Assembly (NCBI GenBank): GCA_902784865.1
Contig: CACZWL010000006.1
Coordinates: 40,112-104,111 of the forward strand
Reading direction: 5' to 3'
Origin: an uncultured Bacteroidota bacterium
GTDB lineage: Bacteria; Bacteroidota; Bacteroidia; Bacteroidales; P3
Length of the DNA stretch: 64,000 bases
Numbering within the stretch: position 1 is the first letter of the stretch; each line of letters begins with the position of its first letter. Below the pieces are notes generated by a model, which searched no databases, had not been told where the DNA came from, and worked only from the letters and a program-made list of their open reading frames with translations. Of this stretch, positions 1 to 64,000 are shown piece after piece. The position numbers and the translations under genes are program-made.

Positions 1-2
1 TC

Positions 3-86
3 TACGTCAACCCCGCCATGGACATCACGCAGGAAATCCTCGACGGACTCAACGCCGAATACGCGCAGGTGAAGAAAAACAAATAA
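3..86 (+). CDS. 3' end of an upstream gene (partial, product not identifiable)
   Basis: Frame 3 is open from the window edge to TAA at 84-86 (YVNPAMDITQEILDGLNAEYAQVKKNK*). A hairpin plus T-run follows directly. Confidence 0.4.
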   Translation, partial: YVNPAMDITQEILDGLNAEYAQVKKNK

Positions 87-94
87 ACCGGAAG

Positions 95-118
95 GGCCGC
101 ACTCGCGGCCTTTTTTTT
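95..118 (+). terminator. Rho-independent terminator
   Basis: ggccgc-actc-gcggcc stem-loop followed by eight T residues, 9 nt after the stop codon. Confidence 0.7.
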
Positions 119-132
119 ATACCCGCTCCACC

Positions 133-209
133 CATCTGGTAGGTATCTGGTAGGTATCTGGTAGGTGAATACTTCGACTCTTTCCCATCATTTCCCATCG
201 ATGGGAAAA
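133..209. repeat. Intergenic repeat, copy 1 (tandem atctggtaggt units + gaatacttcgactctttccc + tttcccATCGATgggaaa palindrome)
   Basis: Near-identical to 20732-20813 and, in reverse complement, to 61831-61909. The ORF track shows the same pseudo-peptide (SHRWE..GKSR.IHLPDTY) at all three sites. Confidence 0.85.
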
Positions 210-220
210 CGAGGCCCGCT

Positions 221-1327
221 TTACCTTACGAACTTGCCGCGCAGGGAGGTGAAGGCCTTGCGGCGGAGCAGGTAGTACTCGGTCAGGATGTGGCCGCGGT
301 AGAGCGCCGAGACGGTGTGGTGGGCCAGCGCCTGGCGCTTGTCGGCGAGGCGCGGCCGCAGGTCGCGGAACTCGCGGTGCGCCTTGCCCACAGCGCGGAA
401 CTCGCCCCAATGGCCTTCGCAGAGGAACTTCAGCGCGGCCACCCAGTCGAGCACCATGCGCACCTGTATGACGCGGCGCACGCGGTTGGAAGGCAGGTTT
501 TTATAAAGCATGGACAGGTTGTTGCGGAAGTTGAGGTATGTCTTGAAGGGCGAGGACTTGGGGAGGGTGCCGCCGCCGACATGGTAGACGGTGGAGCGCG
601 GACAGTAGCGCACAAGGTAGCCCATATTCTTGGCACGCCAGCAGAGGTCGATTTCCTCCATGTGGGCGAAGAAGTCTCCGTCGAGGCCGCCGAGCCTGTC
701 CCAGGCGCGTGCCTTGATGAAAAGCGCCGCTCCCGAAGCCCAGAAGATGTCGGCCTCGTCGTCATACTGGCCGTGGTCGCGCTCGAGGGAGCTGAAGAGG
801 CGGCCGCGGCAGAAGGGATAGCCGAAGGAATCGAGGTAGCCACCGGCAGCGCCGGCATACTCGAAGGTGTCGCGGCGGTCGTACATCAGCAGCTTGGGCT
901 GCGCTATGGCGACACGCTGGTCGCGCTGCATCATGGAGATGACGGGCTGGACCCAATGGGGAGTGCACTCGACGTCGGAGTTGAGGAGGACATAATAGTC
1001 GTAGTCCGCACCGTCGATCTTGAACTCGTCGGACTGCGCCACAATGGCCATGGCACGGTTGTAGCCGTCGGCGAAGCCGTAGTTGCGGTCGAGGAGCACG
1101 AGTGGCAGGTCGGGATAGGTCGTGCGGAGGAAGGCGACGGAGTCGTCCGAGGAGCCGTTGTCGGCCACGATGACGCGCGTGGCGAGGCTCAGCGGCGGCG
1201 TGTGGGGCACCTGGTAGGCCGCCTCGGCAGGATTGGACATGAGGGAATATTTGAGTACCGACGGGAGGAACCGCTCAAGCATGGAGCGGCCGTTCCAGTT
1301 GAGGATGACGATGGCGATATTGGTCAT
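221..1327 (-). CDS. Glycosyltransferase family 2
   Basis: 368 aa. N-terminus MTNIAIVILNWNG..L.RFLPSV plus VADNGSSDDS and a DxD-like region, typical of GT2. ATG overlaps the upstream stop (ATGA at 1324-1327). Confidence 0.85.
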   Translation of the reverse strand: MTNIAIVILNWNGRSMLERFLPSVLKYSLMSNPAEAAYQVPHTPPLSLATRVIVADNGSSDDSVAFLRTTYPDLPLVLLDRNYGFADGYNRAMAIVAQSDEFKIDGADYDYYVLLNSDVECTPHWVQPVISMMQRDQRVAIAQPKLLMYDRRDTFEYAGAAGGYLDSFGYPFCRGRLFSSLERDHGQYDDEADIFWASGAALFIKARAWDRLGGLDGDFFAHMEEIDLCWRAKNMGYLVRYCPRSTVYHVGGGTLPKSSPFKTYLNFRNNLSMLYKNLPSNRVRRVIQVRMVLDWVAALKFLCEGHWGEFRAVGKAHREFRDLRPRLADKRQALAHHTVSALYRGHILTEYYLLRRKAFTSLRGKFVR

Positions 1328-2136
1328 TGTGCGGTTCGTTTATGTTTCCAGCGGCGGTGGCTCCAGAGCCAGAACTCAGGCTGGCGCCTGACCTGCCGCT
1401 CGAGGGTGCGGGCGTATTGTTCGACGATGGTGTATTGCGGCACCTCCTGGGGGTTGAGGCAGAGGGGCTCGAGGGCGACGCGGTAGTGGAAGCGGCGCGT
1501 CTTCTCGACGTGGTAGTAGAAGACGGGATAGTTGTACTTGCGGGCGAAGTTCTCGGCACCGTAGATGAAGGGGGTGTCCTGGTTGAGGAACGTGGTCCAG
1601 TAGCAGTGGTCGGGGTGCGAGGGCGACTGGTCGCAGAGCATCATGAGGGCGCAAGGCACGCGGTGGCTGTGGTAGAAGCCGACGACCTGCCGCACGTCGC
1701 GGTGATCGACGACCTCGGTGCCGTAGCGCGTGCGGCGGCGGGTGAGGAAACCTGCCGTGAGGCGGTCGTTGAGCTGCTTGCCGACGCCGATGCCGTGGTG
1801 GAGGAACTGCATGTTGAGCGAGGTGACCATATACTCCCAGTTGTTGTAGTGCGCCGAGGCGAGGATGACGGTCTGGCCGCGCTCGTAGTAGGGGCGTATA
1901 AGCTCGGGGTTGGCCACGGTGTAGCGGCGGAGGATGGCGCGCGGCGAGGCGAAGAGGTTGTGCATCCCCTCGACGAGGAGGTCGGCCAGGTGGCGGTAGT
2001 AGCGGCGCTCTATGCGGCGGCGTTCCTTCTCGGGGCGCTCGGGGAAAGCGTTGGCAAGGTTGTCGCGGACCACCTTCTTGCGGTAGCCGAGGAGGAGGTA
2101 GGCGACGAGGTAGATTATGTCGGAGAGTAGACGCAC
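1324..2136 (-). CDS. Lysophospholipid / lipid A (LpxL-HtrB family) acyltransferase
   Basis: C-terminal 270 codons of the 435-aa ORF read RLLSDIIYLVAYLLLGYRKKVVRDNLANAFPE... with an AHYNNWE (Hx4E) motif. The upstream part of the ORF is Arg/Pro-rich junk overlapping the next gene. GTG at 2136 is the first plausible start after the neighbour's stop at 2157. Confidence 0.7.
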   Translation of the reverse strand: MRLLSDIIYLVAYLLLGYRKKVVRDNLANAFPERPEKERRRIERRYYRHLADLLVEGMHNLFASPRAILRRYTVANPELIRPYYERGQTVILASAHYNNWEYMVTSLNMQFLHHGIGVGKQLNDRLTAGFLTRRRTRYGTEVVDHRDVRQVVGFYHSHRVPCALMMLCDQSPSHPDHCYWTTFLNQDTPFIYGAENFARKYNYPVFYYHVEKTRRFHYRVALEPLCLNPQEVPQYTIVEQYARTLERQVRRQPEFWLWSHRRWKHKRTAQ

Positions 2137-2156
2137 AGGGAGCGCAGCGAGGGGGG

Positions 2157-3689
2157 TTAGTATCCGCGGTTGAACTGCTCGCCGACAGCGCCCACTACGC
2201 CGTCGCCGAGCTGCTGACGGCAGAGGCGGCGCTCCCAGCCGGGTTCCTGCACCTCGCCGCGGGCGTTGGAGTTGAGGAGTTTGTAGAAGCCCGAGCGGTG
2301 CTCGTCCCAGAAGAGGAAGACACGGTTGGGGTCGTCGGTGGGCAGCTTGTTGTAGCGCCAGAACTGGTAGGGCAGGTAATAGACGTGGCCCTGCGACTCG
2401 TTGAGGAACATATCGTCGCTGGCGACGCCCTGCTGCTGCATGATTTCGCCGCCGGTCTTGGTGTGCGAGGCGTTGAGGTAGCGGGCGGAGACGTAGTTCT
2501 TCTCGTCGCGGACGAAGTCGGGCGGGCCATACTGCAGGTACACGCGGCCGCGGTCGGTGTGGATGCCGGGGGTGCGGGGGTAGCTGAAGTTGGCCTGGAC
2601 GTAGTCGATGCGCTCCTTGTATTTGAGCCACTCGGCCTCGGGGTTGAGGGGGCTGCGCACCTGCCAGAAGCGGTAGAGGAAGGCCTGCTTCTCCTCGATG
2701 CCGGGGCGGGCGATGAGCTGCCGTGCGACGTCCTTCTCGGCCTCGGAGGCTATGGGATAGAGGGCGTCGAGGTAGGTGTTGAGCCGGTCCTCGTCGGTGT
2801 AGCGGCCGACGAAGGTGGAGGCGAAGTCGCTAATCTTCTGACCCTTGACACCGGGGTTGGAGCGGAAGAAGGGGAGCTTCTTGTAGAGCATCAGCTGGTT
2901 GTCGGCATTGCGGAGTTCGACGACGAGGTTGTAGTTGCCCGAAGGGAGCCCCTCGATGTCGAGCGAGCCATAGACGGTGACGGTGGGCTCGCTGTACTTG
3001 CGGCGGGCCAGCTGCTGCCCGTCGTAGCGCGTGCCGGTCTCCTGCTGCTCTATGTAGGCGAGGGCGAGGAAGGGCTTGCGGCCCGTCTCGCGCCCGATGT
3101 TGTAGATCTCGTAGTAGAAGTTGAGCTGCCCCACCTGCTCGGGCACGAAGTCGCTGACGTAAGGCTCGAGGTCGTAGCCGCCGCGCGAGAGGATGTTCTC
3201 GGCCTCGGTGGGCGTGGCCGAGGAGATGAGCTGGACGGAGGAGATGGCCGGGCGCGACTTGTCGTAGTTGACGACCACCTTCTCGGTCAGCACCGAGGCG
3301 TCGCCCTCGGCATTCTTGTCGCGCAGCGTCAGCTCGAGGTCGTAGATGCCGTTGCGGACAGAGAAGCGCTGGAGGTCGATGAAGGAGAAATCAAGTTCGT
3401 CGAGCGAGCCGACGGTGGGGCTGTTCAGGTCGTACTTCTTGAAGAAGCAGACGGAGTCGCCCTGGCGGAGGACGAGGACGACCTCGGCGGTGGCACGGTA
3501 GGTGCCGTCGGGGCGCTGGACAAACTGCATGGTCCAGGCATCGAACGAGAGGTAGGTCTCGACATAAGGCGTCTGCTGGTCGACCAGGAAGAAGGTGCCG
3601 TAGCCGAAGAGGGCTTGCAGGCGCTGCTGGGCCCCTGCGGCGAACGCGAGCAGGAGGGCCAGGGCCATGATGGTGGTACGTTTTCTCAT
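2157..3689 (-). CDS. GWxTD domain-containing secreted protein
   Basis: 510 aa with a signal peptide (MRKRTTIMALALLLAFAAGAQQ). C-terminal GIHTDRGRVYLQYGPPD matches the GWxTD signature region. Confidence 0.7.
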   Translation of the reverse strand: MRKRTTIMALALLLAFAAGAQQRLQALFGYGTFFLVDQQTPYVETYLSFDAWTMQFVQRPDGTYRATAEVVLVLRQGDSVCFFKKYDLNSPTVGSLDELDFSFIDLQRFSVRNGIYDLELTLRDKNAEGDASVLTEKVVVNYDKSRPAISSVQLISSATPTEAENILSRGGYDLEPYVSDFVPEQVGQLNFYYEIYNIGRETGRKPFLALAYIEQQETGTRYDGQQLARRKYSEPTVTVYGSLDIEGLPSGNYNLVVELRNADNQLMLYKKLPFFRSNPGVKGQKISDFASTFVGRYTDEDRLNTYLDALYPIASEAEKDVARQLIARPGIEEKQAFLYRFWQVRSPLNPEAEWLKYKERIDYVQANFSYPRTPGIHTDRGRVYLQYGPPDFVRDEKNYVSARYLNASHTKTGGEIMQQQGVASDDMFLNESQGHVYYLPYQFWRYNKLPTDDPNRVFLFWDEHRSGFYKLLNSNARGEVQEPGWERRLCRQQLGDGVVGAVGEQFNRGY

Positions 3690-3950
3690 AATGCTTTTTG
3701 TATTTTACTATGGTAACGCGCGCCAACGCGAATTATTGTGCGCCCGCAGAAGATTTTTTTGCACCTCGGTTTTGGAGGCGTGAAAAAAATGTTAAAAACG
3801 GCCGTTTTAACAGTTATTAGGAAAGTTGGAGGCCTGTTTCCGAGAGTTTCATTTCCGACCAGAAACGGTCGGCGGAGCGAAAAACAGCCACGCAAACCGC
3901 AGCAACACAGCAACTTACAATCAATCGGCTAATATTCAAACATTTACGCC

Positions 3951-3996
3951 ATCTGGTAGGTGAATGGTAGGTATATGGTAGGTATATGAAAGGTGA
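3951..3996. repeat. Partial copy of the GGTAGGT 11-bp-unit repeat
   Basis: atctggtaggtgaat ggtaggtatat ggtaggtatat gaaaggtga. It lacks the ATCGAT palindrome half. Confidence 0.55.
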
Positions 3997-4104
3997 CTGA
4001 AAAGCCATTTGTTAATAGATGTTAAACGAGGGTGTGTTTAACATTTATTAACAAGTCTTAAGTTCAACTCATGGAGCCCTTGCTGCTGGTCGCTCAAAAG
4101 GCTT

Positions 4105-6216
4105 TCACGGCTGTTTTTCAGCGGATTGGATCGTACCAGCGATGCCTTGCGACTCGCGGTAGTCGGCGACGAGGGCGAGGATTTCGGCGCCGTAGCGCTC
4201 GACGGTCTTGGCGCCGACGCCGAGCTGGCGCTTGAGGGCGGCGGGGTCGGTGGGCAGGTTGGTGGCGATGGCGAGGAGGGCCTTCTGCTGGAGGACGACG
4301 TAGGGAGGCAGGCCCTCGGCCTCGGCGCGCTGCTTGCGCCACTGCTTGAGGAGTACGACGAGCGGGGCGTGCGCGTCGCCGGGGCGCTGCGGCTCGTCCT
4401 TGGGAGCCTTGCTTGCGGCCTTGCGGCGCGGGGTGCCGATGAGGTGGTCGGCCGTGGCACGCTGGACGACGGCGACGGAGTAGCCGCTGCGCTTGACGGC
4501 CTCGATGCAGGCCAGCTTGAGTCCCAGGCGGTCGGCGAGGGCCTGGGCGGCCTCGTCGACAAGGCGTGCGTTCTCCTTGTTGTCGACCTCCACCTCGGTG
4601 ATGGCGCCGAGGGCGGCGACGATGGGTGCGAGGACGGAGGCATAGTAGGCTGCGCCTTTGGCGGCGCGTTCGTCCTGCGAAGGCTCGTCGAGGGCTGCCA
4701 GTTGGCGGCGGAAGCGCTCGGCCACGGAGGCGAGGTCGTAGAGCTGCCCGACGAGGGCGCGGAGTGCGGCCACCTGCTTGGGGAAGAGGTTGCGCAGGCG
4801 CGAGGCGTAGAGGTCCATCAGGCGGTCGGCATCGGCGACGATGGCCTCCATGCCGAAGAGGTCCATCAGGCGCTCCAGGCGGTACTGCCGCTCGTGGCCC
4901 TCGGCCAAGGCCTGGGCCTGGTCGAAGGTGGGACAGGAGGCCACGAAGCGCTCGACGTCGGCGTCGGCGAAGGCCACGGCAGGCGAGAGCGGCGAGGTGA
5001 GGGTGAGACCCTCGAGGGTGCGGCAGCGGCTGAGGGCGACGTAGACCTGGCCGAAGGCGAAGGCGTCGGCGGCGTCGATGGCCACGCGGTCGAAGGTGAG
5101 GCCCTGCGCCTTGTGGATGGTGACGGCCCAGGCCGCGCGGAGGGGGTACTGGCAGAAGGTGCCGTCGACCTCCTGGCGTATCTGGTTGTTGGAGGGGTCG
5201 ATGCTGTAGCGGTAGTTCTCCCAAAGCTCGCGGCCGGCATGGATGGTGTCGCCGTCGTCGTCGACAACCTCGATGGTGTCGTCGCCGAAGCCGGTTACGG
5301 TTGCGAGTTTGCCGTTGAAGTAGCGGTGGGCTCCGGAGGAGTCGTTCTTGAGGAACATGACGCGCTCGCCGACCTTGACATCGAGCACCTTGTCGGCCGG
5401 CATGGCGCTGTCGGCGAACGAGCCCGTCACCTTGGCCTCGAAGGAGCGCTGTTCGCCCTGGAGGGCCTGCATGTGGTGGCGGTTGATGGCGTCGGCCTGG
5501 TGGTTGTGGGTGGTGAGGGTGATGGCGCCTTGGGCAGGCTCCCCCACCCTGCCGTTGAGGCAGCGCAGGGTGTCGGCGTCGATGCGGTTGTCGCGGACGT
5601 GGTTGAGGAGGTCGACGAAGGCGGCATCCTGCTGGCGGTAGACGGTGGTGAGCTCGATGGTGACGTAGGGCGTGCGCTGCAGGGCCTTGCTGTTGAAGAA
5701 GAAGGGCGAGGGGTAGACGCGGCTGAGGTAGGGGCGCTCGGCGTCGGTGACGACGGGCGGCAGCTGGTGGACGTCGCCAATCATGAGCAGCTGCACGCCG
5801 CCGAAGGGGCGCTGCGAGCGGCGGTGGCGGCGCAGGGTCATGTCGATGGCATCGAGGAGGTCGGCACGCACCATCGATATCTCGTCGATGATGAGCAGTT
5901 CGAGGGTGCGTATAATATTGAGTTTCTGGCGGCTGAGCGACTTGCGGCTCTCGGGCAGCTGGTATTCGGTGACCAGTTCCTTGACGTCGGGCAGGTAGGG
6001 GTCGAAGGGCAGCTGGAAGAAGCTGTGTATGGTGACGCCGCCGGCGTTGACGGCGGCGACGCCCGTGGGTGCCACGACGACGTGGCGCTTGGGGCAGTGG
6101 GCGGCGAGGTCGTGGAGGAAGGTGGTCTTGCCCGTACCGGCCTTGCCGGTGAGGAAGAGGCTCACCGAAGTCTGCTCGACGTAGCGCCGTGCCAGCTCAA
6201 TCTGCGGGTTGCTCAT
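4105..6216 (-). CDS. SF1B (PIF1/RecD-like) DNA helicase with C-terminal HRDC-like domain
   Basis: Real start is MSNPQIELARRYV... with Walker A GKAGTGKTT and LIIDEISM (Walker B). The C-terminus is LPPYVVLQQKALLAIA...GVGAKTVERYG. ATG at 6216 overlaps the nadE stop (ATGA). Confidence 0.8.
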   Translation of the reverse strand: MSNPQIELARRYVEQTSVSLFLTGKAGTGKTTFLHDLAAHCPKRHVVVAPTGVAAVNAGGVTIHSFFQLPFDPYLPDVKELVTEYQLPESRKSLSRQKLNIIRTLELLIIDEISMVRADLLDAIDMTLRRHRRSQRPFGGVQLLMIGDVHQLPPVVTDAERPYLSRVYPSPFFFNSKALQRTPYVTIELTTVYRQQDAAFVDLLNHVRDNRIDADTLRCLNGRVGEPAQGAITLTTHNHQADAINRHHMQALQGEQRSFEAKVTGSFADSAMPADKVLDVKVGERVMFLKNDSSGAHRYFNGKLATVTGFGDDTIEVVDDDGDTIHAGRELWENYRYSIDPSNNQIRQEVDGTFCQYPLRAAWAVTIHKAQGLTFDRVAIDAADAFAFGQVYVALSRCRTLEGLTLTSPLSPAVAFADADVERFVASCPTFDQAQALAEGHERQYRLERLMDLFGMEAIVADADRLMDLYASRLRNLFPKQVAALRALVGQLYDLASVAERFRRQLAALDEPSQDERAAKGAAYYASVLAPIVAALGAITEVEVDNKENARLVDEAAQALADRLGLKLACIEAVKRSGYSVAVVQRATADHLIGTPRRKAASKAPKDEPQRPGDAHAPLVVLLKQWRKQRAEAEGLPPYVVLQQKALLAIATNLPTDPAALKRQLGVGAKTVERYGAEILALVADYRESQGIAGTIQSAEKQP

Positions 6217-7769
6217 GAGATGGGCCAGCGGCGGTCGAGGGTGAAGCTGACGGGGCTGACCTTGAGCTGCGGGGCGAACTGCAGGCGCTTCCACTCGTTC
6301 TGGCGCACCTTGCGGAGGGTGGTGGCGACGAGGTCGCGGTCGTAGCCTTCTTCGACAATCTCGTCCTCGCACATGGCCTCGTCGAGGTGGAGGTTGAGAA
6401 TGGCGTCGAGGACGGCATAGTCGGGCAGCGAGTCGCTGTCTTTCTGGCCCGGGCGCAGCTCGGCCGAGGGGGCCTTGGTGATGCTGTTGACGGGTATGCG
6501 CACGCGGTCGCGGTTGATCCACTCGGAGAGTTGGTAGACCTCGGTCTTGTAGAGGTCGCCGATGACGGCCAGGGCGCCGCAGGAGTCGCCGTAGAGGGTG
6601 CCGTAGCCCATGGCGGCCTCGGAGCGGTTGGTGGTGTTGAGCACGAGGGCGGAGAACTTGTTGGCATAGGCCATGAGGAGTGCGCCGCGGACGCGGGCCT
6701 GGAGGTTCTCCTCGGTGACGTCCTCGGCGCGGTCGCCGAAGAGGGGCTTGAGGGCCTGGCGGTACTGGTCGAAGATGGGGGCTATGGGGACGATGTCGTA
6801 GGACATGCCGAGGTTGTGGGCCAGGTCTTCGGCGTCGCGGACGGAGTGGTCGGTGGAGTACTGGCTGGGCATGAGCAGCCCGTGGACATTCTCGGGGCCG
6901 AGGGCGTCGACGGCCAGCGCGGCGACGAGGGCCGAGTCGATGCCGCCGCTGAGGCCGAGGACGGCGCGGCGGAGGCCGTTCTTGCGGAAGTAGTCGCGCA
7001 GACCGGTGACGAGGGCCTTGTAGACCAGCTCGACGGCCTCGGGCTTCTCGTCCTCGACGGTGTCGAGCTGCTGCATGTCGACCGTGACGCAGGCCTCCTC
7101 GAAGTAGGGCTGCTGGCTGAGCACGCCGCCCGCGGCATTCATGGCCAGCGAGCCGCCGGCATAGAGGTAGGGGCCCTCGCCGCCGATGCGGTTGACGTAG
7201 ACGATGCCGGCGTTGAGGATTTCGACTATCTTGCTCATGCGGTAGCGCGTGCGGTAGGGCTTGCGGTAGTCGAAGACATTGCAACCGCAGCAGACCACGA
7301 TGTCGGGCTGCTCGACGTGGCCCTTGGTAAGCTCCTTGAGGTCCTCGTAGAAGCCTATGGCGAGGCGCTGGTCGTGGAACTCGATGACCTGCACACCCTC
7401 GCCGCGGACGAAGCAGCGCTGCTCGTCGGGGGCCAGGTATTTCTTGGTGACGACGGCACGGATGGCGCCGTTCTGCACGAAGACGATGGCGTTGCAGAGG
7501 CCCTTGTCCTGTATCTGCAGCGGCATGCCGACAAGGAAGGCGCGGTGCTCGGAGTGGAGTATAAGCTCCTGCAGGGCGGCCTGGGCTCGCTTCTGGAGGT
7601 CGGTGTAGGCCACGGAGGCAAAGAGCGGGGCGCCGCAAAGCGTGCAGGCGGGAAAGACGGTGAGCATGGCCTCGCGCGACTGCGGCGAGTCAATCTCGGC
7701 GAGCATCCACTGGAGGTTATCCTCGGGGCGGTTGGTCAATATGTCGTGCTGAACTATATGAATCTTCAT
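6213..7769 (-). CDS. nadE: Glutamine-dependent NAD+ synthetase
   Basis: 518 aa. N-terminal CN-hydrolase-like half, then the SGGIDSALVAALAVDALG PP-loop motif. Confidence 0.85.
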   Translation of the reverse strand: MKIHIVQHDILTNRPEDNLQWMLAEIDSPQSREAMLTVFPACTLCGAPLFASVAYTDLQKRAQAALQELILHSEHRAFLVGMPLQIQDKGLCNAIVFVQNGAIRAVVTKKYLAPDEQRCFVRGEGVQVIEFHDQRLAIGFYEDLKELTKGHVEQPDIVVCCGCNVFDYRKPYRTRYRMSKIVEILNAGIVYVNRIGGEGPYLYAGGSLAMNAAGGVLSQQPYFEEACVTVDMQQLDTVEDEKPEAVELVYKALVTGLRDYFRKNGLRRAVLGLSGGIDSALVAALAVDALGPENVHGLLMPSQYSTDHSVRDAEDLAHNLGMSYDIVPIAPIFDQYRQALKPLFGDRAEDVTEENLQARVRGALLMAYANKFSALVLNTTNRSEAAMGYGTLYGDSCGALAVIGDLYKTEVYQLSEWINRDRVRIPVNSITKAPSAELRPGQKDSDSLPDYAVLDAILNLHLDEAMCEDEIVEEGYDRDLVATTLRKVRQNEWKRLQFAPQLKVSPVSFTLDRRWPIS

Positions 7770-7783
7770 ATCTTGACGGGTAT

Positions 7784-8090
7784 TTATACATTATAATAGG
7801 CGTAACGCGCAAACGGCCGCTTTAGTATGCCTGTTGAAAAATAAAAGGTGCAGTACTTGTAGATGCTCCAGTCATAGACTTCCTTGGTCTCAGTCTCGCC
7901 CCAGGCGTAGTAGTCGCCGTAGCCCTCGGGCGTAGTGGCGCCGAGGTTGCATCTAGCCCAAAAGGCCGCTTGGCAGGCCGAGGTCGACCCAATCGGAGGC
8001 CGTGTCGCCATCGTCATCTTTGCCGCATGCAGCGAATGCCAGCGTAACTCACATGGTAATGAAAACCAATAATTTAAACGTCTTTTTCAT
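7784..8090 (-). pseudogene. Degraded lipoprotein gene (WVDLGLPSG...GDYYAWGETE family)
   Basis: Minus strand reads MKKTFKLLVFITM-TGA-VTLAFAACGKDDDGDTASDWVDLGLPSGLLG-TAG. A frameshift then gives WARCNLGATTPEGYGDYYAWGETETKEVYDWSIYKYC, and the reading frame is lost after about 100 codons. Confidence 0.7.
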
Positions 8091-8254
8091 GCTATTGGAA
8101 TTAGAATGCAAAGAAACGATTTTTTTTTGATATGGCAAAAAAATCCGCCTGAATTTTTTTTTCGCACACGTACAATAAATAAAATATATATACGTTAATG
8201 GGGCATTGCAAGTGAAACGAACCGACAGAAGAACAAGAATAAAACATCAAGAAT

Positions 8255-10582
8255 ATGAAGAATTTAGTGATTGTCGAGTCGCCTGCCAAGGCGAAGACCA
8301 TTGAAAAATTCCTGGGCAAGGACTTCACGGTGCGGTCGTCGTATGGCCACATCCGCGACCTTGCGAAGAAAGAGATGAGCATCGATGTGGAGGGAGGCTA
8401 CGAGCCGCAGTACCAGATCAGCGACGACAAGCGCAGCCTGGTCAGCGAGCTGCAGAAAGCCGTGAAGAGCGCCGAGAAGGTGTGGCTGGCGTCCGATGAG
8501 GACCGCGAAGGAGAGGCCATTGCCTGGCACCTTCAGGAGACCCTGAAGCTGAACCCCGAAACGACGCAGCGCATCGTCTTCAACGAGATTACGAAGACCG
8601 CCATACTGCATGCCATCGAGAACCCGCGGCAGATCGACATGAACCTTGTCGACGCGCAGCAGGCGCGCCGCGTGCTCGACCGCCTGGTGGGCTACGAAAT
8701 CAGCCCCATCCTGTGGAGCAAGATCAAGCCCGCGCTGAGCGCCGGCCGCGTGCAGAGCGTCGCCGTGCGCCTGATCGTCGAGCGCGAAGAGGAAATCAAG
8801 GACTTCACCTCGAAGCCCTATTTCCGCGTCACGGCCCAGCTGCACCCCGTCGACTCGAACAAGATGCTCAGCGCCGAGTACAGCCGCCACTTCGACACCG
8901 AAGCCGAAGCCCAGGCACTGCTCGAGAGCCTGGCCGGCGCCGGCTTCAAGGTGAACAAGATAGAGACCAAGCCCGCCAAGCGCACGCCCGCGCCGCCCTT
9001 CACCACGTCGACGCTGCAGCAGGAAGCCAGCCGCAAGCTGGGCTTCAGCGTGGCACGCACGATGCAGGTGGCACAGCAGCTGTACGAAAGCGGATACATC
9101 ACCTACATGCGTACCGACAGCGTGAACCTGAGCGACCTGGCGCTGGCCATGGCCAAGAAAGAAATCGAAGGCCAATACGGCGAAGAATACGTCAAGACAC
9201 GCCGCTACCAGACCAAGACCAAAGGCGCCCAGGAGGCCCACGAGGCCATACGCCCCACCAACATGGAGGCCCAGACCCTCAACATCGAGAGCGCCCAGCG
9301 CCGCCTCTACGAACTCATCTGGAAGCGCACCATCGCCAGCCAGATGGCCGATGCCGAACTGGAGAAGACCGAGATGGAAATCGGCATCAGCAACGGCAAC
9401 GGCACCTTCAACTGCTCGGGCGAGCAGGTGAAATTCGACGGCTTCCTGAAAGTGTACATGGAGAGCACCGACGACGACGAGACCGAAGGCTCGGAACGCC
9501 TGCTGCCGCGCCTGCCGGAAGGCACCATCCTGACGCTGGAACTCTGCGAAGCCTCGCAGCACTACACCCAGCACCCGCCGCGCTACACCGAGGCCAGCCT
9601 GGTGAAGAAACTCGAGGACCTCGGCATCGGACGCCCCTCGACCTACGCTCCCACCATCAGCACCATCCTCAAGCGCGAATACATCATCAAAGAAGACCGC
9701 GAGGGCGAGCCGCGCACGTGCATCACACTCACGCTCAAGAACGGCCAGGTGAAACGCGCCGAGCACCCCGAGAAAGGCTATGCCGAGAAAGGCAAGCTCT
9801 TCCCGACCGACATCGGATGCGTGGTCAACAGCTTCCTGATGGACCACTTCGCCAACATCCTCGACTACAACTTCACCGCCACGGTGGAGAAAGACTTCGA
9901 CGAGATTGCCGCCGGCAAGAAAGAGTGGCGCAAGGTGATAGACCGCTTCTACCTGCCGTTCCACAAGAACATACGGCTCACGCAGCAGAACTCGCAGCGC
10001 ACCACGGGCAGCCGCCTGCTCGGCACCGACCCCAAGAGCGGCAAGAACGTGTATGCCAAAATCGGCCGCTACGGCACCCTCATCCAAATCGGCGAGACCA
10101 ATACCGACGAGAAACCCCTCTTCGCCAGCATGAAGAAAGGCCAGAGCATCGAGACCATCACCCTCGAAGAGGCCCTGGGCCTGTTCGCCCTGCCGCGCAC
10201 CCTCGGCCAGTTCGAGGAGAAGGACGTCACGGTGTCGATCGGCAAATTCGGCCCCTATGTGCGCCACAACGGCAAGTTCTACTCGCTCGGCAAGAACGAC
10301 GACCCGTACGAGGTGACCCTCGAACGCTGCGAGGAGATTATCCGCACCAAGCGCGAAGCCGAGATGCAGAAAGAGGAACTCAAGAAGATCTACCCCCACG
10401 AAATCGGCATCAGCGACGGCGACCCCATCACCTCCAACATCGGACGCTTCGGCCCGTACCTCACCTACCGCGGCGAGAACTACCGCCTGGCCAAGGGGGT
10501 GGACCCGCTGAAACTCAGCCTCAACGAGGCAATAGAACTCATCGAAGGCTCGTCGAAGAAAAAGACCCGCAAGAAGAAGTGA
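8255..10582 (+). CDS. topA: DNA topoisomerase I
   Basis: 775 aa. MKNLVIVESPAKAKTIEKFLG (TOPRIM), active-site region YITYMRTDS, and C-terminal repeats GKFGPYV / GRFGPYL. Confidence 0.95.
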   Translation: MKNLVIVESPAKAKTIEKFLGKDFTVRSSYGHIRDLAKKEMSIDVEGGYEPQYQISDDKRSLVSELQKAVKSAEKVWLASDEDREGEAIAWHLQETLKLNPETTQRIVFNEITKTAILHAIENPRQIDMNLVDAQQARRVLDRLVGYEISPILWSKIKPALSAGRVQSVAVRLIVEREEEIKDFTSKPYFRVTAQLHPVDSNKMLSAEYSRHFDTEAEAQALLESLAGAGFKVNKIETKPAKRTPAPPFTTSTLQQEASRKLGFSVARTMQVAQQLYESGYITYMRTDSVNLSDLALAMAKKEIEGQYGEEYVKTRRYQTKTKGAQEAHEAIRPTNMEAQTLNIESAQRRLYELIWKRTIASQMADAELEKTEMEIGISNGNGTFNCSGEQVKFDGFLKVYMESTDDDETEGSERLLPRLPEGTILTLELCEASQHYTQHPPRYTEASLVKKLEDLGIGRPSTYAPTISTILKREYIIKEDREGEPRTCITLTLKNGQVKRAEHPEKGYAEKGKLFPTDIGCVVNSFLMDHFANILDYNFTATVEKDFDEIAAGKKEWRKVIDRFYLPFHKNIRLTQQNSQRTTGSRLLGTDPKSGKNVYAKIGRYGTLIQIGETNTDEKPLFASMKKGQSIETITLEEALGLFALPRTLGQFEEKDVTVSIGKFGPYVRHNGKFYSLGKNDDPYEVTLERCEEIIRTKREAEMQKEELKKIYPHEIGISDGDPITSNIGRFGPYLTYRGENYRLAKGVDPLKLSLNEAIELIEGSSKKKTRKKK

Positions 10583-10647
10583 GGCACTGAACAGCCGACG
10601 GCAGGCGGCCGAACCCGGCCACCTGCCGCCTCTGGGCACAGACCACG

Positions 10648-12558
10648 ATGAAGCTATCGATTGTCATAGTCAACTACAACGTCAAGTACTTCCTCAAGCA
10701 GTGCTTGGCGTCGGTCTTTGGCTCGCAGCGGCGGCTGGCCGACGGCAGCGAGCTGGAGATTGACGTGTGGGTGGTCGACAACGACTCGGTAGACGGATCG
10801 GTGGAGATGGTCGGGAAAGACTTCCCGCAGGTCCAAGTAATTGCCAACAAGGAGAATATAGGATTCGCACGGGCCAACAACCAGGCCCTGGAGCGCATAG
10901 CGGAAAGAGGTCAGCAGCCGGACTCGCTGATACTGCTGCTCAACCCCGACACCCTGGTGGAACCCGACACCCTGGTCCGCTGCGCCGACTTCATGCAGGC
11001 GCACCCCGACTGCGGGGGGCTCTGCGTCAAGATGCTCGACGGCGAAGGCAACTACCTGCCCGAAAGCAAGCGCGGGTTCCCCACGCCGGAAGCTTCGTTC
11101 TACAAAATCAGCGGACTGATACGCCTGTTTCCCCATTCGCAGCGCTTCGCAGCCTACTACATGGGGCACCTGGACGACAACGCGGTCAACGAGATAGAGA
11201 TTATGCCCGGAGCATTCCTCATGTTCCGCCACGAGGTGTACAGCGCTATCGGAGGGCTAGACGAGAGCTACTTCATGTATGGCGAGGACATAGACTTCTC
11301 GTGGCGAATACGCATGGCCGGCTACAAAAACTACTACCTCCCCGAGACACACATCATCCACTACAAAGGCGAAAGCACCAAGAAGGGGTCGATGAACTAC
11401 GTCTACACCTTCTACAACGCCATGTCCATCTTCGTAAAGAAATACTACAGCGGACGCGACGCACGCCTCTTCAACGGGTTGCTGCAGGTGGCCATCTGGC
11501 TGCGTGCCACGCTGGCCTGGCTGGGCCGCATCGGCAAGCGGCTGGCGCTGCCCGCCATGGACTTTGCGCTGGCCTACGGCGGCTTCCTGCTGCTGAAACA
11601 GACCTGGGCAACGCTGTGGGGTGGCGACGCCGCCTACTACCCCTCGGAATACACCACACTGATCATCCCCCTGTACATACTGTTCCTCATGGCGTTCAGC
11701 TGGCTCAACGGCGGATACGACCGCCCGACAAGGCTCTCGCGCATAGCCCGCGGCATGGGCATAGGCCTGCTGATACTGCTTGCCTTCTATTCGCTCCTCA
11801 ACGACAACCAGCGCTACTCGAGGATGCTCCTGCTGACAGGCTCGCTGTGGACCATGACCTCGACCATCCTCATCCGCCTGGCTCTCAGCGCCGCAGGCAG
11901 CAAGGAACACTCGCTGCGCAAACGCGGACGCACACTCATCGTCGGCAGCGCCGAAGAAAGCGAACGCGTAAGGACCCTCTACCACTCGCTCGGCATGCCC
12001 GACGACCTCCTCGTGTCCGACAGCTCGCTGCAGCCGCACCGTCTGCAGGAGATCATACGCATCGAGCACATCGAAGAGGTGGTCTTCTGCGGCGCCGACA
12101 TCGAGCTGCCCAGCATCATTGACCTCATGTCGCACCTGAAGACCACCGGCGTGGAATACCGTATTGCACCCGCCCAAGGCGACTTCATCATCGGCACGGG
12201 CGGCATACTCTCGCCCGACGCCCTGTACCTCGACAACCTCGACACCATCAGCACCGACACCTGCCGCCGCCGCAAACGCCTGTTCGACATTGGCACCTCC
12301 GTGCTGCTGCTGGTTGCCTCTCCCCTACTCTTCTGGTTCCAGAAGCGGAAGAGTGCCTACTTCCCCCACTGCCTGCAGGTGCTGACGGGCAGACTGACCT
12401 GGGTGGGATACACCGGTCGCCGCGGTGTATTCTCGCCTCACGACCTCCTGTCCGAAACCACTGCCGACACGCAGCGGCGCCTGCTCCTGCGATACATGTG
12501 CCACTACAAGACAACAACCGACAGCGCCATACTGCTGCGCAATTGGAACAACATCTAG
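10648..12558 (+). CDS. Glycosyltransferase family 2 fused to a membrane / sugar-transferase-like C-terminal region
   Basis: 636 aa. N-terminus MKLSIVIVNYNVKYFLKQCL...VVDNDSVDGS, a central hydrophobic block, and C-terminal KRLFDIGTSVLLLVASPLLF. Confidence 0.8.
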   Translation: MKLSIVIVNYNVKYFLKQCLASVFGSQRRLADGSELEIDVWVVDNDSVDGSVEMVGKDFPQVQVIANKENIGFARANNQALERIAERGQQPDSLILLLNPDTLVEPDTLVRCADFMQAHPDCGGLCVKMLDGEGNYLPESKRGFPTPEASFYKISGLIRLFPHSQRFAAYYMGHLDDNAVNEIEIMPGAFLMFRHEVYSAIGGLDESYFMYGEDIDFSWRIRMAGYKNYYLPETHIIHYKGESTKKGSMNYVYTFYNAMSIFVKKYYSGRDARLFNGLLQVAIWLRATLAWLGRIGKRLALPAMDFALAYGGFLLLKQTWATLWGGDAAYYPSEYTTLIIPLYILFLMAFSWLNGGYDRPTRLSRIARGMGIGLLILLAFYSLLNDNQRYSRMLLLTGSLWTMTSTILIRLALSAAGSKEHSLRKRGRTLIVGSAEESERVRTLYHSLGMPDDLLVSDSSLQPHRLQEIIRIEHIEEVVFCGADIELPSIIDLMSHLKTTGVEYRIAPAQGDFIIGTGGILSPDALYLDNLDTISTDTCRRRKRLFDIGTSVLLLVASPLLFWFQKRKSAYFPHCLQVLTGRLTWVGYTGRRGVFSPHDLLSETTADTQRRLLLRYMCHYKTTTDSAILLRNWNNI

Positions 12559-12571
12559 ACAAAAGTACGCT

Positions 12572-13216
12572 ATGAAAAGAACACCGACCCTGCTACTCAC
12601 ACTGCTGCTGATACTTGCCGCCACCAGCGCGGAGGCACAGCGCATCCGCGGCTTCGTCTCGTCGGGACTCACCCTGTCGCAGATTGAAGGCGACGAACTG
12701 AAAGGCTTTACCAAATGGGGCTACACCGGCGGCGTCGGCGCCATCGCCTCACTGGACCGCTACAACGACTGGCGCATCAGCATCGAGGCCCTCTTCTCGC
12801 AACGCGGCTCCTACAACAACACCGGCGACCCCTACTCCCTCTCGCTCCGGCTCGACTATGTCGACATTCCCGTCATGCTCCACTTCCGCGACCCCTGGGG
12901 CGGCATGATACTGGGCCTTGGCGTGAACTACAGCCGCCTCGTACAGCAGCCTAACGGAAAACTACTTTTCAACCCCAACTACTTCTATCCCGACACCAAC
13001 GACATGCAGTTCCTCAACAACGACCTCGCCGTGGTCGCCGACCTCCGCTTCACCATCTGGAGAGGGCTGCAGTTCAACATACGATGGCAACACTCTGTCA
13101 TCGCCGTCAAACGCGAGTGGACTTTCACCGAAATCTATAGCGACACCAGAACCCACTCATGGGACAACGACGCTTACAACAACTCGCTCTCATTCCGTCT
13201 CATCTGGGTATTCTGA
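12572..13216 (+). CDS. Outer-membrane beta-barrel (porin-family) protein
   Basis: Start at MKRTPTLLLTLLLILAATSAEAQ (signal peptide). Alternating beta-strand pattern with C-terminal ...SFRLIWVF. Confidence 0.65.
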   Translation: MKRTPTLLLTLLLILAATSAEAQRIRGFVSSGLTLSQIEGDELKGFTKWGYTGGVGAIASLDRYNDWRISIEALFSQRGSYNNTGDPYSLSLRLDYVDIPVMLHFRDPWGGMILGLGVNYSRLVQQPNGKLLFNPNYFYPDTNDMQFLNNDLAVVADLRFTIWRGLQFNIRWQHSVIAVKREWTFTEIYSDTRTHSWDNDAYNNSLSFRLIWVF

Positions 13217-13226
13217 CGCACGCACC

Positions 13227-13643
13227 ATGGCAACAGCACTCTTCCCCGGGTCGTTCGACCCCTTTACCAGTGGCCACGAAGCCATCCTACGGCGCGTACT
13301 GCCCCTCTTCGACCGCGTCATCGTCGCAGTAGGCGTCAACAGCGAGAAACAATACATGTTCAGCACGCAGGAACGCGTCGACCGCATCCGACAGGCCCTG
13401 GCCGACTGTCCCTCCGTGAGCGTCACCTCCTATTCCGGCATGACCATCGACCTCTGCCACCAGCTTGGCTGTCAAGCCATCATACGCGGTATCCGCACCG
13501 CTAAAGACTTCGAATACGAACAGACCGTCGCCGCCGTCAACCGCCTCCAGGACCCCGCTATCGAGACGCTGCTCATCCTTGCCGACCCCGAGCACATCGA
13601 CATCTCCTCCACCCTAGAACGCGAACGTCTTTCCCACCAATGA
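13227..13643 (+). CDS. coaD: Phosphopantetheine adenylyltransferase
   Basis: 138 aa. ALFPGSFDPFTSGHEAI (the T/HxGH nucleotidyltransferase motif). Confidence 0.9.
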   Translation: MATALFPGSFDPFTSGHEAILRRVLPLFDRVIVAVGVNSEKQYMFSTQERVDRIRQALADCPSVSVTSYSGMTIDLCHQLGCQAIIRGIRTAKDFEYEQTVAAVNRLQDPAIETLLILADPEHIDISSTLERERLSHQ

Positions 13644-15739
13644 CCCTGAGCACCGACATACTATACCTCAAAGGCATGGGGCCTGCCAGGGCCAAAGTGC
13701 TCAACTCCGAACTCAACATCTTCACTCTCGGACAACTCCTCGAATACTTCCCTTTCCGCTACATCGACCGCTCCGTCATGGGCACCATTGCCGCCATCAG
13801 CGACGAAGGGCAGGACGTCGTGCTCCAAGGACGCATCACCAACATGCAGACCACCGCCGTCGGCAAGTTCAAGGAGCGCCTCACCGCCGACCTCTACGAC
13901 GGCACCGGATACCTGCAACTCGTCTGGTTCGCAGGCACCAAATGGGTACGCGAAAAACTCAAACCCAACACCAACTACCTCGTCTTCGGCCGCCCCTCCC
14001 TCTTCAACGGCCAATGGCAGATGACCCACCCCGAAATCGAAAACGCCAGCGACCACCCTGAAAAAGAGCGCGAGAAATTCCTCCCCGTCTACAACACCAC
14101 CGAGAAGATGAAGTCCCACGGCCTCGGCTCGCGCGCCCTTGCCCGCATCACCGAGAACCTCGTGGGTCTACTGCAGATCCGACAACTATCCGTCGAGGAG
14201 AACCTGCCGCAGGACATCCTCGACCACTTCCGCCTCATCCCTAGGCAGCAAGCCCTGGCCGCCATACACTACCCCGACTCGCGGCAACAACTCGACGCCG
14301 CACGCACCCGACTCAAATTCGAAGAACTCTTCTTCCTGCAACTCGACTACCAATACGCCCACCAGCAACGCGCCTCGCGTTCGCAGGGTCGCATATTCAC
14401 CCATGTGGGCGACCATTTCAACGGCTTCTACAAAGAGAAAATACCTTTCCCGCTGACCGGAGCGCAGAAGCGCGTCATACGCGAGATACGCGAGGACATG
14501 CGCACCGGGCGCCAGATGAACCGCCTCGTGCAGGGCGACGTCGGCAGCGGCAAGACCCTTGTGGCCCTCATGTGCATGCTGCTGGCTGTCGACAACGGCT
14601 CGCAGGCCTGTCTCATGGCGCCCACCGAAATCCTTGCCACGCAGCATTTCTACACCTTCCAGCGCATGCTCGACGGCATGGACGTCAACGTGCAGCTCCT
14701 CACTGGCTCCCTCCGCGCCGCCACCAAGAAGAAGCTCAAGCAGCAACTTGCCGACGGCGAGATAGACCTCCTCATCGGCACCCACGCCCTCATCGAGGAC
14801 GACGTCGCCTTCCGCGACCTCGGCCTCGTGGTCATCGACGAGCAACACCGCTTCGGTGTCGAGCAACGCTCCAAACTATGGCAGAAATCCGCCGTCCCGC
14901 CGCATATCCTTGTCATGACCGCCACCCCCATCCCCCGCACCCTCGCCATGACCCTATACGGCGACCTTGACTGCTCCATCATCGACGAACTGCCCCCTGG
15001 ACGGCAACCCGTGCGCACCTACCACCGCCTCGAACGCAACCGCCCTCTCGTATTCTCCTTCCTGAAAAAGCAGATCGACGATGGCCGGCAGGTGTACATC
15101 GTCTACCCACTCATCGAAGAGAGCGAGAAGGTGGACCTCAAGAACCTGCAAGACGGGCTGGAGATGGTGCAGAACTACTTCCCACGGCCGCAATACCAGA
15201 CCTCCATGGTCCACGGCCGCCTCACCGCCGACGAGAAAGCCTTCGAGATGGACCGCTTTAAACGTGGGCAGACACACATCATGGTGGCCACCACGGTAAT
15301 CGAAGTGGGCGTCGACGTGCCCAACGCCACCGTCATGGTCATCGAGAACGCCGAGCGCTTCGGCCTCAGCCAGCTGCACCAGCTCCGCGGACGCGTCGGA
15401 CGCGGCGGCGGCCAAAGCTACTGCATCCTCATGACCAAGGACAACCTTGCCTACTCCTCGCAGGAACGCATACGCACCATGTGCGCCACCACCGACGGAT
15501 TCCAGATTGCCGAAGCCGACCTACGCCTACGCGGACCCGGCGACATACAGGGCCTCCAGCAGAGCGGCGCCCTCGACCTGCACCTGGCATCTATCGTCGA
15601 CGACGAACCCCTTGTCGCCGCCACCCGCGACACCGTGCGCGACCTCCTCAACGCCGACCCCTCACTCGGCCGCTACCCACTGCTGCGCCAGCACATAGAA
15701 CATTCGAAAAACAAAATGCTATGGGGCAAGATATCATGA
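13640..15739 (+). CDS. recG: ATP-dependent DNA helicase RecG
   Basis: 699 aa. Wedge-domain N-terminus, GDVGSGKT, VIDEQHRFG and QLHQLRGRVGRG. ATGA overlap with coaD. Confidence 0.95.
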   Translation: MTLSTDILYLKGMGPARAKVLNSELNIFTLGQLLEYFPFRYIDRSVMGTIAAISDEGQDVVLQGRITNMQTTAVGKFKERLTADLYDGTGYLQLVWFAGTKWVREKLKPNTNYLVFGRPSLFNGQWQMTHPEIENASDHPEKEREKFLPVYNTTEKMKSHGLGSRALARITENLVGLLQIRQLSVEENLPQDILDHFRLIPRQQALAAIHYPDSRQQLDAARTRLKFEELFFLQLDYQYAHQQRASRSQGRIFTHVGDHFNGFYKEKIPFPLTGAQKRVIREIREDMRTGRQMNRLVQGDVGSGKTLVALMCMLLAVDNGSQACLMAPTEILATQHFYTFQRMLDGMDVNVQLLTGSLRAATKKKLKQQLADGEIDLLIGTHALIEDDVAFRDLGLVVIDEQHRFGVEQRSKLWQKSAVPPHILVMTATPIPRTLAMTLYGDLDCSIIDELPPGRQPVRTYHRLERNRPLVFSFLKKQIDDGRQVYIVYPLIEESEKVDLKNLQDGLEMVQNYFPRPQYQTSMVHGRLTADEKAFEMDRFKRGQTHIMVATTVIEVGVDVPNATVMVIENAERFGLSQLHQLRGRVGRGGGQSYCILMTKDNLAYSSQERIRTMCATTDGFQIAEADLRLRGPGDIQGLQQSGALDLHLASIVDDEPLVAATRDTVRDLLNADPSLGRYPLLRQHIEHSKNKMLWGKIS

Positions 15740-16248
15740 CAATACTCGCCGCCGAAGAAGGAGCATCCCTCTCCAGCGGCAGTCTGAGGCTGTACGCACT
15801 ACCCTACGGATGCGTCGACCTCTACAACTACGACCCCCTCAACCGCCGCTGCGCCGTGGGCATCATGGTGACTACCGAGCACCGCCGACGGGGCCATGCG
15901 CTGGCCATGCTCCAGGCCCTCGAAGAACTCGCAGCAACCAACTACCGGCTCCACACCCTCTATGCCGACATCGCCGCCACCAACACCGCCAGCATAGCCC
16001 TCTTCCGCAAAGCGGGTTACGAGGAGTGCGGACGCTTCAAAGACTGGCTAGCCATATCCCTCCGGCCTTCGGCCACCTCCCCTAGATTAGAGGAGGATCA
16101 AAGAAAGCCCGCCACACGGACCTCCCTCGGCTCTCCCCAAAGCAATGCCCCCACCGAAGAGCCCGACTTCCCTTGTACTCCCCCTTTCCAAGGGGGAGGG
16201 CCTATAACCTTTATCGACAACATCAGAATGCAAAAAATACTGCCATGA
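15736..16248 (+). CDS. Short GNAT-family N-acetyltransferase with a low-complexity C-terminal extension
   Basis: Motif A-like VTTEHRRRGHALAML and FRKAGYEECG. ATGA overlaps at both ends (recG stop, mltG start). The last 55 or so codons look non-homologous. Confidence 0.55.
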   Translation: MTILAAEEGASLSSGSLRLYALPYGCVDLYNYDPLNRRCAVGIMVTTEHRRRGHALAMLQALEELAATNYRLHTLYADIAATNTASIALFRKAGYEECGRFKDWLAISLRPSATSPRLEEDQRKPATRTSLGSPQSNAPTEEPDFPCTPPFQGGGPITFIDNIRMQKILP

Positions 16249-17240
16249 AACCCCACCGCACCCTCATCATAACCCTCCTCTCCACCGCACTGCTCGCGTT
16301 GCTGGCCGCCGGCGGAATAGCCTTCATGAGCCTCAACGCCGCCACCACCAACCCCGAGCCCACACGCATCTACCTGCCCACCGGCGACAACGCCCTCGCG
16401 GCACGCGACACCCTAGTGGCCAACAGCCTCGTCGACGACGGCCCCCTCTTCAGCCTCATGGCCAGGGTGCTGAAACTCGACGGGTGGCGTGCAGGCTCCT
16501 ATGTCGTCGAACCCCACACCCCCGTCTACCGCCTCATACAGCGCATCACCCGCGGCCAGCAGGATCCCCTGCGCCTCACCATAGGCAAACACCGCCTCCC
16601 ACAGCAACTCAACGAATACCTCGACAGCAAACTGATGCACAACGACTTCGACGTGCCGCTGGACAGCTTCCACCTCGTCCTGCCCGACACCTACGAGGTC
16701 TACTGGACCGTCACCCCCGAGCAGTTCATGCAGCGCATGGGGAAAGAGTATCGGAAAATGGAAAGTGAAAAGTGGAAAACAGAGAGCAGTGGCTCGCAGG
16801 CTGCGCCAGCCGAACTTTCAACTTTCAAAGACGTCGTCATCCTCGCCTCCATCGTCGAGGAGGAGACCAACAACCAAGCCGAGAAGCCGCTCGTGGCCAG
16901 CGTCTACCTCAACCGCCTGAAGAGGGGCATGCCGCTGCAGGCCGACCCAACGGTGAAATACGCCGTCGGCGACTTCACCCTCAAACGCATCCTCAACAAG
17001 CACCTGCAGACCGAGAGTTCTTTCAACACCTACCTCCACACCGGCCTGCCACCCGCGCCCATCTGCCTGCCCTCGAAAGCCTCCATCGACGCCGTGCTGA
17101 AAGCCCCCGAGACCAACTACCTATACTTCTGCGCCAGCGACAAGATGGACGGCACCCACCGCTTTGCCGCCACCCTGGCCGAGCACAACCGCAACGCACA
17201 GGCCTTCCACCAGGCCCTCAACGCCCGCGGCATCAGGTAG
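16245..17240 (+). CDS. mltG: Endolytic murein transglycosylase MltG (YceG-like)
   Basis: N-terminal TM segment, ILASIVEEETN catalytic region, LQADPTVKYA and LPPAPICLPS. Confidence 0.9.
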   Translation: MKPHRTLIITLLSTALLALLAAGGIAFMSLNAATTNPEPTRIYLPTGDNALAARDTLVANSLVDDGPLFSLMARVLKLDGWRAGSYVVEPHTPVYRLIQRITRGQQDPLRLTIGKHRLPQQLNEYLDSKLMHNDFDVPLDSFHLVLPDTYEVYWTVTPEQFMQRMGKEYRKMESEKWKTESSGSQAAPAELSTFKDVVILASIVEEETNNQAEKPLVASVYLNRLKRGMPLQADPTVKYAVGDFTLKRILNKHLQTESSFNTYLHTGLPPAPICLPSKASIDAVLKAPETNYLYFCASDKMDGTHRFAATLAEHNRNAQAFHQALNARGIR

Positions 17241-17341
17241 CCCCCAGCCCCCACCTCCCCGCCAGGCATCTGGTAGGTGGTTACAAACCAACATATTACA
17301 ATATTTCTACCATTTCGGCCCTTGGTTTGCGTTTTTTTTCG

Positions 17342-17349
17342 TATCTTTG
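17342..17349 (+). promoter_or_regulatory. Bacteroidota -7 promoter box (TAnnTTTG) for asd
   Basis: TATCTTTG, 27 nt upstream of the asd ATG. Confidence 0.45.
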
Positions 17350-17375
17350 CAGCCTGAAACTAAAACTATTAGACG

Positions 17376-18377
17376 ATGAAAATAGCTGTCATAGGCGCCA
17401 CCGGACTGGTGGGACGAGAAATGCTTAAAGTACTGGAAGAGCGTGGCTACGGCCATGCCGAGGTCCTCGCCGCCGCCTCGCCGCGGTCGGCCGGGGCCAC
17501 CCTGCCCTTCGCCGGGCGGGAACTGACGGTGACCACCGTCGACGACGCCATCGCCGAACGCCCCGACTACGCCATCTTCTCGGCCGGCGCCGACGCCTCG
17601 CGCCAGTATGCGCCACGCTTCGCCGAGCAAGGCACCGTGGTCATCGACAACTCGTCGGCCTGGCGCAAGGACCCGAACATACCCCTCGTGGTACCCGAAA
17701 TCAACATCGACGCCGTGAAGGCCGACGACCGCATCATTGCCAACCCTAACTGCTCGACCATACAGATGGTGCTGGCTATCAGCGCCCTGCAACGCGAATA
17801 CGGCATCCGCCGCATCGTCGTCGCCACCTACCAGAGCATCACCGGCACCGGCCTGAAAGCCATCCGCCAGCTGGAAGACGAAGAGCATGCCGCCGCCACG
17901 GGCGCCGCTGCCCAGGCACCGCGCGCCTACCCCTACGAGATACACCGCAACCTCTTCCCCCACGGCGGCGACTTCCTGCCCAACGGCTACACCACCGAGG
18001 AGCAGAAGCTCATCGACGAGACACGCAAGATATTCGGAGACAACACGATAGAGGTGTCGCCGACGGTGGTACGCGTGCCCGTGGTGGGAGGCCACAGCGA
18101 GGCTGTCAACGTCGAACTGCGGCGCGACTACGACCTCGACGAGGTGCGCAGCCTCATCGCTGCGACGCCCGGCATCACCATGCAGGACGACCCCGCGCAG
18201 AACCTCTACCCCATGCCCGTCACGGCGCACCACCGTGACGAGGTGTTCGTCGGCCGCTTGCGCCGCGACCCCTCGCAACCCAACACACTGAACCTCTGGG
18301 TTGTAGCCGACAACATACGCAAGGGCGCCGCCACCAACGCCGTGCAAATCATGCAATACCTGACACGCAAGAGATAG
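17376..18377 (+). CDS. asd: Aspartate-semialdehyde dehydrogenase
   Basis: 333 aa. MKIAVIGATGLVG and the NPNCSTIQ active-site Cys motif. Confidence 0.95.
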   Translation: MKIAVIGATGLVGREMLKVLEERGYGHAEVLAAASPRSAGATLPFAGRELTVTTVDDAIAERPDYAIFSAGADASRQYAPRFAEQGTVVIDNSSAWRKDPNIPLVVPEINIDAVKADDRIIANPNCSTIQMVLAISALQREYGIRRIVVATYQSITGTGLKAIRQLEDEEHAAATGAAAQAPRAYPYEIHRNLFPHGGDFLPNGYTTEEQKLIDETRKIFGDNTIEVSPTVVRVPVVGGHSEAVNVELRRDYDLDEVRSLIAATPGITMQDDPAQNLYPMPVTAHHRDEVFVGRLRRDPSQPNTLNLWVVADNIRKGAATNAVQIMQYLTRKR

Positions 18378-18381
18378 CGCC

Positions 18382-18864
18382 ATGAAAATAAGGACAATAG
18401 CCATCGCCGCCTGCCTGATGCTCCTCGCCGCCTGCGGCAACAAGGTCCTCGTCGACGACGAGCGCACCTTCGACAACAACGTCTGGAACCGTTTCACCCC
18501 CGAACGTTTCGACCTGGACATCGACGACGCCGACAAATACTTCCACATCGACTTCACCGCGCAGGTCGACACCGCCCTCTTCCGCTACGACCACCTGCCG
18601 CTGATTGTCGACATATACAGCGAAGACGGCGTCCACCGACACATACGCTCGCACATCATGCTGAAGACCAACGGCCGCTGGAAGGGCGAGATGAACGACG
18701 GCTACCGCGAAGTGTCGACCCGCGCCTACGAATACTTCTCGTTCAACCAGGCCGGCACCTACCGCTACGAGGTGAAGCAGGCCACGAGCCAATACGACCT
18801 CGAGGGCATCCACTCCTTCAAAGTGCACATCGAAGAAGCCAAGATAGACCTCGACAAGCTCTAG
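18382..18864 (+). CDS. GldH-like lipoprotein
   Basis: 160 aa. Lipobox LLAACG. Size and W..F.P.....D pattern resemble gliding-motility lipoprotein GldH; not verified by search. Confidence 0.5.
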   Translation: MKIRTIAIAACLMLLAACGNKVLVDDERTFDNNVWNRFTPERFDLDIDDADKYFHIDFTAQVDTALFRYDHLPLIVDIYSEDGVHRHIRSHIMLKTNGRWKGEMNDGYREVSTRAYEYFSFNQAGTYRYEVKQATSQYDLEGIHSFKVHIEEAKIDLDKL

Positions 18865-20685
18865 ATGATAGACAGCACGATAAACCCCAACATCGACCGC
18901 ATAGCGCTGAAGCTGAAGACGATACCCGAAAGCCCGGGCGTCTACCAGCACCTCGACGCCGAGGGCAAGGTCATCTATGTGGGCAAAGCGCGCAACCTGC
19001 GGTCGCGTGTGAGCAGCTACTTCTCGCACTACGACGACAAGAGCGCGAAAATCAAGATGCTGGTGCGCAACATCTACGACACCCGCGTGACGGTGGTGGC
19101 CACCGAAGTAGACGCCCTGCTGCTCGAGAATTCGCTCATCAAGCAGTACCAGCCGCGCTACAACTCGATGCTCAAGGACGACAAGTCGTACCCCTACCTG
19201 CTCATCACCGATGAGGAATACCCGCGGCTGCTCTATATCCGCAAGCATGCGCGCACGCCGCGCGGACAGCTCTTCGGCCCGTACCCCAACGGGGTGATAC
19301 TGAGACAGCTGCAGGACATCATACGCTCGCTCTTCCGCTACCGCACCTGCAACACCATGGGCAAGCGCCCCTGCATGAAGCACCAGATAGGTCTCTGCGG
19401 CGCCCCCTGCGCCGGCCTGCAGAGCCGCGAGGAATACCTGGCCACCTTCGACAACATACGCCGCATACTGCGCGGCGACTTCGACGACATACTGCACGAC
19501 CTCGAGCGGCAGATGCTGGCGCTGGCGGCCGAGCTGCGCTTCGAAGAGGCCGAGGGCGTCAAACGCCAGATACGCCTGCTCGAAGAGTACCAGAGCCGCT
19601 CCACCGTCGTCGGCACCAACGTCAAGGACGTCGACGTGGTGTCTATCGAGAGCGACGAGCGCTACGCCTGGGTGAACTTCATGCGCATACGCAACGGTGC
19701 CATCATCTACAGCTTCAGCAACGAAATCAAGAAGCAGCTCGACGAGAGCGATGCCGAGATCCTGGCCGCCGTGATCCCCGCCCTGCACGAGCAGACGGGA
19801 AGCACGGCCACCGAGGTGGTGGTGCCGATGGCCGTGGCCGACCTGCCGGAAGGCTACCTGCGGCAGAACACGGCGCCCCGCGGCGACCGCCGCAAGCTGC
19901 TCGACCTCTCGCAGCGCAACGTCGAGAGCTACCGCAAGCAGTGCCAGCACCAGCACGCGCTGACGCAAGGCGCCGCCGCGCCGCAGGCCCTCAAGCAACT
20001 GGAACGGCTGCAAAAGGCACTGCTGCTGCCGTCGCTGCCGATGGACATAGAATGCTTCGACAACAGCAACATACAAGGCGCCTACCCCGTGGCCGGCATG
20101 GTGCGCTTCACCGCCGGCAAACCCAACCGCAAGGAATACCGCAAGTTCAACATCAAGACCGTCGAAGGCCCCGACGACTACGCCTCGATGGCCGAAGTCA
20201 TCCAGCGGCGCTACAGCCGCCTGAGCGACGAGGGGGCCAAGCTGCCCGACCTGCTCATCGTCGACGGCGGCGCCGGCCAGATGGAGGTGGCGCGCGCGGT
20301 GGTCCACGACAGCCTGCACCTTCAGATACCCATCGCGGGCCTGGCCAAGAACGACCGCCACCGCACCAGCGAACTGCTGCGATACAACGAGCAGGGCGAG
20401 ATTGCCGTCGTGCAACTGAAACCCACCGACCCGCTGTTCCACCTGCTGGAGCAGATACAGAACGAGGTGCACCGCTACGCCATCACCTTCCACAAGGACA
20501 AGCGCAGCAAGGGCACCTTCCGCACCTCGCTGACCGACATTCCCGGCATCGGAGCCCAGACGGCACGCGACCTGCTGCTGCGCTTCGGCAGCGTGAAGCA
20601 GGTCGGCCTGCAGACCCTCGACGACCTCAGCGCCGCCATCGGGCCCGCCAAGGCGCAGCTGGTATACGACCACCTGCACGCTTGA
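18865..20685 (+). CDS. uvrC: Excinuclease ABC subunit C
   Basis: 606 aa. GIY-YIG N-terminus (GVYQHLDAEGKVIYVGKARNLRSRVSSYF), UVR domain, C-terminal HhH. Confidence 0.95.
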   Translation: MIDSTINPNIDRIALKLKTIPESPGVYQHLDAEGKVIYVGKARNLRSRVSSYFSHYDDKSAKIKMLVRNIYDTRVTVVATEVDALLLENSLIKQYQPRYNSMLKDDKSYPYLLITDEEYPRLLYIRKHARTPRGQLFGPYPNGVILRQLQDIIRSLFRYRTCNTMGKRPCMKHQIGLCGAPCAGLQSREEYLATFDNIRRILRGDFDDILHDLERQMLALAAELRFEEAEGVKRQIRLLEEYQSRSTVVGTNVKDVDVVSIESDERYAWVNFMRIRNGAIIYSFSNEIKKQLDESDAEILAAVIPALHEQTGSTATEVVVPMAVADLPEGYLRQNTAPRGDRRKLLDLSQRNVESYRKQCQHQHALTQGAAAPQALKQLERLQKALLLPSLPMDIECFDNSNIQGAYPVAGMVRFTAGKPNRKEYRKFNIKTVEGPDDYASMAEVIQRRYSRLSDEGAKLPDLLIVDGGAGQMEVARAVVHDSLHLQIPIAGLAKNDRHRTSELLRYNEQGEIAVVQLKPTDPLFHLLEQIQNEVHRYAITFHKDKRSKGTFRTSLTDIPGIGAQTARDLLLRFGSVKQVGLQTLDDLSAAIGPAKAQLVYDHLHA

Positions 20686-20731
20686 CCCACGCCCCCGACC
20701 GACAAGGCAAAAAACACCCCCGCACGACAGG

Positions 20732-20813
20732 CATCAGGTAGGTGTCTGGTAGGTATCTGGTAGGTGAATACTTCGACTCTTTCCCACCATTTCCCATCGA
20801 TGGGAAACGGTGG
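20732..20813. repeat. Intergenic repeat, copy 2 (GGTAGGT units + ATCGAT palindrome)
   Basis: catcaggtaggtgtctggtaggtatctggtaggtgaatacttcgactctttcccaccatttcccatcgatgggaaacggtgg. The outer stem ccacc/ggtgg flanks the core palindrome. Confidence 0.85.
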
Positions 20814-20842
20814 ATACTTTTTCCGTGCCAGGCACGAAAGAA

Positions 20843-20874
20843 GAACCCCGCAAGGGCAGTGCCTTGCAGGGTTC
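20843..20874. terminator. Hairpin between convergent uvrC and the T9SS cargo gene
   Basis: gaaccccgcaagg-gcagtg-ccttgcagggttc (13-bp stem, one G-U-type mismatch). A T-rich run lies on the minus-strand side. Confidence 0.45.
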
Positions 20875-20908
20875 TGTGGTGTTGCGCCCGTGGGCGCCGT
20901 GAGGTATT

Positions 20909-23900
20909 CTACTTGATGACCTCGATGGCACCGTTGTGCTCGACGTCGCCATTGTAGCCCTTGGCGGAGAAGCGGTAGAAGTAGGTGCCGGCGGGCATGT
21001 CGGCGGGGTCCCAGAAGTCGTCGTCGGAGGCGATGTTCTCCTTGTGGTAGACGCGGGTGCCCCACTTGTTGTAGATGTCGAGCTGGTTGACGGGGTAGGC
21101 GATACCGCCGACGAGGTTGCCGATGACGAAGCGGTCGTTGATGCCATCGCCATTGGGGGTCACGACGTTGGGGAACTGCAGGAAGTCGTTGATGACGAGC
21201 ACCGAGTTGACGACGGTGTCGCTACAGTATATGACGTGGCCGGAGGGTGCCATGTTCTGCGAGCGGGCGATGAGGGTGACGCCGTAGGCGCCGGCCGGGT
21301 TGCCCGAGACGTACTGCGTGTAGTCGAAATAGGGGTGTATGTCGTTGAGCGTGTGTACCGAGAGGGGGTTGTCCTGGCTGTACTGCATCTCCCAGATATA
21401 CTGCATGCTGGTGTTGAGGGGTTCGGAGAGGTTGGTGAACTGCACCACGGGGTCGAGCACCGAGGGGTAGGCCGGTTCCCACATGAAGGCTGCCTTGGGC
21501 GAAGGATAGACCGAGATGGAGGAGACGGCGATGATGGAGTCGATGCACTGCTCGTCGGAGAGGGCGTAGTACTTGAGCGTGTAGGTGCCCTCGTCGTAGG
21601 TATGCGTGGGGTTGGGCGAGGTGGAGGTGTTGCCGTCGCCGAAGTCCCAGCGATGGCTGACGGCGTCGACGCTGCGGTTCTCGAAGGTGAGGGTCAGCGG
21701 CGCGCAGCCTTCCAGTTCGAAGGGCGAGGGGTAGATGCTGGGGAAGGGCTGCTTGCGGAGGCGGACGGTGATGGTGTCGCGAGCCTCGCAGGTGGTGAAG
21801 TTCTGGGTGTTGGAGACGAGGACTTCGTAGTGGAGGTCGCTGTTGACCTCTTCCTGGGTGGTGATGGTGCCGTCGACCTCGCCGAAGGGGCTCCAGGCGA
21901 ACGAGTAGTTCTGGGTGGCCGTGTGGCGGTCGGTGGCGTCAAGCTCCATGGTGGCGTCGCCGCAGAGGGTGGTGTCGGCGCCGAGGCGGGGCGTGGGGGT
22001 CCAGTAGGAGGTGATGGTGGTGCTGGTGTCCCAGGTGCAACCGAACTCGTCGTAGACGGTCACGAGGATGGGGAAGGTGCCGGCGGTGTCGGGCGTAGAG
22101 ATATAGCTGACGACGGGGCTCTCCTGGTAGACCTTGAGGCCACGGTAGCGGCCGAGGTCATAGTCGTGGTACTGGGGCGAGGGGTCGGGGGTCCAGACGA
22201 GCGAGTCGAAGCCGACCTCGTACTTGCAGTCGCTGTTGAGCGAGACGTTGCAGATGTCGAGGCTCCAGTTGAAAATCCAGCCATTGTCGGAGTTCCACGT
22301 GTCGTAGACGCGGATTTTCCATATGCCGTTGAGGGGGCAGCCGATGAGCTCGTCGAAGTTGGTCCAAGGCAGGTAGTAGTCGGTCTTCTCCTCGTGGTTG
22401 CTGGGCTTCTTGGTAGTCTGGCTGCCCGAACCCGGCGACTGGCCGCCCTGTGCAAAGTGCGCGGGCAGCGGCGGCACCGTCTCGTAGGCGTTGATGGTGT
22501 AGCCACTGGAGGAAATGTAGAAGTTGCCCACGGGCTTGGGGTCGTTGGCCGACCACACGGCCTTGGCATTCTGGCCGGTGACGAGGATATAGTTGGTGTC
22601 GCGGCTGAAGCAGTAGTCGTAGCCGATGCCGAAGGGGTTGGTCAGCGAGTCGCACTTGTTGCTGACGTTGTCGCCCCAGCCACCAAAACCATCAAGCGGG
22701 AAACCAAGGAATGTGCCACCGCCGGTTTCGCCACCACCACGGAACTGCACGCCCGTGGTAGGATCGGATGTGGGGGCCGACGAAGGAATTCCCGCCGGAT
22801 TACAGTTACTCGGATTACCCCACTTGAGGACAGCCTCCTGGCCCGTGGGGCAGACAATCGTCATGTAGATATCGCCCATGAAGCTGTGTTCCATGTTGAT
22901 GCAGATGGAGCAGATGTCCGCTGCCGTCTGGACTCGCTTGTTGGGGAACTCGGTGAACTCGACGGGGGCCTCGAAGTAGCTCGGGTTGGCGCAGTTGCAG
23001 CCGTCGGGGATGAAGGTGCGGACTTCGAAGGTCTTACTGACGGAGCTGTCCTGCTCGACCTTGCGGAGGGTAAGGGTGGCGTTGCGCGAATCGTAGCCCA
23101 TGGAGACCATCAGGGAGTCGTTGTTGCAGATGTCCTCGAGGGTATAGATGGTCTTGATGGGGTTCATCGAGGTGCGCACCTTGACGGCAGTATAGATGGT
23201 GCTGGGGCAGCCATAGACGTCGAGAAGGCTCAGCTGCAGGTCGTAGCAACCCTGGCGCTGGTAGTCTTCGTAGGCAACCTGCGTGACGTTCAGGCCCATA
23301 ATGGAATCTTCCTGGTTGTCGAAGTTCCAATAGAACATGGAGGTCTCGTCGCTGGGCACATAGTAGCCATACTTGTATGAGTACTCGCCGTGGCCGCGGA
23401 AGATGACGCCGTCGCCGATGCAGAGGTGGGCGCCGATGAAGGAGTTGGTGTCGATCTTCTCGACCACCTTGATTGTGTCGTCGACGATGCGGAAGATGGT
23501 GTCGTAGACGGTCACCAGACGGGTGGTCGCCGAGTCGTAGACGACGCCGTTGCGGGTGCGGTAGAAGACCGAGTCGATGACCGGGATGACGTCCTCGCAG
23601 GGGCGCGAGCAGTAGATAGAGATGGCAAAGCCCTCGCCAATGGTGCCCCTGTTGACGAAGCAAGGCAGGTGGGTGCGTGCGGTGTCGAGCTGCGGATCGG
23701 TGCGGAAGCGGACGGTGATGGCACCAGTGATGTTCGTGGGCGACTCGAAGATGATGTCGCCCTCGTGGATATTGCCCGTGCTGGCGTTGCACTTGAAGAG
23801 CAGCGGGGCGAGGGTGTCGACGCCGCTGTAGACATAGAGCGTGTCGAGGCAATGCACGGAGAGGGTGTCGATGCGGATGGCTATACGAGCGCCGACGCCG

Positions 23901-24136
23901 CAGCCGCCGGTCACGGTGGCATAGTAGTCCTTGCCGACCTGGGGCGAGCCCGTCAAGGGAGCGCCCATGCCGCGCGAGTCGTCGTCGCGGATGGTGACTG
24001 AAGCGCCGTCCATCGAAATGATCTTGGCATGGGTTGAAGTATCCAGACGGTAGACAAACTCCTGGTTCTGTGCACTGACCCTGACGGCGGGAACCAGCAG
24101 GAAAGCCAGCGTCATTATTGCGAATATCCTTTTCAT
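20909..24136 (-). CDS. Large secreted protein with PKD domain, P-domain-like region and T9SS type-B C-terminal sorting domain
   Basis: 1075 aa with a signal peptide. HRWDFGDGNTSTSPNPTHTY (PKD). C-terminus TPNGDGINDRFVI...IYNKWGTRVY...GTYFYRF (gliding-motility-associated CTD). Confidence 0.85.
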   Translation of the reverse strand: MKRIFAIMTLAFLLVPAVRVSAQNQEFVYRLDTSTHAKIISMDGASVTIRDDDSRGMGAPLTGSPQVGKDYYATVTGGCGVGARIAIRIDTLSVHCLDTLYVYSGVDTLAPLLFKCNASTGNIHEGDIIFESPTNITGAITVRFRTDPQLDTARTHLPCFVNRGTIGEGFAISIYCSRPCEDVIPVIDSVFYRTRNGVVYDSATTRLVTVYDTIFRIVDDTIKVVEKIDTNSFIGAHLCIGDGVIFRGHGEYSYKYGYYVPSDETSMFYWNFDNQEDSIMGLNVTQVAYEDYQRQGCYDLQLSLLDVYGCPSTIYTAVKVRTSMNPIKTIYTLEDICNNDSLMVSMGYDSRNATLTLRKVEQDSSVSKTFEVRTFIPDGCNCANPSYFEAPVEFTEFPNKRVQTAADICSICINMEHSFMGDIYMTIVCPTGQEAVLKWGNPSNCNPAGIPSSAPTSDPTTGVQFRGGGETGGGTFLGFPLDGFGGWGDNVSNKCDSLTNPFGIGYDYCFSRDTNYILVTGQNAKAVWSANDPKPVGNFYISSSGYTINAYETVPPLPAHFAQGGQSPGSGSQTTKKPSNHEEKTDYYLPWTNFDELIGCPLNGIWKIRVYDTWNSDNGWIFNWSLDICNVSLNSDCKYEVGFDSLVWTPDPSPQYHDYDLGRYRGLKVYQESPVVSYISTPDTAGTFPILVTVYDEFGCTWDTSTTITSYWTPTPRLGADTTLCGDATMELDATDRHTATQNYSFAWSPFGEVDGTITTQEEVNSDLHYEVLVSNTQNFTTCEARDTITVRLRKQPFPSIYPSPFELEGCAPLTLTFENRSVDAVSHRWDFGDGNTSTSPNPTHTYDEGTYTLKYYALSDEQCIDSIIAVSSISVYPSPKAAFMWEPAYPSVLDPVVQFTNLSEPLNTSMQYIWEMQYSQDNPLSVHTLNDIHPYFDYTQYVSGNPAGAYGVTLIARSQNMAPSGHVIYCSDTVVNSVLVINDFLQFPNVVTPNGDGINDRFVIGNLVGGIAYPVNQLDIYNKWGTRVYHKENIASDDDFWDPADMPAGTYFYRFSAKGYNGDVEHNGAIEVIK

Positions 24137-24184
24137 AAACTAACTGATTATATTATCATTAAAACACTACGGCCCGTCTTTCGG

Positions 24185-24643
24185 TCAACGACGGCCCTCT
24201 GCCTCCCACAGTTTGGTGGCAAGTTCGTTGATTTGGTCGAGCGAACGGAGCACCAGGTAGGGGTGCGCCGAGGAGGGTGTCGGGAAGTAGATTACCGTAG
24301 CGCCGGTAGGATACTGCAGCTGGAGCTGGCGGAAGTTGTAGGCATAGTAACTCAACGTACCCAGGTCGACCACCAACGAGGAACTGAGCCTGCTGCCGGA
24401 GACCACGTCGGCAACCTCGGTGAGGCTGTGCTGCTCGGCACCCGCCGGGATGGTGTCGGACTCGTAGAAGGCCGAGCGGACATAGGCACAACGCCAGGCG
24501 AATTTGTCGGGCACCTGCGACTGATAGGCTTCCATGCGGGCAGCGTCGTTGCCGAAATAAGGCAAGAGCAAGGCCTCGCAATTCTGGGCTTTAAGCCCGA
24601 CACATGCCATCAGGAGGGCGGCGGATAATAGGATACGTTTCAT
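24185..24643 (-). CDS. Hypothetical secreted protein
   Basis: 152 aa. Signal peptide MKRILLSAALLMACVGLKAQ. Lies 48 nt upstream of the T9SS cargo gene on the same strand. Confidence 0.55.
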   Translation of the reverse strand: MKRILLSAALLMACVGLKAQNCEALLLPYFGNDAARMEAYQSQVPDKFAWRCAYVRSAFYESDTIPAGAEQHSLTEVADVVSGSRLSSSLVVDLGTLSYYAYNFRQLQLQYPTGATVIYFPTPSSAHPYLVLRSLDQINELATKLWEAEGRR

Positions 24644-24730
24644 GACTATATTGTTATGTTGTTTTACTTGTTCGCGTCTTTTCCATAAAGACGGCGAGGG
24701 TCGGAAATCGGCTCAGACTTTAACAATCTT

Positions 24731-25330
24731 TTATGATTTTTTAACACTTCTGTTGCGGAGGTGGTTGATGAGAGCCATGAGCAGACCGAGGGCGAGGAAG
24801 CCGCCGGGAGGCAGGATCATCATCAGCATACCGTCGGCGCCGCCGATAACGGAGTGGCCGAAGATGCAACCGGTGCCAAGGAGCTCGCGGACAAGGCCTA
24901 GGAGTGTGAGCGCCCAGGTGAAGCCGAGGCCCATGAAGATGCCGTCGAGGGCCGACTGTCCGACGCTGTTCTTGGAGGCGAAGGCTTCGGCACGGCCGAG
25001 GACAATGCAGTTGACGACGATGAGAGAAATGAAGAGGCCCAGGCTGTCGTAGAGGGCAGGCAGGTAGGCTTTCATGACCATCTCGACCATGGTGACGAAG
25101 GTGGCGATGATGACGATAAAGGCAGGGATACGCACCTTGTCGGGGATGACGCTCTTGAGGAGCGAGATGACGATGTTGGACATCATGAGGACAAAAGTGG
25201 TAGCCAGGCCCATACTCATGCCGTTGATGGCCGAGGTGGTGGTGGCCAGCGTGGGGCACATGCCGAGGATGAGCACCCAGATGGGGTTCTCCTTGATAAG
25301 TCCGTTCTTGATAATATCAGCTGTTTTCAT
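24731..25330 (-). CDS. rnfE: Rnf complex subunit E
   Basis: Start MKTADIIKNGLIKENP. LGMCPTLATTTSAINGMSMG and LIVVNCIVLGRAEAFASKN are RnfE-type rather than RnfA-type motifs. Confidence 0.85.
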   Translation of the reverse strand: MKTADIIKNGLIKENPIWVLILGMCPTLATTTSAINGMSMGLATTFVLMMSNIVISLLKSVIPDKVRIPAFIVIIATFVTMVEMVMKAYLPALYDSLGLFISLIVVNCIVLGRAEAFASKNSVGQSALDGIFMGLGFTWALTLLGLVRELLGTGCIFGHSVIGGADGMLMMILPPGGFLALGLLMALINHLRNRSVKKS

Positions 25331-25343
25331 AATGTTTTCGGTT

Positions 25344-25907
25344 TTAGATGGTGATATTGGAGAAGATAGCGGAGGCTTCGTTGACGATGTCGAGGAAGGC
25401 GCGCGAGGTGATGGTGGAGCCTGTGATGGCGTCGATGTCGCCACCGTCTTTCTTCACCTTGAGGTCGCCGTCGGCGGGCTTACGGGTGATGATGTCGCCC
25501 TTGTTGCCCTGCTGGAACCAGAGGTCGGCCTTGGCGCCGAGACCCGGGGTCTCGTGGGTCTCAAGAATTTGATAGCCAGTGACCTGCCCGTCGGCATTGA
25601 AGCCGACCATGAGCTGCAGGCGGCCGCCGAAGCCCTTGTCGTTGCCAGCCTCGATGGCGGCACCCACAAACTCGCCGCTCTGGTCGAAGGCCACGTGGCA
25701 CACATGGTCGTCGACGGTGCGGTCGTCGAGCGAGGCGAACTCGGGAAGGACGGCGCTGATGGCCTGTTCGACCTTGGCCTGCTGGGCCTTGGCAACAGGC
25801 TCCTTGGTCACTCCATTGAGGGCTGCCAACGCTGCGGCAGCCACAAGTGCTATCGCCGTGAGCGACAGCAGCATATTGATTAATGTCGATTGTGCTTTCT
25901 TTGCCAT
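25344..25907 (-). CDS. rnfG: Rnf complex subunit G (FMN-binding)
   Basis: 187 aa. ETPGLGAK and AITGSTITSRA FMN-attachment motif. Confidence 0.85.
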   Translation of the reverse strand: MAKKAQSTLINMLLSLTAIALVAAAALAALNGVTKEPVAKAQQAKVEQAISAVLPEFASLDDRTVDDHVCHVAFDQSGEFVGAAIEAGNDKGFGGRLQLMVGFNADGQVTGYQILETHETPGLGAKADLWFQQGNKGDIITRKPADGDLKVKKDGGDIDAITGSTITSRAFLDIVNEASAIFSNITI

Positions 25908-25950
25908 AATAGTATTGTCTTAACTACTTATCTTCTGTCTACTTGAACAC

Positions 25951-26910
25951 TTAATTAGCGAAGCGTGCTGGTTTGCACCAGCGGTTGATGAGCGGGGTGA
26001 CGCTGTTCATCAGCAGGATGGCGAAGGAGACGCCTTCTGGGTAGGCACCCCAGTTGCGGATGATGATGGTCAGCAGGCCGCAGCCGAAGCCGAAGAGGAG
26101 CTGTCCACTCTTGGACATGGGCGAGGTGACCATATCGGTGGCCATGAAGCAGGCGCCCAGCATGATGCCGCCGGTGAAGATGGTCATGACGGGATCCATG
26201 TACTGCTCGGGGTTGACCAGCCAAAGGATGGCGCTGAAAACGAGGGCGGTGCCGATGAAGGCGACGGGGATGTGCCAGGTGATGACTTTCTTCCAGAGGA
26301 GGTAGCAGGCGCCGAGGAGGATGGCCAAGGCGGAGATCTCGCCGAGCGAGCCGCCGATGTGGCCGAGGAAGGCATCCATGAGGGTGACGCTCTCGGGCAG
26401 GGAATTCTCCTTGAAGGCTGCGAGGGGGGTGGCGCCGGTGGCCACGTCGAAGTTCATGGGGAAGATGCCGTCGACGACGGGCCATGTGGTCATCTGCACG
26501 GGGAAGGAGATGAGCAGGAAGACACGTCCGACGAGGGCGGGGTTGAAGGGGTTCTTGCCCAGGCCACCGAAGGACATCTTGCCGATGCCGATGGCGACGA
26601 GGGCGCCGATGATGACAATCCACATCATATCGACCGTGGAGGGCACGTTGAAGGCCAAGAGGAGACCGGTGACGATGGCTGAGCCGTCGGCGATGGTGCT
26701 GGGCACTTTGAGGATGAATTTCTCAATCAGCCACTGGAAGAGGACGCAGGCAGCCACAGAGATGAGGCTCACGAGGAGGGCGTTGATGCCGAAGTAGGCG
26801 ATGGCCACGAGCAGCGCCGGCACAAGGGCCAGGTTGACGCGCCACATGATTTTCTTGGTAGACTCGTCGCTGTGCACGTGGGGCGAGCCCGATATATTTA
26901 ATAGATTCAT
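25951..26910 (-). CDS. rnfD: Rnf complex subunit D
   Basis: 319 aa polytopic membrane protein of the NqrB/RnfD type (SPHVH..., GGLGKNPFNPAL). Confidence 0.9.
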   Translation of the reverse strand: MNLLNISGSPHVHSDESTKKIMWRVNLALVPALLVAIAYFGINALLVSLISVAACVLFQWLIEKFILKVPSTIADGSAIVTGLLLAFNVPSTVDMMWIVIIGALVAIGIGKMSFGGLGKNPFNPALVGRVFLLISFPVQMTTWPVVDGIFPMNFDVATGATPLAAFKENSLPESVTLMDAFLGHIGGSLGEISALAILLGACYLLWKKVITWHIPVAFIGTALVFSAILWLVNPEQYMDPVMTIFTGGIMLGACFMATDMVTSPMSKSGQLLFGFGCGLLTIIIRNWGAYPEGVSFAILLMNSVTPLINRWCKPARFAN

Positions 26911-26978
26911 ATTATATATATATTTCTGATTACTGACTTTTTAACTTTTGAGCGTGTCTGGACAATACTCAAATTTCA

Positions 26979-28307
26979 TCATTTCTTGGCGGCCATCATG
27001 GCGCGGACGCGGTTCTTGCCGAGGCGGATCTCGTCGGTGAGGGGCTTGTTGGCCGGACAGCTGAAGAAGCAGCAGCCGCACTCGATGCAGTCGAGGATGT
27101 TGGCATCCTTGGCTTCCTCGGTACGTCCGTTGCGCACCAGGGCGGAGAAGAGGTAGGGTTCGAGGCCCATGGGGCAGGCGTTCATGCACTTGCCACAGCG
27201 TATGCAGGCGGTCTCGGGGGCGCGGCGGGCCTCGCCCTCGTCCATGACCAGCACGCTGGCATTACCCTTCACGGTGGGGGCGTCGAGGTTGACGATGGCC
27301 TTGCCCATCATGGTGCCGCCGGAGATGACCTTGCCTGTGGTGGCGGGCAACTCGCCGATGCTGTGCTTGACGATGTCGTTGAAAGTCGTACCGATACGCA
27401 CCACGTAGTTGTGCTGCGAGGGCAGCTTCTTGCCGGTGACGGTGAGGATGTTCTCGATGAGGGGTTTATTTTTCTGGATAGCCTCGTAGACGGCGAAGCA
27501 GGTGCCGACGTTGGAGACGACGCAGCCCACGTCGATGGGCAGCTTGCCGCTGGGCACCTTGCGGCCGGTAACGGCGTTGATGAGCTGTTTTTCTGCACCC
27601 TGGGGGTATTTCACCTTGAGGGGTTCAATCACAATGCCTTCGAACTGGCGGGCGGCCTCCTGCATCTTGGCGATGGCCTGGGGCTTGTTGCTCTCGATGC
27701 CGACGTAGGCGGCGGGGACGCCGAGGGCTTTGCGCAGGATGCTGATGCCGATGCATATCTCTTCGGCATGCTCCATCATGACGCGGTAGTCGGAGGTGAG
27801 GTATGGCTCGCACTCGGCGGCGTTGATGATAAGGTACTCGGCCTTCTTGCCGTCGGGGATGCTATACTTGATGTGCGCGGGGAAGGTGGCGCCGCCGAGA
27901 CCGACGATGCCCATCTCTTTGAGCTTGGCGACGATGGCGGCGGGCTCGAGGTCGCACTGGCGCTTGATGTCTGGGGTGCGGTCGATGGTCTCCATCCACT
28001 CGTCGCCCTCGACGGCGATATGGACGGCGGGCTTGTCGAGGCCGAAGGCATCCTTGCAGGGTTCGACCTTGAGAACGGTGCCGCTGACGGGCGAGTGGAC
28101 ATTGGCGCACATGAAGGCCTGGGCCTCGCCGATGAGCTGGCCGACCTTGACCTTATCGCCTTTCTGGACCACCGGGGTGGCGGGGGCGCCGAGGTGCTGG
28201 TTCATCAGGACCACCATCTGGGCAGGCACAGGCATCACTTCGATGGCGGCATCGTTGGATATCTTGTTTTCTTCGGGGTGGACACCACCCATTTTGAAAG
28301 TCTTCAT
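26979..28307 (-). CDS. rnfC: Rnf complex subunit C
   Basis: 442 aa. Two 4Fe-4S motifs (CIRCGKCMNACP, CIECGCCFFSCP) and an NADH/FMN-binding-like core. Confidence 0.9.
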   Translation of the reverse strand: MKTFKMGGVHPEENKISNDAAIEVMPVPAQMVVLMNQHLGAPATPVVQKGDKVKVGQLIGEAQAFMCANVHSPVSGTVLKVEPCKDAFGLDKPAVHIAVEGDEWMETIDRTPDIKRQCDLEPAAIVAKLKEMGIVGLGGATFPAHIKYSIPDGKKAEYLIINAAECEPYLTSDYRVMMEHAEEICIGISILRKALGVPAAYVGIESNKPQAIAKMQEAARQFEGIVIEPLKVKYPQGAEKQLINAVTGRKVPSGKLPIDVGCVVSNVGTCFAVYEAIQKNKPLIENILTVTGKKLPSQHNYVVRIGTTFNDIVKHSIGELPATTGKVISGGTMMGKAIVNLDAPTVKGNASVLVMDEGEARRAPETACIRCGKCMNACPMGLEPYLFSALVRNGRTEEAKDANILDCIECGCCFFSCPANKPLTDEIRLGKNRVRAMMAAKK

Positions 28308-28312
28308 CTCTT

Positions 28313-28343
28313 CAAATTGAAAATTGAGGATTGGAAATTGAAA
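28313..28343. repeat. Heptamer (aaaattg-type) tandem tract forming the rnfB-rnfC spacer
   Basis: caaattg aaaattg aggattg gaaattg aaatt between the rnfB stop (28344) and the rnfC start (28307). Confidence 0.7.
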
Positions 28344-29255
28344 TTATTGTGCAGCGGCAGCCTGAGGAGCGGGAGCCGGGGCGACGGGAGCCGGGGCTGC
28401 CTCGGCGGCGGGCTTAGGCTCGGGCTTCTTGGCCGGGGCGGGGAAGTTGACGTCGTGGATGGCGTGGGTGGGGCACTCGACGACGCACTTGCGGCAGGCG
28501 ATGCACTTGGTGAAGTCGATATAGGAGAGGCTGTCGGCGATGGTGATGGCGCTGACGGGGCACACCTTCTCGCACTTCGTGCAGCCGATGCAGGCATTCT
28601 CGCAGGTCTTGCGGGCGGCGGCGCCTTTCTCTTTGTTGACGCAGCTGACGAAGACACGGCGGTTGTTGCGGCCACGGTTGCGGAGCTCTATGATGCGACG
28701 GGGGCAGGCCTTGACGCAGGCGCCGCAGGCGGTGCACTTGGCCTCGTCGACCTCGGGGGTATGCATGTCGGGGTTCATGTGGATGGCGTCGAACTGACAG
28801 GCAGCGACGCAGTCGCCACAGCCGAGGCAACCGAAGGAGCAGCCGCTCTCACCGGTATAGACGGTGTTGGCGAAGGCGCAGGAGCGCAGGCCGTCGTAGT
28901 TGGAGCGGCGTTTCTCGCCACAGAAGGAGGGGTTGCAGCGGACGACGGCGACCTGAGGCTCGCCGGCCTCGGCGGAGCAGCCGAGGAGGGCTGCAATCTT
29001 CTGGGCCACAGGCTCGCCACCCGGGGCGCAGCGGAGGCCGTCCATGTTGCCTTGCGCCACACAGGCCTCGGCGAAAGCGCGGCAACCGGCCTTGCCGCAG
29101 CCGCCGCAGTTGGCGCCGGGCAGCACATCGGCCACCTCGTCGATGAGGGGGTCTTCGACCACCTTGAATTTTTGGGCCACAAAATAGAGCACCACGGCGA
29201 AGAAAGCGCCTATGACGCCCAGTACAATCACCGCAATCAAGATTTGTTGAGTCAT
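28344..29255 (-). CDS. rnfB: Rnf complex subunit B (Fe-S)
   Basis: 303 aa. N-terminal TM, CGGCGKAGC motif, multiple CxxCxxCxxxCP ferredoxin motifs, Ala/Pro-rich tail. Confidence 0.9.
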   Translation of the reverse strand: MTQQILIAVIVLGVIGAFFAVVLYFVAQKFKVVEDPLIDEVADVLPGANCGGCGKAGCRAFAEACVAQGNMDGLRCAPGGEPVAQKIAALLGCSAEAGEPQVAVVRCNPSFCGEKRRSNYDGLRSCAFANTVYTGESGCSFGCLGCGDCVAACQFDAIHMNPDMHTPEVDEAKCTACGACVKACPRRIIELRNRGRNNRRVFVSCVNKEKGAAARKTCENACIGCTKCEKVCPVSAITIADSLSYIDFTKCIACRKCVVECPTHAIHDVNFPAPAKKPEPKPAAEAAPAPVAPAPAPQAAAAQ

Positions 29256-29322
29256 GTTATTTTTGTGTATTTTAGGTTTTCTTATGCGTTTTTAATATAT
29301 TCAATCTATAAAATTGAAAGTG

Positions 29323-29330
29323 CAAAATTA
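29323..29330 (-). promoter_or_regulatory. Candidate -7 box for the rnf operon
   Basis: Minus strand reads TAATTTTG, 68 nt upstream of the rnfB ATG. Confidence 0.35.
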
Positions 29331-29516
29331 CACAAATTATATAAAATGGCCAAATTTTTTTTTCCACGGGTTGTTAATAGCCGACGGCAGACGGGAGAAA
29401 AACGCCTCCCCGACGGCCCGAAAACAGGTCGAAAAAAGGCCGGATTTTTTTGCGAAAAAAGTCGAAAAAAGGCCTATTTATGTACTTTTACAACGGGCTG
29501 ATTATAAGTACATTGT

Positions 29517-29549
29517 AAGTTATAGGTTTTGCCTAGGTTTTGACTTGGT
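29517..29549. repeat. 33-bp intergenic repeat (aagttataggttttgcctaggttttgacttggt), copy A
   Basis: Identical to 34818-34850. In both copies GGTAGGT-family-like sequence follows (ggtaggtggatgg in copy B, degenerate gttagtgtatgg here) and an aaaaaagtcgaaaaa motif precedes. Confidence 0.8.
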
Positions 29550-29654
29550 TAGTGTATGGTTGGGGGACGGTCGGCAGGGCGGCCGGATGGCGGGGAGCGA
29601 CAGGGTGCTCAGGGGACGAAAAAAAGTTTTTTTTGCCAAATGAAAAAAAGTTCG

Positions 29655-29662
29655 TAATTTTG
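29655..29662 (+). promoter_or_regulatory. -7 promoter box (TAATTTTG) for the usp gene
   Basis: Matches TAnnTTTG, 28 nt upstream of the ATG at 29690. Confidence 0.45.
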
Positions 29663-29689
29663 TCCCGTCAAACCAACACCGTACAAAAG

Positions 29690-30511
29690 ATGAACAAAGT
29701 TGTAGTAGGATTTGATTTTTCCTCGGGTTCTGCCTATGCCGTCGACCTGGCCATCGACATAGCCAACCGCTGGCAAAGCGACATCAAGCTGGTCTACGTG
29801 AAGGAGAAAAACGAGGACGAGACGCCGATTCGCGCCGAGATTGAGCGCCGCAACGCGGGCGTTGCACACCTTCTAAAAGGCATCCGCCTGGACTACGTGC
29901 TGCGCCAGGGCAACCCCGCCGAGCAACTGGCCAAACAGGCCGAAGAGGACGACGCCAGCCTGCTGATAGTGGGTACCCACGGCATGAGCGGCATGAAGAA
30001 GAACCTGCTGGGACACAACACGTTCAAGACCGTCGAACTCTCGCCGGTGCCGGTGCTGATGGTCCGCGAGGATTTCAACTTCAATAAGTCGCTGGATACC
30101 ATCGTGGTACCCATCGACAGCAGTGACAACACGCGCCAGAAAGCCGGCCAGGCAGCCACCTTCGCCAAGACCTTCGGGTCGACCATCCACCTGCTCGGCC
30201 TCTACACCTCGACGGCCAAGGACGTGCGCGCCATCGTCAACAAGTATATCAGCATGGTACAGAGGCACTTCGAGAAAACCGGCGTGCAATACCAGACGAA
30301 GTTCATCGAGGTGGGCAAGAACGTGAGCCTCGACACCATAGACTACGCCAACTCGGTGAATGCCGACATGATAGCCATCATGACCGAGCAGGAGAGCTCG
30401 CTGTCGAACCTCATCATGGGCACCTACGCGCAACAGATGCTCACCAACTCGAAAATCCCCGTGCTCACCGTCCGCCCGCGCCGCGTGCTGGCCGACACGG
30501 TAACCTACTGA
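29690..30511 (+). CDS. Universal stress protein (tandem Usp domains)
   Basis: Start MNKVVVGFDFSSGSAYA. LLIVGTHGMSG and MIAIMTEQES motifs. The upstream part of the ORF runs through the repeat element and is rejected. Confidence 0.8.
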   Translation: MNKVVVGFDFSSGSAYAVDLAIDIANRWQSDIKLVYVKEKNEDETPIRAEIERRNAGVAHLLKGIRLDYVLRQGNPAEQLAKQAEEDDASLLIVGTHGMSGMKKNLLGHNTFKTVELSPVPVLMVREDFNFNKSLDTIVVPIDSSDNTRQKAGQAATFAKTFGSTIHLLGLYTSTAKDVRAIVNKYISMVQRHFEKTGVQYQTKFIEVGKNVSLDTIDYANSVNADMIAIMTEQESSLSNLIMGTYAQQMLTNSKIPVLTVRPRRVLADTVTY

Positions 30512-30559
30512 TTACACGACAACTAACAACTACCAACCAACAACCTTAACTACCGAAAA

Positions 30560-31021
30560 TTGAGACACAAGCATAGATACAGACTGACAATTGCCGGGGC
30601 AGCGATGCTCATTGCCGGCAGCCTCGGCGCACAGGCGCAGAGCGGCCGCGTGAGGGTGACGGGCGACGTGGCCGTGAACCAGATGGTCGAACGGCACATC
30701 GAACTGAACACCCGCGCCAAGACCATACCCGGCTACCGCGTCCAAATTGCCTCATTCTCAGGCACCAGCTCGAAAAGCAACGCCTTCAACCTGCGCACGC
30801 GCTTCATGACCGACTACCCACATGTGCAGGCATACATCATCTACGACGAACCCAACTTCAAGGTGAAGGTCGGCGACTTCCGCTCACGCCTCGAAGCCTA
30901 CGCTTTCTTGCAGGAAATCAAGGAAGTATACAAAGGCTACATCATCAAGGACAACATCTACCCCGAGCCTCCGCAACAGATAGAGTACGCCCCCGACGAC
31001 GAGACCTCAGGCGACGAATAG
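30560..31021 (+). CDS. SPOR domain-containing protein
   Basis: 153 aa. TTG start (alternative ATG at about 30605), signal peptide, and YRVQIASFSG...FKVKVGDFRSRLEAYAFLQEIK SPOR fold pattern. Confidence 0.7.
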   Translation: MRHKHRYRLTIAGAAMLIAGSLGAQAQSGRVRVTGDVAVNQMVERHIELNTRAKTIPGYRVQIASFSGTSSKSNAFNLRTRFMTDYPHVQAYIIYDEPNFKVKVGDFRSRLEAYAFLQEIKEVYKGYIIKDNIYPEPPQQIEYAPDDETSGDE

Positions 31022-32107
31022 CGCGGCGGCCATGCCGTCGGCGTGGAGGAGACCTTCGGGGGTTGGACGGTAGCAAGGTGAGCAGTGAAGAAGTGAAAGC
31101 GGTTCAATCCAGCCGCACGCAATATAGGGCTGCATCTTTTGGTGCAGCTCTTCTTTGTATTTGTCGGGGATGTCGGCCAGGGCGAGGCCGCGGGTGGTAC
31201 GGAGGGCGGTCATGAGGAGCTCGTTGCAGGCGTCGGCCTCGGAAAGGACCTCTTCGCTCTCCACTTTCCACTTCCCGTTCTCCGCCGCCTCCATGGCTGC
31301 GTTCCAGCGACGGCGGGTGCCGTCAAAGCTGTGGGCGCCAGGACCTAAGCCTAGGTAAGGCGTGCGGTCCCAGTAGCGGCTGTTGTGGCGCGAATGGTAG
31401 CCCGGGCGGCAGAAGTTCGAGACCTCGTACTGAAGGATGCCCTCCGCCTCAAACTGCTGACGCAGTGCATGATACTGACGGACAACCTCATCCTCGTCGG
31501 GCAGCACCACCCTACCCTGCTCCACCTGCCTGGCCAGCGCCGTGCCCGGCTCGACGGTGAGTGCATAGGCAGAGAGGTGAGTGATTAAATGAAAATTGAA
31601 AATTGAAAATTGATATTCCTCGTGAGGCAGGCCGTAGATAAAGTCGACGCTGATGTTGCGGAAACCGGCAGCATGGGCCTGCTCAACGACTTCCAAGGCC
31701 TGGGCGGCGGTGTGGCGGCGGCCTATGAGACGCAGCACCTCGTCGTCGAGGCTCTGGATGCCTATGCTCAACCGATTGATACCCAGCGCGCGCAGCCCCT
31801 GCAGGTATTCCGGGGTGAGGTCCTCGGGGTTGGCCTCGAGGGTAACCTCCTCAACATGAGAGAGGTCGAAGCTGCGACACAGCCCCTCCACGATGCGCGC
31901 CAACTGTTCCATCGGCAGTATGCTCGGCGTGCCACCTCCGAAATAGACCGTCTGTATCGGGTACGGCTGCTCCCCCCTGCGGCGATCCATCTCCTCCAGC
32001 AGGGCGTCGACATAGGATACACAAGCATCTGCCCCAAGCACGGGCTTGGAGTAGAAAGCGCAGTAGGTACACTTGCGGTGGCAGTATGGGACGTGTATAT
32101 ATATCAA
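31007..32107 (-). CDS. hemW: Radical SAM heme chaperone HemW (coproporphyrinogen III oxidase-like)
   Basis: 366 aa. IHVPYCHRKCTYCAF (CxxxCxxC). Apparent TTG start. Contains the heptamer-tract insertion at 31584-31618. Confidence 0.85.
   Translation of the reverse strand: MIYIHVPYCHRKCTYCAFYSKPVLGADACVSYVDALLEEMDRRRGEQPYPIQTVYFGGGTPSILPMEQLARIVEGLCRSFDLSHVEEVTLEANPEDLTPEYLQGLRALGINRLSIGIQSLDDEVLRLIGRRHTAAQALEVVEQAHAAGFRNISVDFIYGLPHEEYQFSIFNFHLITHLSAYALTVEPGTALARQVEQGRVVLPDEDEVVRQYHALRQQFEAEGILQYEVSNFCRPGYHSRHNSRYWDRTPYLGLGPGAHSFDGTRRRWNAAMEAAENGKWKVESEEVLSEADACNELLMTALRTTRGLALADIPDKYKEELHQKMQPYIACGWIEPLSLLHCSPCYRPTPEGLLHADGMAAALFVA
31584..31618. repeat. gaaaatt heptamer tandem tract inside hemW
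   Basis: attaaat gaaaatt gaaaatt gaaaatt gatattc; translated in frame on the minus strand as QFSIFNFHLI. Confidence 0.7.
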
Positions 32108-32128
32108 TTGCGGATGCCGGGTTTGTAA

Positions 32129-33217
32129 TTATGAATCGAGTAGCTGGTCGGCGGCGGCGTAGGGGGTTAGGTGGTTGTCAAGTATCTGCTGCTTAAGCTC
32201 TTCGATGCGCTGCTCGATGCCGGGGGCGGAGTAGAAACGGTCGCGGAGACCGCTCTCGATGGCTTCAGTCATGATGCGCAGGTTCTGCTGCTGGCGCTTG
32301 TGGTAGAAGTAGCCGTTGCCCTTGGTGAAGGTGACGTAGTCCATGACGTCGTTCCAAAGCTCCTCGAGCCCCTGCTTGGTGTAGGCCGAACAGAGGGACA
32401 CCTTGACAGTCCAGCCGCTCTCGGGCATGGGGAAGAGGTGGAGGGCATTGCGGAACTGGGCGGCGGCCAATTCGGAGCGCTGCATGTCGAGTTCGCACTT
32501 GTTAATTGCAATCATATCAGCCATTTCCATAATGCCGCGCTTGATGCCCTGCAGCTCGTCGCCGGTATTGGCAAGCTGGAGCAGGAGGAAGAAATCCACC
32601 ATCGAATGGGCAGCCACCTCGCTTTGTCCAACACCCACAGTCTCAACGATAACGACATCGAAGCCGGCAGCCTCGCAGAGAGTGATGATCTCGCGCGTCT
32701 TACGCGCCACGCCACCCAGGGAACCCGCTGAGGGTGAGGGGCGTATGAAAGCATTGGGGTCGACGGAGAGCTCTTCCATGCGGGTCTTGTCGCCTAGAAT
32801 GGAGCCCTTGGAGCGCTCGCTGCTGGGGTCGATGGCCAATACCGCAACTTTATGATTATGAGCGGTCAGCATCTTACCCAAGGCCTCGATAGTGGTGCTT
32901 TTGCCAGCGCCGGGGACGCCAGTGATGCCGAGACGGATAGACTTGCCGCTGTAGGGCAGACAACGCTCGATGACCTCCTGCGCCTTCTTCTGGTGGGAAC
33001 GCAATGAACTCTCAACCAAAGTGATAGCACGACTGAGGAGGGTGCGGTCGCCATGACGTATGCCACTGACCAACTCCTCTAGCGAAGGCTCTTGGCGCTT
33101 GCGGGCGCGCATACGCTCCAAGTAACTGTAATTCACCTGGTCAGGCTGCTTGACGCCTCCTTGGACCGAGAGGGCCGAGTCATAATCGAAGTTGCTATAT
33201 AGGTGCTTATCTTCCAT
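32129..33217 (-). CDS. meaB: Methylmalonyl-CoA mutase-associated GTPase MeaB/ArgK
   Basis: GITGVPGAGKST P-loop, VETVGVGQSE and NKCEL (NKxD-like). ATG at 33217 is preferred over the TTG at 33259. Confidence 0.85.
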   Translation of the reverse strand: MEDKHLYSNFDYDSALSVQGGVKQPDQVNYSYLERMRARKRQEPSLEELVSGIRHGDRTLLSRAITLVESSLRSHQKKAQEVIERCLPYSGKSIRLGITGVPGAGKSTTIEALGKMLTAHNHKVAVLAIDPSSERSKGSILGDKTRMEELSVDPNAFIRPSPSAGSLGGVARKTREIITLCEAAGFDVVIVETVGVGQSEVAAHSMVDFFLLLQLANTGDELQGIKRGIMEMADMIAINKCELDMQRSELAAAQFRNALHLFPMPESGWTVKVSLCSAYTKQGLEELWNDVMDYVTFTKGNGYFYHKRQQQNLRIMTEAIESGLRDRFYSAPGIEQRIEELKQQILDNHLTPYAAADQLLDS

Positions 33218-33260
33218 AATAATGTATAACGCGTGCGCGTTGCTAATATTGTGCGACAAC

Positions 33261-33290
33261 GAAAAAAGGCACTGCCGCGAGCAAGTGCCT
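33261..33290 (-). terminator. Rho-independent terminator downstream of the tRNA
   Basis: Minus strand: aggcact-tgctcgcggc-agtgcct followed by tttttt. Confidence 0.6.
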
Positions 33291-33294
33291 CTGT

Positions 33295-33371
33295 TGGTAG
33301 CGGGAACCAGACTTGAACTGGTGACCTCCGGGTTATGAATCCAGCGCTCTAACCAGCTGAGCTATCCCGCC
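33295..33371 (-). tRNA. tRNA with CAU anticodon (Met; lysidine-modified Ile2 not excluded), CCA encoded
   Basis: Minus strand ggcgggatagctcagctggttagagcgctggattCATaacccggaggtcaccagttcaagtctggttcccgctacca. Cloverleaf arms can be drawn by hand, with a G1-U72 wobble. Confidence 0.85.
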
Positions 33372-33382
33372 GAAAACGGGTG

Positions 33383-33390
33383 CAAAAGTA
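33383..33390 (-). promoter_or_regulatory. -7 promoter box (TACTTTTG) for the tRNA
   Basis: Minus strand TACTTTTGcacccgttttc immediately precedes the tRNA 5' end. Confidence 0.5.
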
Positions 33391-33509
33391 CTAACTTTTC
33401 GCGAAACGGCAAAATATTTTTGAAAAATAATTCACAACATGCTATATTACAGCAAATTATTTTTACTCTGCCGGGGCGGACAGGGCTCGAAAAACGATGC
33501 TTGGCAGGA

Positions 33510-34592
33510 CTATTTAGGCAAGATTCCGCTAATATTTCCACCGATGGAATCGCAGCGTGCACCAGTCACCGAGGCCAAGGTGTTGACCTGGGCAGTGAGC
33601 CGAAGGTAGCCCAAGAAGGCAAAAACTAATGCCTCTTTATAGTTGACAATCAGCGAATCAGGCACTATTACTTGAACCTTTGGTAGATATTCGCATAGGA
33701 GATCTATAAGGTAGGAGTTGAATGCACCTCCACCAGTCACCAACATAGACTTTATATCCTGATGCTCAACGACATGTGCAACCTGCCGAGCAATGTGGTC
33801 GGTCACAGTGCGCAGCAGGTCGGGCGTAGGCAGGTCGGCGGCCTCGACCAGTGGCCAGAAATCGGAAACAAACCACTCTTTGCCGATAGATTTCGGAATG
33901 CTATAACTATAATAATCAATATTATCCAAAGTTTCACTCAACCTTTCGTTCAATATCCCACAGCGGGCGTTCTCCCCCTCGGGGTCGTAGGGCAAGCCGA
34001 GGCGCGCAGACAGGTGGTTGAGGGCCATGTTACAGGGACAAATATCGAACGCAACACACACACTATCAATACGATATGATATATTAGCGATACCGCCTAG
34101 GTTGAGACAAGCGTCGTAGTGGCCAAAGAGGAGCTCGTCGCCAATGGGAACCAGGGGGGCGCCTTGGCCGCCGAGCGCCACGTCGAGGGTTCGGAAGTTG
34201 CTGACAACCAGCAGTCCAGTCGTCGCCGCAATGGCATCGCCGTCGCCGATTTGAGTGGTGAATCCCACAGCGCCCCCGCCCGCAGAGGCAACATCCCCCT
34301 TGAGGGGCTGGTGGAAGATGGTGTGCCCGTGCGACGCAACGGCATCGATAACAATACTTTTGTCAGCAAGGAACTCATTGATTATATGCCCAAAATAATG
34401 TCCGAGTTCAACATTTGCTTTAGCATACTCGAGGGCAGAAGAATGCTCGAGCGAAGCGAGTCGGCGGTGCCAGTGGTCGGGGTACGGCACGGTGGTAGCA
34501 GCGACTATCGAAGCGCTGGCACCGGAGACATTGCAGATAGCGAGGTCGACGCCGTCGAGCGAAGTGCCCGACATCAAGCCAAGTATTGTCAT
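33510..34592 (-). CDS. anmK: Anhydro-N-acetylmuramic acid kinase
   Basis: 360 aa. MTILGLMSGTSLDGVD and the GGGAFN motif. Confidence 0.9.
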   Translation of the reverse strand: MTILGLMSGTSLDGVDLAICNVSGASASIVAATTVPYPDHWHRRLASLEHSSALEYAKANVELGHYFGHIINEFLADKSIVIDAVASHGHTIFHQPLKGDVASAGGGAVGFTTQIGDGDAIAATTGLLVVSNFRTLDVALGGQGAPLVPIGDELLFGHYDACLNLGGIANISYRIDSVCVAFDICPCNMALNHLSARLGLPYDPEGENARCGILNERLSETLDNIDYYSYSIPKSIGKEWFVSDFWPLVEAADLPTPDLLRTVTDHIARQVAHVVEHQDIKSMLVTGGGAFNSYLIDLLCEYLPKVQVIVPDSLIVNYKEALVFAFLGYLRLTAQVNTLASVTGARCDSIGGNISGILPK

Positions 34593-34817
34593 TTTACAGC
34601 TATATTTATCATGTTTTCAATATGTTACTCCCCTACCCCAAGTCACCTCCACAGATGCAAAGATACGACAAAAAGCGGAAAGGGACTACCGTGATGGCAA
34701 AATTCAATGCAATACACTCAGTACCAGCAGGTTCAATCAGGAGTGAAAAATCGGCAAAAAAGTCGAAAAACAAGGCAAAAACGCTCGTCCGTAACAAGTT
34801 GATAACTAGCGATATAT

Positions 34818-34850
34818 AAGTTATAGGTTTTGCCTAGGTTTTGACTTGGT
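34818..34850. repeat. 33-bp intergenic repeat, copy B
   Basis: Identical to 29517-29549. Confidence 0.8.
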
Positions 34851-35034
34851 AGGTGGATGGCAGGAGTCGACTGGGGGACAGCGGGGGGTGGAGATGCAAA
34901 ATATCGGTGCAGAATTGGCGAAAAACGGGGGTGAAAGCGGTGTTTTGGCGACAAAAACAGAGATTACACAACACTGATTCTCTGCGAATTAAAAAGAAAT
35001 TTGCATCGAAACACCATTTATTTAGAAAAAACGT

Positions 35035-35042
35035 GTAACTTT
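35035..35042 (+). promoter_or_regulatory. -7 promoter box (TAACTTTG) for ridA/acd/etf
   Basis: Matches TAnnTTTG, 35 nt upstream of the ridA ATG. Confidence 0.45.
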
Positions 35043-35076
35043 GCACTTCGAAAAACAAGAAAATAATCGATAAAAA

Positions 35077-35451
35077 ATGAAGAAAATCATCAACACACCG
35101 AATGCCCCTGCAGCGATAGGCCCCTACAGCCAGGCGGTGCAGGCCGGCAACACGCTGTACATTTCGGGTCAGATTCCCATCAACCCTGCAACGAAAGAGG
35201 TGCCCGAAGGCATCACGGCGCAGACCGAGCAGGTCATGCAGAACATCAAGGCCATCCTCGACGAGGCGGGCTACTCGTTCCAGGATGTGGTCAAATCGAC
35301 CTGCCTGCTGGCCGACATGGAGTACTTCAAACCCATGAACGAGGTCTACGCCAAGTACTACAATACCGACTGCCCCGCCCGCGCGGCTTTCGCCGTGAAG
35401 GGTCTGCCGATGGGCGTACTGGTTGAAATTGAGACAATTGCAGTGAAATAA
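35077..35451 (+). CDS. ridA: RidA family reactive-intermediate deaminase
   Basis: 124 aa. [14 protein letters not shown]...ARAAFAV...VEIETIA. Confidence 0.9.
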
Positions 35452-35501
35452 TTTCTAGGACATCCTAGTGCAACCCAGAAAAAAATATATACTTAAATAG
35501 A

Positions 35502-36638
<1,137 letters not shown>

Positions 36639-36641
<3 letters not shown>

Positions 36642-36701
36642 TAATCAGAATACTCCGAATACTCCGAATATTCAGAGTAATCAGAATACTCAGAAAAGTA
36701 A
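36639..36701. repeat. 9-bp tandem array (gaatactcc-type, about 7 units) forming the acd-etfB spacer
   Basis: taataatca gaatactcc gaatactcc gaatattca gagtaatca gaatactca gaaaagtaa. Confidence 0.8.
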
Positions 36702-36705
36702 GAAA

Positions 36706-37491
36706 ATGAACATAGTAGTTTGCATAAAGCAAGTGCCGGACACCACCGAGGTGAAAATCAACCCGCAGACCGGTACCCTTATCCGCGAGGGCGTGCCCTC
36801 CATCATGAACCCCGACGACAAGGGCGGCCTTGAGTTCGCCCTGCAGCTGAAGGACAAATACGGCGCCCACGTGACCGTCATCACCATGGGTCTGCCCCAG
36901 GCCGAGGCCATCCTGCGCGAGGCCCTCGCTATGGGCGTCGACCGCGCCATCCTCCTCACCGACCGCAAGCTCGGCGGCGCCGACACCCTGGCCACCTCCA
37001 GCGCCATCGCCGGCGCCCTGCGCACCATGGATGTCGACCTCATCGTCACCGGCCGCCAGGCCATCGACGGCGACACCGCCCAGGTGGGTCCCCAGATCGC
37101 CGAACACCTCGACCTGCCGCAGGTCTCCTACATGGAAGACCTCCAGTACAACGAGGCCACCAAGACCTTCACCATCCGCAAACAGCTCGAGGACGGCTAC
37201 CAGGTGCTCGAGATGCAGGCCCCCTGCGTCGTCACCGCCCTGGCCAGCGCCGTGCAACCCCGCTACATGAGCGTCAGCGGCATCGTCGACGCCTACGGCA
37301 AGGAAGTCGAAGTCTGGGGCGCCGACCGCATCAACGTGCCCGACGAGGAAATCGGCAAGGCCGGCTCGCCCACCAGCGTCTTCAAGTCGTTCCCCAAGCA
37401 GCTCAAGCCCGCCGGCCAGACCTTCGAGGTCAGCCCCGAAGAGGCCGTCGAACTGATTGTGAACAAGCTCAAGGAAAAACATATAATCTAG
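36706..37491 (+). CDS. etfB: Electron transfer flavoprotein subunit beta
   Basis: 261 aa. MNIVVCIKQVPDT and VDLIVTGRQAIDGDTAQVG. Confidence 0.9.
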   Translation: MNIVVCIKQVPDTTEVKINPQTGTLIREGVPSIMNPDDKGGLEFALQLKDKYGAHVTVITMGLPQAEAILREALAMGVDRAILLTDRKLGGADTLATSSAIAGALRTMDVDLIVTGRQAIDGDTAQVGPQIAEHLDLPQVSYMEDLQYNEATKTFTIRKQLEDGYQVLEMQAPCVVTALASAVQPRYMSVSGIVDAYGKEVEVWGADRINVPDEEIGKAGSPTSVFKSFPKQLKPAGQTFEVSPEEAVELIVNKLKEKHII

Positions 37492-37546
37492 TAACACTAG
37501 TCTAACTAGTTTAACTAGCCTAACTAGTTCAACTAGAAAAAACTAG
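37489..37546. repeat. 9-bp tandem array (nnnaaCTAG, about 6 units) forming the etfB-etfA spacer
   Basis: tag taacactag tctaactag tttaactag cctaactag ttcaactag aaaaaactag. The first five CTAG units place TAG in frame with the etfB stop. Confidence 0.8.
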
Positions 37547-37562
37547 AAAAAAGAAAGAAACA

Positions 37563-38573
37563 ATGAACCTCACAGAATACAAAGACGTATACGTGTTTGC
37601 CGAGCAACGCGAAGGCAAACTGCAGAACGTGGCCCTCGAGCTGCTGGGCAAAGCCCGCGAACTGGCCGACGCCAACCAGGAAAAGGTCGTCGCCATGCTC
37701 CTCGGCAAGGACATCAAAGGCCTCGCCCCCACCCTCATCGAGCACGGCGCCGACGAGGTCATCGCAGTCGACAACGACCTGCTGAAAGACTACCTCACCG
37801 AGCCCTACACCCAGGCCATCACCGCCATCATCAAAGAGCGCAAACCCAGCATCATGCTCATCGGCGCCACCACCATCGGCCGCGACCTCGGCCCCCGCGT
37901 CAGCGCTCGCAACCGCACCGGCCTCACCGCCGATGCCACCAAGCTGGAAATCAGCGACGACGAAGCCCACGAGTTCCGCATGACCCGCCCCGCTTTCGGC
38001 GGCAACCTCATGGCCACCATCCTCTGCAAGAACCACCGCCCGCAGATGTCCACCGTCCGCCCCGGCGTCATGCAGAAAATGGCCGCCGACAAGAGCCGCA
38101 AGGGCGTCGTCACCGACTTCAACGTCACCTTCGACACGGCCAAGATCAGCCGCGTGAAGCTCGTCAAGACCGTCAAGGAAGAGAAGACCGTCACCGACAT
38201 CAGCGAGGCCAAAGTCCTCGTCAGCGGTGGCCGCGGCGTCGGCACCAAGGACGGCTTCGGCAAACTCCAGGCCCTCGCCTCCGAACTCGGCGGCGAAGTC
38301 TCCAGCAGCCGCGCCATGGTGGACGCCGGCGTCATGGACGCCAGCCGCCAGGTCGGCCAGACCGGCAAGACCGTCCGCCCGGCCCTCTACATGGCCTGCG
38401 GCATCAGCGGCGCCATCCAGCACCTCGCCGGCATGGAAGAGAGCGACCTCATCATCGCCATCAACAAGGACAAGTTCGCCCCCATCTTCCAGGTTGCCGA
38501 CCTCGGCATCGTGGGCGACCTCCACAAGATCGTCCCCATGCTCACCGAGAGGCTGAAGACCATGCAGCGCTAG
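37563..38573 (+). CDS. etfA: Electron transfer flavoprotein subunit alpha
   Basis: 336 aa. C-terminal FAD-binding motif [16 protein letters not shown]. Confidence 0.9.
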
Positions 38574-38616
38574 AATTCTGCTCGTTGCGGCCCCTCCGCA
38601 ACATCAAAAGCCCCCA

Positions 38617-38651
38617 GCGGCCCGCACCACCCTGCGGGCCGCTATCTTTTT
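38617..38651 (+). terminator. Rho-independent terminator of the acd-etf operon
   Basis: gcggcccgca-ccaccc-tgcgggccgc (10-bp stem) followed by tatcttttt. Confidence 0.7.
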
Positions 38652-38653
38652 CT

Positions 38654-38732
38654 GCAAAAAAATGTATGCCAAGACACAAAATATCCGCAAAAAAATGTAT
38701 ATTGCATCTGATTTATGTGCAAAAAAATGCAT
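38654..38732. repeat. Three 14-bp direct repeats (gcaaaaaaatgtat / ..gcat) spaced 32-33 bp
   Basis: Copies at 38654-38667, 38687-38700 and 38719-38732, just upstream of the ATPase ATG at 38741 and exactly at the G+C drop. Confidence 0.75.
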
Positions 38733-38740
38733 CAATTTTT

Positions 38741-40024
38741 ATGGAACGCTCTGTATTAAAACAACTTACATATTGGAAAAACAACCACAAAAGAAAGCCT
38801 CTTATTCTGAATGGGGCCCGTCAGGTAGGCAAAACGTGGCTTCTTCGCGAGTTTGCCCATCGCGAATATGCTAAAGAAGCATATATCTATTGCCGCAAAA
38901 ACGAAGCGGCACGCCGCATCTTCGCCCAAGACTTTGATACAGAACGGATACTCATGAACCTACGTGCCCTGTCTGGTGTCGACATCACATCTGGCGACAC
39001 GTTGATCATCCTCGACGAGGTGCAAGACATTCCAGAAGCTATCGAATCGCTGAAATACTTCTACGAAAGCCTCCCCGAATACCATATTGCCGTAGCGGGG
39101 TCGCTGCTCGGCATCTCAATGCACGCCGACATTTCGTTTCCTGTAGGCAAGGTAGATGAAATAAACCTATATCCAATGAGTTTCGAAGAATTTCTGCTAG
39201 CCAAAGGCGAGACAGAACTCGAAAAAGTCCTCTCAATGTGGGAATTTGAAGTACTAAATACACTTCACGAGAAACTCATCGACCTCCTTCGCCAGTACTT
39301 CTATGTGGGCGGGATGCCAGAAGCCGTCAAAGAATATGTCGAAACAGGAGCACTGAACGAAGTCCGCCGTATCCAGAAAAATATTCTTGGTGGCTATGCC
39401 CGCGACTTCTCGAAGCACGCCCCAAAAGAACTGGTGCCACGAATAGAACTAGTGTGGCAATCCATGCCCTCGCAGCTATTCAAAGAGAACAAGAAGTTCA
39501 TCTATGGAGCATTGCGCAAAGGGGCACGTGCCAACGACTTCGAGCTCGCCATCCGCTGGCTTGTCGATGCAGGGCTGCTGTACAAAGTTCCAAGATGCAA
39601 AAAAGTGGCATTGCCGTTGAGCATATACGAAGACCTGTCCGCCTTCAAACTTTACACTCTCGACACCGGTCTTCTGGGAGCCATGGCAAACGTAGAACCG
39701 GCACAGATACTGCTTAACGAGAACGCCTTTGTGGAATACAAGGGAGGCATGACCGAACAATATGTCCTGCAACAGATGACATGTCATGATTCCTGCCCAA
39801 TATACTACCACACAGCCGAAAATTCCCGTCTGAAGATTGACTTCCTCATTCAGCACAATGGCAAGCCACTGCCCATCGAAGTTAAAGCCGGAGGCAATGT
39901 ACGCGCCAACTCCCTCTCTCGGCTCCTGTCTGAGACACCGAACCTTGATGCCATACGATACTCCTTGCTTCCCTACAAAGAACAAGACCATCTGACAAAC
40001 ATCCCACTATACGCCGTGAGATAG
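38741..40024 (+). CDS. AAA+ ATPase with DUF4143-type C-terminal domain
   Basis: 427 aa. KPLILNGARQVGKTWLLREF (Walker A), LIILDEVQ (Walker B). C-terminal half is typical of AAA_14/DUF4143 proteins. AT-rich codon usage. Confidence 0.8.
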   Translation: MERSVLKQLTYWKNNHKRKPLILNGARQVGKTWLLREFAHREYAKEAYIYCRKNEAARRIFAQDFDTERILMNLRALSGVDITSGDTLIILDEVQDIPEAIESLKYFYESLPEYHIAVAGSLLGISMHADISFPVGKVDEINLYPMSFEEFLLAKGETELEKVLSMWEFEVLNTLHEKLIDLLRQYFYVGGMPEAVKEYVETGALNEVRRIQKNILGGYARDFSKHAPKELVPRIELVWQSMPSQLFKENKKFIYGALRKGARANDFELAIRWLVDAGLLYKVPRCKKVALPLSIYEDLSAFKLYTLDTGLLGAMANVEPAQILLNENAFVEYKGGMTEQYVLQQMTCHDSCPIYYHTAENSRLKIDFLIQHNGKPLPIEVKAGGNVRANSLSRLLSETPNLDAIRYSLLPYKEQDHLTNIPLYAVR

Positions 40025-40245
40025 CACACAGACGCATCCTCTCACTCTGCCTGGCTCCACAGGAGATATGGCCTGCGACGTAAGCACGGCAACGCGCAGC
40101 GGGCTGGAGCAAACACACTAACGCATTCCCACACTAACGCATTCTATGTGCCTTCTTTGCCACTTTTGCAAACATACTGAAAATCAAGCAACTGACAACA
40201 CCGACCTTGCAGGACACAAAATACTGATTCTCAACAAGCTACCAT

Positions 40246-40297
40246 GGCGATCCTTCGGCGATTCTTCGGCGGTCTCTCGGCAATCTCTCGGCAGTCC
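40246..40297. repeat. 11-bp tandem repeat (ggcgatycttc-like, 4.5 units)
   Basis: ggcgatccttc ggcgattcttc ggcggtctctc ggcaatctctc ggcagtcc, about 60 nt upstream of the helicase promoter box. Confidence 0.75.
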
Positions 40298-40354
40298 ATT
40301 TATGACCTCTATAGTCACGCTAAAAAATCATTTTGCCAATTCAAAAAGATTTCG

Positions 40355-40362
40355 TATTTTTG
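40355..40362 (+). promoter_or_regulatory. -7 promoter box (TATTTTTG) for the helicase operon
   Basis: Matches TAnnTTTG, 12 nt before the ATG at 40374 (24 nt before the ATG at 40386). Confidence 0.45.
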
Positions 40363-40373
40363 CAAAACAAAAT

Positions 40374-43300
40374 ATGTTGTATTTTATGGGCAGCAACTTT
40401 TTTACAAATGAAAACCAAAACACCCTTCTAAACAAGATAGAAGGTGTGTTTCAATACAAGAAAGTACACTTCTTTGATGCATTGGTTGGTTATTTCCGGG
40501 CTTCAGGATATTTCCGCATTAGAAAGTTTGTCCAGCAAACACCCAAAATACGATTTCTTGTTGGTATCAATGTCGACAAACTGACATATATAGCCTCTCA
40601 ACAAGGCTTGCTGTTTACTCCTGATGCCGACAAAACACTTGATGAATTCTTCTCGGACATTAAACAAAACATCCAAGAGGCTAAATACGACAAAGAGGTG
40701 GAGGACGGCATGTACCAGTTCATTGAGGACATATCTACTGGTCGTATTGAGATGAGAATACATCCTAAGCAGAATATACACGCCAAGATTTATATTTTCC
40801 GAGAGGAAACATATCATTCTCATGGGTTTGGATCTGTTATAACTGGATCAAGCAATTTGACGGAAGCTGGACTGGAGAAAAATTTTGAGTTCAATGTAGA
40901 ACTCCGAAATGACGATGATATCCTTTTTGCCACTGAAACATTTGAGAAACTTTGGGCCGAATCTGTCCCTATCTCAACAAAGCATGTGGAGGAGATAAAA
41001 AAAGAGTCGTATCTAAACACCGAACTGACACCATACGAAGTCTACCTCAAGTTCCTATTGGAATATTTTGGCAAGAGTATTGACTTTGACCCCAACTCCG
41101 TCTCTGATTTGCCAAAAGGATATAAGAAGCTGTCCTATCAGATAGATGCTGTCAATGATGGATATGCAAAAATGATGAAACACAACGGATTCTTTCTCTC
41201 CGATGTTGTCGGACTTGGAAAAACCGTTGTCACAGCGCTCATCGCAAAGAAATTTTTCTTTTCCAATGGATTCCCTACATATCGTTCACACACGTTAGTG
41301 ATTGTACCACCGGCCTTGCAAGATTCTTGGGATGAAACCTTGGACAAATTCAAGATAGACAATTACAAGATAGTCACCAATGGTAGTCTACATAAAATCA
41401 AGGATGCAGGCCTATATGATTTGGTGATTGTGGATGAGGCTCACAAGTTCCGCACAGATACTGCCTCAATGTACACCGAGTTGCAGAAAATTTGCAAAAC
41501 TCCTACACGCAGACAGAAACCCGATGGCAGCTTTTATAACAAGAAGGTCATACTGGTGACCGCTACTCCACTGAACAATAAACCTGAAGATATTGCCAAT
41601 CTCGTTTATCTGTTCCAAGACTCGAAAGACAGCACCTTGGAAGAGGGCAATCTTCAACGCTTTTTCCGCGAGCAGATAGACAAATATCGCAAACTGAAAG
41701 ATCAAAAAGATATAGCCTTGATTTCCGAAGGCATAAAGCGGATATATGAACGAATCAGGACAAAGGTTGTAGAGCCTCTCACGGTACGACGCACCAGAAC
41801 CGACCTGATGTCCAACGAAGCATACAAGAAAGACATTCTGGAGCAAGGGGTCGTCTTCCCCGATGTTCAGGCGCCAGAAAAGATATACTACCCCCTTGAT
41901 GATCAGCTCAACGAACTCTACGACAGGACAATCAAGATGCTCTGTGACCCCTATGAGGGATTGACCTATAATCGATACCAGGCCATCAAATATCTGCGTC
42001 CTGAGAAAAAGAAAAAATACAAGAAGGCTGATATGATTTCCACACAGTTGGCCAAAATCATGAAAACCCTTCTTGTCAAACGTATCGACAGCAGTTTCTA
42101 CGCTTTCAAACAATCGCTAAAACGCTATAGCGATGCAAACCGCGTGATGCGGGAGATGTTCGACAAAGGAACCATTTATATCGCCCCAAACCTGAAGGTC
42201 AATGAACTCTTGAATGATGGAAAAGAGGACGAACTCATTAAACTCATCAACGAGTCCATCTATGCCGACCCCACCATCGAAATCTGTGTTCCCGATGATT
42301 TTGAAGACGGATTTCTGGAAGGAATCAAGCACGACGAGGACATCCTCAATCAACTTGTGGATGGGTGGGACAAGATAGATTACGACCCCAAATTGGACAT
42401 GTTCTTTGAATATTTGGACGACAAACTTTTTGACAAAGCAAAGAACAACGAGGGCAAACTGGTTGTATTCTCCGAGAGTAAGGAGACTACCGACTATCTA
42501 CTGGATGCATTGATACAGCACGGCTATCCTCGCACAATTGCTGTCAAAAGCAGCAATCGCAATGAAATGATGCCCATAGTCAAGGCCAACTTCGATGCTA
42601 ACTATACCGAAGGTCAAAAGAATGACATAGACATCATCATTTCTACCGAAGTGTTAGCCGAAGGTGTTAACCTGCATCGTGCCAACGTCATTGTAAACTA
42701 TGATACTCCGTGGAACTCCACACGCCTGATGCAACGCATCGGTCGCGTGAACCGTATTGGCAGCACCGCGAAGGATATCTATATTTACAATTTCTTCCCC
42801 ACACAGAAGGTTAACGATGACATCGAACTGGAAAAGAAAGCTAAGATGAAACTCTTTGCTTTCCACTCCGCGCTTGGCGAAGACAGCCAAATCTATTCTA
42901 CCGATGAAAGCCCAGAGACATTTGGCCTTTTCGACAAGGATATAGACGAAGAACGCGATGAGAAGTTGGTTTACCTTATGCGATTGCGTAAGCTTAAGGA
43001 GGAAGATCCCGACTTGATAAAACGCATTGCCCGTTTGCCTATGCGCTCGCGTGTCGGACGCAAAAGCAAAGTGATGCGAGGGAGCACGCTGGTGTTCATT
43101 CGCAACAATCGTCGCGATGCTTTCACTTTCATTCGGGAGGACGGCTCGCACGAAGACTTGACTTTCCTCGAGGCGGCCAAAGCTTTTGAGGCCAAGGTCG
43201 ACGAAAAATCCATCCCTTTGCACGATTTACACCATCAACAGGTATCACAAGCCATCAGTCTCTTTGCCGAAAAGGATGAGGATAGCAAAGCCATAACGAT

Positions 43301-43652
43301 GAAGGTGAATGTTGCACAAGGGCCTAATGAAAAACGTGCAATAGCGTATCTTGACGCCTGTCTGCACATTGACAATCTGACGGACGAAGAATCCGGTTTG
43401 ATACGTCTGGCCAAGCGAGCCATCACCAGCGGAAAATTCCAACAATTGCAGCGCGATGTAAATAAACTGCAGTCTGCCACCAAGAAAACGCCTGTAAAAC
43501 CCTCAGTTCTGATAGAGAAAGTCATCGCAATTATCTCCTCATACCCATTACAGAATATTTCTACAGACATACCTACGCATACCCCTTCTGCAAACAAAGT
43601 ACAGAAGGGCAACTCACCGGAAATCATCATCTCCGAAAGTTTTAATTCGTAA
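40374..43652 (+). CDS. PLD-like nuclease domain fused to an SNF2-family helicase
   Basis: N-terminus HAKIYIF...GSSNLTEAG (HxK...GSxN PLD motif). SNF2 motifs VVGLGKT, VIVDEAHKFR, VTATPLNN and QRIGRVNRIGS. Alternative start at 40386. The ORF part upstream of 40374 is rejected. Confidence 0.85.
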   Translation: MLYFMGSNFFTNENQNTLLNKIEGVFQYKKVHFFDALVGYFRASGYFRIRKFVQQTPKIRFLVGINVDKLTYIASQQGLLFTPDADKTLDEFFSDIKQNIQEAKYDKEVEDGMYQFIEDISTGRIEMRIHPKQNIHAKIYIFREETYHSHGFGSVITGSSNLTEAGLEKNFEFNVELRNDDDILFATETFEKLWAESVPISTKHVEEIKKESYLNTELTPYEVYLKFLLEYFGKSIDFDPNSVSDLPKGYKKLSYQIDAVNDGYAKMMKHNGFFLSDVVGLGKTVVTALIAKKFFFSNGFPTYRSHTLVIVPPALQDSWDETLDKFKIDNYKIVTNGSLHKIKDAGLYDLVIVDEAHKFRTDTASMYTELQKICKTPTRRQKPDGSFYNKKVILVTATPLNNKPEDIANLVYLFQDSKDSTLEEGNLQRFFREQIDKYRKLKDQKDIALISEGIKRIYERIRTKVVEPLTVRRTRTDLMSNEAYKKDILEQGVVFPDVQAPEKIYYPLDDQLNELYDRTIKMLCDPYEGLTYNRYQAIKYLRPEKKKKYKKADMISTQLAKIMKTLLVKRIDSSFYAFKQSLKRYSDANRVMREMFDKGTIYIAPNLKVNELLNDGKEDELIKLINESIYADPTIEICVPDDFEDGFLEGIKHDEDILNQLVDGWDKIDYDPKLDMFFEYLDDKLFDKAKNNEGKLVVFSESKETTDYLLDALIQHGYPRTIAVKSSNRNEMMPIVKANFDANYTEGQKNDIDIIISTEVLAEGVNLHRANVIVNYDTPWNSTRLMQRIGRVNRIGSTAKDIYIYNFFPTQKVNDDIELEKKAKMKLFAFHSALGEDSQIYSTDESPETFGLFDKDIDEERDEKLVYLMRLRKLKEEDPDLIKRIARLPMRSRVGRKSKVMRGSTLVFIRNNRRDAFTFIREDGSHEDLTFLEAAKAFEAKVDEKSIPLHDLHHQQVSQAISLFAEKDEDSKAITMKVNVAQGPNEKRAIAYLDACLHIDNLTDEESGLIRLAKRAITSGKFQQLQRDVNKLQSATKKTPVKPSVLIEKVIAIISSYPLQNISTDIPTHTPSANKVQKGNSPEIIISESFNS

Positions 43653-43657
43653 CTTTG
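43650..43657 (+). promoter_or_regulatory. Internal -7 box (TAACTTTG) giving a near-leaderless AlbA_2 gene transcript
   Basis: TAACTTTGcaccATG; the box ends 4 nt before the ATG at 43662. Confidence 0.4.
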
Positions 43658-43661
43658 CACC

Positions 43662-45029
43662 ATGAGCGAGACCAACCGCATAGAATACAAAAGGGAATTG
43701 ACGCCCGACCTCGATATTGAAAAAGAGGTTATTGCCTTTTTGAACTACAAAGAAGGAGGCTACATTTATATTGGCATTGACGATGATGGTTCTGTTGTTG
43801 GGATTGATGATGTCGACGAGTGTATGCTGAAACTGAAAGACCGAATAAAAAACAATATCTCGCCATCAGCAATGGGCCTGTTCGACATCGCAAGCGAGTC
43901 ACACGAGGGGCGCACTGTCATAAAAATCACTGTGGCCAGTGGAATCGATAAACCGTATTTTAAAACTAAATATGGTATGACCCCACGCGGGGCATATATC
44001 CGTGTTGGCACATCGGTTGAACCCTTGCCTCAAGAACAGATTGACCGTCTGTTTGCAATGCGCACACGCAACTCCATCAGCAAGATAGTTTCAAACCGCC
44101 AGGATTTGACATTCGAGCAACTGCGTATCTACTATGACGAACGCGGCAAGCGACTGAACGACAATTTTAAGCGCAGTCTCGAATTAGTTACAAAAGAGGG
44201 AGAATACAATTATGTCGCCTATTTGTTGGCTGACGAGAACAACAATTCCATTAAAGTGGCCAAATACTCCAGCCTTGACCGATGCGACCTGATTGAAAAC
44301 AACGAGTATGGCTATTGCTCGCTTATCAAAGCCACCAAAAGCGTACTGACCAAACTGGAGATAGAGAACAAGACGGCTACGAAGATCACTCCTATGGAAC
44401 GAATCGAAACGCCTCTTTGGGACAGGGTGGCTGTGCGCGAGGCCGTAGTAAATGCTATCGTGCATAACGACTATTCCTTTGAAGTGCCACCCAAGTTCGA
44501 GATTTTCCCCGACAGGCTGGAAATTACCTCCGCGGGCAGACTTCCTGAATCCCTAAGTCGAGAGGAATTCTTTACAGGCATCTCCATCCCGCGCAACAAA
44601 GAGCTGATGCGTATCTATCGCGACCTCGATATTGTGGAATCGTTGGGCTCGGGTATACCGCGCATCCTCCGCTCCTATGGTGAAGATTGCTTCCATTTTA
44701 CTGACAACTTTATCCGAATCACCTTTCCTGCAAGTGTACGCATTGACTATGCAAGTGCATCTGCAAGTGCAACTGAAAATAAGACGGAAAAAACTACGGA
44801 AAAGTGGCCAGAAAAGTGGCCAGAAAAGTGGCCAGAAAAAGGCCAAAAAATATTAGATGCTATCTCTAATGATAAATCAACAACTATCGCAAAATTAGAA
44901 GTAGAACTAAAAATTGGACATACTACTCTAAAAAAGATATTACGTGAGATGCAGAACGAGAACATCATCCGCCATGTCGGACCTGACAAAGGTGGTCACT
45001 GGGAAATTGTAAATAATGACGCTAAATAG
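43662..45029 (+). CDS. AlbA_2 (Schlafen-like) / HATPase_c_4-like / winged-HTH protein (often annotated RecG-like putative transcriptional regulator)
   Basis: 455 aa. N-terminus NRIEYKRELTPDLDIEKEVIAFLNYKEGGYIYIGIDDDG. Middle REAVVNAIVHNDY...ESLGSGIPRI. C-terminus TTIAKLEVELKIGHTTLKKILREMQNENII. Confidence 0.8.
   Translation: MSETNRIEYKRELTPDLDIEKEVIAFLNYKEGGYIYIGIDDDGSVVGIDDVDECMLKLKDRIKNNISPSAMGLFDIASESHEGRTVIKITVASGIDKPYFKTKYGMTPRGAYIRVGTSVEPLPQEQIDRLFAMRTRNSISKIVSNRQDLTFEQLRIYYDERGKRLNDNFKRSLELVTKEGEYNYVAYLLADENNNSIKVAKYSSLDRCDLIENNEYGYCSLIKATKSVLTKLEIENKTATKITPMERIETPLWDRVAVREAVVNAIVHNDYSFEVPPKFEIFPDRLEITSAGRLPESLSREEFFTGISIPRNKELMRIYRDLDIVESLGSGIPRILRSYGEDCFHFTDNFIRITFPASVRIDYASASASATENKTEKTTEKWPEKWPEKWPEKGQKILDAISNDKSTTIAKLEVELKIGHTTLKKILREMQNENIIRHVGPDKGGHWEIVNNDAK
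44799..44834. repeat. Perfect 12-bp x3 tandem repeat (gaaaagtggcca) inside the AlbA_2 gene
   Basis: Encodes (EKWP)x3. A degenerate fourth unit, gaaaaaggcca, follows. Confidence 0.85.
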
Positions 45030-48000
45030 CAAGATAAGAATAAAAATAGCACACAATATGAACCGCCAAGACTTAAAACAGATACTATCATCAAAGTTCG
45101 ACTTCGCCAAGTGGAAAGAACTGCTCCTTGATATGTTCAAGAGTGTTGATTTCTTTACCAAGACTGTAGCCGTTGATGCAGACTTGATAAAGTCTGGTGG
45201 ACAGCTGGGCACAATCCATCTTGGCGATAGGCGTGATATTGCACTTTTCGTTTTTGAAGTGGCAGACCACGTAAAAATAGAAAGAAACCGTATAGGTCTT
45301 CGTAAAATCGGAGCAAAGTATGTCGACCAAAACATCGTTCATGGCGCATTGGTTTTTTACTATTCATCTTCGCAAGCCAACTATCGTTTGACTTATGTGT
45401 CAAAGAAAACGGTTCTGGATGCCGCAGGTAATTTAATCACGCAAGAAACAGCACCGAAACGTTTCACTTTCTTGTTAGGCGAAAACGAACCTTGCAGCAC
45501 CGCTGCACAACGATTGATACGCTTTTTTAATTCCAAGGATGTTCCGGTAATGGCCGATTTAGAAGAAGCTTTTTCGGTCGAGCGCTTGAATAGCGAGTTT
45601 TTTGATGGCTACAAAAGCCAATATAAGAAATTCAAAGATACGCTTCCAAATACGAGACGTCATAGAGACTATGTAAAAAAACTCTTAGGACGCCTTGTGT
45701 TTCTCCAGTTCTTGCAAAAGAGAGGCTGGATGGGCGTTCCTGTCAACGTGGAAGGCTGGGAAGGTGGAGACAAACAATATTTATACAATTTAATTCATCG
45801 TTACGAAGGCAACGATAGATTGTTAAGTGATGTACTTGAATATTTGTTCTTCAATACGTTGAATGAAAAGCGCAATGGCGATATCGCTGATAAACGCCTG
45901 GGAGACAATATCAAAATACCTTATTTGAATGGAGGTCTGTTTGAGAAGGATGATATAGACAGGATGGATATAGATTTCCCTTTCGAATATTTTGCCAATT
46001 TGATAGATTTCTTCTCAATGTATAACTTTACAATTGATGAGAATGACCCTGACGATGCAGAAGTGGGTGTTGATCCAGAAATGTTAGGACATATCTTCGA
46101 AAACCTGCTTGAAGATAACAACGAGAAAGGTGCCTACTATACCCCCAAGGAAATTGTCCAATACATGAGTCAAGAGAGTGTGTCGCAATATTTGAAGAAA
46201 CATCTGGAAGGGGAATTCCAGGAAGCGGTTGACGATTTGATTATGCGGAATGTCGTTGCTGAAGTCATCCAAAACAAGAATGTGGCAAAGAAAATTGACG
46301 AATTATTGGATAACGTTAAAGTATGCGATCCAGCCATTGGCTCGGGAGCATTTCCGATAGGGGTGATGAATGTTTTGTATCGAGCCCATCTGCATCTATA
46401 CGGCTTTTCAAATCCCACTAAACCTTTTTCCCCGGCTTCTGTCAAAAAAGATATTATCCAAAACAACATCTATGGTGTGGATATTGAACAAGGAGCTGTA
46501 GATATTGCACGATTGCGCTTCTGGCTTGCCCTTATCGTTGATGAGGAAGAACCTGTGCCACTCCCCAATTTGGATTATAAAATAGTGTGTGGCGACTCTT
46601 TGTTGAACCGCTACGATCTTGACGTTCCTATTAAATCGGTATTTGTTGAATACAATCAGAGCCATACTGGCAAGGAAAGCAAAATGTCCTTGCAGAAATA
46701 CAAACAATTGGTGGCCGATTTCACTAATACGGATGACCACAATGCAAAAAATATATTCCGGGGTAAAATTGAGGAGATTAAAAACTCATTCCGATTCTAC
46801 TTGTCCAAAAAAGAGGCTAATAGTTTGATGAAATTACGTAGTGAGGTCGCCTATTACAATTATCCCCGTTTTTTTGAAGAAACAGAGGAAGAGGCTGCAC
46901 ATCGTAAGAACCGTCAGGCAGACTTGGCGCAAATGGAGGAGTATGCAAAGAATATTGAGACCAATAGACTCTATAGCAACTCCTTTGAATGGCGCTTTGA
47001 ATACCCTGCATTGTTAGATGAGGATGGAAACTTCACTGGTTTTGACATCATCATTGGCAACCCGCCTTATTTGAGAATTCAGGGCCTTAGAGAAAGGGAC
47101 TCTGACTATGCTGATGAGTTAGTTAAAAAATACAAATCTGCGACAGGCTCCTTCGATTTGTACGAGATGTTTGTTGAACAAGGATTAAAGTTGTCGGGTG
47201 ATAATGGTATCGTGAATTATATCATGCCCACCAAATGGACAAACTCTGCCTTCGGCAAAGGCCTTCGTAAACTATTGGTGGAGCAAACTGCCATTTCGAA
47301 GATTATCAGCTTTGGAGACTATCAGATATTTGATGCATCTACCTACACGGGGCTCCAGTGGTTTGTCAAAGGAAGTACCCGGCTGGAATATTATGAACTG
47401 GATAGAAGCATCACATCGAAAGACGACCTGCAGAAATTCCTATTTTCACTCACTCAAGAGAAATCAACTACAATCGAGATGTCTTCATTGTCCGAGAAAC
47501 AATGGGTACTCACATCTGGCGAAACTTCTCGAATCTTGAAAGAAATGAACAGGCAGCCCAGACACATCAAAGACGTGTTTGACAAGATATTTCAAGGTTT
47601 GGCAACCAGTAAGGATGATGTATATTTCCTTTATAATTGTGAAGAAGAAGGAAAGTACGTTGTTGGAGATTCCAAACAATTAGGCAGGCGAATCAAAGTG
47701 GAGAAAGGAATAGTAAAACCTTTGTTAAAGGGTGGAAATGTACATAGATATGATACTATTTCGACAAATATGTACGTAATATTTCCATACATAATCAAAG
47801 AAGGTAATGCAGTATTGATTCCAGAAGATGATTTAAGTAACAAATTCCCAATGGCGTATTCATACCTAAAAGAAAATGAATCACCTCTCAGAAATAGAGA
47901 ACATGGCAGATTTAACATAGATGGTTCTTGGTTTCAATTTGGAAGAAAACAAGGCATTTTATCAGCTGAAACAGAAAAACTGGTCGCCCCAGATATTTCT

Positions 48001-48603
48001 ATGGGTGGGAATTTCGCCTATGACATTGATGGGAAATTTTATCAGACAACTACAATCTACGGATATTTAAAAAAAGCAAATGTCAAAGAAAGTTACGAAT
48101 TCTGGATGGCGTTGCTTAATTCCCGACTTTGCTGGTGGTTTTTGACAAATACCGGAACCACATTGGCCAATGGTTTCTTCAGATTCAAACCTGATTACAT
48201 TAATCCTTTCCCTATTCCAATTGAAACGCAAACAGAGAAATGTTCATTCATTATTGAGTCATTGGCGACCATGATTCAGTATTTGTATAACAAAAGCAAT
48301 AAAGAATTATATACCCATACCTTGAATGAAAGACTTGCAATCCATCTCGAAGAAATAATAGACATGGTTGTTTACGAGTTATACTTTGAACAACACATGA
48401 AGGAACAAAAGATAGATGTAATTGAGGATTTGAAGGGTTATAAATGGAATAATAACAAAATAATCGCCGAACAAATCAAAGATTTCTATCAATGGTTCCA
48501 GCAGTCCGATAATATGGTTCGTCAAAAGCTAATGCTGCTTGATACTCGCAGTTCAAACCTTTTGTATGAAATCCATAAATCCTGGAGATATGAGCAAAAT
48601 TAA
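45016..48603 (+). CDS. Eco57I-like N6-adenine DNA methyltransferase with TaqI_C-like specificity region (about 1200 aa, no nuclease motif recognised)
   Basis: Motif I VCDPAIGSGAFPIG and motif IV IIIGNPPY. The C-terminal third has FQGLATSKDDVYFL and FRFKPDYINPFPIP. The ATG at 45016 overlaps the upstream gene by 14 nt; the alternative ATG is at 45058. Confidence 0.85.
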   Translation: MTLNSKIRIKIAHNMNRQDLKQILSSKFDFAKWKELLLDMFKSVDFFTKTVAVDADLIKSGGQLGTIHLGDRRDIALFVFEVADHVKIERNRIGLRKIGAKYVDQNIVHGALVFYYSSSQANYRLTYVSKKTVLDAAGNLITQETAPKRFTFLLGENEPCSTAAQRLIRFFNSKDVPVMADLEEAFSVERLNSEFFDGYKSQYKKFKDTLPNTRRHRDYVKKLLGRLVFLQFLQKRGWMGVPVNVEGWEGGDKQYLYNLIHRYEGNDRLLSDVLEYLFFNTLNEKRNGDIADKRLGDNIKIPYLNGGLFEKDDIDRMDIDFPFEYFANLIDFFSMYNFTIDENDPDDAEVGVDPEMLGHIFENLLEDNNEKGAYYTPKEIVQYMSQESVSQYLKKHLEGEFQEAVDDLIMRNVVAEVIQNKNVAKKIDELLDNVKVCDPAIGSGAFPIGVMNVLYRAHLHLYGFSNPTKPFSPASVKKDIIQNNIYGVDIEQGAVDIARLRFWLALIVDEEEPVPLPNLDYKIVCGDSLLNRYDLDVPIKSVFVEYNQSHTGKESKMSLQKYKQLVADFTNTDDHNAKNIFRGKIEEIKNSFRFYLSKKEANSLMKLRSEVAYYNYPRFFEETEEEAAHRKNRQADLAQMEEYAKNIETNRLYSNSFEWRFEYPALLDEDGNFTGFDIIIGNPPYLRIQGLRERDSDYADELVKKYKSATGSFDLYEMFVEQGLKLSGDNGIVNYIMPTKWTNSAFGKGLRKLLVEQTAISKIISFGDYQIFDASTYTGLQWFVKGSTRLEYYELDRSITSKDDLQKFLFSLTQEKSTTIEMSSLSEKQWVLTSGETSRILKEMNRQPRHIKDVFDKIFQGLATSKDDVYFLYNCEEEGKYVVGDSKQLGRRIKVEKGIVKPLLKGGNVHRYDTISTNMYVIFPYIIKEGNAVLIPEDDLSNKFPMAYSYLKENESPLRNREHGRFNIDGSWFQFGRKQGILSAETEKLVAPDISMGGNFAYDIDGKFYQTTTIYGYLKKANVKESYEFWMALLNSRLCWWFLTNTGTTLANGFFRFKPDYINPFPIPIETQTEKCSFIIESLATMIQYLYNKSNKELYTHTLNERLAIHLEEIIDMVVYELYFEQHMKEQKIDVIEDLKGYKWNNNKIIAEQIKDFYQWFQQSDNMVRQKLMLLDTRSSNLLYEIHKSWRYEQN

Positions 48604-50530
48604 CTCAATAACCCTTTCCAACTTCAAGTTCTTTGGTAAAGAAGAAACAATCGAATTAGGTGGTAAGCACCTCCTACTCTACGGTGAGAACGGTAGCGGA
48701 AAAAGTTCTATCTACTGGGCATTATACACATTATTGGAAGCTGCAAGAAAGACTACTCTGGAGACAGGAAAATACTTTGTCCCATTATCCTATAGTGCAG
48801 ATTCCTTACTTAATATACATGCCACCAAAGAATCTTCTCCTGTTGAACACTACAACTCTTATATTCGTATTCTTGATGATGGTAATCATCAGTATGAGTT
48901 ATCTTTATGGAGGGAGAATGTTTGTGGCAATTCTAATATAATGGAGTCTAGACTTTCTTCGGAGTTTATCAACTATCAATCACTGTATAAATTTCAAGAT
49001 TTCAAGAATAGTGAAGATCCTGATCTCTATAACATTTTTATAAACACAATCCTTTCTAACGAGAGTTTTGGAACATACAGATTAAAAGGCAAAATACTAG
49101 ACAATGCGTATGAAATGTGGGTTGAGTTTCAAGATGGCCCGGGCACAACTGTTAACAGCAAAGGAGAAACAATCCAAGTATATAAAAACAGTCAACAATA
49201 TATTGATTTCGTTGATATGGTTAGCGGGTTCAACCGCGGAATGAATGGGTTGATAAATGACATCAATAGCAACGCACAAAAGTATGTTAATAGTCTCGGG
49301 TACAATATGTCCTTTCATCTTGAATACAAAGAGCCTACATTCAAGAAAAAAGATAAAAAATATGAGTGGACACCATTTGGCATCCGTCTTACAATAACAA
49401 AATACGATGGAGTAGACGTAACAGTTGAACGCCCCCACAAGTTTCTAAATGAAGCGAGAATGTCTGCCATAGCAATTGCTATTAGGCTATCTATTATTAA
49501 GCGAAGAATTGGAGCTTCTGCTCCCGATGCACTAAAGTTATTGTTGTTGGATGATATCATGATTAGCCTCGATATGAGCAATCGAGACAAATTGCTAAAA
49601 TTGTTTTTATGTGAGTTAACAAAAGATTTCCAAGTTTTATTATTCACACATGACAAACGCCTATATGAATATATTGGACATCGGATAAACATAGAGAAGC
49701 AAAAGAAAAACTGGATTACATACGAGATGTATTCAGGTATTGATGCCATCAGTAAACATGAAGTTCCTATTATCATTAAATCAGAATGTGAATTTATTGA
49801 TAAAGCAAAGAAATTTTTCGATGTATCAAAAGACTATTCATCTTGTGCAATTAACCTCAGAAAAGCTTTGGAGATGGAGACAGGAAATCGTCTTCCAATT
49901 GAATTGAAAAAAAGAGCAATTGGAGGTTATGTTGATTTGCAAACACTTTGGGACAAGCTGAAGGAATATTATTCTAATAATAAATATCTTGATTCCAAAA
50001 AGATTAAACCAATTGATGACCTTTTTAAAGAATCGAAATTGTTTATTTTAAACCCTTCTGCACACTATCAAAGCCTATCGAATCCTATATATAGAAGTGA
50101 ATTAGAAAAGGCGTTTTTACTGTATTCGGAAGTCGCAGCTTTACCAATAGTGCATAGAGAATTAAAGATATCTAAAGATTCATATATCCTATGTTCTATT
50201 TCTGCAAAAAAATACACTTGTGGCTTTTATCTGGACGACGATTTGGTCGTAGTCGAAGGAGAACACATAATAAGCAGAATGCCAAAATGCTATAAAATTT
50301 TTTGGGAATATAACGGAATAGAATACTATAATTTTGTCACAGGTGTCAAAGATTTAACTAATCCATTAATAAAATCGACTCCCAAATTGGATTCTTTTAT
50401 TAGCAGGCTACCACTTGGTATTGACGAACAAACATTTTTGTCCAACTGTCGTATAAATGGCATACCAATAAATGACTATTTGGGTGGAGTTAATATTTCA
50501 TCATTGATTGTTCAATCCGCAAAACCATAA
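48590..50530 (+). CDS. ABC/SMC-like (RecF/AAA_13-15-23 type) ATPase with an uncharacterised C-terminal domain of about 270 aa
   Basis: 646 aa. ITLSNFKFFG...LLLYGENGSGKSS (Walker A), LLLLDDIMISLD (Walker B/D-loop), LLFTHD (H-loop). Start overlaps the methylase gene by 14 nt. Confidence 0.75.
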   Translation: MSKINSITLSNFKFFGKEETIELGGKHLLLYGENGSGKSSIYWALYTLLEAARKTTLETGKYFVPLSYSADSLLNIHATKESSPVEHYNSYIRILDDGNHQYELSLWRENVCGNSNIMESRLSSEFINYQSLYKFQDFKNSEDPDLYNIFINTILSNESFGTYRLKGKILDNAYEMWVEFQDGPGTTVNSKGETIQVYKNSQQYIDFVDMVSGFNRGMNGLINDINSNAQKYVNSLGYNMSFHLEYKEPTFKKKDKKYEWTPFGIRLTITKYDGVDVTVERPHKFLNEARMSAIAIAIRLSIIKRRIGASAPDALKLLLLDDIMISLDMSNRDKLLKLFLCELTKDFQVLLFTHDKRLYEYIGHRINIEKQKKNWITYEMYSGIDAISKHEVPIIIKSECEFIDKAKKFFDVSKDYSSCAINLRKALEMETGNRLPIELKKRAIGGYVDLQTLWDKLKEYYSNNKYLDSKKIKPIDDLFKESKLFILNPSAHYQSLSNPIYRSELEKAFLLYSEVAALPIVHRELKISKDSYILCSISAKKYTCGFYLDDDLVVVEGEHIISRMPKCYKIFWEYNGIEYYNFVTGVKDLTNPLIKSTPKLDSFISRLPLGIDEQTFLSNCRINGIPINDYLGGVNISSLIVQSAKP

Positions 50531-50543
50531 GTAGATCATTGAT

Positions 50544-51968
50544 ATGGAACAAGCACCTATACTCATCACCACCCAATACGAGGCTGAAAGATTTGAGACA
50601 TTCCTAGCCTTGTCCGACAATCACAGAATCCTATTCTCTGGGAAATATGGGAGTGGCAAGACCTTTTTCTTGCATGAGTTCTTTACTACACGGAAAAAGG
50701 ATGAATATGAGGTATTCCATCTTTTCCCGACTAACTATACAATAGCGAAAAACGAGGATGTCGTCAAACTACTCCAGTTTGATATCTTATATGAGCTACT
50801 GGTGAAAGGTTATCTGGCTCCGTCAAAGAAACTGTTTACTACACAAGAAACCATGGCTGGCTTCGTGCAAAACAATTTCCCTAATATCATTAAGGATGTT
50901 GTATCCCATTGCGGCAAAATCGGAAAGAAACTGTCAGATGTATTTGATACCTACACCCAATGGGCTGCAAAGTACGAGGCCTTCGATAAAGGTATTAACC
51001 AAAATGCAGAAGATAAGGCAAGAGAAGCATTCTATAACCTGATAAATGAGGTTGAATATAATGCCACTACGGAGTTAATAGAGATGATCAACTCCACGAT
51101 TGACAAGCAAAAGGTTCTTATAGTAGATGACCTCGACAGAATTGACCCAGAGCACATCTTCAGATTACTCAACCTCTTCTCAGCACAGACATCCAATTAC
51201 TTCCCCGCCCATTGGCCTATTAACCAGGATGAAAATCGTTATGGGTTCGACAAAATCATATTTGTCTGCGACATAGACAATATCCGCAATATCTTCCGCG
51301 CCAAATATGGTGACGGCGTTGACTTCGCTGGATATATCGACAAATTCTACAGCATAGCGCCCTATTTCTTCAACAATAATAATATGGTTGCCCAAGAGGC
51401 ACACCTTTTTGTTGCATCCATCAACTCTGAATGGCCTGTACAGAGCAGAGAACAGTTCTCCTCGCTTGTCAGGATGCTGTTGTTCCATAATGTCATCACT
51501 TTGAGAAAACTGAAAGAAAAGGAATTTGCACATTGGGAATATCCAACCAGGAAACACCCCTCAATTATCCAAGGAAACAATATATGGTCTGTCGGGATAC
51601 TTGATTTGATGCTTTTTCTATTTGGAACCAAAGAAGACGCAACTGCGGCGTTAAAGAAAAACACTGAAGAAATATCATTAGACTTGTTGGAAAGGTCTGG
51701 CTATCGCCTTACCGATATGTTGATTCCTTTCCTTCTTCCCAATGCCACCTTGACAGTCGGAGAAGATTTTGTTTACGAGAACCAAGACCTTGACATAAAA
51801 TTATACTATAAATGTGAACCTTACAATAGAGAAATCTATGCTGAATTGAAAACAGCTTCCAGTATCAACGGAAGTGAAAGGAAAAAGATACCGTTCTTCC
51901 GACTAATGTCAATCGCTTTGGAAAATTATTGCAAACTGATAGAAGTCCCCAATGTCATAAGATATTAA
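50544..51968 (+). CDS. KAP-family P-loop NTPase
   Basis: 474 aa. ILFSGKYGSGKTFFL (Walker A) and KVLIVDDLDRIDPEHIFRLLN (the KAP-type DDLDR Walker B). Confidence 0.8.
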   Translation: MEQAPILITTQYEAERFETFLALSDNHRILFSGKYGSGKTFFLHEFFTTRKKDEYEVFHLFPTNYTIAKNEDVVKLLQFDILYELLVKGYLAPSKKLFTTQETMAGFVQNNFPNIIKDVVSHCGKIGKKLSDVFDTYTQWAAKYEAFDKGINQNAEDKAREAFYNLINEVEYNATTELIEMINSTIDKQKVLIVDDLDRIDPEHIFRLLNLFSAQTSNYFPAHWPINQDENRYGFDKIIFVCDIDNIRNIFRAKYGDGVDFAGYIDKFYSIAPYFFNNNNMVAQEAHLFVASINSEWPVQSREQFSSLVRMLLFHNVITLRKLKEKEFAHWEYPTRKHPSIIQGNNIWSVGILDLMLFLFGTKEDATAALKKNTEEISLDLLERSGYRLTDMLIPFLLPNATLTVGEDFVYENQDLDIKLYYKCEPYNREIYAELKTASSINGSERKKIPFFRLMSIALENYCKLIEVPNVIRY

Positions 51969-51981
51969 GTGATTCATTCGC

Positions 51982-52053
51982 ATGGAATTCAAACGAGAAC
52001 TGACCAACGACCTTGACATTGAAAAAGAGGTGATCGCATTATTCAAAATCTAA
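51982..52053 (+). pseudogene. 23-codon remnant of a second AlbA_2-family gene
   Basis: MEFKRELTNDLDIEKEVIALFKI* aligns with residues 8-30 of the 43662 gene (EYKRELTPDLDIEKEVIAFLNYK). The DNA is similar but not identical. Confidence 0.65.
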
Positions 52054-52117
52054 GAGTCAGAACACCATAATGTTTGAATGTGCTAATGTGTAAATGTGTT
52101 AGTGAATATCGGAATGC

Positions 52118-53014
52118 ATGAATATGTTAACGACAATGAGCAATAAGAAATCCATACGTTTTTTCAACGACCACGAGGTGCGAGCCATTTGGAACGAGGA
52201 GAACAGCAAGTGGTGGTTCTCCGCCACCGATATGGTTCGCGCCATCAACGATGAAGAGGACTACAAGAAATGCCGCAACTACTGGAAATACTTGAAAGGC
52301 AAGATGGCCAAAGAAGGCATCCAACTGGTTAGTGTCACTAACCACTTCAAATTTATGGCTCCCGACGGCAAACAACGCGCGTCCGACGCTCTTGATGCCG
52401 AAGCTGTACGGACGTTGGCACAACACTACCCCAATAACCGGGCAAACGCTTTCCTCAGCTGGTTCGTCTACAGCGACAACACCATCGACGGACAGAGCAA
52501 GAAGAAAGCCTATACGCTAGCCGAAAGTGGTATCCTCGACAGCATGAAGCCCGGCACCGTCAAATGCCTCCAGCAAATCCACGCCTACCTTTTCGGAGGC
52601 CTCTACGACTTCGCGGGCAAGATACGCACGAAGACCATCGCCAAGGGCAACACACTGTTCTGTTTGGCAGAGCATCTGCAAAGCTACCTGAAAACCGTGG
52701 AGGTAATGCCAGAGACGACATTCGATGAGATAGTAGACAAATACGTGGAGATGAACGCAGCACACCCCTTCATGGAAGGCAACGGCCGTTCGAGACGCAT
52801 CTGGCTCGACTTAATCTTCAAGAAGCAACTGAAGGTGTGTGTCGATTGGAGCAAGATAGACAAACGGGATTACCTCGACGCCATGATAGCCAGCCAGACC
52901 GACAGCAGTCGTATCCGCGAACTCCTCAAAGGCGCATTGACAGACCGCATCGACGACCGCGAGTTGTTCATGAAAGGCATCGACTACTCCTACTATTATG
53001 AACAGGAAGACTGA
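52118..53014 (+). CDS. Fic-family protein with Bro-N-like N-terminal domain
   Basis: 298 aa. HPFMEGNGRSRR matches the Fic motif HPFx(D/E)GNGRxxR. N-terminus IRFFNDHEVRAIWNEENSKWWFSATDMVRAIN resembles Bro-N. Confidence 0.85.
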   Translation: MNMLTTMSNKKSIRFFNDHEVRAIWNEENSKWWFSATDMVRAINDEEDYKKCRNYWKYLKGKMAKEGIQLVSVTNHFKFMAPDGKQRASDALDAEAVRTLAQHYPNNRANAFLSWFVYSDNTIDGQSKKKAYTLAESGILDSMKPGTVKCLQQIHAYLFGGLYDFAGKIRTKTIAKGNTLFCLAEHLQSYLKTVEVMPETTFDEIVDKYVEMNAAHPFMEGNGRSRRIWLDLIFKKQLKVCVDWSKIDKRDYLDAMIASQTDSSRIRELLKGALTDRIDDRELFMKGIDYSYYYEQED

Positions 53015-53047
53015 ATTGCAAAACAAAACATGCTAATCTAAAAAACA

Positions 53048-53965
53048 ATGAAGAAAACACTTACCATCACCCTGGCTGCCACGCTGCTGGCGGCATGTGC
53101 TAGCAACGAAGAGAGACTGAAGCAGCGGGCCGAGGAGCTGTGCCGGTATATCCCCGACCACGAGCTGCGGGAGGAGGCGCGCGGATATATGACGGCGGAC
53201 TTCTATGCCGCGCTGGATACGATGTTCAACCACCTGCCCGAATTCGAGGCCATGGACCACGAATGGCTCTACTATTTCGTCACCGGCAACGGCGGCACCA
53301 TGGCCGACTATACCGTCACCGCCGTGGCTCAGACCGACCAAGACCACGCCGTGGCCACTATCAGCGTGAAACAAAAATGGGAGGACGGCTCCTTCGACCC
53401 CACCACCGATGTGGAGGAGCACAAGCTCTATATGGAAAAAGTCGGCGGCCGATGGCTGATGTCCGACTTTGACGGCCACAAGGCCGACTGCCTGCGCCAC
53501 ATAGCCCTCAACCGCGAGGAGCAGGCGGTGCGCCAGGCCATCAGCGACTACCTGGTGCACGAAATCGGCGAGCACTACCAGAAAGGCGAGCTCTGCATCC
53601 CCACACTGATGATGGTGCACGAGGAGCGGGAGCTCTTCATGGGCGATTTCTGGGTGCTGTGGTACAACGTGGCGGGCGACACGCTGAAGTGCGTCTCCGG
53701 CGGCAACCACAGCGGCTGCATGACCCTGCGCAAGGCGGACGGCGGCTACACGGTGACCGCCTTCGAGCAGACCGTCGACGGGGCCGGCAACGACGCCAGC
53801 GCCCGCCGCATCTTCGGCTCTTACTACGACGTCTACCAGAACATCCACTCCAACGAGCGTGTGCGCGAGGCCGTCCGCCAGGAGCAACTGCGCTACTACA
53901 TCAAAAAGCACCGCCTGAACATCCGCTACTACCAGGACTACGGCTGGCCGGCCGTGGAACTGTAG
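53048..53965 (+). CDS. Hypothetical lipoprotein
   Basis: 305 aa. Lipobox LLAACAS. G+C-rich backbone codon usage. Confidence 0.6.
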   Translation: MKKTLTITLAATLLAACASNEERLKQRAEELCRYIPDHELREEARGYMTADFYAALDTMFNHLPEFEAMDHEWLYYFVTGNGGTMADYTVTAVAQTDQDHAVATISVKQKWEDGSFDPTTDVEEHKLYMEKVGGRWLMSDFDGHKADCLRHIALNREEQAVRQAISDYLVHEIGEHYQKGELCIPTLMMVHEERELFMGDFWVLWYNVAGDTLKCVSGGNHSGCMTLRKADGGYTVTAFEQTVDGAGNDASARRIFGSYYDVYQNIHSNERVREAVRQEQLRYYIKKHRLNIRYYQDYGWPAVEL

Positions 53966-54056
53966 TTTAGCGGAAAGTGGAAGGCACCAGCTCCCTAGCA
54001 CAATAAAAAGCGAAAACAAACGTTATCAGAGAAACCAACAAAAAACATAGAACAAC

Positions 54057-54599
54057 ATGAAAGACCTGAAAGGAACCAAGACCGAGCAGAACCTGATGGA
54101 GGCTTTTGCCGGCGAGAGCATGGCTCGCAACAAGTACACCTACTACGCATCCAAGGCCAAGAAGGAGGGCTATGTGCAGATATCCAACATCTTCGAGGAG
54201 ACCGCCAAGAACGAGAAGGAGCACGCCGAGCTGTGGTTCAAGTACCTGCACGGCGGCAAGGTGCCCACTACGACCGACAACCTCCTCGACGCCGCCACCG
54301 GCGAGAACCAGGAGTGGACCGACATGTACGCCCGCATGGCCCGCGAGGCCCGCGAAGAGGGCTTCGACGAGATTGCCGCCAAGTTCGAGATGGTGGGCGC
54401 CATCGAGCGCGAGCACGAGGAGCGCTACCGCAAACTGCTCAAGAACATCGAGGACGGCATCGTCTTCAGCCGCGAGGGCGACATGATCTGGCAGTGCTCC
54501 AACTGCGGCCACATCGTGGTCGGCAAGAAGGCCCCCGAGGTGTGCCCCGTCTGCAACCACGAGAAGGCCTACTTCCAGCTCAAGGCCGAGAATTATTGA
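54057..54599 (+). CDS. rbr: Rubrerythrin
   Basis: 180 aa. Diiron ExxH motifs ([18 protein letters not shown]) and C-terminal CSNCGH...CPVCNH rubredoxin-like centre. Confidence 0.9.
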
Positions 54600-54602
54600 T
54601 CC

Positions 54603-54995
54603 ATGAAGAAACTCTCACTCGCCCTGACCGCCGCAGCCCTCTTCGTGGCCTGCGGCCACAATGCCAAGAACATCCACACGCTGGAGGCCGCCGACTTCGC
54701 CGCTGCCGTCAGGGAACATAACCTCCCACTGGTCGATGTGCGCACTGCCGAGGAGTATGCCGAAGGCCACCTGCCGGGCGCCGTCAATATCGACGTGAAC
54801 AAGCCCGACTTCATCGAGCATATTACTCAAAATTCAGAATTCAACATTCAAAATTCTCCCGTGGCCGTCTACTGCCTCCGCGGCAGCCGCAGCATGAAGG
54901 CCGCCACCCTGCTGGCCAAGGAAGGGTGCGGGGTGTACAACCTGGCCGGCGGCATCACCGCCTGGAACGCGGCCGGCATGCCCGTAGAACGATAA
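54603..54995 (+). CDS. Rhodanese-like domain protein (secreted / lipoprotein-like N-terminus)
   Basis: 130 aa. VDVRTAEEYAEGHLPGAVNI, active-site loop YCLRGSRS and GGITAW. Contains the heptamer tract at 54828-54856. Confidence 0.85.
   Translation: MKKLSLALTAAALFVACGHNAKNIHTLEAADFAAAVREHNLPLVDVRTAEEYAEGHLPGAVNIDVNKPDFIEHITQNSEFNIQNSPVAVYCLRGSRSMKAATLLAKEGCGVYNLAGGITAWNAAGMPVER
54828..54856. repeat. caaaatt-type heptamer tandem tract inside the rhodanese gene
   Basis: caaaatt cagaatt caacatt caaaatt c, translated as QNSEFNIQNS just upstream of the active-site loop. Confidence 0.7.
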
Positions 54996-55010
54996 ACACC
55001 GCTACCCAGA

Positions 55011-56222
55011 ATGAAACACTACGACTTCGACACCCCGATCGACCGCCACGGCACCGACTGCTTCAAGTGGGACGCCCTGCCGGCGATGTACCACCGCGAC
55101 GACCTCACCCCCATGTGGGTGGCCGACATGGACTGGCGCTCGCCGGACTTCGTGCTCGACGCCATCCGCCAGCGCCTCGACCACCCCGTGCTGGGCTACA
55201 CCATGCCCTCCGTCGCCTACTGGCAGGCCGTGACCGCCTGGCTGGCCAAGCATTACGGCATCCAAACCACCAAGGAGAGCCTCCACTTCATCCCCGGCAT
55301 CGTGGCCGGCATCAGCTACGCCCTGCTGGCGCTGACCGAGCCGGGCAACCGCGTGCTGGTCACCACGCCCGTCTACCCGCCCTTCCTAAACCTTCCGCGC
55401 GCGAGCGGTAGGGAACTGGTGTGCAGTCCGCTGAAGATTGCTGGCGGACACGGCACGCCGTGTCCCTACAGGTTTGAGATAGACTTCGCCGACTTCGAGC
55501 GCAAGGCCGAAGGATGCAAGATGTTCATTATGAGCAATCCCCACAACCCCGCCGGCACGATATGGGGCGAGGCGGCGCTGCGCCGCGTGGCCGACATCTG
55601 CGAGCGCAACCACATGCTGGTCGTCAGCGACGAAATCCACGCCGACCTCGTCCTGCCCAGACGCAAGCATGTGAGCTACAGCACGGTATCCGATGCCGCC
55701 GCGCGCCACAGCATCACCTTCATGGCCCCCAGCAAGACCTTCAACATCGCCGGCCTCGGCAGCTCTGTGTGCTTCATTTCAAATGAAGCCTTGCGCAGGC
55801 GCTTCTACGGCTGGCTAGACGCCTTGGGCGTGGCCGGGGGCAACATATTCGCCTTCACCGCCGCCGAAGCCGCCTTTGCCCACGGCGAGGAGTGGCGGCA
55901 GCAGATGCTGGTCTACCTAAATGGCAACGTGCAGGTCCTCAAAGAGTTCCTGGCCGAGCGACTGCCGGAGGTGAAGGCCGTGCTGCCCGAGGCCTCCTAC
56001 CTGGCCTGGCTCGACTTCAGCGCCTACGGCATCCCGCACAAGGAGCTGGCCGACCGCTTCATCAACGAAGCCCACGTGGTGATGAACGACGGCACCACCT
56101 TCGGGGTGCACGACGATGCAATCGGCGGCAACGCCTACCAGGGCTGCTTCCGCCTCAACCTCGGCTGCCCGAAGACGCAACTCCTCGACGTGCTCGAGCG
56201 CATATCTCGCATGCTTGCCTGA
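55011..56222 (+). CDS. MalY/PatB-type PLP-dependent cystathionine beta-lyase (aminotransferase class I/II)
   Basis: 403 aa. DFDTPIDRHGTDCFKWD N-terminus, SNPHNPAGT, and the SKTFNIAG PLP-lysine motif. Confidence 0.85.
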   Translation: MKHYDFDTPIDRHGTDCFKWDALPAMYHRDDLTPMWVADMDWRSPDFVLDAIRQRLDHPVLGYTMPSVAYWQAVTAWLAKHYGIQTTKESLHFIPGIVAGISYALLALTEPGNRVLVTTPVYPPFLNLPRASGRELVCSPLKIAGGHGTPCPYRFEIDFADFERKAEGCKMFIMSNPHNPAGTIWGEAALRRVADICERNHMLVVSDEIHADLVLPRRKHVSYSTVSDAAARHSITFMAPSKTFNIAGLGSSVCFISNEALRRRFYGWLDALGVAGGNIFAFTAAEAAFAHGEEWRQQMLVYLNGNVQVLKEFLAERLPEVKAVLPEASYLAWLDFSAYGIPHKELADRFINEAHVVMNDGTTFGVHDDAIGGNAYQGCFRLNLGCPKTQLLDVLERISRMLA

Positions 56223-56246
56223 ATCCCTCCCACCCCACCCCAGCCA

Positions 56247-56300
56247 AGGGGACGGTAGGGACTCTCTAGGGGAATACTTCGCCTTGTCCGCGATTGTCCG
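56247..56300. repeat. Left copy of the imperfect direct repeat bracketing island 2
   Basis: aggggacggtagggactctctaggggaatacttcgccttgtccgcgattgtccg. It aligns with 58857-58913 at 51 of 57 columns in my manual alignment. Confidence 0.75.
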
Positions 56301-56330
56301 CCCGGGCGGACAATCGCGGTCTCCTTTTTT
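56288..56330 (+). terminator. Rho-independent terminator after the beta-lyase gene
   Basis: Perfect 16+16 palindrome ccgcgattgtccgccc/gggcggacaatcgcgg followed by tctcctttttt. Confidence 0.8.
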
Positions 56331-56357
56331 AGGGGGCGATGCGCCGCGACCGGAACC

Positions 56358-56450
56358 AGCCCGCGAAGCGGGCGGCACTTTAATTAGCCGTGGGCGCAAG
56401 CCCACGGTATGCGGGGCACCACCTCGTGGAGCCCGCGAAGCGGGCGGCAC
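56358..56450. repeat. GC-rich structured module: 21-bp perfect direct repeat x2 flanking a GCAA-loop hairpin
   Basis: agcccgcgaagcgggcggcac at 56358-56378 and 56430-56450, each holding a gcccgc-GAA-gcgggc mini-hairpin. ccgtgggc-gcaa-gcccacgg lies at 56388-56407. Confidence 0.7.
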
Positions 56451-56532
56451 ACTGGGAACGGATCAATCCATGCCACGCGAAAAAAAATCACCTCATCGGA
56501 AGAAAAATTTGTTTTATTTGCAAAAAATACCT

Positions 56533-56540
56533 TATCTTTA
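56533..56540 (+). promoter_or_regulatory. Near-consensus -7 box (TATCTTTA) for the island-2 genes
   Basis: One mismatch to TAnnTTTG, 19 nt upstream of the ATG at 56560. Confidence 0.3.
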
Positions 56541-56559
56541 GTCTCGCATAATTACGAAT

Positions 56560-56763
56560 ATGAGTAACACAAAATGTATAAATACTATTGAAGGTTATCA
56601 CTTCACTGATATTGATCCAGGGACTACTGCAGGCAGTATGCAAAGTGCCAGATGTAAAAGGCAGAAACTATACGTCATAGAGGCTGCAAGAGCACTTGAA
56701 CATAGAAAGAAACTTATAGATAATGGTAATAAAAATCACATTTTAAAAAGAGATTGGTTTTAA
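56560..56763 (+). CDS. Small hydrophilic hypothetical protein (67 aa)
   Basis: ATG-started ORF in the AT-rich islet. Its stop is 2 nt before the next gene's ATG. No TM segment and no recognisable motif. Confidence 0.4.
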   Translation: MSNTKCINTIEGYHFTDIDPGTTAGSMQSARCKRQKLYVIEAARALEHRKKLIDNGNKNHILKRDWF

Positions 56764-56765
56764 TT

Positions 56766-57896
56766 ATGAAACTTGAAAGCTATCAACGAATAGTAGAGTT
56801 AAATCTAGATGGAACTAAACGTAAATATGTCAAAACTCCAGCTTTTGGCTATCCTGGTTTTTTTGAAGTATTTCCTTATATTGAAGAAAAGCGAGAAGAA
56901 GCTGAAAATGGTAGAAGTCTAGACGAACCGCCTATATTTATAAATACAAGACATCCTAATAATCACGATATTAGCAAATATGGTCCTGTTATTGAAAAAG
57001 AAACTGTTAGTGATTTAGAGCAAAAACTTTATGAAAGTTCTAGATTCCAAGACGGAACTAGAATGCAAGTTATATTTAATCCTAATGGTGTGAACGATAC
57101 TATTATTGGACAATACCCTTTGCCACCAAGACATATAAATCCTGATGTGTTTGTTGACGGAGATAGACATGCCACTTATGACTTACGAGGTAATCCTATG
57201 TGGCATCAAGGGGTTCCTGCACAAAAAGATGATAGAAACAAGAAAAAGAAAGGTGGCAGTACCGATTGGCCACCTAGACGCGTTATTCCATTTATGCCGC
57301 CTCCTATTGATGCTTCTTTGCAAAGTGTTGTTGGAATAAGAGACATTCCTAATGATGAGAAGAAAGCGTATGTACTGAATGATTGGAGAAAAGGAATACA
57401 TAATATGGAGAACGCAACCAATAAAGGACTTGTTGTTACTCCACAAAATGATTCTACATGGTATCCATACGATTCTTATGAAGGCGGAGCAAAGACTGTT
57501 TATGACGGTCTAAAACTAAATCCAGGAACTGATGCTGAAAGGATAATCAAAGAACAAGGTTATTTGACTAATTTTCAAGCAAAAGGGCTATTGTGGGATG
57601 CTCTGTCCGACCATTATGACAAAGCAAAGAAAACATATGAAGCCACAGTCGGAGATGGTTCATGGGACGAGTTAAGTATTGAAGAACAAAAAGTATTGGC
57701 GGATTATTCCTATACTGGAGTACTTCATGAATTTAAAAATTTTATGAGAGGTATAAAAAACAAAGATAGCGAAATAATAAGAAGAGAGTATAAACGTTAT
57801 ATTAATGGAAAACCGCTTAAATCACGTAACGATGAAACAAAAAAGCAATTGGAGCACATTATTGACTCTCATGGTTATAGGTCTCCTAATAAATAA
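56766..57896 (+). CDS. Signal-less protein with a C-terminal GH24 (phage/T4-type) lysozyme-like domain
   Basis: 376 aa. YEGGAKTVYDG (E-x7-Y-D spacing resembles the lysozyme catalytic region), LTNFQAKGLLWDAL, LSIEEQKVLADYSYTG and GKPLKSRNDETKKQL. The N-terminal 230 aa or so are unassigned. Confidence 0.65.
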   Translation: MKLESYQRIVELNLDGTKRKYVKTPAFGYPGFFEVFPYIEEKREEAENGRSLDEPPIFINTRHPNNHDISKYGPVIEKETVSDLEQKLYESSRFQDGTRMQVIFNPNGVNDTIIGQYPLPPRHINPDVFVDGDRHATYDLRGNPMWHQGVPAQKDDRNKKKKGGSTDWPPRRVIPFMPPPIDASLQSVVGIRDIPNDEKKAYVLNDWRKGIHNMENATNKGLVVTPQNDSTWYPYDSYEGGAKTVYDGLKLNPGTDAERIIKEQGYLTNFQAKGLLWDALSDHYDKAKKTYEATVGDGSWDELSIEEQKVLADYSYTGVLHEFKNFMRGIKNKDSEIIRREYKRYINGKPLKSRNDETKKQLEHIIDSHGYRSPNK

Positions 57897-58242
57897 TGGT
57901 TGTGCTAATATAGAAAACAAAGACAACGTAAATGATACTATCTGCGATGCTACTGACAATTTCGCAACAGAAGATAGCAGTTTATATGGTGTGACATCCC
58001 GAATGTTAGATAGTGCCTACCGTAAATACACAATCAATATGACGTTTGTTCAACCTGCTTTACTAAAGTCTGTGAATAATGATAATAAAGAAGAAGCGTT
58101 GATGTATATGGCTAAGATTGATAGTTTATATGATGAAATGGCCGGATTTGTCAATGAGATATTGCTTATGTGGGCATACAGACCTATCGAAACATCAAAC
58201 ATAAATGAATATCTTGGTAGGGAAAATAGATATTATGATTAA
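57832..58242 (+). CDS. Lipoprotein, candidate immunity protein
   Basis: Start MKQKSNWSTLLTLMVIGLLINNGC (lipobox-like). Overlaps the 3' end of the lysozyme-like gene by 65 nt. Confidence 0.55.
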   Translation: MKQKSNWSTLLTLMVIGLLINNGCANIENKDNVNDTICDATDNFATEDSSLYGVTSRMLDSAYRKYTINMTFVQPALLKSVNNDNKEEALMYMAKIDSLYDEMAGFVNEILLMWAYRPIETSNINEYLGRENRYYD

Positions 58243-58269
58243 CCAACACAAGTTTGCCCATAAAGAAGA

Positions 58270-58662
58270 ATGACACCTAATAAAAACATGAAACATATTC
58301 ACGGTATTGTCGCCACTATACTTTTGTTTGTCAGCTGTAGCATAAAAACTGATATTGAAGAAGATTCTATTCCCAATAGTTATGGTATAGACGAACATGA
58401 TATTTCTTCAATTGAGGTTTATGAGAAAACAGGCATTATTCTAGGATAGACAGAATCTTTTCATATAGATGATGATGGAGATACCATTTTTCCCCACCTA
58501 ATACAACAATATAACGAAGAGAGTACTTTATCTCTTTGGTATTGGGAAGATGAAAATGGTGATAGATGGGATTCTGTGTATTATTCTGTGGATGAAAATG
58601 GTTCCTTCTACGATATTGATTCTGCTACAATTGACACCATTCATAGGGTGAAGTTTAATTGA
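58270..58662 (+). pseudogene. Lipoprotein gene interrupted by an in-frame TAG
   Basis: MTPNKNMKHIHGIVATILLFVSCS... runs to TAG at 58447-58449. The same frame then stays open (TESFHIDDDGDTIF...IHRVKFN) to TGA at 58660-58662. Confidence 0.5.
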
Positions 58663-58856
58663 ACTATAGCACGCCCATAAAGAAGAACAACAATAAACAA
58701 CAATTAAAACAAACAAAATTATGATACGTTATAATGCTAATTTCCCTCAACAAAGAGTTGGGGCAGGTGTTAAGAACAAACCTGAATGACAAGAGAATCG
58801 CCTGGACTATGTCATCGATGCCAGCCTTTGCCTGCCGCGAAGGTTGGGGGAATGGT

Positions 58857-58913
58857 AGGGGAACGGTAGGGGCTCTCCAGGGGGAATACTTCGGCCTCGT
58901 CCGCGATTGTCCG
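58857..58913. repeat. Right copy of the imperfect direct repeat bracketing island 2
   Basis: aggggaacggtaggggctctccagggggaatacttcggcctcgtccgcgattgtccg. It keeps only the left arm of the terminator palindrome present in the left copy. Confidence 0.75.
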
Positions 58914-59013
58914 ACCCACCACCGCCACCCCCACCACTCTTATGCAAGGCTCTCTGAACGAACACATTGCAACAAAACCCTGAAAAAAAACACCCACTTC
59001 TCAAAAAAAGTCG

Positions 59014-59021
59014 TATCTTTG
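59014..59021 (+). promoter_or_regulatory. -7 promoter box (TATCTTTG) for the WG-repeat gene
   Basis: Matches TAnnTTTG, 28 nt upstream of the ATG at 59049. Confidence 0.45.
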
Positions 59022-59048
59022 CACCCTGAATTGAAACACCACCGCAAA

Positions 59049-60401
59049 ATGAAACGCACCGCTATACTCCTCCTTGCCACGCTCCTTGCCGCAGGGCTTA
59101 CAAATGCACAAACGCTTGCCTACGAGAGTTCTACGCAGAAATTCGGATACAAAGGCAACAACGGCAACTGGGTCATCAACCCACGCTTTCAGCGCGCCAG
59201 CGAATTCGAAGGCGCCGCCCGAAAATGGGCCCTCGTCAAACTCGACGACCGCTGGGGCGTCATCGACATCGACGGCAACCTCATCTGCCGCAACGTCTTC
59301 CATGAACGCGACGTGGCACGCCAGGCCGCCCAGGAATGGGAGGCCATGAGCGAACCCGGCAAGTGGGTCTACCCCACCCGCAACCCCGCCGACGGCCGCT
59401 GGGGCTTCGTCGACTACTACGGCCGCTGGAAATTCCAGCCCGTCTACGAAGCCGCCAACGTCCACCAAGGTCGCGACCCGAAAAGCTACGCCGCCGTGAA
59501 AAAAGACGGTCGCTGGGGCTGCATCGACGGCCGCGGCGTGCTGGTCATCAACAACATATTCCTTCGCTCCGAAGAAGCCGAGGAAGCCGGCGCCCAATGG
59601 GCCATGGGCCGCAACTACTACAAGTGGCGCCGCGCCGCCACCAACCCCCAGACCGGACTTTGGGGCTTCGTCGACTACCTGGGCCGCTGGGCCGTCCAAC
59701 CCCTATACAGCGAAGTGCTACCCTTCGGCAACGACAACCTCTACGAATACACCCAGGTGAAGCAGGAAGGCCGCTGGGGCAACCTCAACCGCAGCGGCGA
59801 AATCATCACCACACCCATCTTCTTCACCGCCGACCAGGCCGCCTACGCCCTGCGCCAATACGAACACGGCCGCGCCCTCGAAGCCTGGCGCTTCCCCGTC
59901 TCCAACCCCGCCGACGGCAAATGGGGCTGGGTTGACTGGAGCGGCGAATGGCGCATACAGCCACAGTTCGACGATGCCACTCACTTCGCCAACGACACCG
60001 GCCTCTTCGCCACCGCCAAATACGACGGCTACTGGATGGTCATCGGCGACACCGGCGAGTTCCTCTCGCGCAACGTCTTCACCCTCAGTTCCGAAGCCTG
60101 GAACGCCGGCAACGAGTGGGATACCGGCCAAGAACTCGGACACTGGCTCTACCCCATCATGGACCCCGGCACTCAGGCCTGGGGCTATGTCGACTACCGC
60201 GGCCAGTGGGTCATCAAACCCACCCTCGAGGACGCCAAGCTATTCTCCTACGTCTGGAACGACCGCGTGGCTCCCGCCAAGATGGACGGCAAGTGGGGCT
60301 GCATCGACCACACCGGCCAGTTCGTCGTCAAGAACATCTACCATACCTCCGCCGACGCCTTCATCGCCGGCCGACGCTGGGCCGAAGGAAAGAGATTCTA
60401 G
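59049..60401 (+). CDS. WG-repeat (KWG-like beta-propeller repeat) secreted protein
   Basis: Start MKRTAILLLATLLAAGLTNAQ. About ten repeats of the ...GRWGFVDY.G.W.I.P.F... pattern. The upstream ORF extension is rejected. Confidence 0.8.
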   Translation: MKRTAILLLATLLAAGLTNAQTLAYESSTQKFGYKGNNGNWVINPRFQRASEFEGAARKWALVKLDDRWGVIDIDGNLICRNVFHERDVARQAAQEWEAMSEPGKWVYPTRNPADGRWGFVDYYGRWKFQPVYEAANVHQGRDPKSYAAVKKDGRWGCIDGRGVLVINNIFLRSEEAEEAGAQWAMGRNYYKWRRAATNPQTGLWGFVDYLGRWAVQPLYSEVLPFGNDNLYEYTQVKQEGRWGNLNRSGEIITTPIFFTADQAAYALRQYEHGRALEAWRFPVSNPADGKWGWVDWSGEWRIQPQFDDATHFANDTGLFATAKYDGYWMVIGDTGEFLSRNVFTLSSEAWNAGNEWDTGQELGHWLYPIMDPGTQAWGYVDYRGQWVIKPTLEDAKLFSYVWNDRVAPAKMDGKWGCIDHTGQFVVKNIYHTSADAFIAGRRWAEGKRF

Positions 60402-60422
60402 CACCGAAAAGCAAAACTCCCA

Positions 60423-61829
60423 ATGTCGAAGACACTCATCCATAATGCGACCATCGTAAACGAGGGTCGCATCTTTGTCGGTTCGGTTGCCATCGAAGGC
60501 GACAAAATCACCAATATTCATGAAGGATCGGATTATTCAGACTATTCTGGATATTCCGAAATCAGAGATGCCAGCGGAATGCTGCTCCTGCCGGGGGTGA
60601 TCGACACGCATGTCCACTTCCGCGACGGGGGCAACAGCGAGAATCCCGCCGGGACCTTCTACAGCGAAAGCCGCGCGGCACGCGCCGGAGGCGTCACGTC
60701 AGTGGTCGACATGCCCAACACCAACCCGCAGACCACCACCCTCGAGGCCCTCGAGGCCAAGGAATCCCTGGCCGCACGCGACTCCGCCGTCAACTACGGC
60801 TTCATGCTCGGCGCCACCAACGACAACATCGACGCGCTCCTCGCCATCGACCCCACGCGCTATGCCGCCATCAAGCTCTTCCTCGGATCCTCCACCGGCA
60901 ACATGCTGGTAAACAACGCCGAGCAGCTCGACCGCCTCTTCCGCGACGCCCGCAAGCTCATCGTGGCCCACTGCGAGCAGGAGGATGTCGTCCAATCCAA
61001 CCTGAGAAACTACAAGCTTGAATACCAGGGCACTGCCGGCGAGACCGCAGCCCTGCACCCCAAGGTGCGCAACAACGAGGCATGCTTCCTCGCCTCCTAC
61101 CACGCCATCGAGCGCGCTCGCCGCTACGGCACACGCCTTCACGTGGCCCACCTCTCCACCGCCACCGAACTCTCGCTGCTCTCCAATTTCGACCTCGACC
61201 GCAAGAACATCACCGCCGAGGTGACCCCCAACCACTTGTGGTTCGACGACCGCGACTACGAGCAACTGGGCAACCTCATCAAGTGCAACCCCGCCATCAA
61301 GACGGCCGACGACCGCCTGGCCCTCTGGGCAGCCCTCGAGGACGGCCTCATCGACACCATAGCCACCGACCACGCACCTCACCCCCTCGAGGCCAAGCAG
61401 CGCCCCTACTTCGACGCCCCCAGCGGCATACCCTCCATCCAGCACTCGCTGCAGATGATGCTGGAGATAGTGTTCAGCGAGCAGTGTTCAGTGAGCAGTG
61501 ATGCTACGCAGGACATTGCCAACCAACTGAACACTGAACACTTAACACTGAACACTGACTTGCTGACACTTGTCGTCAGCAAGATGTGCCACAACCCGGC
61601 CCTCCTCTTCGGCATCGAAGGGCGCGGATTCATTCGTCCGGGCTACAAAGCCGACCTCGTCCTGGTACGGCCGGGAGCGGAAGAGACCGTCACACGCGAA
61701 TCTTTATTATACAAATGCGGCTGGAGCCCCCTCGAGGGTATGACCTTCCACTCGCGCATCGAACACGTGTGGGTCAACGGCGACGACTCCGACGCGCCTG
61801 CCGCCGAGCAGCTGACTTTTTCCAAATAG
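60423..61829 (+). CDS. pyrC: Dihydroorotase-type cyclic amidohydrolase
   Basis: 468 aa. LLPGVIDTHVHFRDGG metal-binding motif, VAHCE and ATDHAPH. Carries two repeat-derived in-frame insertions. Confidence 0.8.
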   Translation: MSKTLIHNATIVNEGRIFVGSVAIEGDKITNIHEGSDYSDYSGYSEIRDASGMLLLPGVIDTHVHFRDGGNSENPAGTFYSESRAARAGGVTSVVDMPNTNPQTTTLEALEAKESLAARDSAVNYGFMLGATNDNIDALLAIDPTRYAAIKLFLGSSTGNMLVNNAEQLDRLFRDARKLIVAHCEQEDVVQSNLRNYKLEYQGTAGETAALHPKVRNNEACFLASYHAIERARRYGTRLHVAHLSTATELSLLSNFDLDRKNITAEVTPNHLWFDDRDYEQLGNLIKCNPAIKTADDRLALWAALEDGLIDTIATDHAPHPLEAKQRPYFDAPSGIPSIQHSLQMMLEIVFSEQCSVSSDATQDIANQLNTEHLTLNTDLLTLVVSKMCHNPALLFGIEGRGFIRPGYKADLVLVRPGAEETVTRESLLYKCGWSPLEGMTFHSRIEHVWVNGDDSDAPAAEQLTFSK

Positions 61830-61830
61830 A

Positions 61831-61909
61831 CTTTCCCCTATTTTCCCATCGATGGGAAAATAGGGGAAAGAGTCGAACTATTCACCTACCAGATACCTAC
61901 CATTCACCT
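61831..61909. repeat. Intergenic repeat, copy 3 (inverted orientation) with a perfect 40-bp palindrome
   Basis: ctttcccctattttcccatc|gatgggaaaataggggaaag (61831-61870), then agtcgaactattcacctaccagatacctaccattcaccta. Starts 2 nt after the pyrC stop. Confidence 0.85.
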
Positions 61910-61972
61910 AGAAGGGGGTGGTAAGTGCCGAGCGCTGGGCGGACAGCCCGCACAGGCCCTAAACACCTGACG

Positions 61973-62599
61973 CTAAAGCATGTACCCCAGTCCAACGAAC
62001 CAGGTGCGGGCTTTGACGCTGATGTCGTCGCTTTTGTCGAGGTCGAGCAGGCCCATGTTGTAGCCGCCATAGAAGCGGAAGTCGGTGAAGTTGAGGCTCA
62101 GACCGACGGTGAGCGACACGTCGAGGCGGTTCATCGGGCTGTTGTCGCCGTCATACCAGTCCTCACCGTCGCGGCTCACTTCAGTTTCCAAGATATCGCC
62201 CTCGTACTTCTTCTTGCCACTGATGCCATAGCTGAACGTGGGCCCGAAGAAGGGGGCGATGACAAAGTCGCGGCCGGCCTTCAGCGTATAGTTCAGCAGC
62301 AGCGGCACGTCCACCAGCCACTGCTGATATTTCACGGTGAACTTGGCCGACTCAGGACCACGCTCCTCGCTCTTGAAGTTGAAGCGCGCCTGGGCGCCTA
62401 TCGAAAGGTTGATGTTGCCGCTGAGGGTGGCGTTGTAGTTGAGCCCGGCAAAACCACCGTGGAACTCGGCTCTGTCGTCGCCGTCGTTAGGCGAGGCGAC
62501 GAGGGTCTGCGGGGCATAGCCCACATTGAGGCCCATGCGCTGGGCGTTGGCGGCGCCCACGGCCAGCAAGGCGAGGACTAATAGGGAGAGTTTTTTCAT
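61973..62599 (-). CDS. Outer-membrane beta-barrel (porin-family) protein
   Basis: 208 aa. Signal peptide MKKLSLLVLALLAVGAANAQ and C-terminal ...WFVGLGYML. Confidence 0.7.
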   Translation of the reverse strand: MKKLSLLVLALLAVGAANAQRMGLNVGYAPQTLVASPNDGDDRAEFHGGFAGLNYNATLSGNINLSIGAQARFNFKSEERGPESAKFTVKYQQWLVDVPLLLNYTLKAGRDFVIAPFFGPTFSYGISGKKKYEGDILETEVSRDGEDWYDGDNSPMNRLDVSLTVGLSLNFTDFRFYGGYNMGLLDLDKSDDISVKARTWFVGLGYML

Positions 62600-62614
62600 A
62601 TATTTTTTTAGTGA

Positions 62615-64000
62615 CTACTTCTCCAGACGGATACGTGCGTCGACGGCGGTGACGTAGCGCGGGTTGCCGAGCAGCGGGTTGAGGTCCATCTCGGCAATCT
62701 CGGGTGCGGCCTGCACCAGCGCGCTCACGCGGGCCACCTGGTCGGCATAGAGGTCGAGGTTCACGCCCTCCTGTCCGCGCACGCCTTCGAGAATCTTGTA
62801 TCCCTTGAGCTGCATGAGCATCTCCTTGGCTTCGGCAGCGGTGATGGGGGCCAGGGCGCTCTGCACGTCCTTCAGCACCTCGATGAAGATGCCGCCCAGG
62901 CCGAAGAATATCTGGTGGCCGAACTTCTCGTCGCGGATGGCGCCGATGTATACGTCGATACCGTCGAGCATGGGGTACATCTCCACGGCGTAGGTCTCGG
63001 GGATGACGATGAGGCGGTCGAACTCGCGGGCCACGGTGTCAAGGTCCTTCACGCCGAGGGTCACGCCGCCCACGTCGCTCTTATGCAGCGGGCCGACGAC
63101 CTTCATCACCAGGGGCACGTCCTTCGAGCAACCCACCTCCTTGGCAAAGGCCAGGGCGTCCTCCTTCTTGCTCACCTCGACGCTCTTCTTGCGGCTGATG
63201 CCGGCAGCGTCGAGCAGCTCGTTGTAGTCGCTGATTTCCATATAGCCGTCCTTGCAGCGGTCGATGGTCTTGCGGATGCGGGCCACGTCGATCTGCGGCT
63301 GCTCCACCTTCTCGGGCTGGGGCTTGGGGGTCTGGTACACCTTGCAGATGGCGTTGCCGAGTACGCACTCCTCGGGGAAGTTGATGCGGCCTTTGGCGAT
63401 GAACTCCTCGATTTCCTCTTTGACGTTGATGATGCTGGGCAGCACGGGGAAGATGGGCTTCTTGCAGGTCTTCATCTTCTCGTCGAGCAGAGCGTAGACC
63501 TCGCGGTTGGAGAAGAGTCCGGGCGAGCCGAAGATGACCACCGAGAAGTCGATGTCCTTGTAGTCGTTCTCGACGGCGTCGATGATATAGCCGAGCTGTT
63601 CGGCGGTACCGGTGGCCAGGAAGTCGATGGGATTACCCACGCTGGAACCTGCGAAGAGCTTCTCCAGCAGGGCGGGGCTGGCGGGGTGCTCCTTGAGGCT
63701 GGGCACCTCCATGCCACCGTTGCTCAACACGTCGGTCAGCATGACGGCGGGGCCGCCGGCATGGGTGATGACGGCGCAGCGCTTGCCCTTCAGCTCGGGG
63801 TGCATGAAGACGGCACAGACGGTGGTCAGCTCCTGACGATTCTGGCAGCGGACGATGCCGGCCTTGCGGAAGAGGGCGTCGACGGCGGCGTCGTTGGTGG
63901 CCAGGGCGCCAGTGTGGCTGCTGGCGGCGCGGCTGCCGGCGGCGGAGCCACCGCTCTTGATGGCGGCGATGTGGCACCCCTTGTTGATCAGGCTGCGGCT
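62615..64000 (-). CDS. ADP-forming acetyl-CoA synthetase / acetate-CoA ligase family protein (C-terminal part; continues beyond the window)
   Basis: The frame stays open upstream of the listed Met (…AAIKSGGSAAGSRAASSHTGALATNDAAVDALFRKAGIVRCQN…MHPELKGKRCAVITHAGGPAV…). An ATP-grasp-like C-terminal half follows. Confidence 0.85.
   Translation of the reverse strand, partial: SRSLINKGCHIAAIKSGGSAAGSRAASSHTGALATNDAAVDALFRKAGIVRCQNRQELTTVCAVFMHPELKGKRCAVITHAGGPAVMLTDVLSNGGMEVPSLKEHPASPALLEKLFAGSSVGNPIDFLATGTAEQLGYIIDAVENDYKDIDFSVVIFGSPGLFSNREVYALLDEKMKTCKKPIFPVLPSIINVKEEIEEFIAKGRINFPEECVLGNAICKVYQTPKPQPEKVEQPQIDVARIRKTIDRCKDGYMEISDYNELLDAAGISRKKSVEVSKKEDALAFAKEVGCSKDVPLVMKVVGPLHKSDVGGVTLGVKDLDTVAREFDRLIVIPETYAVEMYPMLDGIDVYIGAIRDEKFGHQIFFGLGGIFIEVLKDVQSALAPITAAEAKEMLMQLKGYKILEGVRGQEGVNLDLYADQVARVSALVQAAPEIAEMDLNPLLGNPRYVTAVDARIRLEK

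Follow-up and report, generated by a model that had tools for sequence, protein, structure and literature searches.

Five abutting open reading frames with intact motifs (g1-g5, Table 1) lie on the + strand in the 40-52 kb part of the window, the 64,000-nucleotide stretch of DNA analysed here. ORF coordinates reproduce the spacings of +9, -14, -14 and +13 nt originally read from the sequence, and the block is AT-rich as described, with 34-46% G+C across 40-52 kb against ~60% in the flanks and ~61% in the surrounding Bacteroidales chromosome; since the host is itself a high-G+C member of the Bacteroidales, the block was transferred within the order. A strong + strand terminator at 38616-38643 closes an upstream ETF operon, and no strong + strand terminator was found inside the g1-g5 block. 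Pfam searches returned the anticipated domains in g1-g5, all above gathering score, and the catalytic motifs said to be intact are all present in g1, g3, g4 and g5. The PADLOC single-gene candidates PDC-S01 and PDC-S04 lie on either side of the block, which we therefore regard as a small defence island, in line with the original prediction of a defence locus; the 149-nt gap between g5 and g6 places the latter outside the operon core.

Table 1. Features of the block and its flanks (positions in the window).
Feature	Assignment	Position	Strand	Evidence
PDC-S01 gene	AAA_14 + DUF4143 ATPase, PADLOC single-gene candidate PDC-S01; left flank, outside operon	38741..40024	+	Pfam; PADLOC 572 bits
g1	Proposed core gene 1, PLD-SNF2 helicase-nuclease	40386..43652	+	Pfam, PADLOC, motifs, synteny
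g2	Embedded accessory, prokaryotic Schlafen (AlbA_2) nuclease + GHKL/HATPase_c_4-like + C-terminal wHTH	43662..45029	+	Pfam
g3	Proposed core gene 2, PglX/MmeI/Eco57I-like gamma-class N6-adenine methyltransferase + TaqI_C-type TRD	45016..48603	+	Pfam, PDB, PADLOC
g4	Proposed core gene 3, compact ABC ATPase	48590..50530	+	Pfam, AF2/Foldseek, alignment, synteny
g5	Lineage-specific accessory, KAP-family P-loop NTPase	50544..51968	+	Pfam
AlbA_2 remnant	Second AlbA_2/Schlafen gene, 5'-end remnant	51979..52055	+	direct repeat D1
g6	Bro-N + Fic protein adenylyltransferase, PADLOC single-gene candidate PDC-S04; right flank	52118..53014	+	Pfam Fic, Bro-N

The g1 product carries an N-terminal PLD nuclease domain with a single HKD motif, followed by an SNF2-type SF2 motor and a C-terminal region of ~230 aa for which no family match was found. 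PLDc_2, SNF2-rel_dom and Helicase_C score above the Pfam gathering score, RE_NgoFVII is also matched, and the motifs HAK (132, then GSSNLT), GLGKT (276), DEAH (350) and QRIGRVNR (783) can be read. Translation most likely starts at 40386 (MGSNFF...) rather than at 40374, as homologues measure 1088-1089 aa and that exact 1088-aa product is on record. The top PADLOC match is 'HKD+Snf2' C3a139 (163 bits).

The methylase g3 matches Eco57I (139 bits), TaqI_C, N6_Mtase and MmeI_Mtase in Pfam, Eco57I and TaqI_C above gathering score, and M.BseCI in the PDB (E 1.5e-14); its DPAIGSG (438) and NPPY (682) motifs are each more than 90% conserved across 52 family members. The true start is probably Met15 (45058), which would leave a 28-nt gap behind g2: a methionine occupies this column in 87% of aligned homologues, and in one related locus (L097) a close homologue is called 28 nt downstream of a g2-like gene. 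Conservation is poor over the first ~170 aa, which resemble a vestigial REase-like region and align with the N-terminal part of REBASE-type IIG profiles; here D71...E81-V-A83 would be the vestige of a D...ExK motif, its lysine missing from the window copy, and the family as a whole does not preserve the D71/E81/A83 triad. The original statement that PD-(D/E)xK nucleases are absent needs softening on this account. PADLOC scores are 295 bits for REase_MTase_IIG, 105 for DrmMI and 87 for PglX, and with IIG profiles this strong automated tools would call g3 a stand-alone Type IIG enzyme.

At ~640 aa, g4 consists of an SMC/Rad50-like head that lacks the long coiled coil and a C-terminal module specific to the family. 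Pfam assigns SMC_N, AAA_23 (above gathering score), AAA_21 and AAA_29 to the protein, and its AF2 model (pLDDT 86) matches SMC/Rad50 heads in Foldseek (E ~1e-11). Walker A (GENGSGKS, 32) and Walker B (LLLLDD, 317) are present; the ABC signature is atypical (FLNEA instead of LSGGQ), as is the DD of Walker B in place of DE, so that the protein may hydrolyse ATP poorly. The C-terminal module is a helical bundle, with R424, E428, N488, H492 and E504 invariant (alignment A1), followed by a beta-rich domain; Pfam and PADLOC gave no match for it, and none of its fold matches was significant, including the one of highest probability (0.69), to the HEPN protein 2hsb. Clustered at 50% identity, the family falls into 308 clusters that match with E<=1e-30.

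A survey anchored on g4 covered 80 genomic loci from at least 15 phyla, including Bacteroidota, Bacillota, Fusobacteriota, Campylobacterota, Desulfobacterota, Cyanobacteriota, Acidobacteriota, Verrucomicrobiota, Pseudomonadota and Chloroflexota; the informative ones were the 56 with an upstream stretch of 7.5 kb or more. The order that is conserved, in one orientation, runs from a PLD-SNF2 helicase through an Eco57I/TaqI_C N6-adenine methylase of ~1200 aa to an ABC ATPase of ~640 aa, and 49 of the 56 informative loci hold this full trio. An adjacent same-strand methylase/TRD gene, i.e. one bearing TaqI_C, precedes the ATPase in 50/56, an SNF2 helicase lies upstream in 49/56 and both abut in 45/56; a further four loci have both partners with ~3 kb of embedded genes between, and no SNF2 gene was detectable in seven. 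At least 46 of the 49 upstream helicases carry the PLD domain. A conserved fourth gene was sought and none found, the 49 first downstream ORFs forming no cluster larger than two. The pairing of methylase and PLD-SNF2 protein proposed at the outset is therefore the conserved heart of the block, and g4, taken at first for an extra layer, belongs to the core as an obligate gene. In unrelated genomes the gene order recurs for the trio, in dozens of them and beyond chance; it does not for the KAP gene, which none of the 80 g4-anchored loci and none of 17 viral contigs carries, and with g2 optional as well, the single five-gene unit has to be given up.

The trio is also present on IMG/VR contigs and on a mobilisable element with integrase and MobC/relaxase genes, carried very commonly by gut Parabacteroides/Bacteroides (a cluster of 1468 sequences in 471 index blocks), and RhuM and LmuB_C are among its neighbours. 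Reduced two-gene variants pair a TaqI_C-only protein with a short ATPase, e.g. on a Nostoc conjugative plasmid. At two loci (L168, L172) a KAP NTPase follows the helicase-methylase pair in place of the ABC ATPase, indicating that the third component is replaceable. Close alleles keep the helicase and exchange the catalytic/TRD half of the methylase and the ATPase for very different versions. At L184 and L185, from the same species and locus, the helicase is 97-100% identical and the catalytic part of g3 40%, TRD similarity is undetectable and the ATPase is ~37% identical or undetectable; identity breaks near 46200, as it does in L105. L096 keeps 90-98% identity up to and including the TRD, but its ATPase only 50% in the N-terminal and 30% in the C-terminal part.

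The Schlafen gene g2 was matched by SLFN_AlbA_2 (78.8 bits) and HATPase_c_4 (54.1 bits), both above gathering score, and HTH_24 by its close homologues; its linker is an EKWP repeat that varies between strains, and the Ex4ExK motif, as defined in PMC13056530, reads intact (E3-x4-E8-x-K10). Some close relatives have the gene in the same place, behind the helicase and ahead of the methylase. Others lack it, among them P0032, an abundant element with a helicase 75% identical to g1. The Schlafen-HisKinase-HTH architecture accounts for 19% of prokaryotic Schlafens, and Schlafen-HisKinase-wHTH genes have been reported inside BREX and BREX-related loci in more than 1000 taxa. The sensor or regulator first envisaged is not supported: g2 is an optional embedded cassette, and earlier work describes its class as an effector tRNase. 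The KAP NTPase g5 (KAP_NTPase 40.6 bits, cut-off 20; Walker A GKYGSGKT, 33; Walker B VLIVDD, 191) received no PADLOC or NCBIfam assignment. Homologues of at least 74% identity follow this block elsewhere in the genome, in L096 and L105, and L009 keeps a 180-nt 5' remnant of the gene; more distant relatives are found within a Type I RM operon, beside Mrr, or directly behind a PLD-SNF2 + methylase pair. Far from being an integral second layer, g5 is an RM-associated accessory NTPase fixed in this sub-lineage only.

Taken together, g1, g3 and g4 probably form a three-gene ATP-dependent RM-like core to which g2 and g5 are add-ons. The g3 methylase-TRD would read a short motif and methylate host DNA, and on unmethylated invader DNA it would license the g1 motor to translocate and to cut what is unmarked. 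In the single-HKD PLD nucleases Nuc and BfiI two copies pair into one active site; g1 likewise has a single HKD, so two copies must be expected to pair, and cutting would then need two motors to meet. ABC heads dimerise upon ATP binding, and g4 could in this way unite two complexes as a clamp or licensing factor, or it could sense phage interference. Its genetic tie to the TRD-bearing gene and its turnover suggest a sensor, a clamp or a PrrC-like guard, with sensor or guard favoured because the ATPase turns over rapidly. MADS offers a precedent for an ATPase needed for restriction only, as a delta-mad3 strain retains methylation, and by analogy g4 may be required for restriction and not for methylation. 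The independently mobile, tRNase-class g2 could supply an abortive second layer.

That all five genes form one obligate system, with the Schlafen as sensor/regulator and both NTPases as an integral second layer, is quite improbable: the tight, overlapping packing, the same five-gene order in close relatives elsewhere in the genome (L096/L097, L105) and the KAP remnant in L009 speak for it, and against it stand the absence of KAP from the ATPase-anchored and viral loci, the P0032 element lacking g2, the other RM contexts of KAP relatives, and the ability of prokaryotic Schlafens to function as stand-alone defence genes. The opposite view, a chance juxtaposition of a stand-alone Type IIG enzyme (g3), a methylation-independent SauUSI-/Hna-like PLD-helicase (g1) and an Abi-type ABC ATPase (g4), would suit the REase_MTase_IIG score of g3, the capacity of HmaA-type and PLD-helicase proteins to defend alone and the many independent systems headed by ABC ATPases. 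However, order, strand and abutment of the trio are kept across the surveyed phyla, g3 is without the ExK lysine and its putative triad without conservation, and the Pfam search revealed no recognisable modified-base reader (SRA or similar domain) in g1; we consider this account very unlikely.

A divergent member of a named helicase-methylase family (Hma/Type-2 BR, class 1 DISARM or ARMADA) with its third gene swapped is unlikely. Like g1 and g3, Type-2 BR systems combine a Swi2/Snf2 helicase that bears an HKD at its N-terminus with an N6-methylase, the pair of SNF2 helicase and PglX-like methylase is common to DISARM class 1, ARMADA and BREX type 3, and g1 matches the DrmD, BrxHII and HmaA models as g3 does DrmMI and PglX. 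Nevertheless, such scores fall far under the NCBIfam cut-offs (DrmD 145 vs 610 bits, PglX 93 vs 500), the third gene belongs to the ABC superfamily where these families have AAA+ or SF2 proteins, and DUF499 and DUF3780 (Type-2 BR), the DUF1156 methylase (Hma), DrmA/DUF1998 (DISARM) and YprA (ARMADA) are all absent. Profile searches also bore out the predicted lack of PglZ and BrxC (BREX) and of HsdS and HsdR (Type I), and found no MADS parts; the defining parts of Pbe and Type IIG are likewise missing from the block. As foreseen, PADLOC v2 and NCBIfam r20 contain no model that places the set in a named system, and none that is specific for the trio, a widespread restriction-like system for which we could find no name. 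The survey of Krishnan et al. 2020 (NAR 48:10045), which reportedly covers ABC ATPases linked to RM systems, may already list the g4 family. Least probable of all is a trio that mainly serves its carrier through post-segregational addiction or rival-element exclusion, or acts in epigenetic regulation, rather than in anti-phage defence. It is cargo of the gut Bacteroidales mobilisable element, a conjugative plasmid carries a reduced variant and the block is fixed at a single chromosomal site in the host species; yet the genes around and within it are defence genes, established or candidate (prokaryotic Schlafen, PDC-S01, PDC-S04, RhuM, LmuB_C), the hypervariable TRD and ATPase are typical of an arms race, and service to an element is compatible with defence.

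Three 17-nt direct repeats (38651-38732) lie upstream of the PDC-S01 gene, which is truncated in other strains to varying lengths (282, 346 or 427 aa), and g6 matches PDC-S04 with 520 bits and the NCBIfam NmFic equivalog with 250 bits (cut-off 230). The AlbA_2 remnant shares 75% identity with 43677-43753 and ends early at a stop codon; AlbA_2 genes also follow the KAP homologues of 58% and 52% identity.

The five open reading frames of the block were recovered on the forward strand at the positions given by the original prediction and with the same spacings (+9, -14, -14 and +13 nt; see the table below). Small corrections concern the PLD-SNF2 helicase-nuclease gene (g1), which most probably starts at 40386, since its homologues are 1088-1089 aa long and an exact 1088-aa product is on record, and possibly the Eco57I/TaqI_C N6-adenine methylase gene (g3), whose start may lie at Met15 (45058), because methionine occupies that column in 87% of aligned homologues and the close homologue at a related locus (L097) is called there. 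All of the catalytic motifs described earlier were found, the GSSNLT half of the HKD motif being taken from the g1 translation, and every Pfam domain of the five genes scored above its gathering threshold; no strong forward-strand terminator was detected within the block.

The block is AT-rich, as had been described (G+C 34-46% over 40-52 kb, against ~60% on either side), and has an ETF operon on one side and a lipoprotein/rubrerythrin cluster on the other. The host is no distant G+C-rich organism, as its ETF-alpha protein clusters with 'Bacteroidales bacterium' proteins; the closest g1 homologues (74-98% identity) come from Bacteroidaceae, Parabacteroides and Phocaeicola. Acquisition of the AT-rich DNA thus took place within the order. 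The island is found at the same site in every retrieved strain with an identical ETF-alpha gene.

Genes of the island and of the adjoining PADLOC single-gene defence candidates (PDC)
Gene	Position	Strand	Assignment
PDC-S01	38741-40024		AAA_14 + DUF4143; PADLOC 572 bits; flanks the block
g1	40386-43652	+	PLD-SNF2 helicase
g2	43662-45029	+	Schlafen/AlbA_2, GHKL-like HATPase_c_4, wHTH
g3	45016-48603	+	Eco57I methylase with TaqI_C-type target-recognition domain (TRD)
g4	48590-50530	+	ABC ATPase
g5	50544-51968	+	KAP NTPase
g6 (PDC-S04)	52118-53014		Bro-N + Fic; PADLOC 520 bits; above the NCBIfam NmFic adenylyltransferase equivalog cut-off; flanks the block

Several minor features were noted around the block. 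In other strains the PDC-S01 gene is truncated (282 or 346 aa); three direct repeats of ~17 nt (TCTGCAAAAAAATGTAT) lie upstream of it at 38651-38732, with a fourth copy inside g4 (50201-50217). Another 17-nt direct repeat, TTGCAAAACAAAAyATG, is present at 40360-40376 and 53016-53032, before the g1 start and after the g6 stop, so that it brackets g1 to g6. A Bacteroides-type -7 promoter-like element (TATTTTTG, 40353-40360) overlaps the first copy, and the repeat could represent either a promoter motif or the scar of a recombination event. Att sites of the island were also considered for this repeat, and no empty site occurs among the retrieved strains with an identical ETF-alpha gene. A g6-like Fic gene also occurs downstream of a methylase-KAP pair at another retrieved locus (L107). 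A further segment may have been acquired at 56000-59000, where a second AT-rich patch (36-38% G+C) comprises a 380-aa ORF (56754-57896) that has no match in Pfam or PADLOC and the beginning (5' part) of a gene for a WG-repeat protein.

The recurrence of this gene order was examined in a survey anchored on g4, the least characterised of the genes. An exhaustive HMMER search (E<=1e-30) gave a g4 family of 308 clusters at 50% identity, mostly of 600-660 aa and aligning end to end, and an alignment of 30 of these clusters retrieved 80 genomic loci from 15 or more phyla (Bacteroidota, Bacillota, Fusobacteriota, Campylobacterota, Desulfobacterota, Cyanobacteriota, Acidobacteriota, Verrucomicrobiota, Pseudomonadota, Chloroflexota, Poribacteria and Latescibacterota, among others). 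All ORFs of the 80 loci were searched by phmmer with the domains of the window, and counts were taken from the 56 loci in which 7.5 kb or more precede the ATPase. A same-strand methylase/TRD gene ends at the ATPase start in 50/56, an SNF2 helicase lies farther upstream in 49/56, and both abut in 45/56; at four loci (L058, L060, L078, L092) helicase and methylase are present and ~3 kb of inserted genes separate the methylase from the ATPase. A PLD domain was identified in at least 46 of these 49 helicases, phmmer accounting for 33 and Pfam for 13 of 15 others. The first ORF 3' of the ATPase differs nearly everywhere, the largest cluster among 49 such ORFs having two members. The three genes are also found together on IMG/VR contigs, and they are carried by a mobilisable element (integrase + MobC/relaxase) of extremely frequent occurrence in gut metagenomes, the cluster P0032 comprising 1468 sequences and occurring in 471 index blocks.

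From this recurrence in the survey, in IMG/VR and on the mobilisable element, the conserved unit is therefore the PLD-SNF2 helicase, the methylase-TRD protein and the ABC ATPase (hereafter the trio). The original prediction had treated all five genes as one system, and this must be reduced to g1, g3 and g4, g2 being optional and g5 occurring in none of the 80 loci. Recurrence of the order in unrelated genomes, which it had proposed to check, is seen for the trio; the ATPase accompanies the helicase-methylase pair elsewhere, and the KAP gene travels with the block in one close sub-lineage only.

The g1 protein (PLDc_2, SNF2, Helicase_C) carries a single HKD motif followed by a complete SNF2 motor and a C-terminal region of ~230 aa with no family match. 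PLD active sites are built by paired HKD domains, as in Nuc and BfiI; with one HKD motif only, two copies of g1 would therefore have to pair to form one. The g3 protein has methylase motifs I and IV (NPPY present) and a TaqI_C-type TRD, and resembles M.BseCI (PDB). As in Type IIG enzymes, methylase and TRD share one polypeptide (Eco57I and TaqI_C, with weaker MmeI_Mtase and MmeI_hel matches), and the PADLOC REase_MTase_IIG profile scores 295 bits. Residues 180-400 are strongly conserved (blocks NGGLF, DPExLGxxFENLL and YYTP); residues 1-170 are poorly conserved, and it is the N-terminal portion of the REBASE-type IIG profiles with which they align. In the window this N-terminus retains D71...E81-V-A83, a vestige of D...ExK from which the lysine is absent, and the corresponding columns are unconserved in the family (D 22/52, E 27/52, K 14/52; n=52). 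An active Type IIG nuclease was rejected for g3 on these two grounds, and we read residues 1-170 as a probable decayed nuclease domain.

The model of g4 (pLDDT 86) is a compact SMC/Rad50-like ABC head (Foldseek E ~1e-11 against SMC/Rad50 heads) that has no long coiled coil, its insert containing one 34-residue helix. It retains Walker A, an H-loop and a Walker B of the DD form, and has an unusual signature motif (FLNEA). The head is followed by a family-specific C-terminal module, consisting of a helical bundle with invariant R424, E428, N488, H492 and E504 and then a beta-rich domain. This module matched nothing in Pfam or PADLOC, gave noise-level TPR-like matches only in a profile search against PDB sequences, and had no significant Foldseek match when the confident model was used.

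Compared with described systems, the nearest architecture is the Type-2 'BREX-related' system, which comprises an HKD-Swi2/Snf2 helicase, an N6-methylase and a DUF499 (BrxC-like AAA+) ATPase, with DUF3780 in 98% of taxa (PMC12839542). The trio shares with it the fusion of a Swi2/Snf2 helicase to an HKD/PLD endonuclease at its N-terminus, there the predicted effector, an N6-adenine methylase as presumed self mark, a third NTPase gene and the frequent embedding of other defence genes, Schlafen-HisKinase-wHTH included; unlike it, the third gene here encodes an ABC ATPase rather than DUF499, and DUF3780 is lacking. In Hma, a relative of that system, HmaB is a DUF1156 methylase, the ATPase is DUF499 and the HmaA helicase bears a C-terminal PD-(D/E)xK domain (Payne et al. 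2021, PMC8565338). Whilst g1 and g3 supply the HKD-Swi2/Snf2 helicase and N6-methylase by which Hma and Type-2 BREX-related loci are recognised, no island gene matches DUF499, DUF3780 or DUF1156, which places the trio outside both, and the HmaA model aligns with g1 at 93 bits over the helicase C-lobe only. Similarly, no island gene matches PglZ or DUF499 of BREX types 1-6 in Pfam or PADLOC, and the PglX model reaches 93 bits against a cut-off of 500.

DISARM class 1 and ARMADA also combine an SNF2 (DrmD/BrxHII-like) helicase with a PglX/DrmMI-like N6-adenine methylase, and DISARM has in addition a PLD nuclease, DrmC, the PLD domain here being fused to the SNF2 protein. In contrast to these systems the trio has neither a DrmA/YprA helicase nor DUF1998, and its third component is an ABC ATPase: no DUF1998 or YprA-type protein is encoded among the genes at 38.7-54 kb, and the sole match of the DrmA model, to g1 at 73 bits, reflects generic helicase similarity. 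The NCBIfam DISARM_DrmD model scores 145 bits against a cut-off of 610, and g3 matches PADLOC DrmMI at 105 bits, well below the IIG profiles. Throughout, model scores fall far short of the curated thresholds, as with 'phospholipD_antiphage' (148 bits against 1100). No Methylase_S or HSDR_N match, as would mark Type I restriction-modification (RM), was found in the island, and the original statement that the parts of BREX, DISARM and Type I systems are absent is thereby borne out by the Pfam, PADLOC and NCBIfam profiles on the island genes. Among systems with PLD nucleases, CglI/NgoAVII is likewise an NTP-driven restriction system with a PLD nuclease and an SF2 motor, and the g1 PLD domain matches Pfam RE_NgoFVII; there PLD and helicase are separate proteins and the methylase is of the C5 type. 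Type ISP enzymes (LlaGI) unite nuclease, motor, methylase and TRD in a single polypeptide with an Mrr-type nuclease, and cut when two translocating enzymes collide. To our knowledge, neither CglI/NgoAVII nor Type ISP has an ABC ATPase partner.

Two further systems do contain ABC ATPases. PbeABCD/CxC resembles the trio in its HKD nuclease fused to an SF2 helicase, accompanied by an ABC ATPase and sometimes by DNA methylases (PMC10853773), and partial matches were obtained (PbeA, 69 bits on the g1 N-terminus; PbeC, 24 bits on g4). However, the CxC/DndD-clade ATPase has a long coiled coil and is paired with DndE and a small disordered protein, and the modification is phosphorothioate or cytosine methylation (PMC10853773); g4 lacks the long coiled coil, no DndE gene is present, so that the defining pair is missing, and the methylase here is a TRD-bearing, PglX-like N6-adenine enzyme. 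MADS, an eight-gene system with MAD6-8 as mandatory markers (bioRxiv 10.1101/2023.03.30.534895), likewise uses N6-methylation as the self/non-self mark and has a small ABC ATPase (mad3) adjoining its methylase. The best PADLOC match of g4 is mad3, at 58 bits and restricted to the P-loop and Walker B regions; MAD6, MAD7 and MAD8 are absent, and the six proteins matched no other mad model in PADLOC. Membership of Hma, MADS, DISARM, BREX or Pbe is accordingly ruled out, the defining genes being missing, and the same holds for BREX-related systems and ARMADA, since the defining component of each was looked for and not found. The trio would work like these systems and, as they are currently defined, is a member of none of them.

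Allelic comparisons indicate how the parts of the trio evolve. In two strains of the same species with the block at the same locus (L184, L185), the helicase is 97-100% and g2 95-98% identical in DNA and protein comparisons, and identity collapses near position 46200 (g3 residue ~395): the catalytic part of g3 falls to 40%, the ATPase to about 37% or below detection, and no similarity can be detected for the TRD. L105 shows this break near 46200 as well; on the upstream side of the recurrent point the alleles share 81-91% DNA identity, and on the downstream side no similarity is left. Since the break lies inside the methylase gene, it follows that the catalytic/TRD half and the ATPase are exchanged together as one cassette, and this even at a single locus of a single species. 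At L096, identity is 90-98% through the TRD and the ATPase retains just 50% (N-terminal part) and 30% (C-terminal part); conversely, at L016 the helicase is distant (32%) and TRD and ATPase are each 55% identical to those of the window. Exchange of the TRD is expected for an RM-like system; because the ATPase turns over as fast as the TRD, these alignments point to the ATPase as a component exposed to an arms race. The ATPase is further tied to the TRD by two-gene variants (L183, L064, L076, L089), in which the gene of a TaqI_C-only specificity protein overlaps that of a g4-like ATPase of reduced length (~477 aa), and neither helicase nor methylase domains are encoded close by; that of L183 (8985-11431) lies on the Nostoc cf. 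commune conjugative plasmid pANSO36B. A plasmid database yielded two weak records only, annotated 'AAA family ATPase'.

Of the two genes that fall outside the trio, g2 (SLFN_AlbA_2, 78.8 bits; HATPase_c_4, 54.1 bits in Pfam) is a prokaryotic Schlafen with a sensor domain. Its translation retains intact the Ex4ExK motif (E3-TNRI-E8-Y-K10) that defines the Slfn/AlbA_2 nuclease domain of these proteins (Nat Microbiol 2026, PMC13056530), followed by a GHKL-like domain and an HTH, as in the HisKinase-HTH class that makes up 19.2% of 5,930 catalogued prokaryotic Schlafens, which are phage-triggered, Mn-dependent tRNases (PMC13056530). In more than 1000 taxa, Schlafen-HisKinase-wHTH proteins have been recorded at BREX or BREX-related loci (Rakesh & Krishnan, NAR 2026, PMC12839542). 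A g2-type gene lies between helicase and methylase in some close relatives (L009/L010, L096, L105, L184-186, L188, L189, L193), and is missing from L001-L008, where the helicase is 75% identical. The g2 linker contains, ahead of the wHTH, a tandem EKWP-encoding repeat (44805-44845) whose length varies between strains (451 vs 455 aa in DNA otherwise 99.9% identical).

The g5 product is a KAP-family P-loop NTPase (PF07693, 40.6 bits against a cut-off of 20) with Walker A (GKYGSGKT33) and Walker B (VLIVDD191). At different genomic sites (L096/L097, L105), relatives with at least 74% identity lie 3' of the same helicase-Schlafen-methylase-ATPase block. At L009 (20134-20313; helicase 88% identical), only the first 180 nt of the gene remain (82% identical), in a 65-aa ORF followed by RhuM, so the KAP gene was ancestral in that lineage and was deleted later. 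A homologue at 58% identity sits within a Type I RM operon beside a Schlafen gene and one at 52% between Mrr and an AlbA_2 gene, and for more distant KAP proteins, 65 immediate neighbours of which were classified, no family is commoner beside them than DNA methylases. Given these RM neighbours and the absence of KAP from all 80 ATPase-anchored loci, g5 is thus an RM-associated accessory NTPase fixed only in this sub-lineage. Ten nucleotides past its stop, a 77-nt 5' remnant of a second AlbA_2/Schlafen gene (51979-52055, ending in a stop) is 75% identical to the start of g2 (43677-43753); since intact AlbA_2 genes follow the KAP homologues at 58% and 52% identity, the remnant suggests a decayed KAP-Schlafen pair. 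A general two-gene KAP-Schlafen cassette was rejected, as it is not seen among the immediate neighbours of KAP proteins at 30-45% identity, where DNA methylases dominate, and the pairing is a local observation only. At two loci (L168:1200-9416, L172:369-7334), a KAP protein (~38% identity) comes directly after a PLD-SNF2 helicase and a methylase of ~1170 aa, in the usual position of the ABC ATPase, and the third NTPase of this chassis appears interchangeable.

We infer a working scheme in which the methylase-TRD protein would mark a short motif on host DNA and, on unmarked DNA, license the SNF2 motor, with cleavage requiring two single-HKD domains to pair. The ABC ATPase, dimerising upon ATP binding, would clamp two such complexes, or sense interference and free the nuclease, and an abortive layer would come from the tRNase g2. 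MADS offers a precedent for an ATPase dedicated to restriction, in which deletion of mad3, the methylase-adjacent ABC ATPase, leaves methylation intact (bioRxiv 10.1101/2023.03.30.534895), so that mad3 serves restriction.

A more specific proposal, to which we give a rather low probability, is that g4 is a near-obligate guard subunit that senses phage anti-restriction factors or the state of the methylase-TRD protein, and that either licenses PLD dimerisation or is itself a PrrC-like, non-canonical HEPN RNase (R424, E428, N488, H492); its fast-evolving head and C-terminal module could then be the sensing parts. The RNase version is more speculative than a clamp or sensor. PrrC of EcoprrI, an anticodon nuclease of the ABC-HEPN type, has its gene within a Type Ic RM operon, and g4 likewise has an N-terminal ABC ATPase head of the PrrC/RloC type with a C-terminal helical domain (the effector in PrrC) and is encoded within an RM operon; ABC-HEPN genes are known within RM operons beside RhuM and Fic genes, both of which are neighbours here and in related loci. 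The highest-probability Foldseek match of the C-terminal module, the HEPN protein 2hsb (probability 0.69, E 0.84, TM 0.52 target-normalised), is not significant and serves as a lead only. In contrast to PrrC, which is optional, g4 is near-obligate in its system, and in place of the canonical Rx4-6H it has h-N-P-x-x-H (h, hydrophobic) without the arginine, together with the invariant R424 and E428; neither a PrrC nor an RloC model is among the listed g4 matches in PADLOC and NCBIfam. If the guard proposal holds, then together with the versions carrying KAP (L168, L172), DUF499 (Hma and BREX-related) and YprA (DISARM, ARMADA) it would make a general rule, whereby an SNF2 + PglX-like methylase chassis takes interchangeable NTPase sensor modules.

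No name for the trio was found in PADLOC v2, NCBIfam r20 or the searchable literature, nor in the latter a paper naming or testing it, and neither PADLOC v2 nor NCBIfam r20 has a model specific to it; the g4 clade is possibly mentioned in the ABC ATPase classification of Krishnan et al. (2020), in which ABC ATPases that function together with RM systems are reportedly discussed. The trio is of interest for its breadth, for its unexplained ATPase and for its abundance in the gut microbiome, where mobilisable elements of human-gut Bacteroidales very commonly carry it. Current pipelines would probably split the trio into 'Type IIG RM' and orphan genes, and defining it would correct annotation in many gut-microbiome genomes, could account for obstacles to transformation, conjugation and phage therapy in Bacteroidales, and would add a case of the SNF2-methylase chassis with an ABC ATPase as third subunit. 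The swapping of TRD and ATPase halves within a species is a natural experiment on specificity and arms-race evolution, and the locus provides contexts for the poorly understood prokaryotic Schlafens of the HisKinase-HTH class, RM-linked KAP NTPases, PDC-S01 and PDC-S04. On the common Parabacteroides/Bacteroides mobilisable element (L001-L008), the region 3' of the trio (18718-22326) encodes a 371-aa protein without a family match, followed by an MC3-domain protein, a 628-680-aa LmuB_C-domain protein and RhuM, and these genes may form a further defence module.

Follow-up and report, generated by a model that had tools for sequence, protein, structure and literature searches.

The region under study lies in a window of 64,000 nucleotides, by which we mean the whole stretch of DNA that was analysed, and it is a defence island in the genome of an uncultured rumen Bacteroidales bacterium. 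The island forms a low-GC tract from ~38.5 to 53 kb, with 35-45% GC against ~60% in the flanks, and contains both an ABC-type ATPase gene (48590-50530, + strand, 646 aa) and a KAP NTPase gene. The features are, in order:

38585..40024, + strand: AAA_14/DUF4143 ATPase, neighbouring cargo at the left island end (Pfam DUF4143 3.3e-32, AAA_14 9.3e-28)
40386..43652, + strand: PLD(HKD)-SNF2 helicase-nuclease, predicted to provide restriction in the core (a single protein with Pfam PLDc_2, SNF2-rel_dom and Helicase_C)
43662..45029, + strand: Schlafen/AlbA_2 plus HATPase_c_4 gene, embedded between helicase and methylase (Pfam SLFN_AlbA_2 6.3e-22, HATPase_c_4 1.5e-14)
45016..48603, + strand: Eco57I/TaqI_C N6-adenine methyltransferase, 1195 aa, predicted modification and specificity component (Pfam Eco57I 1.8e-40, TaqI_C 2e-11)
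48463..48600, + strand: methylase C-terminal tail, containing WFQQSDNMVRQKLMLLDTRSSNLLYEIH, candidate docking element for the ATPase (from the tail-ATPase association)
48590..49714, + strand: ATPase head, aa 1-375, a coiled-coil-less Rad50/SMC-type ABC NTPase (Pfam SMC_N, PDB profile search)
49775..50149, + strand: family-specific helical domain of the ATPase, aa ~396-520, putative catalytic or effector site (AF2 model, pLDDT 83, helical bundle)
50150..50527, + strand: C-terminal tail of the ATPase, beta-rich and variable, aa ~521-646 (modelled as six strands and a small alpha/beta end)
50544..51968, + strand: soluble KAP-family P-loop NTPase, 474 aa, independent single-gene cargo (Pfam KAP_NTPase 2.3e-10)
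51979..52055, + strand: 5'-end remnant of a second AlbA_2 gene (75% identity over 77 nt to 43677-43753)
52118..53014, + strand: Bro-N plus Fic gene, neighbouring cargo at the right island end (Pfam Fic 3.8e-11, Bro-N)

Judging by domain content, the core of the island is a predicted two-gene, ATP-dependent restriction-modification (R-M)-like system that combines a PLD(HKD)-SNF2 helicase-nuclease with an Eco57I/TaqI_C N6-adenine methylase. The helicase reading frame opens at 40146 and its likely start is at 40386, because homologues align from aa 81 onward; a TAnnTTTG box is located at 40355. In PADLOC the helicase matches 'HKD+Snf2' (2.6e-48), DrmD-like profiles and HmaA (3.8e-27), and the methylase matches the type IIG REase_MTase profile (2.2e-88). 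Relatives of the helicase were found at no fewer than 576 loci in species genomes and, with the exception of one locus (L067), are accompanied by a methylase wherever the downstream sequence allows. The SLFN_AlbA_2 gene at 43662..45029 is variable cargo outside this core: just a subset of related loci has it, and the slot is elsewhere empty or filled by other genes. The genes at the island ends correspond to PADLOC candidates, the AAA_14/DUF4143 ATPase to PDC-S01 (1.5e-172, aligned from aa 53) and the Bro-N plus Fic gene to PDC-S04 (6.7e-157), the latter also to NCBIfam NmFic (1.1e-74). The AlbA_2 remnant is probably a recombination scar. An intact AlbA_2 gene is seen downstream of KAP relatives in loci L011-L017.

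The ATPase gene begins 14 nt inside the methylase gene (ATG at 48590, methylase stop at 48601-48603), as the first-pass annotation had noticed. A longer, TTG-initiated reading frame from 48539 exists; 48590 is the real start, because all homologues begin MSKI. The motifs described earlier are in place, namely Walker A GENGSGKSS at aa 32-40, Walker B LLLLDD with D321/D322, and the THD histidine H354, and are joined by Q130, an atypical LNEA signature (N287/E288) and an SLD D-loop. Pfam places SMC_N over aa 4-374 (4.6e-13), with additional matches to AAA_23, AAA_21 and AAA_29. A PDB profile search puts the head closest to those of Rad50 (3qku, 5.3e-10), with profile positions 5-338 aligned to chain residues 1-345; because this is an end-to-end alignment with coiled-coil-deleted Rad50 constructs, the ~375-aa head has no room for a long coiled coil. 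E33, G37, N287, E288, D321, D322 and R332 are invariant in an alignment of 71 family sequences, and the H-loop histidine is replaced by tyrosine in most of the wider family. The LNEA signature, a Walker B that ends in DD and not DE, and the H-loop tyrosine together suggest that ATP turnover may be slow or regulatory. The family is large and found mostly in Bacteroidota: clustering gives ~400 groups at 50% identity and over 4,500 at 90%. Its members are currently annotated as "AAA family ATPase" or, wrongly, as transporter ATPases under the names "EcfA2" and "lipoprotein export".

The domain limits set the head apart from a C-terminal region that had been reported as unassigned, and aa ~376-646 have indeed no match in Pfam, NCBIfam, PADLOC or PHROGs. 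Structure prediction, proposed earlier as a check, yielded the helical bundle at aa ~396-520, which found no match in profile searches of Pfam, PADLOC and PDB or in BFVD, nor in Foldseek searches of PDB and BFVD; Pfam HEPN and DUF4145 gave single-member matches only (E ~0.1). The bundle carries four polar residues, R424 (49859), E428 (49871), N488 (50051) and H492 (50063), which are as invariant as the ATPase motifs themselves across the 71 sequences, although these are only 22-44% identical to the window protein. It is confined to the ATPase family: 401 representative proteins contain it, and a Walker A is present at the N-terminus in 98 of the 102 long ones. The beta-rich tail behaves differently, being missing from some family members of 460-530 aa and unlike between the 624-aa and 649-aa subfamilies.

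Gene-order statistics tie the ATPase to R-M genes more strictly than was first seen. In all 21 loci with informative upstream DNA, a methylase or a gene resembling the methylase C-terminus lies directly 5' of the ATPase (a further two loci run into contig ends). In 18 of the 21, the gene directly 5' is a full Eco57I/TaqI_C methylase behind a PLD-SNF2 helicase; in the other three (L030, L033, L034) the ATPase follows a stand-alone protein of 342-358 aa that is homologous to the last 330 aa of the methylase, with no helicase nearby. Metagenome loci L001-L010 have the identical ATPase-behind-methylase arrangement, and the overlap between the two genes is 4-14 nt across loci. Counted from the helicase side, the ATPase stands behind the methylase in 21 of 49 distinct helicase-methylase systems (~43%), and its slot in the remaining pairs holds McrB/McrC-like pairs, another ABC ATPase with a 200-aa protein, an AbiEii-like gene or others. 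The ATPase is thus a frequent but optional third component, found only in the post-methylase position. The methylase itself bears a mark of this association: among methylases with the ATPase behind them 37 of 40 have the tail type of the window protein, among those without it 6 of 28 (Fisher 1.4e-9), and in the helicase-centred sample alone the figures are 18 of 21 and 6 of 28 (p = 9.5e-6), values that ignore phylogeny and to which common descent may contribute. The identical tail type is conserved in the stand-alone ATPase partners of L030, L033 and L034.

How might the ATPase act within such a system? We lean towards the reading that it is a methylase-docked accessory with a PrrC-like logic, the KAP gene being independent cargo. 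The ATPase would dock on the target recognition domain (TRD) and C-terminal tail of the methylase, and nucleotide-dependent switching of the ABC head may then control the private helical domain, as in PrrC on EcoprrI. R424, E428, N488 and H492 would most likely make up the active site of a metal-independent nuclease, probably an RNase, and a second strike would follow upon engagement or neutralisation of the R-M complex, with an abortive outcome that, like the trigger, we infer. This nuclease and guard mechanism is the more tentative part of the reading, a possibility that the analysis suggests and that we put forward with reserve. The first-pass annotation had envisaged a new type of R-M guard or effector formed by the ATPase and KAP together. 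For the ATPase alone the idea stays plausible, since it has the R-M linkage and combines an ABC NTPase with a private C-terminal domain carrying invariant R, E, N and H; for the two proteins as a pair it does not hold. It is doubtful whether one may go as far as to see in the ATPase a previously undescribed and widespread Bacteroidota family of R-M guards that is docked on tail and TRD and fires upon phage neutralisation of the HKD-SNF2/methylase system; its C-terminal domain would then be an RNase of a new, metal-independent type, perhaps one acting on tRNA, whose function has converged with that of the PrrC nuclease or whose kinship to it is very remote. The ATPase clade may already be included in the classification of ABC ATPases in conflict systems made by Krishnan et al. 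in 2020.

Rather unlikely, in our estimate, is an integral role for the ATPase, as a working subunit that clamps, loads onto or senses DNA and licenses the HKD-SNF2 nuclease on unmethylated DNA, like mad3 or the CxC ABC ATPase of PbeABCD, and not as a separate suicide effector. The tight translational coupling with the methylase, the co-varying methylase tail and a head closest to DNA-binding Rad50/SMC heads would all suit such a subunit. The best PADLOC match of the ATPase is mad3 (3.9e-16), the gene behind the N6-methylase mad2, which defence requires and methylation does not (bioRxiv 10.1101/2023.03.30.534895); as mad3 is required for defence itself and not as a back-up, it fits an integral subunit. 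The combination of HKD-SF2 helicase, methylase and ABC ATPase is also an already described theme (PMC10853773). Against this stand the ~57% of helicase-methylase pairs that lack the ATPase, many with unrelated genes in the slot, and the three loci in which the ATPase is accompanied by a TRD-like protein only, without any helicase-nuclease. Moreover, the protein lacks a coiled coil and a Zn hook as well as a DndE partner, and its four invariant polar residues resemble an active site more than a DNA clamp.

Less probable again is that the C-terminal domain is a non-catalytic sensor or adaptor, a binder of, for example, phage anti-restriction proteins or modified DNA, so that the ATPase would, much like AriA of PARIS, set off either the HKD nuclease or the variable effectors encoded downstream. 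Between near-identical islands the ATPase body has been replaced, with 43% identity against 95-96% for its neighbours, a pattern expected under diversifying pressure from phage proteins if the domain is a sensor; the variability of the beta-rich tail points the same way, and the downstream genes are often effectors (HNH_5, Lamassu, KAP). OLD-type ABC sensors with varied nucleases are known around BREX-like systems (PMC12839542), but the head described here is Rad50/SMC-like and not OLD-like. A pure binding surface would rarely keep R, E, N and H strictly invariant in so deeply diverged a family, and the genes 3' of the ATPase are too variable to be obligate effectors.

What, then, of the KAP gene? 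Its reading frame begins at 50544, on the strand of the ATPase and 13 nt beyond the stop of that gene, and the GSGKT (aa 36) and DDLDR (aa 195) motifs reported for it are present, D195, D196, L197, D198 and R199 being invariant in an alignment of 14 sequences. Membership of the KAP family is supported by a KAP_NTPase score of 40.6 bits against a cut-off of 20. The protein is not of the classical membrane-inserted form: no transmembrane segment is predicted, because the highest 19-residue Kyte-Doolittle mean is 1.35, and the AF2 model (pLDDT 78) is an all-soluble alpha/beta fold whose nearest structures are ORC/Cdc6, HslU and the rings of RADAR RdrA. A PADLOC scan returned only PDC-S20, AbiLi, Cas11b and PifA (0.0089), all weak. 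The genes 5' of KAP relatives (n=45) include MmeI-type enzymes (3-4), Eco57I methylases (4) and HsdS (3). The KAP protein is a soluble, ring-ATPase-like single-gene module that is found in many contexts, often just 3' of R-M genes.

The first-pass annotation had read the ATPase and KAP as a possible functional pair and had counted a lack of synteny in other genomes among the findings that would speak against it. Elsewhere the two genes are not syntenic. In the co-occurrence count over species-representative genomes, a member of the ATPase family adjoins KAP in only 2 of 80 loci with KAP relatives, and KAP is present in only ~2 of 44 ATPase loci. The order ATPase-then-KAP does recur, in L009/L010, L026, L041/L121 and L122, but all adjoining cases belong to the window's own lineage, with helicases at least 85% identical to that of the window; L030 has a 30%-identical KAP-like gene three genes 3' of the ATPase. 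KAP relatives of 52-58% identity lie next to Mrr or within a type I R-M locus, and no such ATPase accompanies them. Within the lineage, recombination has been modular: the ATPase is swapped (43-48% identity) while KAP is retained (79-93%), and the breakpoints between related islands fall exactly at the ATPase/KAP junction. Compared with L009, nucleotide identity of 90% extends to 48822, some 230 nt past the ATPase start, and is regained at 50559, at the KAP start; compared with L041, identity ends at 46527 and resumes at 50556. Given this scarce adjacency and the breakpoints at the junction, the proposal that the two genes form an abortive-infection back-up module of the R-M system is very improbable and, on synteny, close to refuted. 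Taken jointly, the gene-order conclusions that the ATPase is a methylase-dependent accessory and that KAP is independent can be held with considerable confidence.

What are the implications of such a candidate methylase-docked accessory? To our knowledge, R-M-coupled 'second strike' nucleases are almost only PrrC and RloC, on type I systems. Bacteroidota are the dominant phylum of gut and rumen, and the ATPase family may be the second-strike counterpart on their very common PLD-SNF2 plus Eco57I-methylase systems. The predictions are concrete, as they concern four invariant residues, a defined methylase tail and, as minimal pairs that occur in nature, the ATPase with just a TRD-like protein. 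The slot behind the ATPase emerges as a hot spot for defence genes (KAP, Lamassu, HNH), as does the same slot for McrBC where the ATPase is absent. The KAP gene, a neighbour that is independent cargo, also illustrates the limits of guilt by adjacency.

Among known systems, PrrC and RloC offer a close parallel in logic. Like the ATPase, both join an ABC-type NTPase head to a private C-terminal domain, have a Walker B ending in DD that is followed at equal spacing by an SLD D-loop, and are essentially confined to the neighbourhood of R-M genes, for which they are optional. The consistent R-M linkage of these proteins is found here as well (21/21), with the difference that the host is an HKD-SNF2 helicase plus Eco57I methylase system of Bacteroidota, whereas PrrC, an anticodon nuclease whose tRNA cleavage is set off by a phage anti-restriction factor, accompanies the type Ic system EcoprrI. 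In PrrC a triad, R320-x3-E324...H356, has been implicated experimentally (PMC1484252), and the composition and order of the C-terminal motifs, R-x3-E and then N-x3-H-x2-LS, are common to both proteins: LLRNLYEK and INFTSHSTLSN in the PrrC sequences recovered correspond to NLRKALEM and ILNPSAHYQSLSN in the window ATPase. Aligned with PrrC as full-length profiles, the ATPase is colinear over the stretch between Walker B and the His motif, with H492 falling on H356 (P = 0.0012). When the C-terminal domains alone are compared by hhalign, P is 0.07 and the score of 15.8 is ~2 sd above column-shuffled controls (11.8 +/- 2.0, maximum 17.8), and R424/E428 are paired with a PrrC helix other than that of R320/E324. 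The C-terminal motifs thus appear to echo PrrC, while homology is not statistically supported. The ATPase is also longer than PrrC (646 against 396 aa), with a spacer between the motifs that is ~30 residues longer and an extra beta-rich tail, and its gene follows the methylase, whereas PrrC is embedded in a type I R-M locus. From RloC it differs by a Rad50/SMC-like head without the RloC coiled coil and Zn hook.

Outright membership of the PrrC/RloC group is not supported. Genuine PrrC sequences carry PF13166, and the window ATPase matches neither AAA_13 in Pfam nor PrrC or RloC in PADLOC. AAA_13 is matched by 40 of 71 members of the wider family, at best with 34.8 bits against a cut-off of 36, and in all eight matches checked the coverage is limited to profile positions 2-58 of 713, the P-loop; the C-domain profile comparison, as noted, is not significant.

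The three-part logic of helicase, methylase and ATPase recalls the Hma and DUF499-centred BR systems (PMC8565338, PMC12839542). In Type-2 BR the Swi2/Snf2 helicase bears an HKD nuclease at its N-terminus and is accompanied by an N6-methylase (PMC8565338, PMC12839542), and the same fusion and partner are found in the window (Pfam PLDc_2, SNF2-rel_dom, Helicase_C, Eco57I). Other defence genes are, moreover, found embedded in Hma/BR systems, which serve as platforms for them (bioRxiv 10.1101/2024.01.29.577857). The ATPase of the window is, however, ABC/SMC-type and not DUF499 (HmaC), and is optional rather than core; the methylase of the original Hma is m5C and here N6-adenine. DUF499 and DUF3780 have no Pfam match in any of the seven island proteins. 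The island is not a class 1 DISARM, as it contains neither DrmA nor DrmB (DUF1998), and its DrmD-like and DrmMI-like matches score well short of the NCBIfam cut-off (144.9 bits, where 610 are required). An ABC-type ATPase gene directly 3' of, or beside, a methylase and an HKD/SF2 nuclease-helicase is a trait in common with MADS, PbeABCD and CxC-ABC systems, and the PADLOC match to mad3, like those to LmuB and PbeC, runs through the ABC head only; PbeA is matched too. Among the seven island genes PADLOC found no mad6, mad7 or mad8, which are mandatory for MADS; PbeABCD differs by its DndE partner and CxC coiled-coil hook, and neither MADS nor Pbe has a counterpart of the ATPase C-terminal domain.

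For KAP, the parallel with QatA that had been drawn earlier was not borne out, QatA being absent from its PADLOC matches; with no QatB, QatC or QatD in the island either, this is not a Qat system. A parallel is provided by the stand-alone antiphage KAPs, EF_KAP and others from gut metagenomes, which are likewise single genes in defence contexts with a KAP domain and a ~250-aa uncharacterised C-terminal region (PMC13552941); PifA, the weak PADLOC match, belongs to the same comparison. One of these, EF_KAP, is modelled with two transmembrane helices, whereas none is predicted for the window protein (PMC13552941). KAP NTPases with such C-terminal regions were validated in 2025-26 and confer up to ~6 log of phage protection in a Walker B-dependent manner (PMC13552941), and it is most likely that the KAP protein of the window, as judged from this analysis, acts on its own in the same way.

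Based on gene order in related loci, we propose that the ABC ATPase (646 aa) and the KAP NTPase (474 aa) have separate affiliations: very probably the ATPase is an accessory that depends on the adjoining methylase and the KAP gene is independent of it. Both lie in a low-GC island of ~14.5 kb at ~38.5-53 kb (35-45% GC versus ~60% in the flanks). An acyl-CoA dehydrogenase encoded in the flank shares 96% identity with rumen MAGs from goat and buffalo, and by sequence the host genome is that of an uncultured rumen Bacteroidales.

Genes of the low-GC island
38585-40024, + strand, AAA_14/DUF4143 ATPase; PADLOC candidate single-gene system PDC-S01 (1.5e-172)
40146/40386-43652, + strand, PLD(HKD)-SNF2 helicase
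43662-45029, + strand, Schlafen/AlbA_2 + HATPase_c_4
45016-48603, + strand, Eco57I/TaqI_C N6-adenine methylase, 1195 aa
48590-50530, + strand, ABC ATPase, 646 aa
50544-51968, + strand, KAP NTPase, 474 aa
52118-53014, + strand, Bro-N + Fic; PADLOC PDC-S04 (6.7e-157), NmFic-type adenylyltransferase (1.1e-74)

The two PADLOC candidate single-gene systems, PDC-S01 and PDC-S04, flank the island. At 38616-38643, within the 5' end of the long TTG-initiated DUF4143 ORF, is a strong hairpin of terminator type (11 bp, 9 GC, then a T run); as the PDC-S01 alignment starts at aa 53, the real start of this gene is probably near 38741 (MERSVLKQL...). Similarly, the helicase ORF carries 80 codons upstream of the start common to all homologues (MGSNFFTNE...) and this extension contains a Bacteroidetes-type -7 box, TATTTTTG, at 40355-40362, so that the true start is probably 40386. 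TAnnTTTG boxes occur on the + strand at 40355, 43650 and 50329, a motif barely above chance, and a sigma-70 promoter and terminator scan was uninformative in this Bacteroidales genome. The Schlafen/AlbA_2 + HATPase_c_4 gene, located between helicase and methylase, shares 14 nt with the 5' end of the methylase gene, and it has a WPEKWPEKWPEK repeat. The corresponding gap in related loci is empty or occupied by a Bro-N-like gene (L020), an AAA_14/DUF4143 gene (L081) or unknowns, and it is a second variable position within the system. Further downstream, a palindromic GC-rich 21-mer, AGCCCGCGAAGCGGGCGGCAC, is present in two exact copies 72 nt apart (56358-56378 and 56430-56450), adjoining another region of low GC (56-58.3 kb, 42% GC) with a 380-aa ORF lacking assignment (56754-57896).

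The ATPase gene starts inside the methylase gene with a 14-nt overlap and ends 13 nt before KAP, and the motifs GENGSGKSS, LLLLDD and THD in the ATPase and GSGKT and DDLDR in KAP are all present, as the first-pass annotation had described. Full-length relatives of the ATPase number >4,500 at the 90% cluster level (44-54% identity among the best 120), and those whose organism is named in the source are all Bacteroidales. In all metagenome loci a PLD-SNF2 helicase and an Eco57I methylase precede the ATPase gene, which overlaps the stop codon of the methylase, and the gene behind the ATPase varies (a Lamassu-like set and RhuM in Parabacteroides distasonis, HNH_5 and an acetyltransferase elsewhere). 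A scan centred on the ATPase, with one genome per species, gave 23 loci, two of them cut by contig ends. In 18 the ATPase gene is the next one after a complete methylase that itself lies behind the helicase, and in three (L030, L033 and L034) it stands directly behind a protein of 342-358 aa homologous only to the last ~330 aa of the methylase; here the helicase is absent nearby and other neighbours, e.g. glycosyltransferases, are found. The suggested link to restriction-modification is therefore sustained. A second scan, centred on the helicase, detected at least 576 related loci, 80 of which were examined. The methylase lies behind the helicase wherever downstream sequence allows, with locus L067 as the sole exception, and the ATPase is directly behind the methylase in 21/49 distinct systems. 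We therefore regard helicase and methylase as the core, and the ATPase as a common, methylase-dependent accessory. Systems devoid of the ATPase carry at the same position McrB/McrC-like pairs (8 loci), a different ABC ATPase accompanied by a protein of 200 aa, or an AbiEii-like gene, and in others nothing there could be identified. In many of them, proteins of ~840-900 aa and ~411-428 aa stand behind the methylase (loci L084, L086, L087, L088, L097, L100, L102 and L103); the L087 pair resembles McrB, with AAA+ GTPase motifs, and McrC, which would make it a type IV system added to the R-M-like core. The ATPase gene of Phocaeicola plebeius DSM 17135 (L044, 16827-20131) seems to be interrupted by a 435-aa ORF on the other strand, probably a gene-disrupting insertion element, which leaves an N-terminal ORF of 340 aa and a C-terminal one of 270 aa.

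The KAP gene follows a different pattern. Relatives 79-93% identical occur in the same operon type and in the window's own lineage only (loci L009/L010, L026, L041/L121 and L122), a 58% relative resides inside a type I R-M locus (HsdM, HsdS, HsdS, KAP, AlbA_2, unknown, HsdR) and a 52% relative follows Mrr. The same-strand upstream neighbours of KAP relatives (n=45) include 3-4 MmeI-type IIG proteins, four Eco57I methylases and three HsdS, the rest being unrelated, and no recurrent partner was seen among the downstream neighbours examined. Only 2/80 KAP relatives in species genomes adjoin the ATPase family, and the notion of an ATPase-KAP pair acting as guard or effector, possibly as an abortive-infection backup, is abandoned: on gene order, KAP is an independent gene and not the partner of the ATPase. 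Nucleotide identity with L009 is 90% from the helicase onwards as far as 48822, a point ~230 nt past the ATPase start, and resumes at 50559; with L041 it ends at 46527, in the middle of the methylase, and resumes at 50556. By these breakpoints, the ATPase has been exchanged, alone or with the catalytic/TRD half of the methylase, while the KAP module stayed. Just behind the KAP stop, at 51979-52055, lies a remnant of ~77 nt of an AlbA_2 5' end, 75% identical to 43677-43753 and reading ...MEFKRELTNDLDIEKEVIALFKI*; as an intact AlbA_2 gene follows the KAP relatives of L011-L017, it appears to be a scar left by deletion or recombination. A two-gene KAP + AlbA_2 cassette, an idea drawn from these loci and the remnant, was discarded as a general rule, AlbA_2 being downstream in only 1-2/39 cases. 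Locus L030 harbours a 30%-identical KAP-like NTPase (14632-15963) three genes 3' of the ATPase, and beyond the window's lineage nothing else hints at a looser association of ATPase and KAP. No transmembrane helix is predicted in KAP, and its model (pLDDT 78) displays weak likeness to ORC/Cdc6, HslU and the RADAR RdrA ring. KAP NTPases with unknown C-terminal regions have been described as stand-alone antiphage proteins dependent on Walker B (PMC13552941). KAP itself is a further member of an already known kind of protein.

How might the ATPase engage the methylase? The window methylase ends in a tail, ...WFQQSDNMVRQKLMLLDTRSSNLLYEIH, of the type typical of methylases followed by the ATPase, whereas those without it mostly bear the usual tail ...IDNLVYKLYxLTxEE.... 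The tail type is found in 37/40 methylases with the ATPase versus 6/28 without (Fisher 1.4e-9, counts ignoring phylogeny), and the helicase-centred sample alone, unbiased as to ATPase presence, gives 18/21 versus 6/28 (p = 9.5e-6, again irrespective of phylogeny). The stand-alone partners in L030, L033 and L034 retain the tail (LLDTRSPELLYKI) at only 26-28% identity to the window methylase. From this association and these minimal pairs we infer that the methylase TRD and tail are the docking partner of the ATPase.

Residues 1-375 of the ATPase form its head, an ABC NTPase of the Rad50/SMC type that lacks a coiled coil: Pfam SMC_N spans aa 4-374, and the nearest PDB entries to the family profile are Rad50 head constructs (3qku, 5.3e-10). 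Its Walker B is DD and its signature motif LNEA; the H-loop His is usually Tyr across the wider family. The C-terminal ~270 aa, modelled at pLDDT 83 as a beta-hairpin, a bundle of ~6 helices, a six-stranded beta domain and a small tail, correspond to no family in Pfam, NCBIfam, PADLOC or PHROGs, as first noted, Pfam giving only noise (HEPN 0.11, DUF4145 0.13, each in single members). A profile of the C-terminus had 0 matches to PDB sequences at E <= 10, and Foldseek, which is weak on small helical bundles, retrieved no match to the whole C-terminal model below E = 0.09 in PDB and BFVD. In a search of 1.84 billion proteins, a profile of the helical part matched 401 representatives. Almost all measure 580-690 aa and have the domain at ~aa 360-530, and 98/102 long ones carry Walker A at the N-terminus; the helical domain is thus confined to this family. 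The beta tail is missing in some members. An alignment of 71 sequences (22-44% identity to the window protein) leaves as invariant columns E33, G37, N287, E288, D321, D322 and R332 in the head and R424, E428, N488 and H492 in the helical domain, and no others.

These four polar residues invite comparison with PrrC, whose nuclease triad is R320-x3-E324...H356 (PMC1484252). PrrC genes recovered from metagenomes via the published LARP peptide KYGDSNKSFSY (PMC1950546) are annotated as "anticodon nuclease" and contain PF13166. In their C-domains the relevant stretches are ...LLRNLYEKTASFLG...RIINFTSHSTLSN..., and in the window protein ...INLRKALEMETGNRL...LFILNPSAHYQSLSN.... PrrC and the window protein also agree in Walker B, which is DD in both, and in the spacing of the SLD D-loop that follows. 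Full-length profile-profile alignment gave a colinear local match that begins at Walker B and extends to the His motif, pairing H492 with H356 (P = 0.0012), and hhalign aligned R424/E428 to a PrrC helix other than that of R320/E324. The domain-only comparison was not significant (P = 0.07; score 15.8 versus 11.8 +/- 2.0 for shuffled columns), with a PrrC profile made shallow by homologues all >=76% identical, and deleting a presumed insertion did not improve it; AAA_13 matches in the ATPase family involve the P-loop only and fall below cut-off. Of the proposed likeness to PrrC and RloC, membership of the PrrC family is accordingly set aside, and the analogy survives: the ATPase may work like PrrC.

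We tentatively envisage a mechanism, a real possibility rather than a probability, in which the ATPase would dock on the methylase TRD and tail, nucleotide-dependent switching of the ABC head would gate a C-terminal nuclease, and this nuclease, probably an RNase, would act as a second strike, thereby placing PrrC logic on another R-M chassis. In the main rival, the ATPase would be a subunit integral to restriction, comparable to mad3 of MADS or the Pbe ABC ATPase; tight coupling to the methylase and PADLOC matches to mad3 and PbeC speak for it (bioRxiv 10.1101/2023.03.30.534895; PMC10853773), but the ATPase is optional, and L030, L033 and L034 have it but no helicase-nuclease. The second rival, a C-terminal domain serving as sensor or adaptor, would agree with the cassette-like replacement of the ATPase, yet four strictly invariant polar residues would be poorly explained by it. 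The gated nuclease remains the reading that we favour.

ABC ATPases linked to R-M and endowed with private effector domains are already known in PrrC and RloC, as are helicase-methylase-ATPase systems in Hma/BR, Pbe and MADS. Canonical Hma, DISARM, MADS, Pbe and Lamassu were rejected as identities for the locus, each being without a defining component here. The ATPase family differs from PrrC, RloC, Hma/BR, Pbe and MADS in a defining component in each case; its C-terminal domain has no family assignment, and the clade may already figure in the ABC ATPase classification of Krishnan et al. 2020.

Follow-up and report, generated by a model that had tools for sequence, protein, structure and literature searches.

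What is an AT-rich islet encoding a signal-less lysozyme-like protein and overlapping lipoproteins doing in a GC-rich Bacteroidales chromosome? To address this question, we analyzed a 64,000-nucleotide stretch of DNA (the window) whose host is an uncultured high-GC ruminant-gut Bacteroidales; a MAG labelled 'bacterium P3' was among the retrieved relatives. The first-pass annotation of the letters alone had favored an interbacterial muramidase effector-immunity pair, with a phage lysis-cassette remnant as the alternative. With a probability of roughly 0.6, we read the islet as a captured slice of the terL-portal region of a crAss-like phage, which is now either a relic or a co-opted module of an entry lysozyme and its inhibitor. 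The features of the locus are as follows.

56248-56303, + strand: left copy of an intergenic repeat dispersed in the host lineage, with GGTAGG units and a GAATACTTCG box
56288-56319, + strand: perfect 16-bp palindrome with a T-tract, a terminator-like hairpin of the upstream aminotransferase gene
~56335-58825 (~2.5 kb): captured phage slice, its ends placed by homology with islets L001/L005 and with phage contig L007
56335-56480, + strand: GC-rich leader that opens the islet on the left; it has three hairpins, with AGCCCGCGAAGCGGGCGGCAC present twice
56481-56559, + strand: AT-rich promoter-like stretch, TTTG ... TATCTTTA, recognized by inspection
56560-56763, + strand: 67-aa ORF, whose 3' third (~56650-56763) is left over from the 3' end of a gene for a crAss-like large terminase
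56766-57896, + strand: 376-aa ORF with an ATG start
56766-56936, + strand: N-terminal 57-aa module of this ORF, 88% identical in phage protein P0004 and chromosomal protein P0005
56937-57362, + strand: linker, aa 58-199, with pLDDT of ~21-31 in 10-residue blocks and only two short helices
57240-57260, + strand: basic KKKKGGS junction motif within the linker, aa 159-165
57363-57896, + strand: predicted GH24/T4-lysozyme-like muramidase domain, aa 200-376, from the AF2 model and fold and profile matches
57408-57410, 57480-57482 and 57495-57497, + strand: candidate catalytic residues E215, E239 and T244, from conservation, hhalign and the model
57832-58242, + strand: lpp1, a 136-aa lipoprotein with a signal ending in LINNGC, overlapping the 3' end of the lysozyme gene by 65 nt
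58270-58662, + strand: lpp2, a lipoprotein gene with a signal ending in FVSC and an in-frame TAG at 58447-58449
58721-58825, + strand: 5' remnant of a portal gene, 22 codons of which translate as in the L007 portal (MIRYNANFPQQRVGAGVKNKPE)
58848-58916, + strand: right copy of the dispersed host repeat, 88% identical to the left copy over 58 nt

As demonstrated by the composition of the window, the islet lies at 56.3-58.9 kb, with a GC content of 0.31-0.38 (~56500-58750) against ~0.63 for the chromosome on either side. Every element that had been described in it, including the ORFs, is present at the coordinates given. The site is located 3.5 kb from a strain-variable defence island.

The only phage-like contig that carries the N-terminal module of the 376-aa protein is L007, in which the gene for P0004 sits between the terL and portal genes. 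The L007 TerL matches phrog_6681 (4e-126) and is 73% identical to that of Wotdevirus murinus and 56% to that of Carjivirus communis, while the L007 portal matches phrog_6547 (E = 1.5e-111). Both ends of the islet match this contig, at 90% over 56664-56933 and at 89% over 58717-58821, and the homology to crAss-like terL and portal is collinear, as in a Crassvirales segment. Specifically, the last 37 aa of the 67-aa ORF are 78% identical to the C-terminus of the L007 TerL, and the portal stub carries a TGA at 58787-58789 where the phage has TGG, with homology ending at ~58825. The stubs amount to 37 codons for terL and 22-34 codons for portal. In the prototype crAssphage the portal gene directly follows terL, whereas the Obtuvirinae have one to three variable genes between the two, and the middle module of P0004 is homologous to one gene of this Obtuvirinae hotspot, cr271_1 gp16 (5e-26). 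Since the islet holds a terL tail, the N-terminal module and a portal start, it is a copy of the terL-portal hotspot and not of a lysis cassette. At the level of homology, these matches show the phage origin of the islet and the boundaries of the slice, and the donor appears to have been a member of the Crassvirales close to the Obtuvirinae of the Intestiviridae. The GC contents of phage (32%) and host (63%) do not match, which would be an unusual pairing if the phage truly infects this host.

This origin also settles the nature of the 67-aa ORF. It is hydrophilic and ends 2 nt before the ATG of the 376-aa gene, as the first-pass annotation had noted, and it contains no TM segment, in line with the remark that the upstream ORF is not holin-like. 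The suggested adaptor role does not survive: the last ~37 residues are a crAss-like TerL C-terminus, and the 5' two-thirds, judged from substitution ratios (pN/pS 0.70 for codons 1-43 and 0.10 for codons 44-67), is drifting, near-neutral sequence. Translational coupling of this ORF to the next gene may still occur.

The junctions were then compared across sites. The repeats flanking the islet were considered as attachment sites and rejected, as both are copies of the dispersed host repeat, which the window contains four times (at 138, 20737, 56254 and 58854; none expected by chance) and which also lies directly left of the L001-type islet. The right copy contains only the left arm of the palindrome. 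No integrase was found in the islet, and a prophage or integrative element was also rejected, given a length of only 2.5 kb, terL and portal reduced to stubs and this lack of an integrase. Identical junctions in 18 contigs from several independent studies exclude an assembly artefact.

The left end of the islet differs from the rest in composition. The GC-rich leader is common to islets in two different chromosomal contexts (the window, L001 and L005 aligned), with identity beginning at ~56335-56340, and a 21-mer of it occurs in the window at the leader only. It has a fold z-score of -2.4 and a sole, sub-threshold Rfam match, and it was not found in phage L007 or in deposited phages. The stretch that follows is almost the same in the islets of the window and of L001 and is missing, by deletion, from that of L005. 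By inspection and from general knowledge, we take its TTTG ... TATCTTTA segment to resemble the Bacteroidota -33/-7 promoter consensus, a promoter type outside what the sigma-70 scan that we ran covers.

To characterize the enzymatic part of the 376-aa protein, we modelled its C-terminal domain with AF2 (pLDDT 93, pTM 0.87). The model adopts the two-lobed α+β fold of T4 lysozyme (T4L). Among the Foldseek matches listed against the PDB (probability 0.96-1.00, TM 0.44-0.57), 49 of 50 are T4 lysozyme entries or T4L fusion constructs and the remaining one is pesticin, and the matches in BFVD are lysozymes and endolysins. The nearest viral structures include a 1,003-aa crAss-like 'endolysin', a podovirus internal virion protein and a crAss-like 'cargo protein 1 compact domain-containing protein'. 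The domain itself has no Pfam match at E ≤ 1, falls short of the PF00959 gathering score and is detected by none of the NCBIfam and PHROG models; its family profile picks up PF00959/'GH24 family' proteins at 1e-47 to 1e-21, so that the sequence link to PF00959 is only transitive, through this profile. The earlier GH24 call is thereby upheld. The lysozyme motifs do fall within this fold, and the domain takes up ~45% of the protein (aa ~200-376) instead of its C-terminal third. E215, E239 and G240-G241 are invariant among 27 family members and T244 is conserved in at least 90%; hhalign places T244 on T26 and G248 on G30 of T4L. Since it sits where helix 1 ends in the model, E215 would be the equivalent of E11, an assignment of geometry and not of activity, and the T4L arrangement of Glu, second acidic residue and Thr (E11/D20/T26) is present. 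The family comprises at least 286 proteins of 137 to more than 2,400 aa, some of which also carry SLT or PG-binding domains. Together, these data suggest a divergent GH24 subfamily without a Pfam model, with putative muramidase activity.

The N-terminal part is of a different kind. The maximum Kyte-Doolittle mean over 15 residues is 0.74 for the whole protein, so that it has no hydrophobic segment and accordingly no signal peptide, as previously stated, and no TM helix. The ~230 N-terminal residues had been left unassigned and taken as a possible novel delivery domain; in fact residues 1-57 form a module common to phage proteins, belonging to a phage gene between terL and portal. Its pN/pS is 0.12-0.42. 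This module is joined to three different C-terminal halves, namely the GH24-like one, that of P0005 with a weak glucosaminidase match and a third without an assigned match, and those of P0004 and P0005 are unlike that of the 376-aa protein. Among these three variants, the candidate immunity gene accompanies the GH24 one only. The very low model confidence for aa 58-199 suggests that this region is probably a flexible linker. A KKKKGGS-like motif is seen in proteins P0003, P0004 and P0005 and precedes the enzymatic domain in the latter two; residues 273-310 of P0004 match window positions 57189-57302, and the middle region of the 376-aa protein shares 50% identity with a portion of P0037, a protein of 760 aa. 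We infer that the 57-aa module targets the protein to the virion or the portal.

Both lipoprotein genes are present as first described, one of them starting at 57832 and thus sharing the final 65 nt of the 376-aa gene, and the other broken by its TAG. The lpp1 family has only two branches among 5.8 billion proteins. The other branch is a 137-aa lipoprotein of contig L008 (55% identity, E = 4e-31), whose gene overlaps the 3' end of the gene for P0002, the closest homologue of the lysozyme. Lipoprotein and lysozyme family therefore co-occur at two independent, unrelated loci, with a downstream periplasm-facing partner co-varying with the toxin domain (n = 2 cases); this fits lpp1 as a candidate cognate inhibitor of the lysozyme. 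The pair was seen in chromosomes only, with no phage case found. Co-varying periplasm-facing partners are also a feature of phage superinfection-exclusion pairs and of bacteriocins. As for lpp2, the window has this TAG, as do the four sister strains that were inspected for it (L011-L014), one internal stop is present in 14/14 population sequences, and neither a homologue nor a family match was found.

The islet may of course be a functionless fossil, that is, phage DNA brought in by illegitimate recombination and decaying, with an enzyme and a lipoprotein that have no role in the host. We regard this as possible though doubtful. Both flanking phage genes are truncated, and stops interrupt the portal stub and lpp2. 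Every one of the 11 polymorphisms found in the islet's three main ORFs is non-synonymous; neutrality could yield such a ratio (p = 0.07), which is very unlike that of the flanks (p = 0.001), and Y342, a residue of a conserved motif, varies among strains. Such polymorphism points to drift or diversification and not to ordinary purifying selection; since it fits plain decay, a host function is a candidate only. Other observations speak suggestively against mere decay: 14/14 sequences retain an intact 376-aa ORF and an intact lpp1 ORF, and 24 contigs an intact P0005-type paralogue; the Bacteroidota-type promoter stretch is conserved between the window and L001 islet types, which differ by 14%; and the islet is found in every sampled contig of the host species (10/10 places, same site, 18 contigs) and also at a second site in a related host.

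Three further explanations assign the enzyme a different past. An interbacterial effector, exported by a contact-dependent route such as the Bacteroidales T6SS while the lipoprotein shields the periplasm of the producer, is now quite improbable. The absence of a signal, the modular N-terminus and the cognate-type lipoprotein stand, as do the degenerate second lipoprotein and the polymorphic architecture of one N-terminus with several C-terminal halves, and an excess of non-synonymous changes would suit an arms race. However, both flanks and the N-terminal module trace to the terL-portal stretch of a phage, what had been proposed as an adaptor is a terminase stub, and the protein has no PAAR, VgrG, Hcp, MIX or other Pfam, NCBIfam or PADLOC match. 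The suggested search beside homologues gave the same answer, with no PAAR, VgrG, Hcp, MIX/FIX, Rhs, T6SS locus or other secretion genes in five types of neighbourhood. The lysis-cassette alternative, which casts the 376-aa protein as an endolysin and assigns the lipoproteins to a spanin, was correct in deriving the DNA from a phage, and a lysozyme fold with small overlapping lipoprotein genes does recall spanin pairs. It is nevertheless very unlikely: the DNA comes from the terL-portal hotspot, whereas L007 has its separate endolysin (phrog_3000/33083) upstream of terL together with, by inspection, a 92-aa ORF with a TM stretch and a 129-aa ORF with a lipoprotein-type signal and a C-terminal TM. 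P0004, in contrast, is encoded downstream of terL and followed by an 83-aa non-lipoprotein. Moreover, the islet protein is more than twice the size of a typical GH24 endolysin and its ~200-aa N-terminal part starts with a module common to non-homologous enzymes. The islet has no holin-like TM protein, and lpp1 overlaps the lysozyme gene instead of one for an inner-membrane spanin and has no C-terminal TM segment. The slimmest chance is that of a pesticin-like bacteriocin, a released toxin of the T4-lysozyme type with a disordered N-terminal translocation region, a periplasmic immunity lipoprotein and a broken release lipoprotein. Pesticin ranks with the best structural matches, an immunity-like lipoprotein is encoded downstream, and the layout is colicin-like, with no signal peptide and a probably flexible N-terminal part before a C-terminal killing domain. 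Yet flanks and N-terminal module derive from a phage, the module recurs in a phage structural-gene block, and the homology to pesticin is limited to the common fold.

We therefore return to the captured terL-portal slice. In the phage, a protein of the 376-aa type would be a virion-carried cell-wall hydrolase, of the cargo or ejection type: its N-terminal module would direct it into the particle, its low-confidence middle region, as a flexible linker, would permit passage through the tail, and its lysozyme domain would cleave peptidoglycan as the phage enters. Facing the periplasm, the lipoprotein encoded by the overlapping gene would inhibit the same lysozyme and exclude superinfecting relatives. 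We infer this cargo or ejection role from the gene position, the probable flexible linker and the structural likeness to an annotated crAss-like cargo domain, since detectable homologues of the N-terminal module are confined to three protein clusters. Once in the bacterium, this cassette would have gained a Bacteroidota-type promoter, and it would now be either a slowly decaying relic or a cassette that is kept as the lipoprotein or the cargo-like decoy interferes with related phages.

The second of these outcomes can be extended into a bolder proposal, which we consider unlikely: from its acquired host promoter, the bacterium would use the crAss-like entry module as an anti-phage device. The lipoprotein would neutralize the incoming virion lysozyme in the periplasm, giving superinfection exclusion without a prophage, and/or the decoy cargo protein would be packaged into progeny particles and displace the enzyme of the phage. 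The terL-3' and portal-5' arms that were kept would let the chromosome and infecting phages exchange hotspot cassettes. Such exchange would account for the mosaic family, and an arms race would account for the all-non-synonymous polymorphism.

The captured slice physically ties an uncultured crAss-like lineage of ruminants to a host, in a group considered strictly lytic (PMC10136315), and the link leads to a Bacteroidales lineage of 63% GC, far from the usual Bacteroides/Prevotella hosts. Additionally, it defines a GH24 subfamily without a Pfam model, with many very large members and at least some phage-encoded ones, which suggests that some crAss-like particles may carry entry enzymes of the lysozyme type. 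The locus also corrects a tempting mis-annotation, since a signal-less lysozyme with a lipoprotein resembles a T6SS effector-immunity pair. If the cassette does protect against crAss-like phages, it would represent a new kind of phage-derived defence.

Finally, we compared the locus with known systems. The islet domain has the fold of T4 lysozyme and PF00959, with aligned equivalents of Thr26 and Gly30, an invariant Glu that closes helix 1 and, where T4L has D20-T-E-G, an E-G-G that is likewise invariant; it differs in a β-hairpin insertion of ~15 residues between the two acidic residues and in having Glu instead of Asp as the second of them. Whereas GH24 phage lysozymes are free-standing endolysins of ~160 aa, this domain is part of a 376-aa modular protein. 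MuF-type toxins have a particle-associated N-terminal module and are encoded in phage head modules. The islet gene likewise lies beside portal, and at least one variant is followed by a small gene for a candidate cognate partner; however, the protein has no MuF/SPP1 gp7 domain, its assignable variants (GH24-like here, a weak glucosaminidase match in P0005) would act on the cell wall and are not nucleases or ADP-ribosyltransferases, and its source phage is a lytic crAss-like virus. The constant N-terminal module with varying C-terminal halves recalls polymorphic toxins in general (Zhang et al. 2012, PMC3482391). The T6SS muramidase effector-immunity pairs Tge/Tgi, as well as pesticin/Pim, share with the islet a signal-less toxin of lysozyme fold and a periplasm-facing protein directly downstream, whereas the islet has phage flanks and a phage N-terminal module and no homology to Tge, Tgi or Pim.

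Crassviruses package and eject partly unfolded cargo proteins (PMC10172136). Like crAss001 gp45 (C1; PMC10172136), the islet protein comes from a late/structural-region gene and is probably partly unfolded or extended; it is much smaller (376 versus ~800 aa), has no predicted TM helix and no detectable sequence homology to gp45, and its gene lies in the terL-portal hotspot. The compact domain of gp45 is not described as a lysozyme in the crAss001 paper (PMC10172136). In T4, sp (the Spackle gene) and gene 5 are unlinked, while lpp1 overlaps the lysozyme gene and encodes a lipoprotein; it has no sequence similarity to Spackle and is a candidate inhibitor only. The proposed carrier would also be a crAss-like podovirus cargo protein and not, as for gp5, a myovirus baseplate spike. 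Still, the gp5 lysozyme domain is the best PDB sequence-profile match to the islet domain (6xc0, 7cn7, E ~0.09), the gp5-Spackle complex 7cn7 is among its fold matches, and T4 gp5/Spackle (gp61.3) pairs a virion-borne GH24 entry domain with a small phage-encoded periplasmic blocker that excludes superinfecting phage, to which the islet would offer a compact candidate analogue made of a lysozyme and a lipoprotein inhibitor.

The AT-rich islet described by the first-pass annotation is real, and its ORFs, coordinates and GC drop were all confirmed. GC content falls from ~0.63 in the surroundings to 0.31–0.38 across roughly 56500–58750, and the islet junctions are identical in 18 contigs from independent assemblies, so the islet is not a chimera. 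Four ORFs are encoded, and neither the 67-aa nor the 376-aa product contains a hydrophobic segment:

56560–56763, + strand: 67-aa ORF, stopping 2 nt before the 376-aa ORF
56766–57896, + strand: 376-aa ORF
from 57832, + strand: lpp1, a 136-aa ORF starting 65 nt within the 3' end of the 376-aa gene, with a hydrophobic N-terminus ending LINNGC
58270–58662, + strand: lpp2 ORF, whose signal ends in FVSC and whose reading frame is broken by a TAG at 58447

To classify the 376-aa protein, we combined family searches with structure prediction. Direct family searches (Pfam, PHROGs, NCBIfam, PADLOC and PDB sequences) returned no match, and when 1.84 billion representatives were scanned exhaustively with HMMER, 286 proteins were found that have only residues ~200–365 in common with it; their lengths run from 137 to >2,400 aa, and SLT or PG_binding_1 domains are present in some of them as well. 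An initial AF2 model of the whole protein was of low quality (pLDDT 46), matched T4 lysozyme (T4L) only weakly, and was replaced by an AlphaFold model of the lysozyme domain built on a 27-sequence alignment (pLDDT 93, pTM 0.87). T4 lysozyme entries or T4L fusion constructs account for 49 of the 50 PDB fold matches listed for the domain model, and the remaining one is pesticin, with probabilities of 0.96–1.00 and TM scores of 0.44–0.57. The profile alignment pairs T244 with T4L Thr26 and G248 with Gly30, which brings the invariant E239-G-G onto the D20-T-E-G turn of T4L; the invariant E215-N216 at the end of helix 1 occupies the position of Glu11. The domain profile also matches PF00959-carrying proteins (1e-47 to 1e-21), three of which are named 'GH24 family phage-related lysozyme' by JGI. 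Fold matches, residue alignment and profile reach therefore identify the domain as a branch of the GH24 superfamily without a Pfam model, a predicted enzyme with putative lysozyme activity; the original GH24 call was correct, and the lysozyme adds a new member to this known superfamily.

The protein is modular, and related building blocks occur elsewhere in other orders. The 760-aa protein P0037 carries its linker region (50% identity, residues 48–149) together with what by eye resembles a glucosaminidase motif, P0003 and P0011 (~395 aa) place a GH24-like domain behind another conserved N-terminus (MWNDLTLSDK...), and basic 'KKGGS'-type motifs recur at the module junctions.

The DNA of the islet is of phage origin. 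Only five protein clusters among 5.8 billion resemble the whole 376-aa protein. Two of these, P0004 and the chromosomal P0005, share just its first 57 residues (88% identity), beyond which their C-terminal halves differ. P0004 is encoded on L007, a 9.8-kb contig of 32% GC with nine co-directional genes, including:

endolysin: phrog_3000/33083
92-aa ORF: TM stretch by inspection
129-aa ORF: lipoprotein-type signal and C-terminal TM by inspection
large terminase (TerL): phrog_6681, 4e-126
P0004, then an 83-aa protein: between large terminase and portal
portal: phrog_6547, 1.5e-111

The TerL is 73% identical to that of Wotdevirus murinus and 56% to that of prototype crAssphage, which therefore makes L007 a crAss-like phage near Obtuvirinae. 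Both ends of the islet resemble this phage, 56664–56933 at 90% and 58717–58821 at 89%. In translation, the TerL C-terminus makes up the final 37 residues of the 67-aa ORF, and the first 22 portal residues are encoded at 58721–58786, followed by TGA in place of the phage TGG; the portal homology fades by ~58825. The portal directly abuts terL in prototype crAssphage, and Obtuvirinae carry 1–3 unannotated genes between them, one of which, cr271_1 gp16, is homologous to the middle module of P0004 (5e-26). Together, the matching ends, the two stubs and the Obtuvirinae genes show that the islet is a copy of the variable terL–portal hotspot of a crAss-like phage with stubs of both neighbouring genes. 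No further carriers of the N-terminal module or terL tail were found in IMG/VR, JGI metagenomes or deposited phages by tblastn and blastn. Pfam and PDB gave no assignment for the annotated Obtuvirinae hotspot genes or for the C-terminal half of either P0004 or P0005, except a weak glucosaminidase match of P0005, and we therefore make no claim that all hotspot variants are cell-wall hydrolases. At the right end, gene callers start the 555-aa form of a WG-repeat protein (58734–60401) at ATG 58734, inside the phage-derived islet; translation more probably begins with the signal-peptide-like MKRTAILLLATLLAAG at 59049.

This origin bears on the earlier interpretations. The islet had been read as a T6SS-type effector–immunity module with the 67-aa ORF as a possible adaptor, which is not supported now that the segment is recognized as a crAss-like hotspot copy. 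As for the adaptor, comparison of the two chromosomal islet types gives a pN/pS of 0.70 for codons 1–43 and 0.10 for codons 44–67, the TerL tail; the ORF is a terminase stub joined to drifting sequence, which refutes a conserved adaptor. Translational coupling may nonetheless be a role of the ORF, because its stop–ATG spacing equals that between terL and P0004 in the phage. A prophage is ruled out by the lack of an integrase and of other phage genes. The proposed alternative of a prophage lysis cassette proved wrong in detail, as the lysis cassette of L007 lies upstream of terL. That candidate cassette (L007 410–1618) comprises the 206-aa endolysin, with an 'IHRS...SAGCQV' motif similar by eye to catalytic sites of the L,D-transpeptidase/YkuD type, the 92-aa single-TM protein, and the 129-aa protein, which has the look of a unimolecular spanin.

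The best match of the flanking aminotransferase is in MAG RGIG4882 (80% identity; 'bacterium P3', 74%), and this gene places the host among uncultured high-GC ruminant-gut Bacteroidales. The islet is fixed in the host: with an identical aminotransferase, it occupies the same position in 10 of the 10 places listed, drawn from 18 contigs. In a scan of the genome collection, islet, leader and repeat were absent from 80 of 80 aminotransferase loci of related species; the scan found no empty insertion site, and synteny is not kept between species. The elements around the insertion are as follows:

56248–56303 and 58859–58916, + strand: 58-nt flanking 'direct repeats', copies of a dispersed host repeat
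138–176, 20737–20775, 56254–56281 and 58854–58893, and 7432–7459 of L001 (second islet type, L001–L006), all + strand: dispersed repeat
56335–56480, + strand: GC-rich leader with three hairpins, present in two islet types at different chromosomal sites

We rejected att sites or a target duplication as the simplest reading of the flanking repeats, because they belong to a dispersed intergenic family with four sites in the window, where chance predicts none. Each copy has 1–3 GGTAGG(T/G) units and then a GAAYACTTCG box, with a locus-specific palindrome next in at least three copies; by inspection, one follows the left islet copy and the L001 copy. The two islet-flanking copies are more alike than the other copies. 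Both islet types sit just downstream of a repeat copy, and the window-type and L001-type islets have different neighbouring genes and the same left boundary (~56335–56340), formed by the GC-rich leader and a nearly identical promoter-like AT stretch, neither of which is present in the phage. The leader retains a GNRA loop in hairpin 2 despite changes (GCAA vs GTGA) and pairing in hairpin 3 with both arms changed (GCCCGC/GCGGGC vs GCCCC/GGGGC). A known RNA (intron fragment, riboswitch or tRNA) was rejected: no tRNA was detected, and the sole Rfam match was Acido-Lenti-1 on the minus strand, below threshold (27.6 bits; gathering score, 37).

Additionally, a 14.5-kb low-GC (0.34–0.46) anti-phage defence island occupies 38585–53014, on the + strand throughout. 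It encodes an AAA_14/DUF4143 ATPase, a 1,168-aa SNF2 helicase with a PLD nuclease domain, a Schlafen AlbA_2 protein, a 1,195-aa Eco57I/MmeI-type methyltransferase, an SMC-like ATPase, a KAP NTPase and a Fic protein. Sister strain L011 has another 2.7-kb gene set at this spot and L106 yet another, so this hotspot, which lies 3.5 kb upstream of the islet with the lysozyme, varies between strains.

Selection was assessed in 14 sequences of the host species. All variable codons are non-synonymous, with none synonymous, in the 376-aa ORF (7/7), lpp1 (2/2) and the 67-aa ORF (2/2), while five flanking host genes have 13 non-synonymous and 16 synonymous changes (Fisher p = 0.0012); compared with a neutral expectation of 78%, 11/11 gives p = 0.07. 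This excess indicates that the islet genes are not under ordinary purifying selection, and drift or diversifying selection both fit these counts. The lower polymorphism density of the islet was rejected as a sign of purifying selection, since AT-rich non-coding parts are similar and the N:S ratio points the opposite way.

Only lpp2 is disrupted among the 14 sequences, with one internal stop in 14/14; in the window and in four sister strains, this stop was directly read as TAG. Because crAss-like phages recode stop codons (PMC10136315), it could be a relic of a recoding donor phage; a plain nonsense mutation is equally possible. No relatives of lpp2 were found, and mature lpp1 has none among solved structures. 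The lpp1 family has only one other branch in the large database, a 137-aa lipoprotein (lipobox IAAC) overlapping the 3' end of the gene for P0002, the closest lysozyme homologue (59% identity), at an unrelated locus of high-GC Bacteroidales without terL or portal stubs. Lysozyme domain and lipoprotein thus co-occur in two independent contexts, as expected of cognate partners. Variants without a lipoprotein partner are followed by a transposase-like gene (P0005 islets) or by the 83-aa soluble protein (P0004). The transposase-like genes lie at L001 9252–9959, L004 2564–3361 and L005 2434–3078, and include a 235-aa zinc-ribbon-type protein and, in L004, an rve-family IS; L001 also shows an insertion polymorphism at position 10182 and, further on, a PIN/Fic-containing low-GC region.

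In crassviruses, packaged cargo proteins are ejected before the DNA in a partly unfolded state (PMC10172136). Residues 58–199 of the 376-aa protein have very low model confidence, which suggests a flexible linker, and among the viral structures closest to the lysozyme domain are a podovirus internal virion protein and two crAss-like proteins, a 1,003-aa 'endolysin' and a 'cargo protein 1 compact domain-containing protein'. Because of these three features, the hotspot protein may be a particle-borne cell-wall hydrolase in the phage. Packaging or portal targeting would fall to its 57-aa N-terminal module, and lpp1 would act as a periplasm-facing inhibitor conferring superinfection exclusion. In the bacterium, the cassette would be a relic or, alternatively, an anti-phage element co-opted by the host.

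Virion lysozymes with inhibitors, polymorphic head-module proteins and phage relics are all known themes; they take a new form in the lysozyme–lipoprotein pair and in a crAss-like hotspot cassette captured by a chromosome. The closest analogue of the lysozyme–lpp1 pair is T4 gp5 lysozyme with Spackle, and the best PDB matches include both the gp5–Spackle complex (7cn7) and the gp5 lysozyme domain (6xc0).
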